In this document: in pieces, positions 1 to 64,000 of the stretch
Layout of the letters: each line of letters opens with the position of its first letter
Numbering within the stretch: the stretch's first letter is position 1
Assembly (NCBI GenBank): GCA_040954595.2
Contig: CM082577.2
Location: 13,895,903-13,959,902, forward strand
Direction: 5' to 3'
Length of the DNA: 64,000 nt
Source: Balanoglossus misakiensis
Taxonomy: Eukaryota; Animalia; Hemichordata
Notes under the pieces: model-generated
Told to the model about the DNA's origin: nothing
Database searches by the model: none
The model's input: only the letters and a program-made list of their open reading frames with translations
Made by a program: the position numbers and the translations under genes

Positions 1-2267
1 CGTGTTCACACCTTTGGTTATCATCCAGCAAACAGGCAGGCATGGTTTGGCATGTGCCTGGTGAAACACCTCTCCAGGCCATCAATAATGATCGCTCCCT
101 TAGACAGCTTCAGGTTGTGATTATAATGATTGGCATGTAATTCCTTGTATAACCAGTAAACAAGTACAATTTAATTACTGTCTCAGACTTGGGACAATTT
201 ACACGGGCCTATCAATATTCAAATTGCAAGTAAGCTTATATGAAAACGAGGAAACACACCTGGTATTTGAACTAGTGAATTTGGTATTTATCATCCTTGA
301 CGTCATTTCATTATTTTTTTAGATATGTGGGAATATTATTCCGCAAAATACAGAACAATCCGGCTGGAACGAAAGGAGGAAAGTTATAAGGTATGTTAAT
401 TTTGAAATGCAATTTAGAATTTACAATCAAATATGGGATTTCAGTTTTGGGTTTATAAGTTGGTATTTGTTTATTTGTGAATACAATATTACCAAGAATT
501 CTGATCAGTCCTTCGGCTTTTTGGTGAGAACTCTTCTTCTGGTAGTAATTCTGTAACAGATTTGACATTTTACCGCTCTACAGGTGAAAATAACTAGAAG
601 GAAGGGGTTGCTCACTTGTTTGAATTTTGTTGTCTGTATTATGCTGAGCAATGTCTCCAAAATTCTTTTAGTTTGTAAGGTAAATGTATATTAATGTGTA
701 TGAGAGCTATGATCTGAAACCAAATAAGTCATTCATCTTTGAATGCGTTAACAGTTGGTGATAATGACAATGGCCATCTGACATAGAAAAATGATGCCAA
801 TGAATGGTACGGGTAACATGTCGCTAAATGGTTGGCTGGCCAAATCCCATGAGTGGAGGTGACCAGCTCTGCCAGTCAGAATTAAAGGGACAAAGTCTCT
901 CTTTATTGAGCGTTTTTTCATGAATTTACTTTAATATGAAAAGCTGTTTCTGTTGTTTGACAACTTGAAACAAGCTGAAATGTGTGTTCTGGTGAAGTGT
1001 ACTCTACTTGCAGACAGACAAGACTGAACATTCAGTAAAACAGTTTATGGACTTGGTGTATTCCAACATATTCACTGCTGAGTCCACTTTTGTCCATGTA
1101 AACTTAACTGCACAGCAATGCTGCATAATGTCTGTCAAAACTGTGTAACATTATTTCTTCATGTGCCGCGGTTTTTGTTGTGCACTGTTGACTGTGTTAG
1201 ATTAAGGCTTTGGGAATGGAAGTTGTTGCATCATTAGATTTGATCAAAATGCTTTTGGGGGAGAGAACTGCCAACACTCTCTAGAACAATGCTGATAAGA
1301 CTTGTAGCAACCAGCAAATCAGCCAGCATTTTTCTAAATTGGGCTGAAAACTGATTCCTTGAATGGCCATAATGTCATGTCATGTGACCCAGTATACATA
1401 ATGGTTTTGTACTATGCACCACCCTGTTCCCCCCTTATCATTTCTTCAAAATAAAAACTTTGAGCATTTAGGACTTTGATGATTGACACCATGCTGCATT
1501 GCCTGGAAGCATCTTTTATAATCCTTAATGAATAATTTGTCCAAATTCATTCACAGAGAATTAGGTGTAGGAAATTTTCCCAGCGACAGTTGGAAGCAAG
1601 GGACAAAACTGTGACAGCGTTGCGATGCATGGTAAGTGATTTACAACAATTGTAGATAACCTGAAAATGAAGTGTCTTTTCATATCTGTAACCCAGAAAA
1701 AGCCAAACACATTTTGTTCACACATGTCACAAGGACCATGTGCTGTTAAAGCTTGCATATGAATATCCACTTTTTATCTCTACTTGGAGCTTGTTGATCA
1801 CCAGTGGGTGGAGTGTCTGTCCTCCTATGTCTGTCATCCTGCATACAGAGGTTCCGTTCGAATTTATTTTCCTTTGCGTACTTCAATATGCATTCAGAAT
1901 TTACTTTGCATAAATGTTAACAAAATTGCGTAGGCAAATTGAAAGCCTGAATATATAGAACACCGTAGCGGTACATTACTGCAAAGTTTTATCTCTCAAT
2001 GTCGTGTTGCCTGAGTGAAAATTGCTATATTTCTGTGCATGTCTGCATTACTTTTTGCATATTTGCACTGGTGGTGTATGTGTCCTTCATTATCTTTGTT
2101 TAATTATGGTCAGACATTGTGAAATGCGCAGGAGTTTGTATTAACAGAACCACTGAAGATAGGACTTAAATCTTTATGGCCAGGCAATGTAACTGTAGCC
2201 ATATTGTACAGACTTTATATACCAAACCATTTGTTGTCTTACTGATGTATTCTGTCCACGTTTATAA

Positions 2268-3074
2268 GGCTGCATTCACAAACACCTCTGGAGGGGGGGG
2301 GGGGGGGAGGCGGGAGAATTCAAATTTTTTTACCGTTAATTTTCACATGCCCTCCTCAACAACCCGAAATTTTTTCAAATCCCCCCCTTCCGAACTGCTA
2401 AAATTTTCAAATCCCCCCCCCACCCATTTTCTTTCACAGAGCAAAACACATCACCTATCTATCTTGTAAAACAAGAAAAACAGCGCTCCCATGAAAAGAA
2501 TTTGAAACTGATGTACCCCCTCACTGAACATTGTTTTTATTTTTAAGTATTTGTATTCTGTGTTGGGAGACATTGTAAACCGAGAATTGAAGGGGGTGGG
2601 ATTGGGAGGGGGTATCCCCCTCCCACGTAAGAAAATGTTATAAAATACAGAGCTCAAAGCTGCATTTTAATGAACCCGGCAAAAGCAAATTAACTCAACT
2701 ACCGGTATGTTGGGGAGGACAAATTTAACCACGCCGCTCAAAGTTATCATGGGGTGGGGGCAAATCCCCTGACCTGGGACACTAGATAAACCAGGCAATG
2801 ATTGAAAGGTGCTGATGAATGGAGGGGGTGGGTGTGGGAGGGGGTGTCCCCCTCCCACATTAGAAAATTTTGTAAAATAAAGGGCGCGAAACTGCATTTT
2901 TGTGGACTCAAAATAAATATTTAGTCGTCAAAGTTTTCATGTCCCCCTCTTTCAGTCCCTAAATTATTTCAAATCCCCCCCTTACATACCCTCAGTTTTT
3001 TCAAATCCCCCCCCCTCAATTCTCCTGCCCCCCCCCCCCCCCCCCCCCCTCCAGAGGTGTTTGTGAATGCAGCC
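2268..3074. mobile_element. Non-autonomous TIR element (MITE), PIF/Harbinger-like
   Basis: TIRs GGCTGCATTCACAAACACCTCTGGAGGG... and ...CCCTCCAGAGGTGTTTGTGAATGCAGCC; TAA on both flanks (2265-2267, 3075-3077); no ORF. Confidence 0.85.
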
Positions 3075-4154
3075 TAAGCATCGTTCAATCAGATTCTGCA
3101 TTGATGGAAACAAAATAATATGTGCTACATTCTGGCAAATGGGGATATAGATAATACTTGTATGAATTTACGAGTGCATGAGAAGGCTATCTGTGGCATG
3201 GGTGTACAGTGGGATCGTGTTACATATATTCATGGGCATTCAAATACACGACAGCGCCCTCTAGCGGTTGCATATGTAGATGTCAAATTCGAACAACATA
3301 ACGGAATATTAGTATTGTTTAAAAGCAAAATTTTGGCATTGTAAAAAAACACAATGTACAAAATCATGTAGTAACGACAAGTTCTGCCAGCATACTTGCC
3401 TGTCATCTGCAGAAGGATAGGCATCAACTATTTGTGGTCCCTTAAAATGTGCTAATCTTGGGTTTTATAATGAACCTTGATTCGTCCTTTTATATGCAGT
3501 AAATGTCTCCTTACTAAAATAGCATGACATTGACAGTTTTCAACATTTTAGTTTCAAGGATGTGCTAATTCTATTTTTTGTATAATTTGAACTAGGCCGT
3601 GGATCCTCTAGAAGATCTTCCAGAAAAGCCCAATGTAAGTAGTTTTGATTGTTCTGACCTCTTATAGTCATGTGTGCTTTCATACAATATTTAAAGGGAA
3701 GTGGTCGTCCCACCGTGTTGGTGTCCCCCTTGATGAGAATATGTCCTCCCATACCAGAGCAAAACCCCACTGCAGTCGCCACGACCTACAAGGATCTTCA
3801 GTTGCTGTCATGCCCAGTCTACTTTAGGGTTGGCTGCTTCCTTCATTCTAAGCATTATCTAATTTCAGGGATTTGTGGATGAACTGTAATGTTTATAAAC
3901 AAACAAACGCGGCGAGACGACCCCTTCACTTTAAAAAATATTATGCAAAATTTGGGTTTCTTGTTGACCGCATGCATAATACACATGTGCACATTTTTAT
4001 GTACATGTACATGCATGTACTTGAACCAGTATGTATGTAGCACAACATGATATGTCTATAACACTTGCAAATGAGAGAACTTATAGAGCAAACAGCCAAC
4101 TTAAATACACCCTTGCACAGTATTGGTATTTGTGTCTGTGTGTGCCGTTATATG

Positions 4155-4586
4155 CATTCTCACACTCCTGGCAGCTGGGAGTGTGGGATTGAGAGTGTGG
4201 AATTAATAAAATGTCACACTCTCAAGCACCTGGGATCGTATTTCTCACATAAGTTGGGGATTTTTTGTCCCATACGAGCTGCGGCTTGTGTGGGACAAAA
4301 TATCCCTGACGAATGTGAGAAATAGGATCCCACGCCGTTGATGTGTGACATTCTATTTCTCACACGACAAAAAATAGCCAAATTCGCATTAGAAACATTG
4401 AATACTTGACTGTAAATGTCGTCTCGTACATTGTAGTTTTCTGTCAATGTATTACACTTCGCGCAATTGGATAACATTTATCACCTGTTACTACAAAACC
4501 TTTTGTCATCCAATCAGCGCTCACGTCATATAGAGCTTTGGAGTGTGCGAGAGTTTGGGATAAATCGATCGCACACTCCCAGCAGC
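4155..4586. mobile_element. Non-autonomous Crypton-related element
   Basis: Degenerate copy of the hairpin at 10461-10605 (CCTGGGATCGTATTTCTCACA...GGGACAAAA...TGTGAGAAATA). Its left end matches the reverse complement of the Crypton right end (12697-12760). Its right part (CCAATCAG.GCTC.CGTCA, CACACTCCCAGC) matches 12645-12745. Confidence 0.8.
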
Positions 4587-4963
4587 ACTTGCACTTGTCA
4601 ATGATACTGGGCCAATTTCAATGATATCTCACTCCACATTGGCAGTGAGTGTATCATGGTCACTGTGTGTGCATGGCAAGCCGTGAATTGAACATCTTAC
4701 TCAACTCATTTTTTGGGGTTAAATGAATATTTCCCCACGTCAAATACCTGCGATTACAATATGCCCTCTGTGTATGTACACTGTATGTACATGTATGCGT
4801 ATTTATTTGTATATGTACAAGTATGTATGTGTGTAGGCAAGTAAGTGTGTGTTTTGGTTTGTGTCTATGTCTTTGTTCTCTACAAAGAACTTTAAATATG
4901 TATAAGATCTGTATTTGGTATAGAGGTGCATTATCACTTATCAGGTATATTTTCTCTTTCCAG

Positions 4964-7323
4964 CTCTATGAGGTTTACCGGTACTGGTCGTTCTTGCTAA
5001 TGATCGCAGTTGCTGTAGCAGTGGTGTGTTGTGTTTTTGTAAGTATAGGTACATTAAATTGTTATGGCAATTTGTGTATGTATCTAATATATGTATGTAT
5101 GTTTGTGTATGTATGTATGCATGCATGCATGGAGGGATGGATGGATTTACGTCTGTATGTCCGTCCACATCAAAAACTTGACAACTGCTGCACATATCTC
5201 CTCGATATTTGGTGTGTAGATGCATGCTCTGCTGTGGGCAGGAATTTTTTCAAACAAAGTTGTCATTGCCAAAAAATATGCAAATTAGCTGGAAAATGTG
5301 AAATTGGTCAAAACTCAGAATCTCTACAACCACAGGTTAGATCGATTTGAAAATTGGTATGCATGTACCTCTAACAGTCCAGTTGTTTTGAGCTAATGAA
5401 ATTTCCATTTTTACAGATTTTTTGTCTTATTTTATATTATTGGTAAACAACCTTTTTTTTGCAAGTGATCAGTGGACTTCCTTGAAATTTTGTATGAAGC
5501 TTCCTAGAGGTGATATGAGTTACCATAGCTTTGTTCGAATTGTTGAAAAATTTGTATACTTATAATTTTGGTGCTATTTTTGCAAATTTTGGTCAAACAT
5601 TCTTTTCTCTAAAACCCTTTGTCAGACTGCTTTGAACTTTTGTAGGCATATTTATAGGGGTACCCAGGCAAGGTGTAATTTTTTTGATAAAATTTGTATA
5701 TTTGTGTTATTGGGGAAAGTTTTGAAAAATTTGTCAAAAATGGTTTTCTTTGAAACCACTTGTCAGATTGAAGTTAATATAGTTGAGTTGACAGTCCTAT
5801 GTGCTCATTGGTGAACCTACACATGTTCTTTCCCATGAAGTTGTTTTGCTGATTTGCATTCATGTGGGCCGCTAGAACTATTTCAACTTAGTTGCCAAAA
5901 TGGCAGTGTTGGGCAACTCTAATAATTAAAAATGGCCACCGTACACCTCTAAAATTAATATATTGGTACCTAAAACAAGTTCAACTTGGTTGATATGGTA
6001 ATACTAGACAACTCTTCTAATTTGCCTTTCAAAATGGCCGCCAAACACCTCCTGGATAATTTAACTTTGGCCTTCTTGTCCCACAATTATGTGTAAAATT
6101 GTGTTGGCTTAAATGGCTTGTCAGATTGCTTTAAAATTTGATTTTTTTTTGTAATTTTCTTTGTTTTTGTCAGCAAATCTCCAAAACCATTTTTTGTGTT
6201 CCTCGGACAGTTAGGTTGGTGACTCTCTACTGAGAATGTACATTACATGTTTACATCACTTCATCAGCTGTTACACTGTCTGAATGAATCTTGTGTGGTG
6301 CATCTGACTTTGACTGTACCTGTGTGCGAATGTTGGAGGCAGTCATCTTGGGCATGGCTGGACAGAATTTTGTGCAAGATGGCAGCCAGTACCTGACCCT
6401 TTCCTTTTAGCTGCAGCCAGCAGTGGATATGGGGGCAGGGGACAAGACTACTGGATGCATTTCTTCTATAGGCAAAATTTTAAACTTTCTTTTGCTTTTT
6501 CCTCAGGTTCTTCCCATGGGTCACCATGAACAAGACACTAAATTAATCGCAAATTGGCAATCACAGAAACAGATACTCCTAAAGCAACAGGAAGATTTAC
6601 ACAATAAACTAGATTGGCTGGACCAACAACAGGAGCTCTTGAAGCATTTCACTGCGCTAGAAAACATATACATGAGCTTGCAGCAGGAGACAAGGTAGGT
6701 GTAAATAGCAATAGCCCCCCCCCCCCCCCAGCCCCCGGTATGTACACTCAAAAGGAACGACGTGGTCTCAGAGTTTTTGTGCCAACCAAAATTAAACAGT
6801 CTAATTATGTTGTAGCAATTTTGTCCACAGTCAAATTGTTAAAAGGAATTACAGCAGTGAACATGCGTTGAGTGCATCGACAGAGTTGCATCACCCAGGA
6901 AAATATGGATGAAGGCATCAAAATGCACCCAAACGACACCCCGGGTCTGACTGCAAATCGCCCCAACCAAAATTTGTATAAATTGTGTCCATATAAATGA
7001 AAATTGGGTCCACCAAAATTGATTATAGTAGTCTGCAAATATTGTAGTAGTTCTGACCCGGAATTTGAATTGTTGTTGGCGTGTAGGGGCCAGCCAATAC
7101 AGTCCACTGCATTTTCTCCTCATGAGTCTTGTGCGTACTATCAACTATCTCTAATGTTGTGCTGTCTTGGGTTTCTTTCAGCTGGGATGAGCTGCTCGGC
7201 TCAACAGAAGCCAGACAGAAATACCTTAACAATTTCCACCAGATGGAAGCAGTCTTATCAGATTTCTCACAGAAAGCACAAATTTTAAAAATGTGGCTGA
7301 AAAATCTTGATCCAGAACGCTGA
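4964..7323 (+). CDS. Putative spliced gene fragment, exons 4964-5038, 6507-6694, 7182-7323: TM helix plus coiled-coil-like region, unknown product
   Basis: Each exon has a polypyrimidine-AG acceptor; the first two end in GT donors (GTAAGT, GTAGGT). Phases join (0, then 2) into LYEVYRYWSFLLMIAVAVAVVCCVF|VLPMGHHEQ...LQQET|SWDELLGS...LDPER*. 5' exons not established (3669-3828 is a candidate). Confidence 0.5.
5090..5780 (+). mobile_element. Fragment of the same HINE/Helentron-like repeat family as 51926-54636
   Basis: (TATG)n followed by GTCTGTATGTCCGTCCACATCAAAAACTTGA...CTCGATATTTGGTGTGTAGATG...GTTGTCATTGCCAAAAA, collinear with 52005-52330. Boundaries approximate. Confidence 0.7.
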
Positions 7324-7396
7324 AAGGTATGGTGAATCTTGACCCCTGTGTGACCTTTACATCCTGCCACTTTGTTGGTATGATTTAACTATTCAG

Positions 7397-7543
7397 CTGG
7401 GATGAGCTGCGCGACTCGCAAGAAGCCAAGAACCGTTACCTACAGAAATTTTACCAGATGGAGGAGATCCTGAACACATTTGCTATGAAGACCAGACTTT
7501 TAAAACCTGGTTAAAAAATATTGCCATTGACCCGGAACGGTGA
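7397..7543 (+). pseudogene. Tandem paralogous copy of the terminal exon 7182-7323, with a frameshift near its end
   Basis: Same acceptor context TTCAG|CTGGGATGAGCTGC. Reads WDELRDSQEAKNRYLQKFYQMEEIL..., then WLKNIAIDPER* in a shifted frame. Confidence 0.6.
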
Positions 7544-8684
7544 AATATATGATTTAACTATTTTGAGTTCAAACTCTGGATCAATCAACCTTACTTACTG
7601 TAAATCATCCTAAAACAACATTTTTGAATATTGTCTTTGAGGATTGCGGAGCAATATAACGACCAAAAATAATGTGATCCATCTATAAATCACTCCACAA
7701 CCATATGCAGCTACTGATTTTTCGGTTTTAGCTACTTTACAGTTCCCAACACTAAGAAAGCATTTTTCCTGACTCCTGTGGTTTCAATGATGAATATTAG
7801 CCAGCATAATAATTATAGGTGGAGTTACACGACGTAACTGGACGCACAACCTGAGTTGCTCTGTGAGTTGCCTGATGACAGGGCAAACATTATCAGTTTG
7901 CCTCAAATAAACTTTGACATCTGCACTGCATATAATTAATTTATTTTCTGAACCGAGAACTAGCTGTAGACTCCGGAAAAATATTGGCGAAATTGTTTTT
8001 GACCAAAAATTGTCTGTATAAATACATAAGAAAACCAACTTCTTTCAGTCAGCCCTGGAACAGAGGATGTTATTGGTCATTACTGCAAGTTTCTGCTCAT
8101 TACTGTTCGCGACATATTTTACAAACACCCAGAAGTCAATTAGAATGGCACAAAATATCAAGTCCATGAAAATTGAGCCTGAATTGTTGTCATGTAGGCT
8201 GCATATACCGTAGTACAACTTGATGGACTCTTATAATTACATTACCTGGCCTGTGTACTGCAAAGACACTGCCTGGAGTTATAAAGGGTGTTTGATCGCA
8301 GAAGTTGTTTTTGTGTCACATGCAGTCGAAATTACTCCTCATTTCACTCCACCACCCATAGCTCATCACTTATTTTCCTGTGCAACATCTGTTTGCTTTT
8401 TTCAGATCCACCAGAAACTACCCGTAGTTGCACGATAGAGTCTCTCACAGCCCACGGTTCTCTACAAGGCTCTTCACTGACGCGACCTCAACCATTCAGC
8501 GAAGGAGAAGCCCCAATTATGGTGTTGTGTAGTGAACCTATGCCAGTGATGATCCTGATCTCATATGAAGCTACGGCTTGCCATGCGGTAGATTTGTACA
8601 TATTTTTTGTAAATTTAGTTTTATTTAAGTGTGCACATCTGCATTTTTGTTAGTTGTAGTTATAATATAGTTATTTAGTTATTT

Positions 8685-8727
8685 CTGTTTGTTTGTTTGT
8701 TTGTTTGTTTGTTTGTTTGTTTGTTTG
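8685..8727. repeat. (GTTT)n microsatellite
   Basis: Direct read. Confidence 0.95.
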
Positions 8728-8774
8728 TGTGGTTGTTTGGTGTAACTGTGTGTGTCTTTCTCTCAAAGTGTAGG

Positions 8775-8965
8775 GTACCTCTATATAATACCACGGTCAC
8801 ACTGATAAAAATTTCAAACGTTTCAGAGACACTATTTGCCTTTTGTAAACACAGAGCAGTAATCCTTCGAGTCCTTTGTGTCCACACACATTTAGTTTAT
8901 GTATAGGCGCTGAGGCTCGGGCCCCATAGACAATGGGTTGTGGAAAGGTGTTAATCCTTACATCA
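8775..8965 (+). repeat. Dispersed repeat, second copy at ~27015-27190
   Basis: Shared AGAGACACTATTTGCCT..GTAAACACAGAGCA.TAATCCTT...CCCATAGACAATGGGTT.TGGA.AGGTGTTA.TCCTTACA. Confidence 0.75.
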
Positions 8966-10445
8966 GGTCTGGTTGCCAAAGCCATCTCAAAATTGATAAC
9001 CAGTGATTCAAATTGCCCATTTGACATCAAACCTTCAATATTCAGAAAAGATGTCAATTTTCTGTGATTTACAATTATTGTTTTCATAATGTACAGAAAA
9101 GTTTACATTGGATCACTTAATCATTCAGCCATTCATTTTCTTTGATTTTGAATATATCTAGTTTTGTTTACACTTCCCTGACTGGGTGCTTTACGATGAA
9201 ATATTCACTTGACGTCAGGGGTACCATGTGCAGATGTCCTCTACCTAGCTTGGAGTAGGAAATCTTGAGCATTCAGAAAAGAAATTCTCTGCATTCAGAA
9301 ATTTTTTTTCTCTGTCATTCAATTTTGATTATGAAAATATCTAATTTGCTTACACATGGTTCCATGACTGTGTGTTTTACGATACACGTTTTCATTGATT
9401 TGTTTCACAATATAATCTAATGTGGCTGTTGGTCCATATTGGATGGTATTGTGACGTGTTGTTTGCAGTGAGGTTTGATACAGCTCCCAGCAGATGCCCC
9501 TTTGTGTGAATTTCTTCACGTCGTCGCCAATTTGTCACTTTTGTGGGTTATTTGTTTGGTGTTATGATTTCGCCCCTCTAACTGTCGATTCAGTAGAGAC
9601 AGTGTCATTGACAATGGATTGCCATACATAACTTGACGAGGAGAGTCCATGGAAAATCAGTTTTATTCAAGAACTAGAATAATTGGTGACTTGGAAGACT
9701 AAATCTTAGAATTTGTAATAATAACTGTTGACCCTTTGATACAACGTGTCAGTTAAGAATTTGGAGTCGCTTACAGATATAAATTCAGAAAATGTGGACC
9801 ATGAAATTGAGAGTTTGTCCGTACAATGATTGGAAGTCTTTCATGTTCTAAACACATGCGCAAATTATAGAACATACGTAAGACAGTATGTTGTACGACA
9901 TCTTTGGAGAACATATAAACAGAGTATACTGCTTTGTATTGCCTTGTTAGCCTTTGTGTAAATTACCCTTGTGCTTCTTATACTTGTGTCAAACATTTTG
10001 CAACAGCCACACCCATAGTGGGTGTGTGGTTTGGGTGTCACTTCTTCTTTCATACTCCTATGGCCCATGTGTCCTGACTTCAATATTGCAGAATCTTGTC
10101 TTAGAAATGCGGGTTTATGAGTGGATCGAGCCATCGGCCCAGCTGTAATATAATATGCACCCTTGTTCACTTAGCATTGGTTTGAATTTGCAGATTATAA
10201 CTGCTGTCTTGAAATCTAGCAGTATTACTTGAGTGAGGTTAGCAGCATTGTGCTGAGCACACTTGTTCAGTAACTCTTAGAGTCTCATAAGTGAATTATA
10301 TTGCTCTGTAGTGGAATATTTCAGATTTCCCGCTCCAACAGAAAAAGAAGGTATTCAGACCATCACTATTTTTTCTGACTGAAGAGGTGAATGGCTGATC
10401 TGTAACAGACATGCTCTATCACTCTGCAGACTTCTGCGCCTATGC

Positions 10446-12760
10446 TTCTGGGATTAATAGAATCTCACACTCCCAAGGACCTGGGATCGTATTTCTCACA
10501 CGAGTTGGGGATTTTTTGTCCCACACGAGCCGCAGGCGAGTGCGGGACAAAAAATCCCCGACGAGTGTGAGAAATACGATCCCAGGTCCTTGGGAGTGTG
10601 AGATTATTTTTCTCACACGACCAGAAATTTGCGATATTAACGTTTTTATTTCCAATCGAAGAACAAAATCAATAAAATACCCACTGATCACTGCATGAAC
10701 GCTCATATATTGATCCGCCCCGCAAAACATAGTCCCCATTTCAACACAAGTATAACACCCATTCTACAAAACGTACTCATAACACATAAAATAGGTTAAT
10801 AAATATTTTAATTAACAATAACGTGTGCATCAAATAGATCGATGTCCATTGTACACTGAAAAGCAACCTGTGTCATTTCTCGAAATCGAAATTCTCAGAA
10901 TAGATCGAGATAACAATAACAAAGTCAACGGTCACATTGTACTAAATGTACATGTAGGTATACTACTGACTATTTTCACTTTCTGTGTCGGAATAAATCA
11001 CACACCTTCGTTTGCGTGGGGGTTCCTGAATGTTACAGGTAATATTGAATGTACCACCGGTTATAGTACATTTATCGAATAATGAAGAAGAGGTGGCAAC
11101 GTGAGAACTTGAGGAATTTTGTGTACATGACGTGGATATCTCGCTTGAACGGGATTGTTGAAGAGTCACGTAGGGTAATGCTGACGACGAGGGCTGAACT
11201 ACGCTGCTCGGGGGTTCACAACGAGATGTGTCTGTCAATATATGTGACATGGCATATTGCTGTTTATCAGATAACTTGCTGTAGTTATTGACTGACTGCA
11301 CGTTTCTATGGGCACTTTTCTGCATTATATGCGTTGGTGGCACGTTGTTGTCGTTCAGTTTCTGGAGCAAGTATTTCCTGGCACTTGTATTGGTGATGCG
11401 TTTTCCGCGACCAGATAATCCACTCTCTTCGGCCATGTTTTTCATTATTTGGGCAATCGTATTCGGGCCCATTGCTTGACGCTTGAACCAAACTATATCA
11501 GACGGCTTGGAATTTGTCCTGATGGCTAAGTAGAATGGAGTGTCTGGGCCCAGAAAATCAGCGTGTCGCTTTGATGCGTACAACTTGTAAAGAGAAACGG
11601 GGCATTTGTTTTTGTCATTGACGAACGAATACATTTGTGGCTTTACAGGGCGGACATCGCTCACATTTTCGCCAGTTCTAGTCTTAGTCTGGTGCTCAGT
11701 TGTCATTTCAATGAATTCTCTGCCATCAGCATCTCGTTTAAGTTTAACATCGCCCCAACACAACGACCTATGTTCTTTAACTGCCCTCATTCCAAAATGC
11801 AACATGTTGTTAAGCCAAAGTGTATTTATGACCGAATGAGGTGTATGGCCGCCGAGTTGCCCATCAGCATACAGCTTATTTACATCGTCATCAGTCAGGG
11901 TATCGGCTTTGAATGGTAGATTCCCCTTACCGTGTTTTCGGAGGTTTTTCTGTTTCGCTTTCAATTTTTCTCGTGAAGAGAAAAAATCGACACTTGTCAC
12001 CAACGATACTCCATATTTGGCCCAGCGGAGATGTCTTTCTAAACTACTAAACATCCCTTGTAGAGAGGATGGTTCGTAGTCAGAACCATCCTCCTTCCGA
12101 ACAACACACAGAAAATTTCCAACGAAGGGGTCGAGCTCGCTCGGCGGAATATCAGAAATGTCGCGATGTTCGCCAAGTTCGGTCAGGTACTGTTTGAATA
12201 GCGTTACATGATATTTAGTCTTTCGTACCGTGTCACTATTCTGCTGATCGTCTACGAAATGGTCAATATCGGTAGACGACAATGCAGCAAATCTAGAATG
12301 TTTCGGGGTCGACGAACCTTCAGCTAATGGTACGGGCGGTGCCGCATCTGGCTCGAACTCAGCGGCGAGCTTCACTGCTGAAACCTCAACTTCAGCTCCA
12401 GACAAGACATCCATCAGGACAAACTGGCGATATGTTCCCAATGGCCTAATTATGCGGGATATCTGGAAAATACGGCCGTTTTTCGCGAGTCTGTCACCAA
12501 CCACGTACACCATTATCCGAAGGTAACACAAATTGCACAACTGTCGTCTGCACATGACCTGATCACATTGTAGTTCCGGTTCGTGTACAACACGTCACAC
12601 AATTGGATGATATTTGCTCGTTCTGAGGGGTACGAATATCGTTATCCAATCAGAGCTCGCGTCAGATAACAGGTGTCTGTGTGCGCATTAACACAGAGTG
12701 TGGGATCGATTTGATCCCACACTCTCTATCCCACACTCCCAGCGGCCATGAGTGTGAGAA
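10446..12760 (-). mobile_element. Crypton (tyrosine-recombinase DNA transposon)
   Basis: Single YR ORF flanked by CACACTC/GAGTGTG-rich palindromic ends; related non-autonomous copy at 4155-4586. Exact termini uncertain. Confidence 0.85.
10963..12513 (-). CDS. Crypton tyrosine recombinase (DUF3504 / KCTD1-ZMYM-related family)
   Basis: Intact ORF; start taken at ATG 12513 (the ORF track starts at 12555). Motifs VRKEDGSDYEPSSL, HFGMRAVKEHRSLCWGD, TKTRTG, CPVSLYKLY, ITNTSARK, HRNVQSVNNYS. Confidence 0.9.
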   Translation of the reverse strand: MVYVVGDRLAKNGRIFQISRIIRPLGTYRQFVLMDVLSGAEVEVSAVKLAAEFEPDAAPPVPLAEGSSTPKHSRFAALSSTDIDHFVDDQQNSDTVRKTKYHVTLFKQYLTELGEHRDISDIPPSELDPFVGNFLCVVRKEDGSDYEPSSLQGMFSSLERHLRWAKYGVSLVTSVDFFSSREKLKAKQKNLRKHGKGNLPFKADTLTDDDVNKLYADGQLGGHTPHSVINTLWLNNMLHFGMRAVKEHRSLCWGDVKLKRDADGREFIEMTTEHQTKTRTGENVSDVRPVKPQMYSFVNDKNKCPVSLYKLYASKRHADFLGPDTPFYLAIRTNSKPSDIVWFKRQAMGPNTIAQIMKNMAEESGLSGRGKRITNTSARKYLLQKLNDNNVPPTHIMQKSAHRNVQSVNNYSKLSDKQQYAMSHILTDTSRCEPPSSVVQPSSSALPYVTLQQSRSSEISTSCTQNSSSSHVATSSSLFDKCTITGGTFNITCNIQEPPRKRRCVIYSDTESENSQ

Positions 12761-14269
12761 ACAGCTATCTCACATATACCGTACCCCTATTCATTGGAGT
12801 CAAGTTTCTAGCATGCCGTTTGGGGATGCTGCGATCATGGATCACCACAGGGTTCCACCTGGAGAATAGTTAAACTTGGCATTGACAGCTCACAAGGCAG
12901 AAATGTGTACTACAAATGGATTTCTCATTGGGTACCCATTGGCTACCCATATGCGATGATGGCCCCTATACATTTAAGCAGTTGTTAGAAATCCTACTTC
13001 CTTGCTGTCATGGCATGCTATTCTTTCCACATTACAAACTCTCATTTTATATAACGTTATATACATGAACATGTGCCTGTACATATGGAGGTGCAGACGT
13101 CAACACTTCCACCTGTGTTCGTTATAAGCTAGTATTACAGCCTCTGATCATTATAGTGATCAACTTCCTTGTGTCATTACTAATGGGACACACCATTTAC
13201 TGGTATTGTCATTGATATCTCTAATATTGTCAGCTCTGTCAAGTTATAGGCAGCTTCATCTTTCTGAGACCTCTGGTCATCTGAACTTGATGACAACCGT
13301 TCACCTAAATCGGCAAGTTTTAATGGGATCTTATAGTCATTCAGCATATCTCAGAGCCAAGAGTACCACACAGTCCCCATACCTAGGATTATCATAGTGC
13401 ATGTTGACACATTCAATAGTCTATAATTAAGGATATCCTACCCAGTGACTTGACTCGTTATCTAGCAATTCGTCTGGTGGCCTTGAATCAAAACCAGTTC
13501 TTGGGTTTGATGACTGAGCTAACACCAAAACATATCACCAGAACGCCATTGCTATTCTGAATATTTCTCAGGCCAAATCTCTGAAGTGTAAAAAAAACTT
13601 CCATCAAGGCTGTTCAGTGTTTCCTCAGCCAATTCATTCGCAGTTTGTAATCTGCCTGTTGAATATGTACATGTATGATATCAGTTTTTTTCTCTTTGCT
13701 ATTGTATATGGTTCTTGGTGCGAGTTGAGATGGTATTAACAGCTGTGTCTTTTCTCTATTTGCGGAGGCCTCTCTGGCTGATTGGCTTATTTATGATGCA
13801 CACAATTTGAAATAGTGTCATGGGAACCAAGAAAAATACTTCGCCAAGAGGATGGGTCAGGTCAGATCACCCTATTCCTGAAAACTACTTTGAGCTAGAC
13901 CATCAACTCATGCTTTCAACGTTCAGCTATATCTTATAGCAGGTGCCCAGATCCACATGTTTCTCACCATGTGATGAATATTTGTCCAGCCATGAATCAT
14001 TGCTCCTCAGGAATTATGAATAGTCAGGCCATTATAGCAAGAGTGTACCGTAGTGGAGAGTGTATTGTACTTCACCAAAGCATATACTGGAGATCATGCC
14101 AGCTGAGGTGGGTGGCATAATCACACCTGGAGATCAATTTGCTTTATGCAGTTTGTTAGACTCAGTTCTTTGTGAAATCACAAAGCCCTCCTACTTTGGG
14201 AGTACTGGATGCAGGCTATTAGTAAGTATGACACTGATGTCCACATGCATCTACATGCAGTGCTTGTGT

Positions 14270-14910
14270 TGTTGAGTACCTTCATTTGTATAGTAGAGCA
14301 GTGGATCTTGGAGCACCTATGAGGAACATAAGCTTAATACCCTTTCACATGTGCTGCCTGTGATGTATCCTGGATGTGAAATATCAAGACAAAGTTACTA
14401 ACACTACTATCCTGAAGAGAGCTGTACCTGGCACAGTCTGCTGAAGCAAGAGACACAATACACTGGCTTGGCACAACGTGCTCACATATGATGGGTGGAT
14501 CCTAAAAGACCTCCTGTATGGCGAACTGACACTTAGGACAAACAGACCAAAGCAGATCTGACAGTTACACCTCAGGGATGTTTGCAAAAGAGACACGAAG
14601 GCCCTGGACATCGACACAAACTCTTGGGAGTCTAAAGCTTCAGACGGAATGACCTGATGGAGACAAGTGGTTGGCCAGTTGGCCTCTCCAACATTGAAGA
14701 GACACTCGCCCAAACGTGCGAAGTCAAGAGACAGAGAAGGAAGGCATCAAGCCAGGCAAACAGATCCTTCTTAACCGTCTTCTGTTTGAAGTGTCAGAGA
14801 GACTGTCATTCTCACATTGGATTGACTAGTCACACATGAAGATGTTCCAGATCTAGACCAGCATCCCAGCATGCAGATCCATATAGTCTCTCAAGACTGA
14901 AGGATGCCAA
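14270..14910 (+). pseudogene. Degraded 3' fragment of an RTE-clade LINE
   Basis: Broken frames give KDLLYGEL, RDVCKRDTKALDIDTNSWE.KASD and a C-terminal C2H2 finger CLKCQRDCHSHIGLTSH typical of RTE ORF ends. Confidence 0.75.
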
Positions 14911-15252
14911 TGCACCACATCCCATACTGTCTCCACACCTTTGGAACAGTTTAATCTTGTGGAACTCACACTGAAGGGAATGTATTGAGCACTTCACCAG
15001 CTAGCTCATACATCTGCATTGTGGAAATAATTTCTTAAGTTCTGTCTCACTTCAGAGAAGGGAAATTAACACAAAGGCTATTATTACGGACAACGTAAGT
15101 ATACTGTTTTTAGGATAAAACTCTTCCATCAGTGTGAGTGATAGTTTCCAAAAGTCACACAACCCATGAATCAAGGTGTTACTAACTCACCTCATCTGAC
15201 TTTGAAACAGAAACAAAAGAAATGAAGAATAATATGAACAGATATGTACATG

Positions 15253-16053
15253 TATCAGACCCGCCAATAAGTATTTACGCACCCATGTTCTGCAGTGAAA
15301 ACATTTCAGAAACATGAAATAACACACCAGCAGACAGTTTTTAGCAAAAATTCAAATATATTTAATAAATTCACAAGAAATCAGTCGTGCAACAAAAATC
15401 TTTCATCTGTGATTAAATTTGAGCACCTTGGGTGTCAAGATCAATGTAAAATGCTACCATTTTGAATAAGTTTCCGAATGTTGTACCTGACAGTGCCTCC
15501 GGTGATTGCAAACTGCCTTGCGATTTCTCGGTTTCTCAAACCTTGCCTATGCGTGCCTCAATTTGACCTTTCACAAATTCAGGAAGTTGGCGAACTTTGG
15601 GCATGATTTCATAAATTCAATGTTTACAAACAAAAATTATGCAGCAACCTCAGACGACCTCGATCAGAATATTCATAAGCAAATCAGGCAGATTTTCCCA
15701 CCCCAAAATTTAATCGGAATTATATTTAAAAGCTCTGATTGGTGGATATTTAAATATGAATAGAGGGAAATTAGCCACGGACACAATGGCGCGAAACGTT
15801 AATGAGATGCAAATGAGATGTTAATGAGTATACCGCCATTGCAATAACCGTAGGAATTTTAAGTGGGCGGAAAACTCACCGCGTATGCAGTCTTATTCGG
15901 CGCCGCAACACATCTGTGTTGACTAAAATGGGTTAAACCTGCCGTAGGTTATTTATTTTCGGAAATAAGTTACAGTCGATCGATTTTGTGAATAATTTTT
16001 CATAGCAAACGTTCATTGTCGAGGTGCATAAATACTTATTGGCCGGTCAGTGT
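15253..16053. mobile_element. Non-autonomous Tc1/mariner-like TIR element
   Basis: Inverted ends GACC.GCCAATAAGTATTTA.GCACC (15258-15283) and GGTGCATAAATACTTATTGGCCGGTCAGTG followed by TA; left terminus degenerate. Confidence 0.6.
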
Positions 16054-17193
16054 ATATAAAAAGCCTCCCTCAAGTCAGTGAATGAGACCTGGTAGACTTA
16101 ACAAATGAAAAATAACAGCATCTGGCAGTAACGCATGTTCACTTTTGGTATATAATGTAAAGCTAAACATAGTTTTGCAAACAAATTTGCATTAGAGATT
16201 GTAGTGTCGTGCAATGTGTTGCAAGTAAATTAGTTGAAAATGTATGGAATGTTACGTTTGTCAAAGACTACAGGCATCATCATGTTGACTTAAATTCAAC
16301 AGCCCATGTATCCATTTTCACTGTTTAGTAAACAATTTTTTGCATTTATTATCAAATACACAAAAAACCTACATATTAGTGAAGTTACATATATCTTCAA
16401 CCTCCATTGAAAATATTTGTAAAAGTACAAAGGCAAACATTTATGGAGCATAATGATATTCACCAAAATTCAACTACACAGATTAAAATACAAATGGTTA
16501 TTTCACCAGGTAAAATTCCTCAAATTTACAAGCAAATTGTTATATTATCAGTGTTTCAGCCAGCTTTTGAAAGCACACAGTACTAGAAATATCTCATGAT
16601 TCATTCTGATTTGCACTTTCAGAAATTCCTCAGACAAACCAGGCATAGTTCACATGTGTACAGAGAATTGTAGACCACTAATACAAATTTCGAGATCATA
16701 CTTTTACGGCGAATCTTTTTGTCAATAACCATTTCAAATGATTTAAAAACATATGCATTATTGAGAGAGGAGATACGAATTTTATAAAATAATCAAGCAA
16801 TTGCATAGCCAGCCCTACAAAACAGTTTTAAGTAAAAAGGGACACTTGAAACACCTGTTAAATCAAACAAAACATGATTTTTCTATTGACAGAACAAAGG
16901 AAATTTACATGTTAACTTTCAACAGAGACTGGCCACCTCAGTTAGTCATTGCTTGTCTCCCCCAAAGTTTGACATTTGCAGTACATAATACTTTGATTCC
17001 TAGGGCTTTTAAATTTTAATTTTGAAATTTTCTCTCTAATTCCTCAATGTACTTTTCCTAGATAAAAATAAATGAACGTATAAGTACTTCATATCATTGT
17101 TAGTATGTAAAACAGAAAAAGTTATTAAAATGTCAACCTTCGATGATACAAATCATGGAGAATTGTGGGTAAAATATTGTGCTAGTGTGGACA

Positions 17194-20100
17194 TGTGACC
17201 CACAGCAGGTTAGAAAAGGGGACATATCACATTTTCGGGGGACAATATATCAGGACAGGATTCTCCCTGGGAAAAATCATAGAGTCAGGGCTAATTTCCA
17301 TAAAATTTACATAATCATAGCCTCTTTTGGACATCACTATGCCCCCTTAACATCGATATAAATTATTTTGTATTATGGCTTTATCAATACCAGTGAATTT
17401 TGTGACGTCATAGCTGTACATTATTACTGATAATGTATCGTGTTATGACGTGTACGCGCAACACACTCAAGAACCAGCCAGACTGAATAATGGAGCTTTC
17501 AAACAATGCGAACATATTAAGGACTAAAAAAGAAATGCAAACATTCACAGAATAAATACAATGTACTGCGATATTTATTAATTTCAAATCTGACCTCGAC
17601 TGGCGATTTGTTGATTTTTTTCTTCCTAATGCGGCACTACATGTCATCTGCTCTTGAATCACGCGCAGTCAACATGGCTCGCTCACGCACGTAAAGCAAA
17701 CCTCTCCATGATGCTGGATTTGACATTCATTTACCATACATACTGTGTATCATGTACCAAGCAGTCATGTCAACGAAGCTAGACGTAAAAAGTTATGCCG
17801 CAATTGTCACTGTCATGTTGTCTACGCGGTATGGAGGGTTGATCGAGGGAGTGTTTGTTTATGTATTGCAACCTTCTGAGCGCCCGTATAGTGAACTTTC
17901 CTGAGGTCGCAAACAAATGCAAATATTGCCCAAGTCCACACCAAGATTTCACAAAAAATTGAAATTTTTCAGATATATTTCAGCAGAACCCATTATTTAT
18001 TTCCTGATGTTTGAATATGATACTAGAAATGTACAGAACATGGATTGACCGCAATCAGCTGATCTTTGGTTTATGCCATTCCTCTGTTTTTGTATCTGTG
18101 ACCGAGTTTGCCCGTTTTTTGGGGTGAAAAAAGGATCCACATTCAGGATTAGATTAAAGGCACATGAGCTGCAACTGGATGAAAATTTTAAGTTTTAAAT
18201 AATCCCATTATGTGTATTAAATGATATTTCATAATAGTATATCAAGATCACTTATTTATGACAAAATGGCCAAAAGTTAAAGAAAATTGAAAATTCCTGC
18301 AATATTGTGATCAAAAATGAAAATGTAATGTCTCAGCGGAGTACATTTACTTCCATAATTGCAGTGGATGAGGTCATGCTTTGTTTATGAAATTTCATAG
18401 TCAGAAATGCAATGTTTTCCTTGTTCTTGCATTTTTCCATGGTGGCGGCCATATTCCTTTGCGGCAAAGTTTACTGGCCCTGGGCTGCTGTTAATTTTAT
18501 AAGCCTGTGCAGACGCGCAGACACATGGCATGACCTCCAACAAATGTTGCTTCATCATTTGTCAAGTTTAGCTAAGTTGTTACAATGCGCGTACGCTCAG
18601 TGCGTTGCTTGTGTTACTAGGCTATTGATGCTATTTACAGGACGCCTGTCTGTAGATAACTTGTGCACTGAATGAAATGGGCAGCACATTGCTCTTGACA
18701 GCGTGCAGAGCTGCGTTGCTTCTAGGGTGATTCAAGCTGTGGAAGGTGTGAAATCACTCAGTTGTGTTCACTAAATTATCAAAACTTGAAAGGGAGTAGC
18801 AAGTTACAGTGAAAGCAAAGGTGGATGCACAGCAAAAGTATGGGAGGTGACAATCTGTCATATTGTTGTTCACTCAGTAAGAATGTGTCACAGTGACCCA
18901 TGAAGATTTATTTTGTTGTGACAATCCAATATTTATTGCATCAAATGTCGCAAGGCCGTACGCAAGCTGAAACACTTTATATTGTTTTATTTTATTTCTA
19001 TCATTAGTGATTTTAGATAGTATTAGTGTTTTAAACACAGAGAGAGCACCTATTTTGGATTCTAAGCCACCCATTTGTTTTTCCAACTTATTATCTGAAA
19101 CTTCCTCCTTTTTATTAAAATTTTACAAAGCAAAGCTGATAGTTCTGATAGACAGACGCAAACTACTTGTATGATAAAATTCAATACTGTTACCAAGTGA
19201 AGAAATGTCTTCCTTGTGTCTAGAAATCACATATTATCACAGTCTACTGGTTAGGACCTTGCAGGCCTACAGATATTCGGATGACTGCTTTCAGGACAGT
19301 TACACTTGAACATTGCAGCCTTCTATTGCAATAACTAACCTTTAACCCCAATCTAACCTCTAACATTAACCTCTAACCACTAACCTAAATAGCAGGCAGG
19401 AATGTCCACGTTTTCTGTCCTTGAAGTTGATACCCTCTGAATATTTGGCAAAAGTTAGTTTACCTTTATGCTTAAACAAAAGTACCAATTTGTATGACTG
19501 CCTACCAAATATGCTCTCTTTCAGTGTTTCAGCTAGCGTGCAGCCTTGCGACATTCGACGCAATAAATGTTGGATTGTCGCAACAAAATAATCTTTATGG
19601 GTCACTGTGACGCATTCTGACTGAGTGAGCAACAAATGACTGATTGTCACCTCCCGTACTTTTGCTTTGCGTCTGCCTTTGCTTTTACTGTAACTTTCTC
19701 CTCCCTTTCAATTCTTGACAATTAGTGAACACAACTGAGTGATTTCACACCTTCCACGGCTTGAATCACCCAAGAAGCAACGCAGCTCTGCACACTGACA
19801 AGAGCAGTGCGCTGCCATTTCATTCAGTGCACAAGTTATCTACAGACAGGCGTCCTGTAAATAGCATCAATAGCCTAGTAACACAAGCAATGCTCTGAGC
19901 CTATGCGCATTGTAACAACTTAGCTAAACTTGACAAATGATGTAGCAACATTTGTTGGAGGTCATGCCATGTGTCTGCACGTCTGCACAGGCTTATAAAA
20001 TTAACAGCAGCCGAGGGCCGGTAATAATTGTGCAGGGCAGGTAAATTTCTTAGTCAACTGCCCTGATTTATGCCAACTTTGATAAGGGAAACTTTTAAAT

Positions 20101-21123
20101 ACTTAGCACTATTTGACTTTGTTTAGAATATGGCTGGGTATGATTGCAAAAAAATTAGTATCAAAACAATTAATCTGATCCTGAATGTCGATCATTTTTC
20201 CCCAAAAAAAACAATACACGATAACATTTCTTCACCAATGGCAGTATATCATAATTAACACAAAATCTGAGATGTCTTAGGATATGTCCAATTTCTAAAA
20301 ATACATACATGTAGTAGGATGTAAAAGACAACTTGCACTGAAAACTTGCAGTGTTTCATTGAGGACACAGGTGAATTAGGCGTTCTATTCTGGGAAACAA
20401 TCAAACAAGTAAATAAACAAACAAACAAAATAACGTCATGATAAACAACGCGGTATCTTGAATTAAGCCACCCGCTCGTGCAATAGAGCAGCTGACACAA
20501 GAAGTGACTTGTGTCAAAGGTCCCATCCGTATGCTACTTGCTAGAAAATTGGTATATAGCAGGACGGTGTCCAACTCCCACTTGAAAACTGCTCGACACT
20601 GTTGAATATTCACCGTTTTTTAGCCTCTAAATGTCTGCCATCTTCAAAATTTCTACCCCATTTTAAAACATCAATAAACAGGCTATCATATCAGCATCGA
20701 TTTATCTGTCTCTCTTACCACTGGTTGTTGCGAGCACGTAAAAAAATATGACAATATCACAGTTTTTGAGGCGCATAGCAAGTCGTGGGAACATCAGGGC
20801 GTTTTATTGGAGCGGACTTCGTAACCCCAGGTCACCCAAGATACAAATTTCAAATACTTTCACTAGTAATAGTATTTCACTAGGCCTTCTTTACACTGCG
20901 TATAAAAAAGACAATATTCTTTGTTAGTAAGTACGATGTGCCAATGTCAGCATACTTGATAAGTAATGGTCGCGGTAAAATTTGTCCAAAAGAAGCTATG
21001 ATTATGCAAATTGTATGGAAATTAGCCCCGACTCTATGATTTTTCCCAGGGAGAGCCCTGTCCTGAATTGTCCCCCGAAAATGTGATCTAGCTGTCCCCC
21101 TTTCTAACCTGCTGCGGGTCACA
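17194..21123. mobile_element. Foldback-like element with ~140-bp outer inverted arms
   Basis: 17194-17335 is the reverse complement of ~20980-21123 (TGTGACCC.CAGCAGGTTAGAAA.GGGGACA...GGGAAAAATCATAGAGTC.GGGCTAATTTCCATA). Confidence 0.7.
18472..20023. mobile_element. Non-autonomous element with ~500-bp terminal inverted repeats
   Basis: 18472-18977 aligns in reverse complement with 19522-20023; termini TAC.GGCCC / GGGCCGGTA; no clear TSD. Confidence 0.85.
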
Positions 21124-22168
21124 ATGTCCCCATGCTTTCAAAAGCTGGCTGGCCTTTGATGTGTCAAACTTCTTTCAACAAAAGGGAACATGTAGCCAGG
21201 CCAAAGACAGCACATATTTTGTAAGAACTGTTATTATGGTTATTATCAAACATTTGGTGCATTTCTGTTTCAAGGCTGAAGTAGTGAGAATTAATCCTTG
21301 TTCATAGGTTGTCACACTCTTTAAGTACCACTATTTTCATATTCATGGATGAAATTTTCATAAAATGTATGATCTCCAACGATGCATCACGGGGACAATA
21401 TTTTACAACTTTTCTGCTAGTTTATTTTATCGGATCATCGAAGGCTTCCTGTCATTACAGGTACTACTCTCATGGGCATGTTGCATATTTGCTGTGTTTT
21501 TATCACCAAGCTTTTCAAATTCTTCTACTGGTGCATTGATATCGAGGGGACAACAGGGTTATTGTTGCAAATCCCATGGTTTAGACCCTCCAAGGCACTG
21601 GCTATTCTTGGTTTTTGAATGAAACTGGTTTTCCCTCTGGGCCCTCTAAGTCAGTTATGCATGTGCAATTCATTGTTAATGGCATTGCCTCTGCTGGATT
21701 GACAGTTGCAGGGGTTAATCATAGCACCTCACAAATGACCCACAAGACTGACAAATTGGTTGAAGACGTGGAGAAATTCACGCAAAGTGAATACTGCTGG
21801 GAGCTGTATTGAATCACACTGTAGACAGACACATTTCACAATACCATCCAATATCCTATGGCATCAACATTCAATCATAAGGTTAAACATTCAGTCTGCA
21901 TTTGTACTTTCCACCTTGTTGTAAGAGCTGCTCACTTTGCTTGACATCTCTTGCTTTTGCTGTATTTGCCTGAATGGCAAATCTGTTTGAAATCTATTAT
22001 TTTATCTTTGACTGTAATCATTTATCTTGTTTGAATACTTTTTTTAGTTTATATGCAATTTTTCTGACCTTTACTCAGTGTTTGTAGTTTAAGTTTATTC
22101 CGCAACATCTTTTTTAAACGCAAGCTGTGAGTTTTCTCAAGAAGATACGAGTAAGAGTTCGAAAAGCG

Positions 22169-22219
<51 letters not shown>

Positions 22220-22682
22220 TGACCAGAACATTGGCGTAGCTTGTTAACTCGATCACTGCAATACAATATATGGATGGGAAAGTTTTTCATGTAACTTTTG
22301 TTTCATAAGAAAAGAAACTACTTTGCACCTTGTCTTTCAAGTGCAACCTCCAATGAAAAGTTACAATGAATCGTTAGCAGATCATGCAAATGCCTGTTGA
22401 TCTCTGACCTATTTGAAACTCAAGTAACATGTGTGGACACAAGATTTTGAAGTCGCTGATAAGAAATATTTACCCACTTACGATAATCCAAAAAAACAGT
22501 GCCCTAACCATGGAACATGTGGACCCGGCTTTGTAATTTCCTCGGGGTGCCTCAAGTATATTTGTTTTTGAAATGACTCTGAAATGCCCCAACCTGTCTT
22601 GGCCAAAACTGCAGACCCCCCCCCCCCCCCCTCTCCTCGGTTATACCCATTTTGATACACCAGTTTGTCTGTCTGTCCGTCC

Positions 22683-22741
<59 letters not shown>

Positions 22742-22844
22742 CGTCCGTCCGTCCGTCCGTCTGTCTGTTGTCTGTCTGAGTGAGTGAGTGAGTGCATGTA
22801 TTTGTCCAAACATTTGAATAGTTTAGTTAGTTAGTTTATAGTTG

Positions 22845-22876
<32 letters not shown>

Positions 22877-22900
22877 AGTAGTCAGTCAGTTCTTAGTTAA
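22169..22900. repeat. Simple-repeat cluster: poly(A) 22169-22216, (GTCT/GTCC)n ~22666-22770, (TTAG)n ~22820-22880
   Basis: Direct read. Confidence 0.9.
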
Positions 22901-24329
22901 TTAGTATAAGTTAAGTAGTTAATTAATTAGGCTTATTTAATTAGTTTAGGTAGCATAGGTTTAGTTAGCATACATTTATTTACTTAATTTACTCAGTGTA
23001 TATATTTTATTTATTTAGTTCAATGCAGATGTGTACACTAATTATTAAAAAAAAAAAAAAAAAAAATGTGTGGTCTTATATGTCTGCACCGACTGGATGG
23101 ATAATATGAATTGGTTGCTGTAACGGGGCTTTCATTTATTCTGAGGGGTGGAGCCACAAGAAATTGGGGGTCAATTAGTCAGATCTCTCCCAGCAGCAGA
23201 AAGCTTAATAAGTGTTACCCTCCCTCTATATTAGTCCAAATTTGTATAATGTAACCCTCACATAAAGGGGTATGTTAAATTTAGATGCAAGTATGCCACC
23301 TCAGCTTGGCTGTATCAAACTGTACCCAAAGTGCTTCAATGTGACCCTCTCTCTTGTCCTCATTTGTATAATGTAAGTCTCCCATGAAGGACTATGTTAA
23401 ATTTCCACCAGCTTGGTCACACAAATCCTACCTTAGTATACAAGGTTGTCTATGGTTTTTACCCATGTCAAGAAACGGGAATACAGAGGTAATTGACCAA
23501 ACAATACAATTCAGACTTCATAATTGTATAATTCAAGGCCAGCAGATATAAAATTCTGAGTTTTCGCTAAGCAGGGCCATCAGACATCTGGTCAGCTACT
23601 TTGCAGAACAGGTCACCTATTCTTTCTCTATCAACAATGCACCATGCCATTCTATGTCTAAGTTTGTCAATCAACCAAGTGAAAAACAAGAATTCAACCC
23701 TTTTTTTCATTGCAAATTAACCTCAACATTTGAAGTCATTGTCAGAGCAAATGTAGAGTCGAAGGTCCGATCACCACATTATGACTTTGTGATGATCGAT
23801 GTGGGACTGTGGTGGCTGGCAACATAGTACAAGTTGCAAGATCAAGAATGCTTATTAGAGTTTCGAGACCAGACGTTTCTCGAAACCCTCTTAAAATATT
23901 TTTTTTTCTAATTTCTTAAACAACAACTATTTAAAGACTGTTGCACCCAATGACTTGAAATTTGGCTCATGGGTAAAACTCAAAATGTGTATTTTTTATC
24001 ACGTCACTATGCCAACATGTCACATGACCTGGCGTCCATCTTGGGTTTAAACTTTAAAATTGATCTCATTTGTATAAATAATGATGTATCAAAATTCTGT
24101 TAACAAACTTTGTGGACCATATGGCAAGGGTCCTATAAGACAAATTTCAGTGTCCAAGTCCCTGTTGATTTAAAGCATTATTTTCCATATTTTTCATGAC
24201 CATTGGACCCAGCCATTGGCCTATACATGTACTTTCCGTGGTTAAGCTATGGCCACCTAGGATTTTTGATTTATGCCCAATATCTCAAAATCTGCTGGGC
24301 CAATCAAGTTCAAATTTGGTGTGCAGCTA

Positions 24330-24870
24330 TAGCCTACCTTACGACAATTCATTCCTGCATCATCAGTACCTTTAGGATCTACTCTTGACTGAACGTAGGG
24401 GAGTAGATGAGACAAAATCAAACCTTCCAAACATTTCATTATGAGGGATGTTGCTTAAGCTCTGAAGAAAAGTGGTACAATTGTTGAAGTCTTCCAAATT
24501 TTGAGTATAGTGTCTGTATCAATAGCGCGCTGAAACAAATTCTGAAACACGGGGCCTTATAGTCCATCCATGCACGCCTTCAGCACACGACCAGTTATAC
24601 CATCTGGGCCAGGGGCTTTCCATGGTTTCATACACTTTGTGTTGTCGCACTACATCACATACAGTACAGTGATGCCGACATCATTCTGGCATGGGGGTGG
24701 ACAGGAGGACAGCCTCCTGTCACATTCCTTAGAGAAGTCCTGCTTGTCCAAACCTTGTATAAAATATGTTAAGATCAGAAGCCAATGATTTTGAATCTGA
24801 AGGAGATAAAACTGCATGTACACTGCTTTGACTGGACACTTTTTCAAATATTGAAAAGCTTTCCTCATTT
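24330..24870 (-). pseudogene. Degraded non-LTR RT fragment (Rex1/Babar- or L2-like)
   Basis: Minus-strand pieces KAPGPDGITGRVLKAC, IWKTSTIVP, IMKCLEGLILSHLLPYVQSRVDP. Confidence 0.65.
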
Positions 24871-26355
24871 GTCACATGATTTCATGGCACAATAGACAAT
24901 AATTTACAGTTGTGCTTGTTTGTGCTCCGTAAGGCATTTTGTTTTGGGACTAAGTGATAGATCTGATCCTGCCCACCCAGCACTCATGTGAATCAAAACT
25001 AAGTGTAAAATTTTCCGCTCATGCGGTGATTGAAATGGCATGGCATTTGACCTTACCCCCTCCTGCTCTTCCCCCCCCCCCATTCTTGTGTCTGGATCGA
25101 GCCCTGATGGGCTAAGTTTTATAGCACACATTTACCGGTAATGGTTTTGGTTGGGTTGACAGCAGAAGTACTCACTTGGCGATAATCAAAACTATTGTTT
25201 TCCTTGACTGTGTTTTCTTCCTTTGGAAATGACAATCATTGGATATGTAGAGACTTTTTATTTTCTTCTGTTCGAATCTGAGAAAGATGACTGTAAATTA
25301 CTCCTTCCAATCTCATGCAGTCATCAGTGGTATCTACATAGTACCTCGTATTTTAAAGCTTTAACAGCTTCAAAACAGTTATGCCAACCAGACTGAAACT
25401 AATTTTACTTTCCGAACGTTCTTTTCACTGATTCTAATCTTTTTACCAGATGGAAAAGTTGATCTACAGAAATGGGTTTGTTGGGGGGGGGGGGGGGAGG
25501 GGGCGGTTAGAAATCCATGCATCGAACTGCACAAATACCATTATCCCTGACCACAACTGGGTATCATTGGCAAACATAATCATTTACTGGTACTTTATAA
25601 TGGAATTCCAGCTGTGTAATGTAACACTCAATGGACAAGAATATACCTTTTTAAAATGTGACCTTCACCTTCAATAATTTTGTAAAATGTCCCCTACCCC
25701 ACTTTTGATCCCCCAATTTATTAACTGAACACTCCCTTAATCCAGGTTAGACATGGGTCTAGGTGCCAGTACATTGCTGGATAAATTCGGAATGTGATCA
25801 AAGAGACATGTACATCATCTGATCTGCATGGCATGTATACTTGTATTTTAACTTCCAAACCAAGCCAATCCTTGTAAGCCAATCATAGCACAAATTCATA
25901 TTGTAAGCAAGCCTGTTTTAATTTATGCCATGTAACAAAATCCTTACCTTCAATTCAAGTGAATCCCCATGTAATAATTGGATAATAGATTGTAATTGTT
26001 TCAAACCCACACACGGATAGCATAGCATACAGTAGCTAAAATCACCAGTATTCTGGTATATGCAAGCACACTCAGTGCAATGTTTCCATTGCTCATCTGA
26101 GCTTCAGAGAACGTTGGGTACAACACTGTCCACTAGCAGTGTTACCATCTGAAAATAGAAAATCAGTTTGTATTTACAAGATTCAAAACCGTACTCAACT
26201 ACTCAACTCAAATAGCAAAAAGTTTGCACACAAAGCCAATTTGAGAAATCTCCAACATAAAAACTTAATTATACATAAATGTATGGGACAGTAACAGGAG
26301 TTGCATGATAGCTTGGCTACTCACAGAAAAATAACATAACTTATTGTCACATTAA

Positions 26356-27002
26356 GGCCCCATGAGCTGCAACTCAATAAAAAATTGTTATGCTTTCAAT
26401 ACAGTCAAACCTGTGTATAGTGGCCGGTCAAGGGACTTTCATAAACCGGCCTTTAAAGACAGGAGGCCTTTAAAGACAGGTCAATTTAATGCACATGTAA
26501 ATTGCACAGGGACTGTAACATAGCGGCCACTATATAGAGATGGTCACTAACACAGGTTTGTCTGTACCTCCAATAATCTTGGAAATGCTTTTAATTCTGT
26601 CAACTGGAAATTGATAAATATAAAAAAAAAATTCTGTGACTGAATTTTGTTTAAAAAATCGGATGTCCAGAAACTGCCTGCAATGTGTGTTAGTTTGTTT
26701 ACATGGCCTGTGTGTTAAAAATTCACACTTTCCAGATTTTTAACATACCTCTGTATGACTTTCTAGAGATTTTAATATCAATGTGCGCATACTACAGTAG
26801 TTATCTACTCTTGCAATGGACAGTTGAAGAAATGGGTGTGGCACCTGTTGTATTGTTTTAATGTTACATACCGGTATTTACATAGCCACAATCAGAGTTT
26901 GTTGATTTGTTTGTGTACACCCACCAGTAAACTTACACTAATAATTGAACCATTCAGAAGTAAAATCATGAAAATATTTTTTTAATTGGCAGCTATTGGG
27001 GC
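26356..27002. mobile_element. TTAA-flanked MITE (Kolobok-like) containing a nested TA-flanked MITE at 26402-26564
   Basis: Outer TTAA|GGCCCCATGAGCTGC ... GCAGCTATTGGGGC|TTAA (imperfect). Inner TA|CAGTCAAACCTGTG ... CACAGGTTTGTCTG|TA (Tc1/pogo-like). Confidence 0.65.
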
Positions 27003-28750
27003 TTAAATTAATACCAGGTTCACACAGGGAAAATTCGAAATGTTTAAGAGAGACACTATTTGCCTATGGTAAACACAGAGCATTAATCCTTTGATTAGCT
27101 ACGTGTCCACATACACAAAGTTTTTGCACAGATGCTGTGGCTCGGTCCCATAGACAATGGGTTATGGAGAGGTGTTATTCCTTACACCGGCCGTGGTCTG
27201 GCTGGAGACGTTTCAGGACCACTTGAACTGTTAATAATTTATGCCAGTATTTGATCTGAGACATTTTAGAAACATATTAATGGTCCCTATGTGACCCCCA
27301 TATAAAATTGGCAGTTTAATCAGTAATGCTCTGAGAGTGAATCTGACAATAGAGAAAATTGTCATGTATCATTGTCATGGCTTTCCGGTGGAGTGCACAT
27401 GGGATAGGCAATAGACTGGTTATGCATGAAGGATCACCAATTATGTATGAGGTGCATGTATATTTTATTCAAGACAAGAGTTTAAATGAATTTTGGACAT
27501 TTTGTGCCATATCACACTGTTCACTGGCATGGACTGATAGAGTATGGGAGGAGGGGGTATTTCTTGGGCAAAATTTCCGCCATTGGTCAATGCATAACTG
27601 TAACAAGTTTAATGCTTTTAACCCAAAGTGCACGATTTTTTGGTTAACCATCCCACTAATAAACTTGATCACGTTGTTGGATCTAGCCATGCTAGATAGT
27701 GGGAATTGTAACAAAAATTACTTTGTATTTCAAAAGCATACTGAATTTGGCTTCATCCGATTTTCATTAAAAAAAACTGTTAGTTTGACATATTCAAATT
27801 GACGAAGGACCCTACTAATCAGTAAAGGCATATACATTTTTATAGTGATTCATCCATAGACAAACAATTGGTGAAAATTGCTGACTCAGCAGATTTCTTC
27901 TATTATCGACTGAATTCGCAGCCTTATATTTCGAAAACAAGTGCGGTGACCCCTATATTTTATTACAGATTTTCATAAGGAAGGAGATGATTACTGGAGG
28001 AAGGAAAGGGAGCAAGCATGTGTCTTTCTCTTCTTGGATGTCGTTCTTAACAGTAAATGATGCATATATTTTGTCTACATCAAATAATTATTGGAAACAT
28101 ACATCATAACACTGTTTTCTTTTTTTATATTTCAGGTATTTGAAGATTAGTTTCAGTAGTAGGGTATTACAAGATGTTCATAGCAACCAAAATGATCCAT
28201 TAGCAGGAAGTAATTGCCAAACAGTGTACCCATAATAGTTTCAAGCCAAATATCTAGCAATGCATTCAGACAATTGCCATCAGCCATGGACTCTATGCCA
28301 AGAACCTTTTCTGTGAGATGCATGTTAATAAGCACTTATACATTTATAGGACTGTAACTCATGATAATCATACATTGCAGTGTCCAGGACTCATGACTTA
28401 GATGGAGCATTGATAGCAGACAAGATAGTGATGCCCAACAGGTAGTACATCTGCTCTAACAGCAACAACATTTATTTCATTTGATCACTTCAACTCTGTG
28501 GTCATAAAAAAAACCCTGTGAAACTGCAGAATGTAAGGACCATGGACTGCCATGAATTGCTGACTAGACATTCTTTTCTTTAAAACTGTTCGTCAGATAA
28601 GAATTTGTTTTAAAATTTAGTAGGCATGTTCCAAGGGGTAACCCAAGTAAGATGTTGTAAAGCATTTAGTGAAATGTGCATATTTGTGCTTTTGCCACTT
28701 TTGAACCATTATTGTTTTCTTTGAAACAGGGCTCTTTGAAACTGCATTAA

Positions 28751-29482
28751 GGTGGCACTGCATGAAACCGTCAAGACTTTTTCAGAGGCCTATTTCTCAT
28801 CAAAGACAAAGTTAAAACCCCCATAAACCATATATATTCTGGAAGCTGAGATTTTGAACTTTTGTTTGAGTTGCAAATATTATTGATCCCCGGAAATGGT
28901 GGCGATTTTGGGTGAAAAAACCATTTTTTGATATTATGTCATGAAATTTAAAATAGGTAAAAAAGTTGACCATGCATCATGCATCTTAATATGTCATTCA
29001 AAACTAGAGTACACTTGCAAAAAAACGCTAATTTTGTTTTGCGTTATCTGCTTCCATTGAGGAGTAACAGCGTTTAAAAGTTAGATTTTCAGAAAATTTG
29101 ATCAAATTCACGGTGAGTTGTATTGAATCAGAGTTTATTCCCGCCAGGGACACTTTATCGACAAACAAAACTAGCGTTTTGTTGGATGGGTCATACACAA
29201 TTCCCTGTCAAAATTTGAGCAAATTCGGCCAACGCAGGGCGAAGCTATTTTAGTCCGAAGTTGTCAAAAGCAGCGAAAATGCAAACCGAGAAAAACGGCC
29301 ATTTGCATTGTTGACACCTATTTGTTAAGCTGTGAACTCATTCAGAAAAGTGCTATTTTGGGGTGATTATGCACCATTTCCGCCAAGACGTATTAGTCAG
29401 GGTGTGGGTCAGTATAAGGCCTACCGATTTAAGTAAAAAAGTAAAATTTGGCAAAAATCACAACTTTTCATGCAATGCCACC
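28751..29482. mobile_element. Kolobok-like MITE
   Basis: 17-bp TIR GGTGGCACTGCATGAAA / TTTCATGCAATGCCACC (1 mismatch); TTAA on both sides. Confidence 0.85.
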
Positions 29483-30861
29483 TTAATATGTTGATTAGAT
29501 GACAGTTTTTCTAAACCAGGACAAGATTTCGACAATTGCGTTTACGGACGATAGATTTTTCGTAAGAAACAAATGGCTGTCGCTTATCCCTTATGCTGCC
29601 AAAGTTTGTGAAGCTGGTTTGATTTCCAGGTTGCCTAGAATCCTGGCACAAAGGCCTGTTTGGCTGCCAAGTGTGTGTTACTCGGTAGGGCCTTTACAAG
29701 ACCCTCAGCCAAACCAGTGAAAACCAGTACTATATAGTACATTTTGCGGGGGTCTAAAATGCAAAGGTATGTCAAATTACATTATATTATGTACCGGTAT
29801 GTGAGCCATACCGTTCAAAATAGGTTTAGAAAGAGAAAATGGCATATATATATTTTAAAGGACTTGACACCCTAAACAGGTATGACACCCATTAGTGTTA
29901 GGGTTAAACTGATCATGTCATGAAATAAAGCATCTGCCATATTGGAATTTACAGTGAACGTCCAAATGCACACCAAATTCATACAGCTGGTTTTGAAAGA
30001 AGACAGCTCTGTGAAGGATAGTTCTTTTAAATGATCATGGTATGAATTCATAAAAAAATTACATTCAACATCAGAAGTTTACTTTGAACACACAAATGAT
30101 GCAGTGTTGAAATGCCTCTACAAACCCATGAATTGATATAAAAAATTATGAATATCAGCCAAGTTTTATCATTCATTCCTCAAAAAATACCCTGTGACCC
30201 ATGTAGAAGTATGGTCTCGGTAAAAGGTTCCAATGCTCGTCCCATTCTATTGTTGCAGCTGAGCATTTCAAAGAAAATCTCATTTGCATATAGGTAAAAG
30301 CAAGCTTTGGTTACCAATTTGGTGGACACTTTCATCAAAAAATAAAAGTCTGATTTTGTCTCATTTCATGTCATAGCAAGAAAGTAGGACTGCTACTGTT
30401 TATGGAAACATATGTTAAAAGATAACTTTCTGAAGAATTTTTCTGATACAGCCAGTCATTTTATGATATGCAAAACACCTACTACGGATGTGACCTTCAT
30501 TTTTTTCAGAGAAAAACTTTCACAAAGGAACACAAGAACAAGTTAAATATACATTTCATTTCATATTTGATGAAGAGAAAGCTTAGTGAAAGATGTAAAC
30601 CAGTTTGCAACGGTTAAAAACCATATTTACTTACTCATACAGGAAACTGTAACATACGTCAGTTAATTTGCATTGCTTAAATTCAGGAACTGTGTCATAC
30701 ACTTTCAATATTTTAACAACAATGTGATAATAAAGCTCCACATTCTATATAGGTGGGTACAGATACAAGAAGTCTTCATTAGGTTAGCCGAAGTAAGAGT
30801 TTGAGACAAAGTTTATAAAACACAACCCAGTTTTTAGGTCCCATTGGTATAGGCATATATA

Positions 30862-31207
30862 TGTGGGGGTGAATTTATTGAGCAAAGCTCTTTATATCGG
30901 ACTTCCGTGAAACCACGAACTGGTACAGAACAGTACTGCGATGCGTGCGACTCGCAGATTTCCAAAAACAACACTGAACTCGAAATTCCAGAATGTCAGC
31001 TCCAAAAATAGTCCATCGGACGCGGGGAAACCCATGAGCACCGATTGGCTCAAACCGTAGGATTTTGCTACATTTGACGTCAGTTTCACCGGCAATGCAT
31101 AAATTAAAGCTCAACCAAATCCGGTTTTTGCATCAAGCTCAAGCACTAAAAACACGAAACAACATGTAAATCATCAAAGATATTTCCTTTTCCCAAACCT
31201 TACGATA
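30862..31207 (-). repeat. BEL 3' LTR (346 bp)
   Basis: Matches the reassembled 5' LTR (345 bp); about 3 substitutions and 1 indel seen by eye. Confidence 0.95.
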
Positions 31208-31393
31208 TTCTCCGGCGGGCCCAAAGTGAAAATCCGACTGAAAGTCATTTTAATAGGCTAGAGTCAATGTACGAAATCGTCGAATGAATATCGATGGGAA
31301 AAGTTGTCGAAATCTAACACTGAAACAAACACAGCAAAAATATGCGAAAAGTTCTGACACTAATGTTTAATGTCATAGAATCGTCCAGATTGT

Positions 31394-34300
31394 TCATAAG
31401 TCCTTGATACAATTCTGGATCAGTTGTCGGGCAGCGATGGCTGTTTTCCGTTTTGGACGAACACTTCGATGGTCGTCTGGTTGCGTTGTGTCTTCGCGAT
31501 CCACTCCTCCTTGAGTGAACGCAGGAACGTCGTGTTCAGGACGATCGTCCGTAGTTTCCACACAGTTGGGTGACTGCACCTCCAGCGGGTAAAGTTTCTG
31601 GATTGGTCGATTGGTTTTACCCGATGATGTCTTGATTTCTGTAGATCTTACCAGACCATCGTTCCCGTAATAAAGTTTGAGAACTTTGGCCATTCTCCAT
31701 TTCATTCGTTTGTCCACATCACTGTGTACAAGTACTATGTCACCAACCTGAATAGAATTGGTTTTTGTACCAGTGGCAGTCAGTTGATGTCGCTCTCTGA
31801 GGGCGGTGAGGTATTCGGTAGACCATCTCTTCCAAAAGTCAGACAGAAGATGACACAAATGACGGTGTCGCTCATTGAGTGTGTTGTGGTTTCCATATGA
31901 TGGATCATTGTATTCATCTAGGTCCACAGGCAAGTTCGGTAGAGGCGTTAATGGTCGACCGTTCAGTAGATGTGACGGAGTCAAGGCAACCGGGTCATCC
32001 TCAGTTGTAGACACATAGGTCAAAGGTCGATCATTGAGCGTCCCTTCAATCTCCGCGAGAAGAGTGCGTAGTTCTTCGAACGTGATAAACGAGCGACCTA
32101 GTACTTTTTTGATCGCGGTCTTCGTCAGGCCAATTAAACGTTCCCAAAACCCACCATACCAGGGTGCGCGTTTTGGTATGAAAGTCCAAGTGACGCGATG
32201 TTCAGAAAGTTCTTTCTTGACTTCAGCTGACTCGAATAAATCACGGAGTTCGTCAGCAGCAGAAAGATATGTTGAAGCATTGTCCGATAACATTTTCGTA
32301 GGTAGAGATCGCCGTGCTGCGAAACGTCGAAATGCCATCATAAAGGAGTGAGTGCTCAGGTCTGGCACAAGTTCAAGATGGACTGCACGTGTTACTGCGC
32401 ATGTAAACAAGCACACGTAACATTTCATTTCTTTCTTGTCTGTTGTTTTGACGAATAAAGCTCCTGTGAAATCAACTCCCGTTACCGTGAACGGTGGCAC
32501 CATGTTTACACGATAGTCCGGTAATGGTGCAGTTAATGGCTTTTGATACGGTTTGCCATCAACACGTCGACAAGTTACACATTTGCGCGCGATAGACTTC
32601 ACTGCGCGTCGAATCTGCGGTATCCAGTAGCGTTGTCGTAGTGACGTGATGACGGATTGAGTTCCACCGTGTTTGAGTCGGATATGATCATGTCGAATAA
32701 TCAGATCGGTAAAATGATGACCATTGGGCAGTAGGATGGGGAACTTGGTAGCGAAATTTACCGGTGCGTTATGTATGCGTCCCCCGCAGCGTAGAATTTC
32801 GTCATCATCAATGAAAAGTTTCAGCTGTCTTACTAACGGACCGTATTTCTTGTTTTGACCACGTAGCGAATTTATGGTATCGCGGTATGTGTCGCTCTGG
32901 ATTTCTTTGATCCATATGATTTCTGATTCATTGATCTCGTCAGCTGTGATCGGTCCGCGTGGTACATCGCTTCTGTGTTTCAGTATAGACACAAAGCGGC
33001 GAACATATGCAGTAATTCGAAGGAGTTTGTTTAGAGAACTGTAGTTTGATGCGTCAATAGCATGTTGAATTCCAACGGGAATCTCGCTCGGTGCGACAAT
33101 TTCTGACGGCGAATTTATTTGTGGCGACTCGCGTGTGTACGGTTCATTGTGCGGCAAGTTGCAATGAACGGCGTAGTCATCATTGACAGCAGGCAATACA
33201 GAACGTACCCCTTCGGAGGGTAAACTAGCTAGGTGGTGGACTGAAGTGTCGTTTTCCTCAGTCGTGACCTCACCAAAGTTCGCGATTGTATCAGTTTGTT
33301 CCTCGAACAATGGGGAGTCAAACAGATGGCAGATAGGACAACTATCTTTCGTTGGCAACCACTCTGGTCCTTTCCACCAGAGTTCAGACTTGTTCAGCTC
33401 TTCAGCAGAAATTCCGCGTGTAAGAAGATCAGCGGGATTGTAGGCGGTTGGACAGTATTTGTAGTCTTGTGGGAAATCTTTTATTTCCTTCACTCTGTTT
33501 GCTGTGAAGATAGGCAGCTTTTTATCGCTATTTATCCAATGTAGTACGATCTGCGAATCTGACCAAAGAACGCGTTTTGTGAAGTTGTATTTTGAAGATA
33601 GCGCGTCGCACACGAATTTACTCAGTCGAGTGGCGATAACAGCGGCCACCAGCTCCAATCTGGGCAAAGTCAGTGTCTTGTTGTTGATTGGAGCCACGCG
33701 GTTTTTAGCCATGACAAGTGCGGTTTCGTTATCTTTCTTTAGGTAAACAACAGCACCGTAAGCTTTCATTGAAGCGTCAGCGAAAACGTGTAGTTCGCAG
33801 TCGGTATTGACTGGCTTGGCAGTCTCAGGAAAATATTGCCGGTTCAATGCAGTATTGGCGCTTTGATTCAAATTATCAGCGATTGTACACCATGCGTTTG
33901 ACATGTTGTCCTCGAGGGGCTCATCCCAATGTACATCGGCTTTCCATATTTCTTGGATGAGTAGTTTTGCTTTGACATGCACGGGTGAAAGTAGACCCAG
34001 CGGGTCATACAGTGACGCTGTATGACTGACCACGTCGCGTTTAGTGGGTAGCACGTTTGGGGATTTATCAGCGATATCTTTGTACGTGAGCGTATCATTT
34101 TCTGTGTTCCATTGCATTCCGAGAGTATTTACACGCGGTGACGGATTTAGTTTGTTGTCATTCTCAGCAAGTGTACGCACAGTCATTGTTCGATGACCAC
34201 GAACGCAAGTTGAAACCACAAGAATCCATGAGTTTGTTGGATTCCGCGTAGTATGTTTTGGCTTCAGTTTCAGAAGCGCATCCACTGATTACATCATCAA

Positions 34301-37054
34301 CGTAAATATCTCGCTTCAAGTCCGAGGCGGCGGGAATTTCCGTATTAGCTTCTAGCTGCGTCTTTACAACGGCGTTGAGTATGAATGGGCTACAAACCGC
34401 TCCGAATAAAACCGATTTGAACTCAGGAACTGATATGTGACGAATTCACTTTCGGTGTCACTCGCGTTTGAAAGCCACAAGAACTTTGTGAACTTTCTAT
34501 CGTGTGGTTCAAGTCGTATTTGAAGGAATGCCTTCTCGATATCGCTAGCGATTGCGATCGGATTTGCTCTGAAGCGCAGTAGAATGGACGTTAAATCGTT
34601 CAATAACGGTGGCCCTGTTAACAAACAATCGTTCAGGCTTGGAGACGTGTTGTCGCCTTTGCAACTACAATCGTAAACGATACGAATGGGTGTGGTCGCG
34701 GAGTCTTTTTTGACGTGTCTATGCGGCAGGTAGTGACCACCTTCAGGGTTGTTGTTTTCGACGCGTTCAATGAAACCCTGTTTTTCTTGATCAGCGATGA
34801 CTTTATCGTATATAGTTAGAATGTCCGAAGGAAGTCTGCGTATCATTGCGCGTGTTCTATTACTAGCAACACGAAAGTTAGTAGGTAGCGGATCATGGTC
34901 CGGTTTCCATGGTAACTTGGCGACGAAGTGATTGTCCTCGCGACGAAGATGCGTATCTCTATATGCTTCGAATTCGGCTTCTTTGGTGAGCTCGGTGTCG
35001 GTTCGCGATACGTTGTCTTTTATGCCGATGGACTCTAAGTCCCAATATGAAGTTATCGCGTTGTCATTCAAAGTGTCCGTAATGACATGGAATACGTTCG
35101 CAGCAGTAGTAGATTTCCCTTTCAGTTTTGGGCCGGAGAGTAAGTAGCCGAATGGCGAACTAACGGCGGTAGGACCTTGACCGCGGATAATTTCGTTTCC
35201 TACAAAACTCCAGTAATAATCCGCGCCTATGAGAATATCAATATCGTAGCACCCGTCGTTCGAGACAGGGTGGGCCAAACGGAGGCCCTGCAAGTACGGT
35301 AATGTCAGCAGATACGGATCCACATGATTTTTGAGGCCCGCGGAAATTTCGGGAATCAGAAGCGCGTCAATTGGTAATTTGTTACCAGCTATGGTGTGGA
35401 GGTCGAAAGTCCCTTTCTTCATGGAACGCATGCGTGTGTGTTTATTTCCGAAGGCGGCGAGATTGAGCGATTCTGAGCGTGAAATATTGGCGCGAACGCG
35501 ATCGGCGAAACTTTCTGTTACGAATGTACGGTTCGCCCCTTCATCGAAAAGTACTGTGGCGGTGACGACAGTTCCGTTGTTTGCGGAGACTGGGATTTTA
35601 GCAGTTTTCAATAGTACCGGACCGGTCAGTGCACTACTCCCGGATGAGAAGTGCACCTGTGTATTTTCTGACATTGATGAACGTCGTTCGCTGTCATTTG
35701 CAGAATTGTTCACTTTGTGTCCCTTGTTTCGTTCAGTTTGACGGCCACTTTCACTGCGGGACTCGGTTTGCTTTCCGGCTCTATTGTTGCGAACAAAGTC
35801 AGTTTGATGTAGCGAAGTATGATGTTTGCGTTGACAGTGTCTGCACGAGTATTTGGAAATGCATTTTCCGACTACATGTTTTCCCAGACAGTTATAGCAA
35901 AGTTTGTCTCGGCGTACAATCTCCATACGTGACTTAGCATCAGATACAACTGTGCAATCGTTTGGTGAATGAGTTCCTTTGCAGTAGACGCAGGGACGTT
36001 GCTGATTTGGTGACCGAGAAAATCTCTGCCCTCGAGTCGTAGAATTGGAATGAAAGGTGGCGATGGTTGCCGGGTGGCGATGGACATCACTGTCGTTGCC
36101 TACAGATCTGGCCCTTATTTCACATAGGACGGCTTTGCGGAGATCGGGCAAGTCCCAGGGAACTTCTCCGCGAGAACGAGCCAGTATTTGCTGTACCTCT
36201 GTGGGTAGTTTTTCCAGTATCATGGGTATAAGTAGTTTCCCATATGAAGTTTCTTTCTCTCCCAGAGCGTCTAGACCGCGTACGTGGGATTCGTGTGTAT
36301 CGTAGAATTGACGTAGACTTGTTACATCAGCAGTCGGGGTGGGAAGTTCCCACAGAGCTTTCATATGAGCGCTGATGATCGTTTGCGTTTGACCGTATCT
36401 TTCCTTCAAAATTGCTATAGCGTTGGCATAATTTGCCTCGGTAAGTTCAAGTCCTTCAATGGAGCGTACTGCCTCGTCCGTTACGAGACTTCGTAGGTAC
36501 GTGAACTTTTGAACGTTAGAAAGTGAACTGTCCTGATGAACAGATGCGTTGAATGTATCCATGAAGCTTACCCATTTCAGTGTGTTCCCTGCGAAAGTTT
36601 GGAGCTCGAGTTTGGGTAGTTGAACCGTTTTTCGTTGGGCGACGACTGGCCGCGTAGATTCGGCCGTAGAAACAGCTGCGTTTCGAATTGTAGTGAAATC
36701 ATGTTGATGAGTTTCGATAAACTGTCCGATGAGTTCTTTTCTCTCTGAAATTGTAACTTCGTAGTCGCCTGTTTCTTCGACATCTCTATCGGTTTCGGGA
36801 TCTGGAGTGTTGTTGAAAATCTGTTCGTCGATGGCTGCGAGTCGCGAATATCTCGTCAGGACGAGAGCGTAGGTTGCTTTGATTGTAGCGTAGACTTGTG
36901 ACTTATCGGCCTCATCGTTTGAATCGTTGTATTGCGCGATTTCTCCTTCTGCTTTGTTGAAAGCCTTCGTAAGTTGCGATCGGCACACTGTTCTTCGTTT
37001 CTTGAGATCGGGAAGAGGGTTTTGAACCGCTGGTTGTTCGGCGTTGATAGACAT
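31394..37054 (-). pseudogene. BEL/Pao Gag-Pol polyprotein (Gag, Cys-His knuckles, protease, RT, RNase H, integrase), two frameshifts
   Basis: ATG at 37054. Motifs LPKLELQTFAG, CVYC..H..C, CYNCLGKH..C, LFDEGA, RIVYDCS, DIEKAFLQI, YVDD (third frame, 34293-34304), LHVFADAS, PRLEL, GVDFTG, SDNAS, PWYGGFWERL. Frameshifts near 34425 and 34185. Confidence 0.95.
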
Positions 37055-37067
37055 CACGGAATCCGAT

Positions 37068-37085
37068 ATCCTGGTCTCGGCACCA
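37068..37085 (-). other. BEL primer-binding site, tRNA-His-like
   Basis: TGGTGCCGAGACCAGGAT a few bases inside the 5' LTR; one mismatch to the complement of the invertebrate tRNA-His 3' end as I recall it. Confidence 0.7.
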
Positions 37086-37361
37086 AAATAATGTGGGGGT
37101 GAATTTATTGAGCAAAGCTCTTTATATCGGACTTCCGTGAAACCACGAACTGGTACAGAACAGTACTGTACCGTGGCCGAAATCGACACACGGTGTAGGT
37201 TTCAAACCTACACTGTCCCTTTGCTACAAAATGCGCGCGTACGGTGTAGGTTTCAAACCTACACTGTCCCTTTGGTGAAACGAAAAAAGCAAGTGTAGGT
37301 TTCAAGTAGTGTCCACAATGTTGTGATCAATTTACATGAGAACCTTTTAATTTCTGCACAG

Positions 37362-37555
37362 GTGGTTCCAACTGTCTACAGAGATTACCCTGCAATACAG
37401 ATGAATTGGAAGATCATGCAAGTGTACCTAATTATGTGGGAGATTGTCAAATTACTGACTATTTGAATACCATCATGACTGAAGAACTGCCACCTAAAAG
37501 CCCTGCAGAAGCTAAAAGGTTGTATAGGACATTATTGGATATTCTGTTGAACTAA
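37362..37555 (+). pseudogene. Probable last exon of the IS3EU-like transposase
   Basis: Acceptor TTTCTGCACAG; open frame GSNCLQRLP...GDCQITDYLNTIMTEELPPKSPAEAKRLYRTLLDILLN*, resembling C-termini of eukaryotic IS3-like integrase proteins (recall only). Confidence 0.5.
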
Positions 37556-39132
37556 GTGCAACTTTTGACAATGTACAGTACTGCTGAACATGTATTATGT
37601 TTGACTGGCTTACTAATTGAGCATCTTTGAAAGGCATCATTTTTCTGACCATTCATTTCAAAATTCGACCTACATTTTTTGCGACTGATAGATTGTAATT
37701 TTGGGCAAGAACCTGACTAAAATGGCAGCCTGAACATGAACTTTGCAGGCGAGTGTATTTAAAGATATTTTGCCAGCTTTCCATACATAATTTCAGGCAT
37801 GGAAATTCCTGGCGACTGTGACACAACAGATCTTTGTAAATCTGTACACAGACAGAATGCAGAGGGTGTTCTTGTATCTGAACTTTATGGAAAATATAAT
37901 GTAAATATCTGTTGTATTATATAGTTATAGTCATGATGAGTTTATTCATTTGCATTTTGAGTAATAAGTGTAAGAATACAGACACATGAAATTTACTGGT
38001 ACAATGTTCAGAAACACAATTTAGTAATGCACTTAGAACCATTAACTTTGACTACTATAATTTATTGAATACACTTCATCTTTTGCTAATTAAATTCTAC
38101 AACACAACTACAGTGTATGTGACTGTTTATTTCTATTTCTATTTATGCGAGGGACAAAAAATAAGTTTACTCAAGAAAGAAGTTCAGCTTAACAAACTTT
38201 TATGTCATGTTTGGTGTTACATTCAAACAAGCCTTGAGGAAGGCATATAGTTTCTAGATATAGAATAAATTGTCAATAGTAGCAATGTTGGAATGTATCA
38301 CAATGAAAATTGACATGCAAACATAAATGTCATAGGCACTGAACTAAGTAATATCAACTTTAATGACTGAGTGATGGATTTGGACATGGAGAATTTATCA
38401 ATATACGCCTTGCATAAGGTATAGTCCCTGTAGTTACTAGTACCGGTAGTTACTCGAGGCTCAACCTGTTTTTTTTGTGTTTTTTTCTCTTCATTTCATA
38501 GCTTAAGTGGGATATCATTATCAAACTAGTCTTGGTAGCTGCAGTTCAATGAATGTAAACAGCTGGACTACCACTTGAATTATTTTGTAGGCCAAATAGA
38601 CTTTTGAGTAAGTAGTCTGTTGATACGGGACTACTTGCAATTTTGAGCCCTACGTGTACATGAACACAAGTCGTTGAAGATGTAATGTGATATAATGTTA
38701 GCGAATAAGTCCTGTAGCATAGAGTGTGGAAAATGGATTAACCTGTTTACTTTGCCATGGACATTAGTCAAATTTATAACATGTAAACAGTTGTCAAATC
38801 ACAGCCAATCATAATGCATCTTTTCCAGTCTTGTTCATCGAAAAAGTACAGTCCATCTTGGAAACTTGTCATCATCACAGTCAATTAACCAATCAAATAC
38901 CTTCGAATATGTACATGTACCCAGTCCATAAGAAGCAACATGCACTTTGAATGGTTTGTTTCCTAGGATGTACATTGTTAATACTTTAACAAAGGTGGTT
39001 ATAGAAGTTACAAGACAGTAGAAAAGTTGAAATTACAATCATCATCTAAAAGTCTTTTTTCTTTACAAATGTTAACAAGTTCACTGACATACATGTAGTT
39101 CAAGTAACAGCTATGATCAAGTCTGAGCCATC

Positions 39133-39380
39133 TTACACTTGGCCAAAGCCTGCACTGTTAAGAATGCCAAATTCCATAATCTCTTTGAACTTTATGTAGG
39201 ATTTTACAACAGGTATTCTTAGTATGTTTCCACATGTATTTGCAATTGGAAATAGCTTTTCATCAGCTTGAGCCCTACGAAAATCCAAAGTGGGGGATGG
39301 CCTAAATCCAAGTGGAGGTTCCTTGTCCAATCCAGTGGCAAATACTACTATGTCCTTCAATGTCACATCTGCCTCGCCCT
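39133..39380 (-). CDS. Terminal exon of a HECT E3 ubiquitin ligase (G2E3-like C-lobe)
   Basis: Acceptor TTTTTCCATTTGTATAG; LKDIVVFATG..EPPLGF.PSPTLDF...FPIANTCGNILRIP...GFGQV* with the catalytic Cys motif and C-terminal Phe. Confidence 0.85.
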
Positions 39381-39509
39381 CTATACAAATGGAAAAATAG
39401 GGAAATACAGGTGCACTAATTAATATCAGCTTTTTTGAAAGTCATTGGTATACTTTCACACGCAATTTAAAGTATAATAACTATGACTTAATGAGTGATT
39501 GGATCTGCA

Positions 39510-39552
<43 letters not shown>

Positions 39553-39632
39553 ATGTATGTATGTATGTATGTATGTATGTATGTATGTATGTATGTATGT
39601 ATGTATGTATGTATGTGTGTATGTATGTATGC

Positions 39633-39665
<33 letters not shown>

Positions 39666-39676
39666 TGTGTGTATGT
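39510..39676. repeat. (TG)n/(TATG)n microsatellite
   Basis: Direct read. Confidence 0.95.
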
Positions 39677-40339
39677 ACCGGTATGAATGTATTATATTAA
39701 TTATGTCGAGGTTTGCATATATTGAAAATTCGGGCTACAGTCAATCTAGTGATTTTAGTGGATTGAGGCTTTCAACAGTTACAAGCAACCGAACACATAC
39801 TGTTCCTTTACAAGTAAGTACCGTGGACCTCGCCACAAAACAAAAACAAAAACAAAAACAAACCAACAAACAAACAAATAACAAGACAATGTCTACATAT
39901 AACACGCGAAAACATCAAATATCTTTATAATCACTCACCTCCTTACCCAGGCGAGACTCCGTTTACCTGCGGCTGTTCGTTTGTTCGCAAAAACTCATAC
40001 TCCAGTACTGTACTTCCGGTGGACACTACTTGAAACCTACACTTGCTTTTTTCGTTTCACCAAAGGGACAGTGTAGGTTTGAAACCTACACCGTACGCGC
40101 GCATTTTGTAGCAAAGGGCAGTGTAGGTTTGAAACCTACACCGTACGCGCGCATTTTGTAGCAAAGGGACAGTGTAGGTTTGAAACCTACACAGTGTGTC
40201 GATTTCGGCCACGGTAGTACTGCGATGCGTGCGACTCGCAGTTTTCCAAAAACAACACTGAACTCGAAATTCCAGAATGTCAGCTCCAAAAATAGTCCAT
40301 CGGACGCGGGAAACCCATGAGCACCGATTGGCTCAAACC

Positions 40340-40743
40340 TAAAGTAATACTCGCCCTACTGGGGGGAGAATACTACTCGCGGTTAGCACCGGCTGTGTAT
40401 ATATTACCTACACAAAGCAGTCGATGCTGTTACTAACTATGACTAAAGACTTAACTATCTTAAACGCTATATAAAGGTGAGACAGAACTATACGAGAAAG
40501 CTTATAAGGATATTACTTACGTCTTGATCAGTATCAGGTACAATTCGGTCTATCGGATCTCCAGCTCGTCGGAACGGCGTGCTTTCCCCAGGTCCGCCCA
40601 CACTGCTGTTGGCCTCATCCATTGGTGTTGCCCCTGTCAGTCAGATCTCCGTGCTCCGCCTTCCACGGTCCTGGCTGGCTGTCGCCCTGGGCAACCGACT
40701 CCGGCTGCCAGTCATCCGGGGGTCCAAATGTAATTCCACTACA
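40340..40743 (-). repeat. Gypsy 3' LTR
   Basis: Only one substitution seen versus 51367-51770 (AACCGACT vs AACCTACT). Confidence 0.97.
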
Positions 40744-41046
40744 CTCGTCCTTCTTTTCTTTTTGGGAGATCCTCCCTGGGGCTATATGTCGGGTAATGGG
40801 AAGCCTGAAACGGTGGGGTTCCCTGGAAACGTTCGTCGGGCTGGTCCTGAAAATAAAAAGATCTCGGGTGGCTTGCCCGCGGAAGCGGGCACCAGAATAC
40901 TCTCTGATATTAGATTCCAGCCAGGGTGGCCGGATTGGGTTTTGTGGTTGTTTGGCATGTTTTTCCTCCGCCAGAAGCGGACGTTTGGGTAGGTTCTTCC
41001 TCCGTCAGTGACGGATATGTTTTGTTGACGGGTTTGCTTTGTTTCT

Positions 41047-43248
41047 TCAGGCCTGGTACAGACGGCGGGCGTTTTCGGCCGTCTGCGCCAACAGCTGGCG
41101 AGTCGAGGTATCTCGCAGTCTGGCGACCTCTAGTGCGACGTCCCCAAGGAAGGCAGGCGTATTCATACTCTGGGACTCCCACACGCGTCTGCTGGGCGAC
41201 TCGGTCTCCACTAAGATCCGGTCCTCCGGGATAGCCTGCATGGCTTCAATCTGTCGCTCATCAAACTGGCGGACGGCGGCCGAGAACCCAAAATAGGTCT
41301 CGGGGAAGTACCGCCGCCAGTCTCCCACGGTCTCCCTACATCCTCGGAAATCCTGGAGGTGGATCCGCTGGCTCTCGTCGCAGTGCCTGGTCATGGTTAG
41401 TAGTGTCCAGGCTGCCGTGTGTCGGTCATACCTGTCGTTGGAGGTTCCCCGGGCGGTGATGACTACCGGCCTCCTTCCCCGGTTCATAGTCAACAGGTCT
41501 TCGAAGACCCTATCTTGGTCTTCCCAGGTGGAGGGGTCTTCCGTCCGGTCGAGTCCAATGTCCCCTAGTGCGGCCACGTCTGGGCGTCTCAGGAGGTTAC
41601 CGAGGGTCTGGCGTTGATCCTTGGTCAGGTTTGGTGCCACTCGTGGGTTAACTCCCAGGGCTATTGGAAAATCTTGTTCCTCCGGCAGCGGGTCCGGGTA
41701 CCGATCCGGCTCAGAGAATACTTGTAGCCCTCCGAGGAGCCGGATTCGATAGTCTGGAAGGACACCAACATCGAAGTCAGTGAGGTCTTGTGGATTTGTT
41801 GGAGCGTCCTCCACTCTACATGTCTCGGCGCAAGCCTGGGGGTAGAAACATGCGTCTATTCCCCCGGGTATGGATGGGTCCCGGGCTGCTGTTTCGGATG
41901 GCTGTGTCCGGGTTGCTGCAGGTCTCCGGGGCGGCTGGATCCTCCAGAATTCGTCTTGCCGTGCTCGTGATACCCATCTAAGCAGCACGCTCAGCACGCG
42001 CCAGTGGATGAGGATTGCTGGCGTGGTGGGGGGGTTCAGCGGGAACTTGTTGGGTACTTCCCACCCCTGAAACACACATAGACGCTTCATCATAACGATG
42101 CTCTCGGGTGAGCACAGGGATTCCGATGGGATTTTTCCGGGTCCACCCCTACGAATAAACAGATCCAGCAGGTCGGGTATCTCTCTCCCGGGACCACATA
42201 GCCAGTAGGTCAACTTCTCTAAAGCCTCCACCGCGTCCCGCTCGCGGAATACCTGTGGCCTCTCAGCAAACAGTTCGGGAAGATGACGGTGGAATACATG
42301 CTTTTTCAACTTCCGTGTTGACGCCCGGCATCCCGGGAATGGACATGGAGAGGGGCCATACGAGAAGCGTGGACCAGGGGGTGGGGAGTTTTTTCGGGTC
42401 GGCCCGGTGCTCCTCCATCGGTGTTCGGTCTGTCTGGGCGGTTCCGGCGCTGGATACCGGATAGGTGAACGACGCCTGGGGCTGAGGTCTCCCCAGCGCA
42501 AATGGGATGGTCGTTCGCGGGAAGGCGGGCGGTCCCGCCTCTCCTCTCTAGCACGACCCGGTCGAGGCGACCGGGTTGGGGATCTGGACCTAGTGGGGAA
42601 TCCAAGAAATTCCCGGAGATCCGAGGGGATATTGATCTCCCCCATCTCCAACATCTCCTCCGACGTTATAGGTCGGATCGGTAGCTGCAGCGGCAGCGTC
42701 TCATGGCGTGGGGGTGGTGGCTCCTGTAGAAATGGCCTGCTACCTTCTGCTCTTGGGGGTGGTTCTGGCCCCTCCAACACCTCCATTGCCTGGTCTTCGT
42801 CGCCACCAAGCACCTGTCTCTCCTGCTGTGGGTCCGGAAAGATGCTCAGGGTTTCTTCCTGGTCGTCAGCTGCGGTGGTGGTTCTGGGGAGCTCTCGCAT
42901 AGACAGACTGCCGACGAACCCTCCCCGTACTCGGCCTAGGTTGAACTCCCGAGGTACTGTGGTTTTCGGGACGGTGGGGCGACTCCTCATGGCTTCGTCG
43001 GGCGTGGGCAGATGGGTGTTAACCTTCTCCTCCCCGTAGATCCGGATGGCCTCCTCCCGGGTGATGGACATACATCCCACGTCCCCAATCACGGCGGCCA
43101 CCTGAAAGTGCTCGCGGAGCATATCGAACATCGTTGTCTCGTCCACGCCGAGGTCTCTCAACCGGGGGATCACACTGATGGGGTCCAAGAGTTTCCCCTT
43201 GCCACATCTGAAACGGATGTCCTCCAGTTGACGTTGATTTGAATCCAT
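41047..43248 (-). CDS. Gypsy ORF3: Pro/Arg-rich region, C2H2-like finger, C-terminal TatD-fold domain (probably inactive)
   Basis: Intact ORF from ATG 43248. CPFPGC..12..HVFHRH; TatD-like motifs LGVNP, ALGDIGLDRT, RPVVITARG, IHLQDFRG, FGFS, IPEDRILVETESP, NTPAFLGDVA, TAENARRLY. Confidence 0.85.
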   Translation of the reverse strand: MDSNQRQLEDIRFRCGKGKLLDPISVIPRLRDLGVDETTMFDMLREHFQVAAVIGDVGCMSITREEAIRIYGEEKVNTHLPTPDEAMRSRPTVPKTTVPREFNLGRVRGGFVGSLSMRELPRTTTAADDQEETLSIFPDPQQERQVLGGDEDQAMEVLEGPEPPPRAEGSRPFLQEPPPPRHETLPLQLPIRPITSEEMLEMGEINIPSDLREFLGFPTRSRSPTRSPRPGRAREERRDRPPSRERPSHLRWGDLSPRRRSPIRYPAPEPPRQTEHRWRSTGPTRKNSPPPGPRFSYGPSPCPFPGCRASTRKLKKHVFHRHLPELFAERPQVFRERDAVEALEKLTYWLCGPGREIPDLLDLFIRRGGPGKIPSESLCSPESIVMMKRLCVFQGWEVPNKFPLNPPTTPAILIHWRVLSVLLRWVSRARQDEFWRIQPPRRPAATRTQPSETAARDPSIPGGIDACFYPQACAETCRVEDAPTNPQDLTDFDVGVLPDYRIRLLGGLQVFSEPDRYPDPLPEEQDFPIALGVNPRVAPNLTKDQRQTLGNLLRRPDVAALGDIGLDRTEDPSTWEDQDRVFEDLLTMNRGRRPVVITARGTSNDRYDRHTAAWTLLTMTRHCDESQRIHLQDFRGCRETVGDWRRYFPETYFGFSAAVRQFDERQIEAMQAIPEDRILVETESPSRRVWESQSMNTPAFLGDVALEVARLRDTSTRQLLAQTAENARRLYQA

Positions 43249-43249
43249 T

Positions 43250-43293
43250 CTGGGGGGGGGCAAAAAGAAAAGAAAGAAAATTAACGGTTAGTG
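43250..43293 (-). promoter_or_regulatory. Splice acceptor for ORF3 (branch point, polypyrimidine tract, CAG)
   Basis: Minus strand CACTAAC (43293-43287), then a ~30-nt T/C tract, then CAG|A ATG. Confidence 0.75.
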
Positions 43294-43358
43294 GGTCCTC
43301 GTCGGTAACGAGTCATAGTCCTACCCGATGGCAATTTCCCCTTTTTCCCTCTGTTCCC

Positions 43359-46300
43359 CTACTCATCGGTTCCCTCCCCCACGCAGTTCGGACAGTGAAA
43401 GGGGTCTGTCGATTTGACCTGTTTTGGGGAGAGATTGACGCAGGTGCTGTGAAACCAGTCGTAACAGCTGTCACACTGGACCATCAGCTTCCCGGTGTCC
43501 GGCCCACGGCAGACGCAGTATGTCTGCCCCCGGTCTTTGTCCTGCGCGTCAGGATCCCCACCCTTCAAGGGTAGTGACCTCTTGAATTTAACTATCCAGC
43601 TGGGCAGTTGCGCGTCCCTGCACAGCTTCATTCTGTCGTGGTTTGCGGTGGCGATGCGTCTCGGAAATTTCACCCGATACAAGTATGGCGATAGTTTCGC
43701 TATCACTACTCCTGGTCCCTTCCATGGTGGGCTTAGTTTTTTACATTTCCCTCTCACGGTCGCTGAGTCCAGAAGGTAGACGGGGTCTCCGACTTCATAT
43801 GAACTGAGACGTGCCTTCAAGTCGTAATCTCGCTTCATTCTTTCCTGGGTGACATGTAGTTTTTCCCGAGCGAGTTCATGGGCTTCCTTCATGGCGCTTC
43901 CCAAGTTGCTCGCATATTCTTCAGGGTCTTGGGCTGGCGCTGGTTTCCCGAAGACCAGGTCGGCCGGTTGGTTCACTTCCCGCCCCAGCATAAGGCGATT
44001 AGGTGTGAATCCGGTATTTCGGTTTACGGAGGTCCGAATGGCTCCGGCGATTTGGGGTAGGAATTTGTCCCACTCGTTCTGTTTGCCCTGGACGAAACAG
44101 CGAACTGCATCCATGAGGGTCCGGTTTTGCCGTTCCACCTGGCCGTTCGCGGACGGGCGGTACGGCGTGGTCCTAGCCTTGTGTATTTGGAGCAATTCGC
44201 ATACTGACTGGAACAGTTGACTTTCGAAATTACTGCCTCTATCGGTGAATATCTCGAATGGACATCCGAATCGAGAAAAGAATTCCCCCACGGCTGCCGT
44301 AGCGGTCGCCTCTGCCGTTTGGCTAGGTAGTGGAATGCACTCTACCCATTTGGTGAATTGGTCGACCATGACTAGGATGTATTCGTTTTTTCGGGGTGTC
44401 TGGGGCAGTGGTCCAAGGAAATCCAGGTGTACCCTTTCCATTGGCGATCCCACGTGGTACCGGGTCAGGGGGCACCTTGCATACCGCTGTGGTTTCTTGT
44501 GCTTGTTGCAATCGTGGCATGAGGCTACGTAGCTGCGGACATCATCTGCCATCCGAGGCCAGTGGTACTTCATCTGGAGTCTGGCCAGCGTCCGTTGTAC
44601 GCCTTGGTGTCCTGCTGAGGGGATCGCATGGTTCAGTTCAATTACCTCCGGTACCATTGTTCTGGGGATGACCAGTTTCCCTTCGCCCTCGTCCGTGGCT
44701 TTCCTCCGGAGTACTGGCATCTTCGGGTCCACGTAATATATTTCGCGGTTTATCCAGGCATTTTTTGCGGCGGGGCTGAGTAGGGCCAATGTGCTTTCTG
44801 CGGGAGTTTGGCCAGTATCCAGCCATTCCAATATCGGCCGTAGATCGGCATCTTCCCGCTGTCGTCGGTATATGGTGTCCAGGGTTTCCCGCCACGGCGT
44901 CTCGATTTCTGGCGAGCTGCTCCTAGTCACAGTGCATATCTTAGGGTCCGCCTGTGTATCTTCACCGGAGGAGGTGTCCTCTTCCCTGAAGTCTATTCCG
45001 ATTGACTTTAGTATTTCGTTGAAATCGAATCCTTCCCCAGGGTCCTCCGGGGGGTCTGCGAGGTGGTCATTCGCCTCGTCGTCTTCGTTGCCTAGGTTTA
45101 CCGCGCAGACGTCTTGTCTTATGTCTTTGGATGGTTGTGAGGCTAACGGTATTATTTCGTCTACCTTGGTGACGAAGTCTCCCCAATTTCTGTGCGCTCG
45201 TTGGCAATAATCACAGCCGCCGCAGGGAAGTTCGTCCGGCGTAACGTTGTGACAGTAGTGTCGGCACTGCCCCTGCGGTTCGATTCGAGATAGGGCATCA
45301 GCGTTGAGGTGTTTGTTCCCAGGCCTATGCTGAACCGTCATGTTGTACTGGCTAAGTTCCTCCAACCAACGGGCCAATTGTCCTTGGGGTTCTTTAAACC
45401 TCAGCAGCCAGGCCAGACTGCTGTGGTCCGTCCGTATTATGAAATGGTTCCCCAGCAGGTAGTGTCGAAATAACCGGGTAAATCGTACTACCGCTAGGAG
45501 TTCCTTTCGGGTCGTGCAGTACCTTGTTTGTTCAGGTGTTAGTGCGAAGCTGGCGTACGCGATTACTCGCTCCTCTCCATCCTGCACCTGGAGAAGTTCC
45601 GCTCCCACGGCAATGTCTGATGCGTCCGTGTCCAATATGAACGGGTCTTTTGGGTTTGGTAATGTGAGTACCGGCGCTGATGTTAAGCGATCTTTTAACG
45701 CTTCGAAGGCCAGCTGTTGCTCTTCGCCCCACTTGAAAGGCTTTTTTCCCGTAACTGCATACAGCGGGGCGGCCAACTTGGCATGATCCTTTATAAACGA
45801 GCGGTGATAGTTGGCTAAGCCTGCGAAACGTTCCACCTCCTTGGTGTTTTTTGGCGTCGGCCAGTTGCGCACTGCGTCAACGGAACGCGGGTCCAGTCCT
45901 ATTTTTCCTTTACGGACGATCCGCCCCAGGAATTCCACTTCCGTCTGAAACAGTTCACACTTGCGGGGGCGTAGTTTCAACCTGTATTCCCGGATCCGGG
46001 TGAACACGTCCCGCAGATTCTGGAGATGGTCAGCAAAGTCCGCCCCAAGTACCATGATGTCGTCTAAGAATGCAAGTACTACCTCCCATGTCAGCCCACG
46101 CAGCACCAGATTCATGGCTCGCGAGTATGTGGCGGGGGCGTTGCACAGGCCGAAGGGCATGCGGGCGAATTCAAACAGTCCGTACTTTGTGGTAAAGGCG
46201 GTCTTCTTGCGGTCATCTTTGTCCACTTCTATTTGCCAGTACGCTGAATTGGCATCTAGTTTCGAGAACCATTCGTTCCCGGCCAGCGTGTCCATGCAGT

Positions 46301-47882
46301 CCTCTATCAGCGGCAGGGGGAATACGTCTTTACGGGTCACGTTGTTCAGCGCCCGATAGTCGACGCACCAGCGGACGGTCCCGTCCCTTTTCCTTACCAA
46401 TACCGGCGCCGATGCCCATTCCGATGTTGAGGGTTGGATTACCCCTGACCGTAACATTTTCTTGAGATGGGCTTCCTCCTCCCCCGCAAAACGCAGTGGG
46501 GTTCGGCGCATCCTCTGTTTCACTGGTCGTGCATCCCCTGTATCGATACCGTGCGCAAGGGCTGTGAAGTTCCCCAGGTCGTATTCATTTGCAGCAAAGA
46601 CATCCTGGAACTCGATAAGTAGCTCTTTCATTTCCAGTGACTGGTTCTCCGTCAAGTTGGCTGCTGATTTCTCGGCCAACTCCCTCAAGTGATCTGGGAG
46701 CTCGTCTTCGCCATGTGGTGAAGCTTCCGTGAGTAGTTCAACCTCGCTGACTGTGCCTGTGGTGATTTCGATATCTTTGGTTAATGTCCGAAGAAGCTTT
46801 CCCCCGACTGCTGTTGCCACTACTGTTCCCGGCGGTATGGTGACATTGTCATCGGTCGGGTTTATTAAACAGATGATTGGGGGCTGCCCCTTTTTACAGA
46901 ATGTCCGGGGCATAATGACGTCCTCTAGTTTCACTGGCTCCACTATATAGTCGGGCATGTCCATGTCGATTGTCCCTGTCACCCTGGTCACGGAGTTCGG
47001 AGACAGGATAGTGCGAGGAGTGACTGATATGTTAGCCACGTGCGCTACAGCGGTCTGGTCCCCTTGCAGCAACGGGACCCGCTGTTCTCCCACCTGGAGG
47101 GTGTTTTCCCTCATGTCGAGGATGACCTGCTTGGATCGAAGTTGGTCGACTCCCAGCAGCATGGTGTCGCCTATGGGGCCCACATATATATTTTCTCGAA
47201 AGGCAGTGCTCCCTAACTTCAGGTTCACTGGTCCAATTTTGAATCCTCTCATGGACGAGTCTCTTCCGGCTAGTTGTACTTTGACATCGTGTATTATAGG
47301 CGGTTTTGGCTCTAGGGTGTCATACAGCCTGTCGGAAATTATTGTTATTTCTGCGGCCGTGTCTAGGACGGCGAGAACCTCGGTCCCCTCGACTTCTACG
47401 GTGACTTTGTACATTGAACTTGGGGTGATTTTACGGATGGTCACGCTGGGGGGAGCGGTGGTGTCGCTTTGGTGGCTCAGCTCGATAGACATCGCCGGTT
47501 TGGGCAGCTGATCGCCGTCACTGGCTGGCTCGTTCTCCGAGTTTTCGATCAGCACCTCTTCCCGGTTGACGAGATATAACAGCTCCCTCTCTGAGTTCTC
47601 TTCCAGCGCTTCAGTAGTCACTGCCCCGAGTTCCTCAAATTGTCCAAGTTCGCCATCGGTTGCGTCTCCGTCCGAGCCCTCTTCTGATTCGGAATCAGTT
47701 CCCGGTGGACATACCGGGGGTAAGTCGGCATTGTTGGCAGACGGATTACGGCTCCCGGTGGCTCTGTCTATAATGTTCTTTTCGTCTTCCCCCACTGGCT
47801 CCCCATCTGCGTTCCTCATAAGGCCAATTCCGGTGACTTGGGTCGGGCTTAGGCCTCTTTGACCGACCCGTTCCGGTTTAAC
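43359..47882 (-). CDS. pol: Gypsy Pol: protease, RT, RNase H, integrase with C-terminal PHD finger
   Basis: LDTAA, CVDYRALN, LDANSAYWQ, MPFGLCNAP, FLDD, DTDAS, TDHSSL, H..H..CHDC, DFLGP, TDRGSNF, NGQVER; C4HC3 YCVC...CDSCYDWFHSTC...CPNC. The frame stays open up to the slippery site at 47876-47882. Confidence 0.95.
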   Translation of the reverse strand, partial: VKPERVGQRGLSPTQVTGIGLMRNADGEPVGEDEKNIIDRATGSRNPSANNADLPPVCPPGTDSESEEGSDGDATDGELGQFEELGAVTTEALEENSERELLYLVNREEVLIENSENEPASDGDQLPKPAMSIELSHQSDTTAPPSVTIRKITPSSMYKVTVEVEGTEVLAVLDTAAEITIISDRLYDTLEPKPPIIHDVKVQLAGRDSSMRGFKIGPVNLKLGSTAFRENIYVGPIGDTMLLGVDQLRSKQVILDMRENTLQVGEQRVPLLQGDQTAVAHVANISVTPRTILSPNSVTRVTGTIDMDMPDYIVEPVKLEDVIMPRTFCKKGQPPIICLINPTDDNVTIPPGTVVATAVGGKLLRTLTKDIEITTGTVSEVELLTEASPHGEDELPDHLRELAEKSAANLTENQSLEMKELLIEFQDVFAANEYDLGNFTALAHGIDTGDARPVKQRMRRTPLRFAGEEEAHLKKMLRSGVIQPSTSEWASAPVLVRKRDGTVRWCVDYRALNNVTRKDVFPLPLIEDCMDTLAGNEWFSKLDANSAYWQIEVDKDDRKKTAFTTKYGLFEFARMPFGLCNAPATYSRAMNLVLRGLTWEVVLAFLDDIMVLGADFADHLQNLRDVFTRIREYRLKLRPRKCELFQTEVEFLGRIVRKGKIGLDPRSVDAVRNWPTPKNTKEVERFAGLANYHRSFIKDHAKLAAPLYAVTGKKPFKWGEEQQLAFEALKDRLTSAPVLTLPNPKDPFILDTDASDIAVGAELLQVQDGEERVIAYASFALTPEQTRYCTTRKELLAVVRFTRLFRHYLLGNHFIIRTDHSSLAWLLRFKEPQGQLARWLEELSQYNMTVQHRPGNKHLNADALSRIEPQGQCRHYCHNVTPDELPCGGCDYCQRAHRNWGDFVTKVDEIIPLASQPSKDIRQDVCAVNLGNEDDEANDHLADPPEDPGEGFDFNEILKSIGIDFREEDTSSGEDTQADPKICTVTRSSSPEIETPWRETLDTIYRRQREDADLRPILEWLDTGQTPAESTLALLSPAAKNAWINREIYYVDPKMPVLRRKATDEGEGKLVIPRTMVPEVIELNHAIPSAGHQGVQRTLARLQMKYHWPRMADDVRSYVASCHDCNKHKKPQRYARCPLTRYHVGSPMERVHLDFLGPLPQTPRKNEYILVMVDQFTKWVECIPLPSQTAEATATAAVGEFFSRFGCPFEIFTDRGSNFESQLFQSVCELLQIHKARTTPYRPSANGQVERQNRTLMDAVRCFVQGKQNEWDKFLPQIAGAIRTSVNRNTGFTPNRLMLGREVNQPADLVFGKPAPAQDPEEYASNLGSAMKEAHELAREKLHVTQERMKRDYDLKARLSSYEVGDPVYLLDSATVRGKCKKLSPPWKGPGVVIAKLSPYLYRVKFPRRIATANHDRMKLCRDAQLPSWIVKFKRSLPLKGGDPDAQDKDRGQTYCVCRGPDTGKLMVQCDSCYDWFHSTCVNLSPKQVKSTDPFHCPNCVGEGTDE
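47840..47882 (-). promoter_or_regulatory. Putative -1 ribosomal frameshift signal (gag to pol)
   Basis: G TTA AAC in the gag frame, 6-nt spacer, 7-bp stem GGGTCGG/CCGACCC. Pol is in the -1 frame and opens one codon upstream. Confidence 0.75.
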
Positions 47883-50355
47883 TGGTCATTGAAAGACACG
47901 CGTTTCTGTGGGGATTCTGGCTTGGTGTCCGTTGACAGACGCGGACAGTCCTTTTTGAAGTGGCCTTCCTGACCACAGTGGTAACACCCGCGGCTCCTGG
48001 GGGATGGTGATCGGCTGGTTGTACTGGGTCGGTCGCCCCAGTTCATACGAGTTAGCTGATTAGTGAGCATTTCTACAGCAGTGCCCAGTCCGGACATCTG
48101 CGTTTCCACCCGGGCTAGGTGTGACTCCATCCGCGACAGGCGTCTATCCATAACAGGACTGCCCTCACTGGGTCGGACCTTGGGTTCGGTTGAGGGTATG
48201 TCGCGTTTCTGTCGCTGGGGGGTGGATGCTGCCTGTACTCGAGCTATCTCTTCGGCTTCTGAATCTGAACTGATTCGGCGGACTTCGCGTTTTGGTGAGC
48301 GGCCTCCGAATATCTCTTTGTTGTTGTACTGGTACCAGCGTATCTGGTCGATGGCTTTCTCCATGGTTTGGGGGCGCTGTGTGGCTGCATTCAATCCAGC
48401 CTCTCTGTCGGCGCAGCCCTGGCAGACCTTAATGATCGCTTGCCTAATCATCGCTTCCCCATCGCCATCGGGATAAGCTTGTGCTGCCAGGATGAGAACT
48501 CTGCCTGCCCACTCTTCCAGGGATTCTTCTGTGTTTTGTCGGGATTGATTGAACTTCATTTGAGCGGCCTCTGGGAGTTCACAGTACCCAAACCTTTTCT
48601 CCATTTTTCGGATTACCTCTTCGTAGGTGATGTCTTTCCCGGGGCCGGCGAGTGTGGTGTAAAACATACTGGCGCTCCCGTCGAGGCACCAGCACAGTTG
48701 GCTTTTCCGTTCCCGAGAAGTCCAAGCTTGAATATCCGCATATTGCGTGAACTTTGTATAGAACGCCCGCCAATTTCCTCCACCGTTGTATACTAACGTC
48801 TTCGGCAGGTTGACAGACAGTTGACGGGGGACAGGGTGATCTGTTTTCCAGCTTGGGGTGTCGACATGCTTAGGAAGAGTGCCGCCATCGGTGTCGGACG
48901 ATGGAGCGCCCGTCACGCCCCCTGGTCCACTTTGGCGGCGTGTAGACGTGGACGTCGGTGTAGTTGTCACGGCTGAGGCTCCGGTTCGGGCGTCCGGGCT
49001 TCGCGTCCCCAGTGCGGGTCCGGGATCAGACTGATATTGTGGTGCTGCCCCCCGATAGGGTGGTGTGGGGGGGTATAGGGTAGCGACTGTCGGGACTGTG
49101 GCTGCTGCCGGAAGTATGGACCCCAGTTGTACTGGTTGGCGTCCACCTGTTGGTGTTGTTGTGGTTGGGGATAGGCGCCCCAATTGTATCCGCTGACGTC
49201 CAGCTGTTGTTGTTGTTGTTGTTGAGGGTGTGGGCCCCAACGGTACTTGCTGGCGTCTGGTTGTGGTTGCTGGGGTTGTGGCGGATATGAGCCCCAGCTG
49301 TTTTTAACGTCTGTTTCCTTTTGACTCTGGTCATACTGGGTGTGTGTACCATACCAGCTGCCGCCGCCTGGTTCTGGGTACCCTCCCACTTGTTGTTTGG
49401 ACTGTCCCTGGTAGACAGTAGGGGGCTGTGCAGACGGTGTCACTCCACTGGGGTATGGTGTTGATGTGGCACTCCAACCATAGTTTCCGCTGTATGGATG
49501 TCCAGTGGGAGGCCCCCTGGTGGGGTGCATTGGTCCATCCCTGTGGGCGGATGGTGGTGTATCGCTAGGGTGTGGCGTCGAGGTGTGGCTCCACCCATAG
49601 GTACCGTTGACGGGATGTCCAGTGGGGGGCCCCCTGGTGGGGTGCATTGGTCCATCCCTTTGAGCCGACGGTAACGTACATGTATCGCTGGGGTGTGGCG
49701 TCGAGGTGTTGCCCCACCCATAGGTATCGTTGACAGGATGTCCAGTGGGAGGCCCCCTGGTAGGGTGCATTGGTCCCTCCCTTTGAGCCGACGGTAGGGT
49801 ATCGCTGGGGTGTAGGGTCGAGGTGTTGCCCCACCCATAGGTATGCGTTGGTTCATCCCTATTCCCACTGGACTGTGACTCTCCTGGTTTGACGTGATAA
49901 CTCGCGAACGCGCGTCGCGCCCTATCTAGGTCGCTCGGCGAGGCGTAGCGCGGGTCCGCGGCTGTGGGATAGCGTGCGTCTGGGGGGTTGACCTCCATCT
50001 CCTTACCCCCTGTTGCCAGTGGAATTGGACTCTCTAATTCCAAGACCGGCATCCCGTGATAATTCCCACCATAGTTGGTTGCCATGGGCAGAAGTTCAGG
50101 GTTACCCCTTACTCTTGTGTTGTAGTATGAACTGTCCTCATGCAATTCTGCTGGAGTATCTGGGGGAACACTAAAATTCGCCTTTTCAGCGAATTCGGGA
50201 GACCATTTGAAGTAGGGGATTTTCTCCACCATTTCCATGGTGACACTTCCATGTTTTTGCCTGAGAGAGATGATGGCGCTGGCAATCTTTTCCCCCACTC
50301 CTGGTAGATCCCGCAGGGTCTCCTCATCACAACAATTTATGAATACCTGGGCCAT
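47849..50355 (-). CDS. gag: Gypsy Gag (HhH N-terminus, tandem repeats, capsid-like region, CCHC knuckle), split into two frames near 49070
   Basis: ORFs 48967-50355 and 47849-49240 overlap; one extra C in the C7 run at 49067-49073 would join them. Motifs LRDLPGVGEKIASAII, YNGGGNWRAFYTKF, CYHCGQEGHFKKDC. Confidence 0.85.
49450..49845 (-). repeat. Coding tandem repeat in gag, ~114-120-bp unit, ~3.5 copies
   Basis: TYGWGNTSTPHPSDT.PSAQRDGPMHPTRGPPTGHP repeated. Confidence 0.9.
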
Positions 50356-51366
50356 GGTTTTAATTATATGGGGTGCAATAAATTACACACTGGTATACCT
50401 GGTATTCTCTTGGTGTTTTTACAAAGAAAGTTTTTATTAAAAATAATAAGTCAAAGTAAATAATTTCCCTCAGTAACAAAATAAGCAGTGAGTCAATAGG
50501 AAACTAAAATCTATACCTGCAGCGTAAAACAGCTGTAAATAAATGGGCTACTATGGGCTTTTCACTCAATCCTCTAAGAAAAATCCCGTTTTTATGGACC
50601 CTCCTGGGTAGAGACTTCTCCCCGTGAATTTAGTAAAAACCAATATGCAAATTAACTGGAACAATGGGCCCTTGCTGTCTGCGAAGTTTGCTTGAAATTT
50701 ATCCCACTTTATTCGTTACCTTCCTAGGTAGGGAACAAATTCTCCGGCAAACCTCACCGAAAACTCGCTCAGGCAGAATGAAGACAAGAAAATGCTATTT
50801 TGTCCTTCTTAAACTGTGGAAAGGTCTCCCTCACCAACACTTTGATTTCGGACAAACTCAAAATTTCAAGATGGCGGCCGTGAGAAAACACGAGTGGCTG
50901 CCTCGTGACCCCAATTTGCTTTCCCGATTTTCTTGACAGAAAAACACCCTAACTCAGAGCCTAATGTGCCCCGGGCGCGAGTGTGGGTTTTTTCCCCCGG
51001 GTTAAACAAGATAGAGCCCACTGATAGTAAAGTTTGGGGGCGATTACGTTTGCCTAGACCGCCCGGCCCAGACGAAAACAATCGCGACGATTTTTGTAAA
51101 GACACACGCAACAACAAATCGCGACTACGTGCTTCCCTGCACCCTACGCTAAAAATGCTGTCGACGGTCTCTAACAAGAACGCAAGGTTTTTGAAGGCGA
51201 CGAACCCCTTTTACTCCGCTTCCCACGGACGATTTCAGGACCCGCCGACTTCGGAGCAAGCGCTAAAACCTCTGTAAAATCGCTTGGGCCAATTTTCCCA
51301 ACTCCTCCAAAGTTGACAAGATGGCCACGATGCCCCCACGCAAAAATTCGTGAGTCGCAGCGCCAA

Positions 51367-51770
51367 TAAAGTAATACTCGCCCTACTGGGGGGAGAATAC
51401 TACTCGCGGTTAGCACCGGCTGTGTATATATTACCTACACAAAGCAGTCGATGCTGTTACTAACTATGACTAAAGACTTAACTATCTTAAACGCTATATA
51501 AAGGTGAGACAGAACTATACGAGAAAGCTTATAAGGATATTACTTACGTCTTGATCAGTATCAGGTACAATTCGGTCTATCGGATCTCCAGCTCGTCGGA
51601 ACGGCGTGCTTTCCCCAGGTCCGCCCACACTGCTGTTGGCCTCATCCATTGGTGTTGCCCCTGTCAGTCAGATCTCCGTGCTCCGCCTTCCACGGTCCTG
51701 GCTGGCTGTCGCCCTGGGCAACCTACTCCGGCTGCCAGTCATCCGGGGGTCCAAATGTAATTCCACTACA
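51367..51770 (-). repeat. Gypsy 5' LTR
   Basis: Adjacent to the PBS; termini TG...TA in element orientation. Confidence 0.97.
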
Positions 51771-52579
51771 AACCGTAAGATTTTGCTACATTTGACGTCA
51801 GTTTCACCGGCAATGCATAAATTAAAGCTCAACCAAATACGGTTTTTGCATCAAGCTCAAGCACTAAAAACACGAAACAACATGTAAATCATCAAAGATA
51901 TTTCCTTTTCCCAAACCTTACGATAATATACCATGGGACCTTATGGGATCGGTTGCGTCTGTATGTATGTATGGATGTATGTATGTATGGATGGATGGAT
52001 GTATGTCTGTATGTCCGTCCACATCAAAAACTTGAAAACCGCTGCGCGTATGACCTCGATATTTGGTGTGTAGATGAAGGCAGGGCTGTAGATGAGAGTT
52101 TGTTCAAATGAAGTTGTCATTGCCAAAAATATGCAAATTAGCTGGGAAAATGTGAAATTGGTCAAAACTTAAAAACTCAACAACCACTGGTCATATTGAT
52201 TTGAAAATTGGTATGCATGTACCTTATGTCAACCTTATACAGTCCTGTATGTTTTGAGCTAATATTATAGATTTCCTATTTTTTATGCATTTTTTGTATT
52301 TTTCCATGTTATTGGTAAAAAGTCTTCATTTCTGAAAGTGATTTCAAAATATGTTAGGCCGATCAACTCCAACTTTGGTGTGTAGCTAGCCTAGCATTTG
52401 ATAATCATTTTAAGCGAAAAAAAATATATAACAAATCGACCGATTTTTTTATATTAATTTTTTTTTTAATTTATACCTTTACTTATACCTCTATAGTAAA
52501 GCTATGTCCATGTCTTATTGTGGAATTCTGGTCTGTGCAATGGTGCTGTACAGTGACTGGCTATTGGCCAGTGAGCACA

Positions 52580-53500
52580 ATGGGACCAAAATAAAAGGCA
52601 AAATTTTAGGCTCACCTGTAACACCTGCTTAACTCATTAAATATTTGCATACCTAATTCCTGGCTAACAAATAGGGCTAGAGGTTTCGTTCTTGTGGGAC
52701 ATGGACAAGTATGGGGTCAACATTTGTTGCCCACATTTTGGATGACCTCAGGTGACCTTTGACCTACTTTCTTATATCTCTTCATCCAGAGCAGGTACAG
52801 ACTTGGCGTTTGTAGGGTTGGGACTAAAATTGAAAAGCCAAAATTGGGGGTCACCTGTGACACCTGCATATCTCATTAATTATGTGCAAACCTAATTCCA
52901 GGCTAACCAATAGGGCTATAGGTTTGTTTTTTGTTGAACATGGACCAGTATAGGGTCAAAATTTCTTGCCCAAGTTTTGCATGACCTCAGGTGACCTTTG
53001 ACCTACTTTCTTGTATCTCGGCATCCAGAGCAGGTACAGACTTGGCGTCTGCAGGGTTGGGACTAAAATTGAAAAGCCTTAAATGGGGGTCACCTGTGAA
53101 ACCTGCCTATCTCATTAATTATGTGCATACCTAATTCCAGGCTAACCAATAGGGCTATAGTTTTGGTTTTTGTTGAACATGGACCAGTATAGGGTCAAAA
53201 TTTCTTGCCCAAATTTTTTGTGACCTCGGGTGACCTTTGTCTTCTTTCCTATATCTTGGCATCCACAGCAGGTACAGACTTGGAGTTTGGATTGTTGGGA
53301 CTAAAAATTGAAAGCCAAAATTGGGGGTCACCTGTGACACCTGCATATCTCATTAATTATGTGCATACCTAATTCCAGGCTAACCAATAGGGCTATAGTT
53401 GTGGTTTTTGTTGAACATGGACCAGTATAGGGTCTAAATTTCTTGCCCAAATGTTGGGTGACCTTTGACCTACTTTACCATATCTTGGCATCCAGAGGAG
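52580..53500 (+). repeat. Tandem array, ~239-bp unit, ~3.8 copies, inside the HINE
   Basis: TCACCTGT anchor recurs at 52612, 52851, 53090 and 53328. Confidence 0.92.
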
Positions 53501-55331
53501 ATATGCTTTTTGCTATGTTGATATGTGCTATGTTGGCTTGGGCCCGCTGTTGCTGCTTGCAGCTATATTTTTCTCTGAAGCCGCTTGTCATATTGCATTG
53601 AAATTTGGCAGCATGTTCCTTGTAGTGATTGAAGTAAGATATTGTACAATTTTGGTGATATTTGCATATTTGTGTTTTTGCCACTTTTGAACAAATATTT
53701 TCTGTGAAACTGCTTGTTGGATTGCTTTGAAATTAGTTTTTTCTCTGATTGCTTTGAAATTTAGGATATAGTTTCATAACGCATACATGTATATGTGCAA
53801 CTTTTATCCGATTCTGATACAGGCACCAAATTCAGGCACCAAACTTATCTGTTTTTAAATCAAATGTTAAAACTTTACTTTTTAAATCTGCTTTTAGCCA
53901 ATTGTTGTAGTGTATTATTTGCTTTTAGTGTCATTGATCACATTTTTGTGGATACTGACGCTTTATAAATAAATTATTATTATTTATTTATAATATCGGG
54001 AATATTCAAAATTTAGCAAGTTTTTTGTAAGTTTCTTTGTTTTTGGTTAGCAAATCTTCTCCTAAACCAATTGTCCAGTTGTTTTGAAAGTTACTGTTTA
54101 CAAGGAGTTGTGACCCCCAACTTAGACATGTTTACATAACTTTTATAGGCCAGCTGTTACATTAGTAGTTTCATAATTTTATTTGTATTTTGAAAATGTT
54201 TTCCTGTTTTTTTGTTTACTTTTTTATTTTTTTTATTATTTGTTGATTGTAATGCTGTATGGCGTTTACCAGTCATTTCAGTTTTTCAGTTCTTTAGGCC
54301 AGCTGTTACAGAGAAGAGACCACCGGCTATTAAATTTTTAATCACCAGTGGCAGGTCAGTGTGTGTCTGTCTGTCTGTTCCAGGGCTGACTGAAAGAAGT
54401 TGCTTCTCATATGTGTTTGTACAGACAATTTTTGGTCATTTTTTTTCTAGCACCACTTGTAAGACTGCCATGACACAGTTTATTGGGCATGTTCCTTGTT
54501 AATTTTTTTTAAATTCCATATTTCTATATTGTAAGATCATATCTGCTTGCAATGTCACCTGTAATTTTTATTCTGGTGTGTCACTGTTTCCGCATAATCC
54601 TCAAATGGGACCACAGTGTCCTTGACGCTATTTTTTAACATATGTCATCAAGGTCACACCTACTACGGATGTGACATCATCAGATGATGACATAATAAAC
54701 AAGTAACAATGAATTTTGTCAACATTAAACTTTATAAACACAATGCCAATGAAGTCCAAAAGGTAAAATAAAATCACACTGATTTTATCTAAGAAGTAAG
54801 ATCAACACATCAAATTTGCTGAATCATTTTCATTTGATAGTGTTTTTGATGACAGACGCTATTTGTCGATACATTGACAGCAGCCATCAAAATGGTTTAC
54901 TCAGATCCTTGAGTTGGCTTCAGCAAGTTCCTTTGGGTCAAACTTGTAACAAGATCTTCTGTGTATATTTGGAGAAGTCAACACTCTAACAATATCACAG
55001 CGTAACTGAGTCGTTTCTTCTGGTTTGTCTGGCAACACAAATACACCATGGCGTATTTCTTTGAAGAATCTGACAGCAACATTTTCTTCATTGAAACTAA
55101 TCATCTGAAAGAGACAAAATCATGAAAGGAATTTAGCAGCTCACTCATTAATCGTCACCCCCTACATTATCAGATTTATGTAATGAAATATTTATACTTG
55201 ATACATATTTCAATAAACAACAACAAAAATCACAAACCATTAATGAGCAGTTCACATGTTCACTAATGCACAAACCCGGGACTGAGAAGGGCACTTGTAA
55301 CTTATTTTATGTGCATACATATAGTTGTTAA

Positions 55332-55743
55332 GGATGTACGCGCAGAAAATAAACCAGAAACACTGCCCGCCCGGTCTTTTTCCCATAGGATTACATTGAT
55401 AATCGCCAGAAAACAAACTTCTACTATTGTCATTTTCACGAAATTTTACACATAGCTCAGTCCAGCAAATATAAATTCATTGGTCAAATAAAATATAGGG
55501 GTCACCGCGCTCTATTTTGAGATAAATTGCGTTAAAAATTTTGCCCATAGACAAACTATTGGTGAAAAATGCTGAGTCAGCAGATTTCTTCTATTATCGA
55601 CCAAATTCATGGCTCTGTATTTCAAAAACAAGCACAGTGACCCCTATATTTTATTACAGATTTTCATTATACATACGAAGTAGAATAAAAAAATCCACAA
55701 TTAAAAAAAATGACAATACTTTCAATTTACTGAACGTACATCC
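55332..55743. mobile_element. Kolobok-like MITE inside a transposase intron
   Basis: TTAA|GGATGTACG ... CGTACATCC|TTAA; internal segment shared with 27850-27975. Confidence 0.75.
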
Positions 55744-56310
55744 TTAAATATATTTTTAGTACACTGCATGTATTTTGGGGGTAGTATATTTCTGTGCAGA
55801 TGAGCCAAACTTTTGGAGAAGAACGCAAACCTGTACCTGGGCCATGAACATCTTTATTTTCTTTCCAACGGGCACCTTGACAGCTACATAGTCATGTATC
55901 TTGAGTGGCAACTCTTCAGTCGTCTCCAATGGTTCTGGTCTGGGAAAGAAGTTACAGTTTGATAAGTGATGGTATATTAAACAGTTACAGTACTAACAAA
56001 AGTGTGTCATTGTCATCCAGTAACATTAAGTACCATACAAACATGAGTGTTGACACTTGGTTATCTTGGTGTCTGACAATTTGCATGGAGTATTTTTACT
56101 CTGTCGATAGAAAGAAAATGCCAGTAATAAGTGATATATGACAAACAGTCTAGACTTACCTGTCACTGACGGTGTCTTCGATGGCAGGCATGGATGACTC
56201 AGGCACTGGCACTGTTGACATTATTATTATTATTATTATAAACTTTATTTCGGACTCATGGTCCATATTACAGTAGGATTAGTTGAAAGGGGAAAAAATA
56301 GATTACATAT

Positions 56311-59045
56311 CTAAATGACAAAAAGGAGCTTATTCCAAATGCTCAAAGTTTCAGAATTAAAATACAATATATCATGCACTTGCCGCACAATGACATTTTG
56401 GCAGTTCAAGAGTCTTTGTTTAAGACTAAAAATTTGCCTTCTATGCAGGGCATCGAATGTATCGATTCTGTTCGTCACAAACATAGAGCTCGCACTACTT
56501 CGTCTTTCATATCCCAATAGGATACGAGCAGCGTTGTTGTATGCAATTTTCAATTTCCTCATTGTGCTGACAGTGAATTTTACCCACATTGGGCTTCCAT
56601 ACATTTGATAACAATATGTTTTGAAGAGAATACTCTTAATGTCAAAAGTACATCTGAAAAAAATTCTCTTAAGCTTATTAGCTGACACATAAAAACATCG
56701 CATCTGTCGCTCAATATCATCATCATCATGGAGATGATCGTTGAGGATGAAACCCAGATGCTTTTTCTTTGTTACAAATGCTAGTTTAACTCCATTAAGA
56801 TAAACAGAAGGAATGCGACGAATCATAGAAGAATCCGATTTGATACACATACAGTTAGTCTTTTTGTCATTAAATAAAATATCATGAGTATTACCATAGT
56901 CGCCACAGATATCGACCAACTTCTGAGTCCCCTTGACCGAAGGACTAATAAGACATATATCATCGGCATACATTAAATGGTTGATAAAATATCCTCCAAT
57001 ATTACAGCCTGTTTTGGAGTTTGACAACATCATACTCAACTGATCAACATAAATATTAAAAAACTTAGGTGACAAGATTCCACCTTGTTTGACACCATTA
57101 GAGACAGTGAATCCAGCAGAGGTACATGAACCCCAGCGAATGAAAATCTGCTGAGTACGATACCAACTCAAAAGAAATCGCACAAAATAAGCTGGAACTT
57201 TGCGATCTATTAGTTTCTTGAATAAAACCCAATGGTTCACTCTGTCGAATGCTTTTGAAGCATCCATGAAGGTGATAATTACATTACTGCCATGCTTTCT
57301 ATAGAAATTGATTACTTCTTTAAGAACAAATACGCACATATCAGTGGAATGGCCAGATTTGAAACCAAACTGATAATGTGACGTCTCAAGAAAACAATCA
57401 ATATGTCTAAGTAAAATTAACTCAATGAGCTTTGAAGCAACTGTAGACAGTGCAATCGGACGGTAATTACTTTTGTCATTAACATTGTTGTTTTTGTCCT
57501 TTACTATGGGAACTAAAACAGTATCAGAAAGTCTACTCGGGCAAGAACCATGTACAAACATTGCTGTAAAACACATACTAAGTAAGGTAGAGATATTAGT
57601 ACTGGCATACATAAAATGCTCCGCTGAAAGAAAGTCTGAGCCAGCAGCTTTCCCAGTCTGTAATTTAGAAATGGCATCACACACGTCACCGGGTAAAACA
57701 GTAACACTATTATCAAAGGTACATTTCTCAACAGCTTCCAAGACAAATTTCTTATCATCAGTCGTGTTCACAGAGTTATAGATTTCTTGGTAATGTTTAC
57801 ACCACATATCAGTAACATTAGCTTCACCAGTACAACCACCTACATTGTTTGGCCTGGAAGAACACTTTTTGTTATTGACAGAATGCCAAAATTTCTTGTG
57901 GTTACCTTCACAGAGGTTTTTGGCCATAGCATCAGCTTTCATTTGCTCTTCATTAATTCGACACGCCCGCAACGCATACTTGAAACGAGCATGAGTACGA
58001 CGTTTAAAATCATACAATGGTCCATTCTTGGGTTTACCAGACTCACGCCATAATTTAAATGCGTCACGGGCAATTGCATGGATCTCTTTTAAATGGTCAT
58101 TCCACCCAGCAACTGCACAACTTTTTCCACTATCATTGGCATGGCTAATTCGAGTGCCAGCACAATGTAAACAATCAATGATATTACCATAGAAGTCAGC
58201 AATACTATCAACATGATTCTTGTCTTTACAGTGAATGTCTTTACAGCATAATGAATCAGTAGGAATATTAATATCTGCAAGAAGTCTATCCGTGTCATCA
58301 GTGTACATATTACATCGTTTGTTACTGACATTAGACCAATTTAAATTAAATCCTGTATTACTATAGGAAGTATCAGATCTACTAGAGTCACACGATGGTA
58401 AAAAATCGACATTACATGTAATGGAAAGTGGAAAATGATCTGATAAGATCATGTCATACAAAATTTCCATTGACTGTATACAATGGTGAGAACTATATGT
58501 ACAAATACAATGGTCTAACCATGAAGTAGAGCCATGCATGTCGCTAACATATGTAAATGAATCATCAGGCAAAAAGACTTGGTCAGAGATAAAGTAATTA
58601 TAGTCATTACAGAAACTTTGTAATGTCGAGCCAAATAAGGAATTCTGATCTGAATTCCAATCACCAATAATCATACTACAATAAGAGTCACTGGATTGAA
58701 CAATTGAATAAATTTTTGCTAAGTAATCAGAAAATTCATCACAGTTTTCACTACTACACGTCGGTAAATATACACAAAGGATTAACAGTTTACACTTGAT
58801 GTAATCAATCTCAATCCCAATAATTCTGTTGTCATTAAAAGACCTTACTTTGACAGCGTGACCAATTGACTTACGCCACAGAATAGCGACGCCCCCATAT
58901 GGTCTACTAATAATTAGTTTTTCACTAGGATCAACAGGGGACTCACCATAGAAATCAAAGTCTTTATAATATGGATGGTAGATAAAAAAGAAATATTGTC
59001 TCGAGTTAGCCAATGTTCTTGTAGTAAACAAATGTCATGAGTTTC
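56311..59045 (-). CDS. LINE ORF2: AP endonuclease (N-terminus truncated and frameshifted) plus reverse transcriptase
   Basis: DICLLQEHWL (adjacent frame), GGVAILW, GDWN, LDH, SDHFP; NYRPIAL, QFGFK, DASKAFDRV, GVKQGGILSP, YADD. Confidence 0.92.
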
Positions 59046-59399
59046 AATGTCCCGTTCATCGAATGTGTCTACACACAATTTAACAACAGCGTCAAACGGC
59101 AGTGTGTCCATTTTGTTCAGTACGAAGCAGAGTAGTTCATTGATTACTACATTACCATCAGAATTAGCCGACTCGTACAAGGACTGCTGTGTGCCAGAAC
59201 TGTCCAAAGCATGTCGCTTGTTCACACCGCTAGAACTTGAGTCGTAACACATGTCCACACCGCCATTGTCCACCAACACTTCGGCGCCCACCACTCGATC
59301 AGGATGAAATCGCTTTTTGTTGCATGACGGACATAAATCCAAATCGCCCTGACATCCACGGACACCTTGGGTTGTACCACAATCATTACACTGCAGCAT
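59046..59399 (-). pseudogene. LINE ORF1 N-terminal remnant
   Basis: CNDC...CPSC and NELLCFVLNKMD...FDERDIE, fused directly to the endonuclease motif THDICLLQEHWL. Confidence 0.7.
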
Positions 59400-62300
59400 T
59401 ATGGTTGCGGACGCAAAAAATCAGGAGAAAAATTGCCCCGAAAATGTGTAGCAGAGAGAGCTCCACTACGCAGCACGCAGCTACAGTTGCTGAACTCTAG
59501 TTTGGTGGATTTCCAATCACTCACATACTCAGAATTCACACAAACATCTGATCTCCCTCCTGTGCACTTGTCACAGTAACATGAGAGTTCCCTGGTTTTG
59601 ATTTCCATCGGTTGTCCAGTACCTACAACACAATGCAGTTTTTTTGTCCCCTTTAAAGTTTTTGCTTGCCTGCTCGGGCTGTCCCTCTGAATATCAGCCT
59701 TTGGTACGTAGATAAATGAGCGTTTAGAAACTTCTCCACGCTTACCATCTCCTGGATATGTCACTTTACTACCATCTTTTTCCATAGTCTTGGAACAGAA
59801 CTGGTATAATTCTACTGCATTGCGTATAATAGCTTGACGGCGCAGAGCAGCTCTACTTGCTGTGTACTTGGTAACAGCTCCTACTCCATCACACACCTTT
59901 GCCGTGGGAAGTTTCATAGTAGTTCCTCTGTATTGTAGCACCATGGTCTTGCTGTGAATATGATATGTCAGCAAATGACACCCTTGCTTTGTACTAGGCT
60001 GCTGCACCATCCGTAAATTGGTGGATATGTTTGATGGGCACACCACCTTTATCCAATTCTGACAGAACTTTCTGGGTAAAGACATGCACAGCATCTTTGT
60101 CATTCTTCAAATCATCAGAGATGCATACAAAGGCATGCTTTACAAGGACGCTTTCAGAGGTTTCGTCATCATAGATCTATTTCATATCCATCAAGTAATA
60201 ACACATGATTGGGTGAACTGTCACTGCTTGCTGTTCCCAATATGAACTCTGAACTTCATCTTGTGATCGACAGAAATAGTTTTATGCAAAATCCAATACC
60301 ATAAGAAGGTCACCCGTTTTCAGAGATGTGAGGCACTTTTGCTGTTGTGTGTGCTAGCTGCCAAGATGCACAAAACCTATGGGATGGGAAGGATACTAAA
60401 TCCGCCTTCAATGCTGTCATGAATTCCGAAACAGTTGATGTGTTAATGCACTTCAACAACATTTTTGTCTTCGTCTGACCCTCACCAATCTCGACCGTTC
60501 CATATTCCCATTTTCTCCACAGTATTTTCATATCCTTCAGTTCTTGTAACTCCTTGAAGTGAACATCAAGCATATCAGGACCCCATTTTGCAACAGTTGC
60601 GTTTTAAACATTCTGCCTTTGGGTACAACTCACTGTACTGACTCAGACTCCCAGACTTCACTAGCTGCACCAGGTTTTCTATGGCATGCTGGTGTTTCTC
60701 AGCAACTTCTCCGCCATAGTTTGGTAGTGACAGGATGAATGATTTAAGAGCCTCTGTCTTCTGTGTTATATTACAGCACACATTGCACAGACAAGTCACT
60801 CTTGATGATTCTGAGACATGTTTTACATTTTGAGGGCGCATCTTTTCAAATGCTCGCTGGCTGATTTTTAGGTGTGGATATTTTTCTCTGAACATGTTGT
60901 ATGCTTCTTTTTGTGTTACCTGTAGTAAATGTTTCTGCAACACTACCTTTTCACCACTTTCAGTTTTAATTTTGCTGACATCCCTTTTGTTTGGAAGTTC
61001 GCGGCTTACTTCATCTGTGAGATAGAAGTCTTTCACGATTAACTTCAGGGCATTTGAATGTGCATCCTAGCGCTTTTTTCTGGCTTCCTGTTTCCACCAT
61101 TTCGACACTGTTACATTTGTCTTCATCTTCATACTTATACCAAGGTTCTTCTTTATGATGGTCTTCATTCTGTATTATTTAGCAACTCCAGCTGCAGTAA
61201 CCTATGCTATGGATTTATATGATTGAGTCATGTGTCTATCTTTGCAATGTTTTACTAGTTTAATTCCATGTGACAAACTTTCCTCAAGAGCTGTCAGCAA
61301 CTTCAGCTTTTTCCTCACACCTTCATTCACAATGACATCTTTCTTCTCCAGAATTTTCTGTGTTCTTGGTGAACTGTATGCCAGCCTTTCAAGGACCTTT
61401 GCTCGTTTTGTTGGTGACTTTGGCATCACTTTTTTGACTTTGTGAGTATGGCGACGTTCTGACCGGTCACTCTGGAATGGAGAACGTGTTTCACTCCTCT
61501 CTGACTCTATTTTTTTTCTCCACATCTTTACATACATGATTTTCTTCTGTCGCTGAAGATTTTGTCTTTGTTTTCCTAACCTCTTTATCATACGTGCCTA
61601 CCTATAAAACAGTACGATTTGCGAAAATGCGCTGAGAAACCATTTGAACCGGGCACCCTGGCCCTGGGATCACGACAGTAGCCATGTTGTGACGTATGAT
61701 GTGTGGGCCGTAGTATCATTTTAAGGGGGTTGGCAGCTTTCATTACGATGGCTTCCCTTCAATTTTGGGATATAAACTTTTGGGTTTAAATTAAATCATG
61801 TCAAAAGAACTACAACACATTTCATATCTGGTGTATAGATGAGTGAACTACAAAGGTTGCTTTATTAACTGCAAAGAAATTGCTTGTATGGCTTACAAAA
61901 TTAGTTCACACATGTCAGAATGATGCATACTTAAATGAAAGCAAAGTGATTTGAAAGATTTCAATTCTTTTTAGTAATTGAAAAGCAATTATTTTAGTTT
62001 TTCATCAATCAAAGGACACATTATATTAAGGCTACTACGGATGTGACGTTGCGGAAACATAATCTTCATCATTTTTCCAGAAACAAATTAGCTCACTCAC
62101 CTTTTGGGCCTTGCTCTGAGTGCACACTCTTTCAGTGGTGACACCACACAGCAGAATGACTTGAAGGGTCTGGGTATTTAAATACTGGACCCCATACCTC
62201 GGATGTGACACAATGTTGCGGACAATCAGGGCTGATCTTTTGAATGTCAGTGAAAATTTTAAACAGGGTATCTGTATCTCATATACATGTGCAACAACAA

Positions 62301-64000
62301 AGGTATGATACTATTATTTAAAAAACATTGTAGCAATAATACCCCAGGTTTCTATTGCAGAATGGCAGCCCAGTAAATGTATGACATCATTTTTTACCCT
62401 TATTTGGTAACACGGCTGTACTTATGTACATAATACAGGACACAATCAACACTCATCAATGATGCAGTAGTGCTCAAGAGATTCCATGAAGGTGTAGGAA
62501 ATAAAATATCTCTACAAATTGTTCCAACAGAAGGTTACAAAGACAAAATTAATGTTTACATTATGGCCCTTTTTAAATTTGGCCACCGGTAACGCAGAAA
62601 ATCAGCAAAATTATGACCATTTTTTTAAATAAAAAAAATGACTTTGTCAAATGAACCAAAAGTTATCTATGTTTTGAAACATGCTGAAATTGATAAAATA
62701 CTGGTAAAATACACCACATATATCCACAAATTAAGCAGAGGTAGGCTGGTAACACTGTTCCTTAAAAATAGGTACCCTTAAAGCTTGCTTTTGCCGATAT
62801 GCAAATAAGGTACAGGGGTTTTATGTTCATGCTGCCATATATAATTACCGGTATATGTATCGAACAAATCCTGATCACTAAAATAAATAATATCTTTGGA
62901 GAGATTGCATGACAAAATCTCACATGCCTCAAGCTTTCATGTGTGCAGTTCAAGATGTCAGGCCCTCTAGATTACTTTAAATAATCTAGGAAGTTCAATC
63001 AAGTTCAGATGTCCAAATTACAGACATTGGCCTACTACTTTGGATGCAATTGTCAATGATCATGACCATGAACAATAAATTTCACACTCAAATCATATTT
63101 AATGAAAGGTAAATGAGTAGAACTTATTAATCATGATTGTAGTTACTAGTAATTCATTTTATTCCTAGTTTACAAATACCCCCCAATTGCTTTCATTTTG
63201 TCCCTAATTCTCTTGACTGTGCGTAAAGCTACTGTTTTTAAAAAGTTGACTTTGAGCGCTGGTGAGATGACAATGTTTTCCCAGAAATGTTGGCTAGTAC
63301 TGCCAGCAGTACCCATAAGTTTCATGTTTATGAGTGTCTAATTGTTTTTATAAGAACAAACAGGAGGGGGTAAGGGAGGGGTCAGTGACTTGAAGTGGTA
63401 GAAGTCACATGACATTTCACCTCAGACAATCTTTGAGATTTGACAGCTGATTTACTGTAACTCTTGGCGTTTTGTCTTGTGCAAAATCTACCTTGTAACT
63501 TATCTAACTTTGCGCTTTTGCTAGGTTTTGATGTGGAGTCCACTACCATCTGAATGTTTGTCAATGGTCTCTGCAGAATGAGGGAGAATGGGTAACGAAT
63601 GCACATACCACCAACCCCTTCTCCACACATACAATTAGCCTCAACATACCTCAGAGTCATTTAGACTAGCAACGGTCTTTGATCAGTTTTAACATACCTG
63701 TAATCAGTCCCATGCATCTCACATATAAACATGGCACTCATTGATCATGAGAAGAATAATTCCATGTGATGTTGGCTTGCTAGGGCTAGTTTTCTTAGCA
63801 ACTCCCACTATTAGCAGCTTTTAATTGATAAATTTCCCCCTCCTACTCTTTAGTCCACAAACGACACCATTTTGAATTGCGCATTCCATGATTGTGTACT
63901 CTTGCAATTGGGTTGAATACACCAGTGTCACTATTTACCTGTTTTATAGACAAATATGTGGCAACAATGACAGCTTGTTTCAATGGTGGAAGAGGAGAAA

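Follow-up and report, generated by a model that had tools for sequence, protein, structure and literature searches.

A conserved one-strand hairpin and an internal complement of both ends in an animal CryptonA element

The element, its gene and its copies

We analysed a stretch of 64,000 nucleotides of contig CM082577.2 from the hemichordate Balanoglossus misakiensis (assembly GCA_040954595.2, positions 13,895,903 to 13,959,902), which we call the window. It contains a CryptonA element with a single recombinase gene and a long hairpin beside one end. The element, its gene, its target and a second copy lie as follows:

10455..12760, minus strand: whole CryptonA element, about 2306 bp, ends placed to within 1 nt either way, without target-site duplication
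10963..12513, minus strand: tyrosine recombinase ORF, uninterrupted, 516 aa from ATG, predicted Cre-like fold
10455..10460, plus strand: terminal 6-nt spacer, which goes with the hairpin end; in other families, too, this 6-nt tail comes after the hairpin
12695..12725, no strand assigned: small perfect inverted repeat of the half-site motif with 13-bp arms, upstream of the gene
12752..12760, plus strand: far terminus A (half-site motif)
10444..10454, plus strand: target, left half, like terminus A, as is the consensus of other copies' flanks
12761..12775, plus strand: target, right half, comprising its own spacer and a half-site-like motif; these letters lie between the sides of the empty-site joints
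4198..4375, plus strand: second, decayed, gene-less copy of the hairpin end (84%), with both GA blocks altered on one side

The minus-strand ORF matches DUF3504 (E 6e-25) and Phage_integrase (E 4e-9), which bears out the name Crypton given to the element in an earlier note made from the sequence alone. It is the only long ORF in 10455-12760, and the element encodes no reverse transcriptase, RNase H or DDE transposase. The recombinase residues R242, K276, R378, H401 and Y410 are all present; the first histidine of the motif is replaced by Thr375, a threonine shared with one relative (P0002), while most relatives have histidine. We found 237 relatives at E<=1e-20, and among the 120 of these that were listed the closest is a Ptychodera flava protein (77% identical), most others being 37-48% identical. 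The best matches to the predicted structure (mean pLDDT 82) are QRICH1 and Cre, and IntI ranks 45th, so the predicted protein has no evident integron-like adaptation; a sequence search of solved structures returned QRICH1 as its sole match. Viral contigs yielded neither a recombinase relative nor a match to the pattern described below. A CCAAT box lies upstream of the gene at 12646-12650, and in many other loci the box forms part of the loop of another hairpin, a shorter one without GA/GA blocks (for example L005 743-827, L008 683-763, L030 94-157 and L052 302-373).

The limits of the element were placed with contigs assembled from two runs of one sample, possibly the window's own source. Loose ends of contigs with unrelated flanks cluster at 10449-10455 and behind 12761, and the consensus before 10455 terminates in GAGAA in both runs. 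Contigs that connect 10454 to 12782 and 10437 to 12781 represent an empty site without a duplication. Together with the flanks and the family's ends, these joints show that the element has neither terminal inverted repeats nor long direct repeats, and the joints and the flank consensus show that its insertion target resembles its own half-sites. Signs of mobility in the contigs are the empty site, the many different flanks, and joints that mark internal deletions. When contig depths are summed, the hairpin has about 50,000-360,000 and the gene mostly 140-600; depth is not copy number, but its excess over the ends suggests that most copies of the element are gene-less. In the 15 of 25 joints listed, we found no 12760-to-10455 junction of the kind expected from the circular intermediates that the earlier note had proposed to look for; the one joint that goes back, 12725 to 10484 in a single contig, lies away from the termini.

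The second copy at 4198..4375 seems to have entered the small inverted repeat of another copy in reverse orientation, which suggests that the element targets itself at half-site-like sequences. A similar opposite-strand joint, 10474/12714, occurs in one contig. Over window positions 4157-4600, the spacer of the second copy is again on the hairpin side, and the repeat of the other copy lies near its 5' end.

The window holds several other repeats. A long nested, foldback-like inverted repeat occupies 17250-21066, with arms of several hundred bases that are 86-96% complementary. Frames of a BEL/Pao-type retrotransposon (Peptidase_A17, DUF5641, DUF1759) lie at 31394-37201, and at their upstream end an element with inverted ends of about 100 bp, built from 50-bp units, spans 37169-40216. 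An LTR retrotransposon at 40340-51666 has identical 300-bp repeats, gag, and a pol with a C-terminal PHD finger. It also has an additional ORF of 746 aa, which encodes a TatD DNase domain, and, upstream, a frame that encodes a helix-hairpin-helix motif. A 907-aa frame with a reverse transcriptase domain at 56311-59034 probably belongs to a non-LTR element.

A hairpin with tandem G·A blocks

The hairpin starts 6 nt inside the end of the element, as placed by the pile-up of loose ends at 10449-10455, and is thus subterminal, as the earlier note had it. Its parts are:

10461..10531, plus strand: outer arm, beginning with a 10-nt motif that resembles a recombinase half-site (B' on the gene-sense strand)
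10502..10503, plus strand: outer tandem GA, opposite GA 10563-10564, 28 pairs from the apex
10527..10528, plus strand: inner tandem GA, opposite GA 10538-10539
10532..10534, plus strand: GCA triloop of GNA type, closed by a C·G pair
10535..10605, plus strand: inner arm (B), the complement of the hairpin-side terminus

The earlier note had described this feature as a near-perfect inverted repeat with CGAG/CGAG blocks and a C-GCA-G triloop, and our coordinates and pairing agree: the 145-bp hairpin (10461..10605) pairs 65 of 71 positions between its arms, it contains a perfect run of 41 bp, and its GCA loop is closed by C10531·G10535. Both G·A/A·G blocks have the form 5'-CGAG/5'-CGAG, and the two other positions outside Watson-Crick pairing are T·G at 10506/10560 and A·C at 10523/10543. 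A chance origin is rejected by a folding z-score of about -19, with 0 of 200 shuffles folding as well on either strand. We also rejected a site for resolving hairpin telomeres, in that the centre of the hairpin is its least perfect part.

The same note had argued that the hairpin looks designed to fold on one strand. The identity of the mismatches and the published chemistry support this claim: pyrimidine-GA-purine is the context of the sheared tandem pairs defined by NMR (PMC10085684), and of 64 triloops tested only GNA makes a stable DNA mini-hairpin (PMC13037366). Computed energies hardly separate the strands. The nearest-neighbour values for the two strands are -78.7 and -77.8 kcal/mol, less than 1 kcal/mol apart, and for the central 31 nt the calculation favours the strand opposite to the G·A strand. 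It is thus the mismatch identity and the published chemistry, and not these energies, that argue for a strand preference; the nearest-neighbour model probably lacks terms for sheared pairs and GNA loops.

We next compared copies within the window's family, in two larger runs of about 700 contigs each aligned over 10300-10800. The GA blocks are kept among these contigs; random variation of the mismatch positions among young copies, which the earlier note named as one outcome against its reading, was not seen. Other letters reach 1.7% and 1.1% of depth at G10502, at most 0.2% at A10503 and at most 0.1% at G10538; at G10527, which is in a CpG, 13-14% of depth has G>A. No GA position is among the changes at 30% of depth or more, with 14 weaker changes lying below those listed. 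The A·C mismatch is private to the window copy, since T at 10543, which gives A·T, makes up more than 99% of depth. One stem pair, 10489/10577, is changed on both sides (G10489A at 43-52% and C10577T at 61% of depth), the phase of the two changes not being linked. Two observations go against a simple picture of a strand-specific fold. The family majority has a T·T at 10513/10553 and a C·A at 10516/10550, both absent from the window copy, and the C·A is the worse mismatch on the G·A strand; and in the decayed copy at 4198-4375 one GA of each block is changed.

To compare hairpins across families, we used an alignment of 53 proteins to collect loci (numbered with the prefix L). Genome contigs supplied 3, and of 236 in metagenome contigs we kept the best 80; together with the window these form 28 groups at 80% nucleotide identity. 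Three of the animal-type Crypton loci (L001, L002 and L003) lie in contigs filed as bacterial genomes, which suggests that these contain host DNA. Hairpins were sought within 700 bp of the 3' side of the gene, ungapped and with Watson-Crick pairs only. A hairpin was found in 20 of the 40 loci with at least 650 bp downstream; the other 20 comprise 7 with remnants of the motif and 13 with none.

In 29 hairpins, 56 of the 76 two-by-two loops are TC/TC on the gene-sense strand, which is GA/GA on the antisense strand, and 4 are GA/GA. We then dropped six hairpins: those of L016, L022, L062 and L064 and one from L050 are foreign, and the other from L050 is the locus's own with its apex deleted. This left 56 of 72 loops TC/TC and 3 GA/GA, all three in L028; with one copy per group the counts are 36 and 0. 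Random decay of a perfect palindrome is rejected, as random double changes would give 0.7% TC/TC where 78% was observed. All 56 TC/TC loops, which read GA/GA on the antisense strand, have the pyrimidine-GA-purine context on both antisense arms. GA/GA lies on the strand opposite the gene in 11/11 families with a scorable hairpin, ten of them besides the window's with different stem sequences, and these ten further support the strand-specific polarity first read from the window. The GA blocks occupy exact mirror positions, at an apex distance that varies between families. They cluster close to the apex, and a further cluster is frequent 26-32 pairs away from it. Eight of the 11 families have GCA, GTA or GAA as the loop, the other 3 have a pyrimidine-rich one, and one GNA loop is closed by G·C. 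Against this reading, energies favour the G·A strand in just 17 of 22 hairpins, and by small margins.

The apex is flipped in 2 of 23 readable loci (L028 and L065), with the outer blocks unflipped, which fits an inversion after insertion. Rolling-hairpin replication of the parvovirus type is rejected, since about equal numbers of flip and flop forms would be expected. A role of the G·A blocks in breaking up the palindrome in duplex DNA is a weak explanation, because the window copy retains its 41-bp perfect run. The families are related by ancestry, and the counts are thus a measure of long conservation and not of independent origins. By comparison of sequences, the hairpin is conserved and strand-specific, and we are highly confident that a one-strand fold has been under selection.

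Other hairpins and palindromes occur in these loci. Short gene-less elements with a hairpin of similar design lie inside or beside autonomous copies (L005 61-143, L016 3691-3804, L032 2667-2771, L043 5667-5771, L062 1551-1666, and L034 near 2252, where the element seems to begin directly after the 6-nt tail). An insertion that splits the recombinase gene of L002 carries a hairpin at 1239-1321 with a CGAG/CGAG block, an apex like that of the window and a TCT loop. Near-perfect palindromes without GA blocks at L001 2450-2567, L064 5215-5329 and L050 2041-2134, one of which interrupts the recombinase frame of L001, are probably unrelated miniature elements.

An internal complement of the far terminus and a one-sided spacer

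Two further features, absent from the earlier note, are the strongest clues to mechanism. The first is a complement of the far end located just inside the hairpin, and the second is the spacer, which occurs almost always at one end only. The internal parts are:

10610..10618, plus strand: A', internal complement of the far terminus 12752-12760, 10-bp perfect match
10606..10609, plus strand: internal spacer, 3-4 nt, opposite the 6-nt terminal spacer in the folded form

On the gene-sense strand the order is terminus A, the gene, A', about 3 nt, the hairpin from B to B', and a 6-nt tail. In the window the match of A' is marginal (p 0.055 alone against shuffles). Of the 21 loci tested across families, 11 loci belonging to 8 families have a significant match between A' and the far terminus (p<=0.005), with A' again about 3 nt before the hairpin. 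Another 9 loci gave no significant match; in 4 of these the hairpin scored was a foreign one. In 8/8 families the best partner for the terminus is the family's own A'. A' and the inner arm B together make up an internal region complementary to both ends of the element. When we joined the ends in silico, the G·A strand formed one long stem through the junction in the window and in 5/5 loci. By eye the junction opposes a 6-nt spacer to about 3 nt, part of which the folding program pairs in 4 of the 6. As A' is complementary to the other end, one folded strand can, as judged from its complementarity, hold both ends together.

The 6-nt tail was counted in 35 rows, 6 of which were dropped as internal matches. 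It is one of two near-identical hexamers in 22 of the remaining 29 hairpin-side ends and within one mismatch of them in 26. The same tail lies exactly before the other terminus in 1 of 23, with two more in similar (AT)n runs; the direct repeat of 4-6 bp at both termini that marks the CryptonF and CryptonS types is thus not seen here. The loose ends of the window's family are consistent with a spacer at the hairpin end. A spacer tail almost always at the hairpin end implies that crossovers happen, with few exceptions, at one particular edge of the spacer. In tyrosine recombination the cut is made at the spacer's 5' edge. Since the 5' edge in question is on the G·A strand, this usual position places the predicted cut on the strand that carries the G·A blocks, and both chemistry and footprint name the same strand. 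The footprint alone is no proof of a folded substrate, because SE elements leave a similar one by copying out one strand.

A candidate single-strand mechanism and its alternatives

We propose that the CryptonA element likely moves as a folded single strand, which its recombinase would excise and insert by one strand exchange. The G·A strand, opposite the gene, would be exposed, for example at a replication fork, and the hairpin would fold. A' would then capture A, bringing the termini into one duplex with two half-sites and an uneven bubble of about 6 versus 3 nt. The recombinase would cut the G·A strand only, at the 5' edge of the 6-nt spacer, and a single-stranded circle would be released with its junction held by the same fold. 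One strand exchange could insert this circle into a duplex target that resembles the half-sites, and host replication would complete the insertion, as with CTX attP(+) and integron attC. In this scheme the G·A blocks and the GNA loop would let only one strand fold well, and so fix the choice of strand. We infer the step in which the recombinase acts on the folded strand, and what we doubt most is that the fold serves the recombinase rather than another step.

If another step uses it, the recombinase could act on ordinary duplex ends, with one strand copied out and the hairpin reserved for later: protection of the circle, priming of the second strand or recruitment of a host factor. Vibrio SE elements circularise one strand and have their 6-bp spacer at one end (PMC9345347), GNA mini-hairpins occur at priming signals on single strands (PMC13037366), the predicted fold of the recombinase is Cre-like, and as duplex DNA the joined ends make an ordinary site of two arms around a 6-7 bp spacer. 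This account leaves unexplained why A' lies about 3 nt from the base of the hairpin and tracks the far terminus in 8/8 families, and we consider it rather unlikely. The standing model for Cryptons (PMC13565253, PMC3212892) is a double-stranded circle, in which the inverted repeat would be an array of duplex binding sites or a cruciform, with its YTCR motifs as directional sites for protein binding. Half-site motifs do recur through the hairpin and at 12695-12725, and long perfect runs, of which the window has one of 41 bp, could be extruded to give a cruciform. A duplex site, however, gives no reason for the mirror placement of the blocks, for 56/56 sheared-pair contexts, for a GNA loop whose middle base is free, or for the use of one strand in 11/11 families; after two exchanges across unlike spacers, either end would be left with the spacer, an outcome seldom seen here. 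We judge this model improbable.

The fold could also be an RNA structure on an antisense or read-through transcript, as tandem GA pairs are stable in RNA too. Against this, the G·A strand does not have the sense of the mRNA, the element lacks a reverse transcriptase and has no Rfam match at E<=1, and published accounts treat the C-GNA-G triloop as a motif of DNA (PMC13037366, PMC10085684). An RNA fold would also leave the position of the cut unexplained, and we regard it as very improbable.

The folded single strand that we favour has its closest parallels in bacteria. CTX attP(+), used by XerC/XerD (PMC4246890), likewise has two inverted sites with unequal spacers on a strand that folds, 90 bp apart in attP(+) and about 90-150 nt apart over both systems, and one strand exchange, which in our element is inferred only. 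The CryptonA element differs in that it encodes its own recombinase instead of using host Xer at dif, inserts at many sites, lies in a eukaryotic chromosome and has no phage genes, and its strand is apparently chosen by sheared G·A pairs and a GNA loop. With integron attC sites, used by IntI (PMC4792948), it shares a palindrome that is kept in shape and not in sequence, with built-in imperfections that favour one strand. The window has neither an attI platform nor a cassette array, the imperfections are tandem G·A blocks where attC has extrahelical bases, and the protein is nearer to Cre than to IntI. The route of both bacterial systems is one exchange followed by replication (PMC4792948, PMC4246890). 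Vibrio SE elements (PMC9345347) share the tyrosine recombinase and a 6-bp spacer at one fixed end; they differ in having four core genes, and that account, as available to us, mentions no long folded end. DIRS elements (PMC8969392, PMC6681497), which also encode a tyrosine recombinase, have an internal 3' region whose first part complements the 5' start and whose second part complements the 3' end, the same order as in our element. Unlike DIRS, the window element has no reverse transcriptase, RNase H or long ITRs, and the second half of its internal region is a 70-bp hairpin arm.

The element otherwise agrees with the described CryptonA of animals (PMC3212892; Eulor5/6, PMC5753468; fungal Glomhopper, PMC13465315) in its single DUF3504 recombinase gene, the absence of a TSD and of classical TIRs or direct repeats, and the much greater abundance of gene-less copies. 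Animal Cryptons have been reported to lack terminal repeats (PMC3212892), and human Eulor5/6 are classed as Crypton relics (PMC5753468). The portions of these papers available to us describe none of three features of the window element: the hairpin on one strand, the internal region complementary to both ends and the spacer at a single end. The words "hairpin" and "palindrom" do not occur in the main text of PMC3212892 or PMC13465315. We did not find the layout of hairpin and internal splint in the literature searched; Repbase, Dfam notes, subscription papers, figures and supplements may describe palindromes. The earlier note's statement that no such mechanism is established for Cryptons agrees with a 2026 review, in which Crypton transposition is described as undemonstrated by experiment and a double-stranded circle is assumed (PMC13565253).

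What we report is a known group of transposons with an end structure that we did not find in print and a single-strand mechanism that can be tested. The layout provides exact substrates, a predicted strand and a predicted cut, all of which can be tested with one small protein and short oligonucleotides, and it gives a rule for locating the ends of elements that have been described as having no terminal repeats. We see an even chance that animal CryptonA elements as a group are eukaryotic single-strand transposons of the tyrosine recombinase type, in which an internal splint joins the ends and strand choice depends on sheared G·A pairs and GNA loops. On this view the internal complementary region of DIRS would descend from the splint or correspond to it. 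If true, eukaryotes would have a case of tyrosine recombination on folded single-stranded DNA, sheared G·A pairs and GNA loops would have a use in nature that has been kept while the recombinases diverged to only about 40% identity, and Cryptons would be structurally linked to DIRS retrotransposons.

Follow-up and report, generated by a model that had tools for sequence, protein, structure and literature searches.

Why would a retrotransposon carry a nuclease fold in which the metal-binding residues have been replaced? This question is raised by the window analysed here, a stretch of 64,000 nucleotides of the hemichordate Balanoglossus misakiensis, in which we identified a very young Ty3/Gypsy insertion (40340-51770, minus strand) with paired LTRs, a target site duplication (TSD) and gag and pol genes. 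The 5' LTR (51367..51770, termini TG...TA) and the 3' LTR (40340..40743) are direct repeats of 404 bp with a single-base difference, bordered by the 4-bp TSD AACC (40336..40339 on the plus strand, second copy at 51771-51774). The insertion target is a dispersed repeat that is found uninterrupted at about 30932-31222 in the window, and the empty site is represented by contigs of public runs X2 and X3 that connect 40333 with 51769. The primer-binding site (51349..51366, starting TTGGCGC) was assigned by position only, and the polypurine tract occupies 40744..40763. No second copy of the element was found within the window.

The coding regions all lie on the minus strand, and the order from gag to pol (PR-RT-RH-IN, by Pfam) is that expected for Ty3/Gypsy. 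The pol frame (43359..47885, 1508 codons) encodes protease, reverse transcriptase, RNase H, integrase (H2C2 and rve) and a C-terminal PHD finger (Pfam E 2.8e-8). The gag frame (47849..49303), with PNMA/Retrotrans_gag and zf-CCHC domains, overlaps ORF1a (48967..50355), which is in another frame and combines an N-terminal helix-hairpin-helix with low-complexity repeats. This helix-hairpin-helix (50250-50355) matches HHH_3 at E 5.5e-6, slightly below the Pfam cut-off; it and the PHD finger are two more nucleic-acid- or chromatin-binding accessories of the element. The gag region (47849-50355) is read in two overlapping frames here and in one frame of 579 codons in a related locus (L005), and the window copy may therefore have gag damage or a frameshift.

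Elsewhere in the window (30861-37168, minus strand) lies another LTR element, taken to be BEL/Pao-like from the look of its motifs only. Its two frames span 945 and 964 codons from stop to stop, and the direct repeats on either side of it (at 30861 and 37091) are identical over 78 nt or more. The Gypsy and BEL/Pao-like elements seem both to have been inserted in copies of one short dispersed repeat. Inverted repeats of ~100 nt (37169-37316 and 40019-40216) flank the region beside the Gypsy element, and the stretch 17250-21066 holds nested long inverted repeats with arms of 84-210 nt, 86-96% complementary, which have a fold-back or MITE-like look.

The protein in question is encoded by ORF3 (41047..43248, minus strand), an open frame of 733 amino acids between pol and the 3' LTR, as the first-pass annotation had reported. 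Its N-terminal part includes an Arg/Ser/Pro-rich basic linker (42352..42591, residues 220-299, with 22 basic and 7 acidic residues), an intact and family-conserved C2H2-like motif of the form C-x4-C-x9-H-x4-H (42283..42345; C302, C307, H317 and H322) and a family-conserved helical domain without a Pfam name that ends in HWRVL (41941..42261). In the ESM Atlas the N-terminal domain matched unnamed clusters only (0.90-0.91). TatD_DNase was the only Pfam family found in ORF3, and no transmembrane-length hydrophobic stretch was detected (maximum Kyte-Doolittle mean over 19 residues, 1.09), so that an identity as env was rejected.

In errantiviruses such as Drosophila gypsy, env is made from a spliced subgenomic mRNA. 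ORF3 resembles errantivirus env in its slot between pol and the 3' LTR and in having an acceptor-like site just upstream, but differs in being a TatD protein that lacks a hydrophobic segment of transmembrane length. The splice-acceptor-like site (43250..43294, minus strand) consists of a branch-like CACTAAC, a tract with 24/25 pyrimidines and CAG/AATG, and abuts the ORF3 ATG; it ranks first among the 374 YAG sites on the element strand, with a runner-up of 18/25 pyrimidines. A donor-like AG/GTAACG in the 5' leader (50718..50721, minus strand), the only match to the donor pattern within the first 1500 nt, is its candidate partner. Among related loci, the best acceptor-like site of L001 lies just past pol and the second best of L004 is found at that place; no comparable site follows pol in L005. 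From these signals, ORF3 is predicted to be expressed from an env-like spliced message.

The C-terminal barrel (41050..41871, minus strand; ORF3 residues 460-733) is a member of the TatD family, in keeping with the earlier description of a TatD-like barrel. A profile search gave a match to PF01026 (TatD_DNase) at E 3e-23 and 82.9 bits (cut-off 27) over profile positions 57-253 of 253, and the best PDB sequence matches were to TatD/YcfH (E 1e-8). With an alignment of 98 sequences, most of them intact homologues, as input, AlphaFold gave a model (pLDDT 93.7) whose best Foldseek matches were TatD structures (E 7e-13, TM 0.83 by target length). Since the barrel folded from its single sequence reached a pLDDT of 34.8 only, the alignment-based model describes the fold of the family and is not independent proof for the ORF3 sequence.

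Is the TatD domain peculiar to this copy? By score or motifs, nine of the loci retrieved are members of the family (L001-L006, L009, L050 and L051). In four of these (L001, L004, L005 and L051) pol lies directly upstream of the TatD ORF, the motifs are canonical wherever the domain is readable, and pol is 40-58% identical to that of the window, with the likeness extending to its PHD end; the other five loci lack pol and are on contigs 1.1-3.4 kb long. Homologous proteins were also gathered (164, drawn in part from the best 150 of 1802 matches), of which 12 near-duplicates or bacterial sequences and 32 without residues at one or more ligand columns were left out. Ninety of the 120 that were scored have all ligands, and 14, three and 13 show one, two and at least three changes, respectively, in a sample of best matches in which ranking by likeness to the window may have enriched degenerate homologues. 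Proteins with at least three changes exceed the 3.4 expected under independence, a figure that ignores kinship. As these comparisons indicate, the clade as a whole carries TatD in the position of env, mostly in intact form, a point which the first-pass annotation had missed.

The named homologues come from Ruditapes, Argopecten, Ostrea and Ptychodera and are labelled 'uncharacterized', 'TATDN2' or 'TatD-like'. They often form several near-identical genes, which suggests a transposon origin, and it seems that many bivalve and hemichordate genes annotated 'TATDN2-like' or 'TatD-like' are retrotransposon ORF3s. Some of the 13 other degenerate proteins may be host-domesticated genes. One homologue in Ostrea edulis, LOC130052597 (P0072 / P0169), is 1102 aa long and combines a degenerate TatD with what looks like two copies of the zinc-finger-like/helical domain; it is found on several 6-kb Logan contigs and is possibly a domesticated host gene.

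No family locus was found on viral contigs. In a contig search of genomes, 2/80 loci kept were family members (L050 and L051), both in a Sedimenticola MAG, and the other 78/80 were much weaker matches without pol, gag or the N-terminal domain; a bacterial element was rejected for this reason. Locus L051 carries gag and pol, and both loci are probably animal-host DNA that was binned with the symbiont. The protein P0040, labelled as a Sedimenticola TatD, may be contamination of a similar kind.

We then asked how often ligands were lost in this family, using an IQ-TREE phylogeny of 50 selected rows (the window, all 13 degenerate homologues, 32 others and four bacterial) with the ligand columns removed; its bootstrap had not quite converged, and two of its joins carried a long-branch flag. 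The window barrel, on a long branch of 1.17, is placed together with three proteins of Ptychodera at a support of 93/84 (not starred); two of the three have all ligands. Parsimony requires nine changes of the degenerate state, at least five of them forced by starred branches, and the degenerate domains form one group in 0/200 bootstrap trees, so that a single origin was rejected. By this reconstruction, degenerate TatD versions arose independently at least five times, which the first-pass annotation had likewise missed. The bacterial outgroup rows have mostly canonical residues where they are covered, and the direction of change is therefore one of loss.

Since relatives carry an intact enzyme in the same slot, ORF3 is likely to be a non-cutting helper, and the fact that ligands were lost time and again while the barrel stayed would mean that a second, non-catalytic job is sufficient for selection. 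We therefore favour, by a modest balance of probability, the reading that ORF3 descends from an active nuclease of retrotransposons and is an accessory protein, likely non-cutting, with a binding, scaffold or shielding role. Intact forms of ORF3 (L004, L051 and the Ptychodera proteins, among them XP_070541281.1) and a selected ligand-less form offer a natural comparison, because their coexistence makes the catalytic and non-catalytic roles of the accessory gene separable.

The active site is the most direct evidence on cutting. All six motifs read as had been noted earlier: DACFY at residue 465, GVNP at 532, GDIGLD at 562, VITAR at 596, LQDF at 631 and ETESP at 681. Seven of the eight ligand positions are changed (H>C467, H>Y469, H>N534, E>D563, H>T598, H>Q632 and D>E683), and E681, which corresponds to E201 of E. 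coli TatD, is the sole unchanged one. All five ligand histidines are absent: C467 and Y469 stand in place of the class II HxH motif, the class I (G/A)xN motif that replaces HxH (as defined in the accessible text of PMC10085689) is likewise not found in the reading CFY, and the equivalents of E. coli H62, H127 and H152 are N534, T598 and Q632. On the other hand, the positions of E. coli E91, E201 and D203 (D563, E681 and E683) are all acidic, two of them by acid-for-acid exchange (E>D and D>E). The first-pass annotation, which had every metal-ligand or catalytic position changed, thus holds for seven positions and overstated the case for E681 and for the two conservative swaps.

Mutational work on related enzymes bears on what these changes mean. 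According to the available part of PMC4176340, E91A, E201A and D203A inactivate E. coli TatD and H62A strongly reduces its activity, the single mutants H127A and H152A remain active, and the enzyme is Mg-dependent though it has no HxH pair. In human TATDN1, as given in the accessible sections of PMC10085689, single histidine mutants are mostly tolerated and H77A spares the exonuclease; E112A alone lowers both activities and E112Q raises them above wild type, while D222A is without effect and the equivalent change lowers TATDN3 activity 30-fold. No test of the simultaneous loss of five histidines was found in the accessible text of either paper. Judged from its residues, the ORF3 barrel likely no longer cuts. 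The loss of five ligand histidines agrees with the earlier label "catalytically dead", but three positions essential in E. coli are still acidic and single histidine mutants are mostly tolerated, so that the loss of activity is a likely reading only.

The strongest competitor takes these acids as its starting point. It holds that ORF3 is a remodelled but active nuclease, whose former two-metal site rich in histidines became a carboxylate-only site (D465, D563, D633, E681 and E683) that would bind Mg or Ca and trim 3' ends, maybe slowly or on another substrate. Besides the reciprocal swaps at essential positions, D633 is a new acid near the pocket, where Cys or Ser is usual, and both the Mg dependence of E. 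coli TatD without HxH and the activity of the histidine and E112Q mutants described above point the same way; purifying selection would fit equally well. Nevertheless, the bridging Glu has been replaced by the shorter Asp, the H62 equivalent is Asn at a position where mutation is costly in E. coli, and the published mutants stop short of five missing histidines in the accessible text. Moreover, in most of the remaining degenerate homologues at least one essential acid is gone (the bridging E to V, T, P or L; D to G, N, S or Y), and degeneration is therefore not generally converging on a new acid site. We regard a remodelled nuclease as unlikely, though deserving of attention.

The N-terminal domain raises a further possibility, namely that the zinc-finger-like/helical part is what is selected and that a dead barrel is kept since its truncation or misfolding would harm the fusion. 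Among homologues of 450 aa or more this domain is conserved in 78/84, and ORF3 has an intact copy, in which 20/23 conserved columns are kept, including C-C-H-H (an alignment artefact at the first residue is left out), and the degenerate P0072 apparently has it twice. The acidic character of the barrel and its long branch would also suit a passive appendage. However, ORF3 and 13 other degenerate proteins have the barrel at full length, although one stop codon could remove it; the arginines that flank the pocket are kept; and the synonymous excess given below was measured within the barrel itself. A purely passive barrel appears to us distinctly improbable.

The favoured accessory role requires that the barrel is under selection, and the pattern of its changes is informative in this respect. 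Ligand columns changed in 7/8 cases compared with 6/36 other conserved columns, taken as those with at least 85% conservation among the 90 intact homologues (Fisher p=3.1e-4). Sister variants were mapped on the barrel domain from contigs at least 80% alike in runs X1 and X2 (one sample, one study). The 40 best-supported of the 125 variant places comprise 27 synonymous and 13 non-synonymous changes, for a pN/pS of 0.17-0.20 (binomial p<1e-6); the corresponding tally among the pol variants listed is 9 to 6. The barrel thus shows signs of purifying selection in these copies. No variants are found in codons 563, 598, 681 and 683 among the same best 40 of 125, and neighbouring synonymous or third positions vary. 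Codon 632, the H152 equivalent, is Arg in every covering contig, including one ~80% alike, and Gln in the window, and this histidine would therefore have been lost before the subfamily split. An assembly artefact was rejected, since substitutions that keep the frame account for the changes and the domain is spanned in both runs by contigs 98-100% alike. Together with the kept N-terminal domain and acceptor-like site, the targeted ligand loss and the low pN/pS support the earlier proposal that the protein is maintained rather than decaying. Recent decay of a dispensable, drifting ORF3 that is open by luck is very improbable: the long terminal branch, the six changed non-ligand columns (83% retention of such columns vs a mean of 94%, sd 5, in intact homologues) and the gag region split over two frames speak for it, but the ligand-specific loss, the synonymous excess, the intact acceptor-like site and a frame of 2.2 kb that is open at <40% identity with the nearest relative all stand against it.

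How might the accessory protein work? The accessible text of PMC10085689 describes intact TatD enzymes as 3'-5' exonucleases on ssDNA and RNA with additional AP-endonuclease activity, and a review describes TATDN2 as removing RNA from R-loops (PMC12754012, accessible part). In the mechanism that we favour, the ancestral ORF3 was a 3'-5' nuclease acting on single-stranded by-products of reverse transcription or on RNA:DNA hybrids, and an element-encoded TatD could plausibly trim or clear reverse-transcription intermediates. A binding role, provided by the basic linker, the zinc-finger-like motif and the pocket-side arginines, might alone suffice for selection, and the window ORF3 would then hold and protect the nucleic-acid ends, or the partner proteins, of the element as it replicates, without cutting. 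Of the seven basic columns conserved in the family, five are kept in the barrel (R536, R600, R677, R712 and R728), of which R536 and R600 adjoin the pocket; the conserved R472 is lost. The net charge of the barrel is -12, compared with +0.3 +/- 4.9 in non-degenerate homologues. Both the acidity and the loss of R472 argue against DNA binding by the barrel itself, and the partner may thus be a protein. The decoy guarding cDNA ends that the first-pass annotation suggested is a hypothetical role.

A wider version of this proposal is that a widespread Gypsy clade of marine invertebrates expresses TatD from an env-like spliced message and has often turned it into a selected pseudo-nuclease that shields cDNA or RNA:DNA from host nucleases or sensors. 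We put this forward tentatively, as rather unlikely in its full extent. If the shielding reading is true, ORF3 is an element-encoded counter-defence protein and reveals a non-catalytic function of the TatD fold; the locus also suggests that this fold has a job beyond cutting.

The comparison with known systems shows both what is familiar and what is new in ORF3. No TatD-bearing retrotransposon was described in the literature titles and abstracts covered by our search (Repbase, most subscription journals and bioRxiv supplements lay outside its scope), TatD cargo was not found in the accessible parts of PMC6238403, PMC8556966, PMC6338049, PMC13524379 and PMC6962438, and the terms 'TatD' and 'PF01026' were absent from seven supplements of PMC13524379. 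This agrees with the earlier remark that a characterised LTR element with such a cargo is not known, a Repbase entry aside. Enzyme-type, non-env ORF3s are already known, and it is the TatD cargo that is apparently undescribed.

With the cellular TatD/YcfH/TATDN nucleases (PF01026; 4P5U, E. coli TatD; 1YIX, YcfH; 6L25/2GZX, S. aureus) ORF3 shares the TIM-barrel fold and the order and spacing of motifs, and its relatives share their class II HxH active site. Unlike them, ORF3 lacks the five histidines, has two acids swapped, carries its barrel behind a zinc-finger-like/helical domain and is encoded by a retrotransposon. LTR retrotransposons with a third gene other than env have been described, none of these genes with a shown function in the accessible text of PMC5408684. 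The closest case described in the accessible part of that paper is the ORF3 of the bdelloid rotifer LTR retrotransposons Juno and Vesta, which is of the DEDDy 3'-5' exonuclease type with putative activity (Rodriguez et al. 2017, PMC5408684). It is likewise a non-env third ORF after pol with a 3'-5' exonuclease-type domain, but it has the DEDDy fold, keeps its invariant residues and belongs to other hosts and another element lineage; the same source notes the loss of catalytic residues in the GDSL ORFs of Athena-L. Maelstrom and EXD1, inactive DEDD derivatives that retain RNA binding (PMC5408684, accessible part), offer a further parallel, in that a nuclease fold has outlived the loss of its catalytic residues. 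These are host piRNA factors with another fold, whereas ORF3 is encoded by the element itself and its binding is putative.

What the first reader, a model, noticed from the sequence alone, without database searches (positions are those of the whole stretch)
43246..43293. Retrovirus-style splice acceptor directly in front of ORF3
Seen: consensus branch point CACTAAC, a ~30-nt pyrimidine tract and CAG one base before the ORF3 ATG, ~110 nt after the pol stop. Known: env genes of retroviruses and errantiviruses are expressed from spliced subgenomic RNA. Inference: the TatD-like ORF is a dedicated accessory gene, not passive cargo. Candidate donors on the minus strand are CAG|GTATAG (~50516), G|GTGAGG (~50757, ~50835) and GTAAGTA in the LTR (~51547).
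Basis: partly seen in the sequence, partly recalled or inferred. Interest (0 to 1): 0.8.

Follow-up and report, generated by a model that had tools for sequence, protein, structure and literature searches.

The report
Conserved splice signal for retrotransposon TatD
A young jumping gene of the Gypsy type carries a strong splice-acceptor signal right before its third gene, and most distant relatives have one in the same place, so this TatD nuclease-like gene is likely made from its own spliced message and kept as a true accessory gene, although this copy lacks the enzyme's usual metal-binding residues.

Summary
On the minus strand, CACTAAC (43293-43287), a 29-nt pyrimidine tract and CAG (43252-43250) lie one base before the ORF3 ATG of a young Ty3/Gypsy element (LTRs differ at 1 of 404 bases). 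It is the best acceptor-like site of 683 in the element. Of 19 non-redundant relatives, 12 have a pyrimidine-rich YAG within 12 nt of the ORF3 ATG; shuffles give 1.7 and gag ATGs 0 of 8. The AG-to-ATG gap takes all three phases, so ORF3 uses its own start. In relatives a donor motif lies inside the LTR, upstream of the primer site (combined p 8e-4). That favours 51547 here, but this site alone is not significant (p 0.55). No RNA was available, so splicing is inferred. ORF3 joins an unmatched zinc-finger-like domain to a TatD fold. Six metal-site columns are intact in 106 of 132 homologues and in none here, yet listed differences between copies are mostly synonymous (22 of 32). Spliced third ORFs are known; I found no paper on TatD in this slot. 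This scan noted the same clade earlier in a sea urchin.

The parts
43287..43293 (-). Branch-point-like motif CACTAAC (putative branch A at 43288)
   Evidence: A sibling contig with 21 differences over 43272-43479 has none in 43272-43301
43253..43280 (-). Polypyrimidine tract, free of AG
   Evidence: One contig has a C run two bases shorter with the AG and ATG unchanged
43250..43252 (-). CAG, inferred 3' splice site; the exon would begin at 43249
   Evidence: same position in 12 of 19 relatives
41047..43248 (-). ORF3, 733 aa: N-terminal helical domain, Arg/Pro/Ser-rich linker, zinc-finger-like middle domain, TatD fold
41929..42354 (-). Middle domain (C-C-H-H plus a P-x-N-S-P-A-x-L-x-H-W-R family motif), confidently modelled, no structural match found
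   Evidence: Present in 106 of 151 homologues; pLDDT 95.5; no Foldseek match at E up to 0.001 in BFVD or PDB
41050..41865 (-). TatD domain with 0 of 6 metal-site columns conserved
   Evidence: Pfam PF01026 E 3e-23; Foldseek to TatD/YcfH E 5e-13; residues
43359..47885 (-). pol: protease, reverse transcriptase, RNase H, integrase, C-terminal PHD finger
47849..49303 (-). gag, capsid and zinc-knuckle part (second of two overlapping frames in this copy)
48967..50355 (-). gag, N-terminal part with a helix-hairpin-helix motif; one continuous frame with the capsid part in relatives
51367..51770 (-). 5' LTR, 404 nt, TG...TA ends, flanked by a 4-nt target duplication GGTT
51542..51550 (-). Best candidate donor GAC|GTAAGT (intron would start at 51547, 8298 nt long); inferred from relatives
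51354..51365 (-). Primer-binding-site-like TGGCGCTGCGA, shared with L015, L039, L089 and L104
40744..40763 (-). Polypurine tract before the 3' LTR
40340..40743 (-). 3' LTR, one mismatch to the 5' LTR

Best explanation
The site is likely a working 3' splice site through which this Gypsy element makes a separate message for its third gene, a TatD-fold accessory protein. Shown: the signal, its place one base before the ORF3 start codon, the same placement in most relatives, and protein-level conservation of ORF3. Inferred: a transcript starting in the 5' LTR is spliced from a donor inside the LTR (best candidate 51547) to 43249, removing the primer site, gag and pol, so that the ORF3 ATG becomes the first start codon and the short message cannot be reverse transcribed; unspliced RNA serves as genome and as gag-pol message. 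Least certain (about 0.3): intact family members would act as two-metal 3'-5' exonucleases or AP endonucleases on the element's own reverse-transcription intermediates, and this copy's version would be a non-catalytic nucleic-acid-binding protein.
For: Strongest acceptor-like site in the element and window. 12 of 19 non-redundant relatives pass a fixed rule against a shuffled mean of 1.7 and a maximum of 6 in 1000 shuffles; 0 of 8 gag ATGs pass; 50 of 987 other ATGs pass. Relatives are only 62-72% identical to this element in RT-RNase H. The AG-to-ATG gap is 1 nt in 9 of 20 elements and 0, 2, 4, 5 or 10 nt in 6 others, so no reading frame is carried across the joint. Donor motifs lie 133-241 nt into the LTR, upstream of the primer site, in 6 relatives; here at 224; combined p 8e-4. 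No ATG on the sense strand in 1287 nt before gag, against a shuffled mean of 13.7. 22 of 32 listed ORF3 differences are synonymous against 34% expected. Third ORFs of LTR elements are typically made from spliced messages (PMC5408684 and PMC12992720, passages read).
Against: No spliced RNA was seen. 7 of 19 relatives fail the rule (L015, L017, L030, L044, L066, L068, L071). A branch-like YTRAY occurs in only 5 of the 12 passing relatives. The pyrimidine threshold was chosen after four values were viewed. This element's own LTR donor is no better than shuffles (p 0.55); only 3 of 7 LTRs are significant alone, the matrix is recalled, and the LTRs were delimited by hand. Three ATGs lie in the LTR upstream of 51547 and the start site is unknown. 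The ATG-poor leader is not general (L091 30 against 34 expected; L089 18 against 26). This copy's gag is split and its TatD sites are lost, so its signal could be an inherited relic.
Confidence: 0.82

Rival explanations
1. The acceptor is real but is joined to a donor in the leader, gag or pol, for example 50719, 50516 or GAG|GTAATT at 44645, possibly making a Gag- or Pol-ORF3 fusion.
For: Several internal sites score as well as or better than 51547 on the recalled matrix. Insect errantiviruses splice env from varied upstream exons, some within gag (PMC12992720 passage); Cer1 CERV shares exons with gag (PMC10309623 passages).
Against: The AG-to-ATG gap takes all three phases across relatives and each ORF3 has its own ATG, which argues against a fusion. 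No donor above the cut-off was found between the primer site and gag in L015, or at the start of gag in any of the relatives scanned. A non-coding leader donor remains possible for this copy.
Confidence: 0.1
2. The acceptor receives a spliced leader in trans, releasing ORF3 from a polycistronic transcript.
For: An unpaired acceptor just before an ATG is what trans-splicing uses (established knowledge). The host is not known, and this element's donor is weak.
Against: Named ORF3 homologues come from a hemichordate and three molluscs. A 2013 review says most of a list of phyla that includes molluscs and echinoderms have never been proven to trans-splice (PMC3795323 passage). Relatives carry cis donor motifs in the LTR.
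Confidence: 0.04
3. The tract is not a splice signal but one arm of a hairpin or a translation re-initiation signal, and ORF3 is read from full-length RNA or from an internal promoter.
For: The purine run after the pol stop is predicted to pair with the tract in a stem of about 26 pairs, -37 kcal/mol; the tract is 91% paired in a wider fold.
Against: The fold is no more stable than shuffles (z -0.81). A sibling contig has changes on the purine side without partners changing. This reading does not explain a CAG fixed 0-5 nt before the ATG in distant relatives.
Confidence: 0.04

Closest known systems
Spliced env message of insect errantiviruses (gypsy, ZAM, springer, idefix subclades; PMC12992720, passages read)
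   Same: Third ORF after pol, reached through a splice acceptor, in a Ty3/Gypsy element.
   Different: ORF3 here is not an envelope protein. It has its own ATG right after the acceptor, whereas those env exons receive their start from the upstream exon.
DEDDy exonuclease and GDSL esterase ORF3s of bdelloid rotifer Juno and Vesta elements (PMC5408684, passages read)
   Same: A captured enzyme, including a 3'-5' exonuclease, in the env position of an LTR retrotransposon.
   Different: A different nuclease fold (TatD barrel), fused to two further family-specific domains, found across several animal phyla, with repeated loss of catalytic residues. TatD occurs 0 times in that paper.
Foamy virus major splice donor in the LTR R region (PMC3694450, abstract and passages read)
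   Same: A donor motif inside the LTR, hence present in both LTRs and upstream of the primer site.
   Different: An analogy only. R was not mapped here, no AATAAA or ATTAAA is present in any of 7 LTRs, and use of the donor is not shown.
CERV of C. elegans Cer1 (PMC10309623, passages read)
   Same: A non-envelope accessory protein from a spliced message of a Gypsy element, with acceptors conserved between species.
   Different: CERV is a five-exon product sharing frames with gag and has no reported TatD domain; no homology was tested here.
Group II (HxH) TatD nucleases: YcfH, YjjV, TATDN2, TATDN3 (PMC10085689, passages read; PDB 1yix, 2gzx)
   Same: Fold and sequence family; the best solved relative by profile is E. 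coli YcfH, E 3.9e-36. HxH and four further site columns are intact in most homologues.
   Different: All six columns differ in this copy (C, Y, D, T, Q, E in place of H, H, E, H, H, D).

Membership tests
Ty3/Gypsy LTR retrotransposon | Two direct LTRs with a target-site duplication | tested here: met
   404-nt LTRs, 1 mismatch, GGTT on both flanks
Ty3/Gypsy LTR retrotransposon | pol order protease, RT, RNase H, integrase | tested here: met
   Pfam
Ty3/Gypsy LTR retrotransposon | Primer-binding site and polypurine tract next to the LTRs | tested here: met
   the priming tRNA was not identified
Ty3/Gypsy LTR retrotransposon | Placement in a named clade by RT phylogeny | not tested
   No named reference RTs were available; one search returned unnamed or generically named relatives
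U2-type 3' splice site | Branch motif, pyrimidine tract, YAG, no AG between | tested here: met
U2-type 3' splice site | Same position in relatives beyond chance | tested here: met
   12 of 19 against a shuffled mean of 1.7
U2-type 3' splice site | Used in RNA | not testable with these tools
   No RNA holder listed
Errantivirus or env-bearing element | ORF3 encodes an envelope fusion glycoprotein | tested here: not met
   Only TatD is matched in Pfam; residues 290-733 model as soluble domains; no dedicated membrane-helix predictor was run
Group II TatD nuclease | TatD barrel fold | tested here: met
Group II TatD nuclease | HxH motif and metal-site E, H, H, D | tested here: not met
   0 of 6 here; 6 of 6 in 106 of 132 homologues that cover all columns and in 13 of 15 ORF3s from loci. 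The role of the non-HxH columns is partly recalled
Group II TatD nuclease | Nuclease activity | not testable with these tools
   Needs an assay
Foamy-type donor in the LTR R region | Donor between the transcription start and the poly(A) site, inside the LTR | tested here: inconclusive
   Donor motifs lie in the LTR but start and poly(A) sites are unmapped

The most novel reading that the evidence does not exclude
An old clade of animal Gypsy elements, spread over hemichordates, molluscs and probably echinoderms and brachiopods, keeps a dedicated three-domain TatD accessory gene expressed by a foamy-virus-like splice from a donor inside the LTR. Several lineages, this one among them, have turned the nuclease into a catalytically dead binding protein that is still under selection and serves the element, for example by shielding its cDNA or helping unspliced RNA leave the nucleus. 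The middle domain is a new fold.
Probability: 0.3. Interest if true: 0.72.

Novelty: new variant of a known kind. Interest (0 to 1): 0.52.

Why it matters
A splice acceptor before a third ORF is ordinary for LTR elements. What it marks here is not: a widespread non-envelope accessory gene built on a DNA-repair-type nuclease, with its own conserved expression signal. It gives exact, cheap predictions (an LTR-to-ORF3 junction in oyster, scallop, abalone or acorn-worm RNA) and a natural series of active-looking and dead enzymes with which to ask what retrotransposons use nucleases for. It also matters for annotation: these genes are listed as uncharacterised host proteins, or as bacterial TatD when the DNA sits in symbiont genome bins.

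Tried and rejected
Whole genome: none is held for this window, so copies were seen only through contigs of two DNA runs of one sample. RNA: no RNA holder listed; this is no evidence either way. DNA contigs showed no joint ending at the acceptor. IMG/VR: nothing related; an alignment-based scan chose generic TatD words and returned 11 loci at 22-30% identity, taken as ordinary TatD genes and not used. Empty-site join 40333 to 51769 in run X2: it confirms the element's ends but was rejected as proof of an insertion polymorphism, because both flanks match a second copy of a repeat at 30932-31222. Hairpin over the spacer: not significant and not covarying. Short intron from CGG|GTAGGA at 43324: it lies after the pol stop, so it cannot fuse pol to ORF3. 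Middle domain: no Foldseek match; nearest Atlas clusters are unnamed, score 0.90-0.91; the wider structural search could not be run. Literature: TatD with retrotransposon and gypsy, 1 paper; TatD with LTR retrotransposon, 2 papers; none of the three concerns such elements by title or abstract. Searches listed 25 of 212 and 30 of 353 papers with no relevant TatD hit among those listed. TatD occurs 0 times in the main texts of PMC5408684, PMC13524379 and PMC8220671. Repbase reports, subscription papers and supplements were not seen and may describe the family.

Full report
The element. The finding lies in an 11.4-kb Ty3/Gypsy retrotransposon on the minus strand, 51770 to 40340. Its 404-nt LTRs differ at one base and are flanked by GGTT on both sides, so the insertion is young. 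Pfam gives a helix-hairpin-helix motif, capsid and zinc knuckle for gag; protease, RT, RNase H, integrase and a PHD finger for pol; and TatD for ORF3. Here gag is split over two overlapping frames; in relatives it is one frame. Contigs of two DNA runs from one sample cover the whole element with many variant letters, which points to a multi-copy family.

The signal. CACTAAC, a 29-nt tract with 28 pyrimidines, CAG, one A and the ORF3 ATG are at the stated coordinates, 110 nt after the pol stop. It ranks first of 683 YAG sites in the element and is the only one of 3592 in the window with both a tract of at least 27 of 30 pyrimidines and a strong branch motif. A sibling contig spanning 43272-43479 differs at 21 places, none in 43272-43301, which holds the branch motif and the start of the tract. 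Contigs end where copies share a 31-letter word, so this shows a 30-nt identical stretch and is weak support only.

Relatives. The C-terminal 444 residues of ORF3 match 126 protein clusters at E up to 1e-30. Of 20 looked up by name, five came from animals: Ptychodera, Ostrea, Argopecten and Haliotis entries, counting cluster members; others were unnamed or labelled as bacterial TatD. I did not see the DNA around those named genes. Pol relatives are named from Lingula, Pinctada, Lytechinus, Elysia and Ostrea. A degenerate DNA pattern for the family's middle-domain motif returned 101 loci. 33 were confirmed by tblastn, and L071 was added for its integrase match. Wherever the contig is long enough, pol lies just upstream. 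These are metagenome and genome-bin contigs, most likely animal DNA (inference). 22 loci show both the pol end and the ORF3 start. I dropped L056, L073 and L031 as 92-99.9% identical to others, leaving 19. RT-RNase H identity to this element is 62-72% in the 7 compared.

Conservation of the acceptor. Rule: take the first ATG after the pol stop that opens at least 50 codons, and ask for YAG within 12 nt upstream with at least 10 pyrimidines in the 15 nt before it. 12 of 19 relatives pass; dinucleotide shuffles of the same 60 nt give a mean of 1.7 and a maximum of 6 in 1000; 0 of 8 gag ATGs pass. Among other ATGs 50 of 987 pass. The threshold was picked after viewing several; before removing duplicates, the counts were 15 of 23 against 95 of 987 at 9, and 7 of 23 against 19 of 987 at 11. 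Of the 7 failures, L015 has CCAG|G-ATG with a weak tract, L017 has AAG after a tract, L030 and L044 have a stop inside the PHD finger and look decayed, L068 has its TTTTCAG about 220 nt upstream, and in L066 and L071 an acceptor-plus-ATG is visible further downstream than the ATG the rule chose (by eye). The gap from AG to ATG is 1 nt in 9 of 20 elements and 0, 2, 4, 5 or 10 nt in six, covering all three phases, so the upstream exon adds no codons. The branch motif is less conserved: 5 of the 12 passing relatives.

The donor. In six relatives with a complete LTR and primer site, the best donor motif in the LTR lies 133-241 nt from its start: AAG|GTAAGA, CAG|GTGAGC, TAG|GTGAGT, AAG|GTAGGA, TTG|GTAAGA, ATT|GTAAGT; L039, close to L015, adds AAG|GTAAGA. 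This element has GAC|GTAAGT at 224 (window 51547). The combined p against shuffles is 8e-4, but only three LTRs are significant alone, this one is not (0.55), the matrix is recalled and the LTRs were delimited by hand. Such a donor would remove the primer site from the spliced message. Foamy viruses have their major donor in the LTR R region (PMC3694450, abstract and passages); this is an analogy. The 1287 nt from LTR position 129 to the gag ATG hold no sense-strand ATG against 13.7 expected, which suits a scanned leader and a start site downstream of the three LTR ATGs; two of five relatives do not show this.

The protein. ORF3 has an alignable N-terminal domain, a low-complexity linker, a middle domain with C-C-H-H and an HWR motif present in 106 of 151 homologues, and a TatD barrel. 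The middle domain models at pLDDT 95.5 with no Foldseek match in BFVD or PDB. The family is closest to group II TatD (YcfH; HxH defined in PMC10085689, passages). All six metal-site columns are intact in 106 of 132 homologues that cover them and at most two are intact in 15; this copy has none. Of 32 differences that searches listed inside ORF3, 22 are synonymous, 23 are at third positions and none makes a stop (p 6e-5 against a transition-only expectation). Those calls print only the best-supported rows (40 of 661 and 40 of 55), so this is a subset, and whether all copies in this organism share the dead site is not known.

How it likely works. Shown: signal, position, conservation, protein family. 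Inferred: cis-splicing from the LTR yields a message of at most about 3.1 kb with ORF3 as first reading frame, while unspliced RNA serves gag, pol and packaging. Speculative: nuclease action on reverse-transcription intermediates in intact members and binding without catalysis here. Rivals are an internal donor, trans-splicing and a non-splicing hairpin (predicted but z -0.81).

What is known. Spliced ORF3 messages are standard (PMC12992720, PMC5408684, PMC10309623; passages read). A DEDDy exonuclease ORF3 in rotifers is the nearest functional precedent. My searches found no paper on TatD in LTR elements; Repbase reports, subscription papers and supplements were not seen. Earlier unchecked notes of this scan describe the same clade and acceptor in a sea urchin, and dead TatD ORF3s in a flatworm; they are not counted as evidence. 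Verdict: a real, conserved acceptor of a known kind marking an apparently undescribed accessory gene; splicing probability about 0.9, the LTR donor clearly less; interest 0.52.

Noticed in passing
window 30861-37201 (-), 37169-40216, 40216-40316, 51769-51940: A BEL/Pao element (DUF1759, Peptidase_A17, DUF5641). Its upstream terminal repeat appears to be interrupted first by a 3-kb piece with 100-nt inverted ends and then by the Gypsy element, since the pieces match 30861-31222: nested insertions.
   Followed up: partly
window 10963-12594 (-): 543-codon frame with DUF3504 and tyrosine recombinase matches, Crypton-like by recall, with inverted repeats near 10449-10617.
   Followed up: no
window 56311-60106 (-): A reverse transcriptase frame of 907 codons without LTR-type domains, with smaller frames upstream; probably a non-LTR element.
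   Followed up: no
window 17250-21066: Nested inverted repeats (arms 18471-18913 and 19585-20024, 86-96% complementary), MITE- or foldback-like.
   Followed up: no
window 50355-50240 (-); L068, L084, L091: Gag begins with a helix-hairpin-helix DNA-binding motif, also matched in relatives; together with the PHD finger on integrase it marks the clade.
   Followed up: partly
window 49448-49843: Three copies of a repeat of about 120 nt inside gag.
   Followed up: no
window 43359-43254 (-): The purine run after the pol stop is predicted to pair with the pyrimidine tract and could damp the acceptor; not significant against shuffles and not supported by a sibling's changes.
   Followed up: yes
window 51642-50356 (-): 1287 nt without an ATG on the sense strand, against 15 on the other strand.
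   Followed up: partly
L084, L089, L090, L091, L098, L104: Complete or partial elements of this clade sit in Sedimenticola genome bins, and one ORF3 is annotated as a bacterial TatD hydrolase (P0015): probably host DNA in the bins.
   Followed up: partly
L017:6900-7501: A more distant relative without the PHD finger still has ORF3, with CTAAC, a pyrimidine tract and AAG directly before the ATG.
   Followed up: partly
window 47885-47849 (-); L015, L068, L084: TTAAAC in the gag-pol overlap (TTTAAAC in three of seven relatives), a likely frameshift site.
   Followed up: no
P0177, P0012: Their annotated N-termini read YFLLAGK-M and MFYFADN-M, as if a pyrimidine tract and GCAG before the true ATG had been translated; a hint only, DNA not seen.
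   Followed up: no
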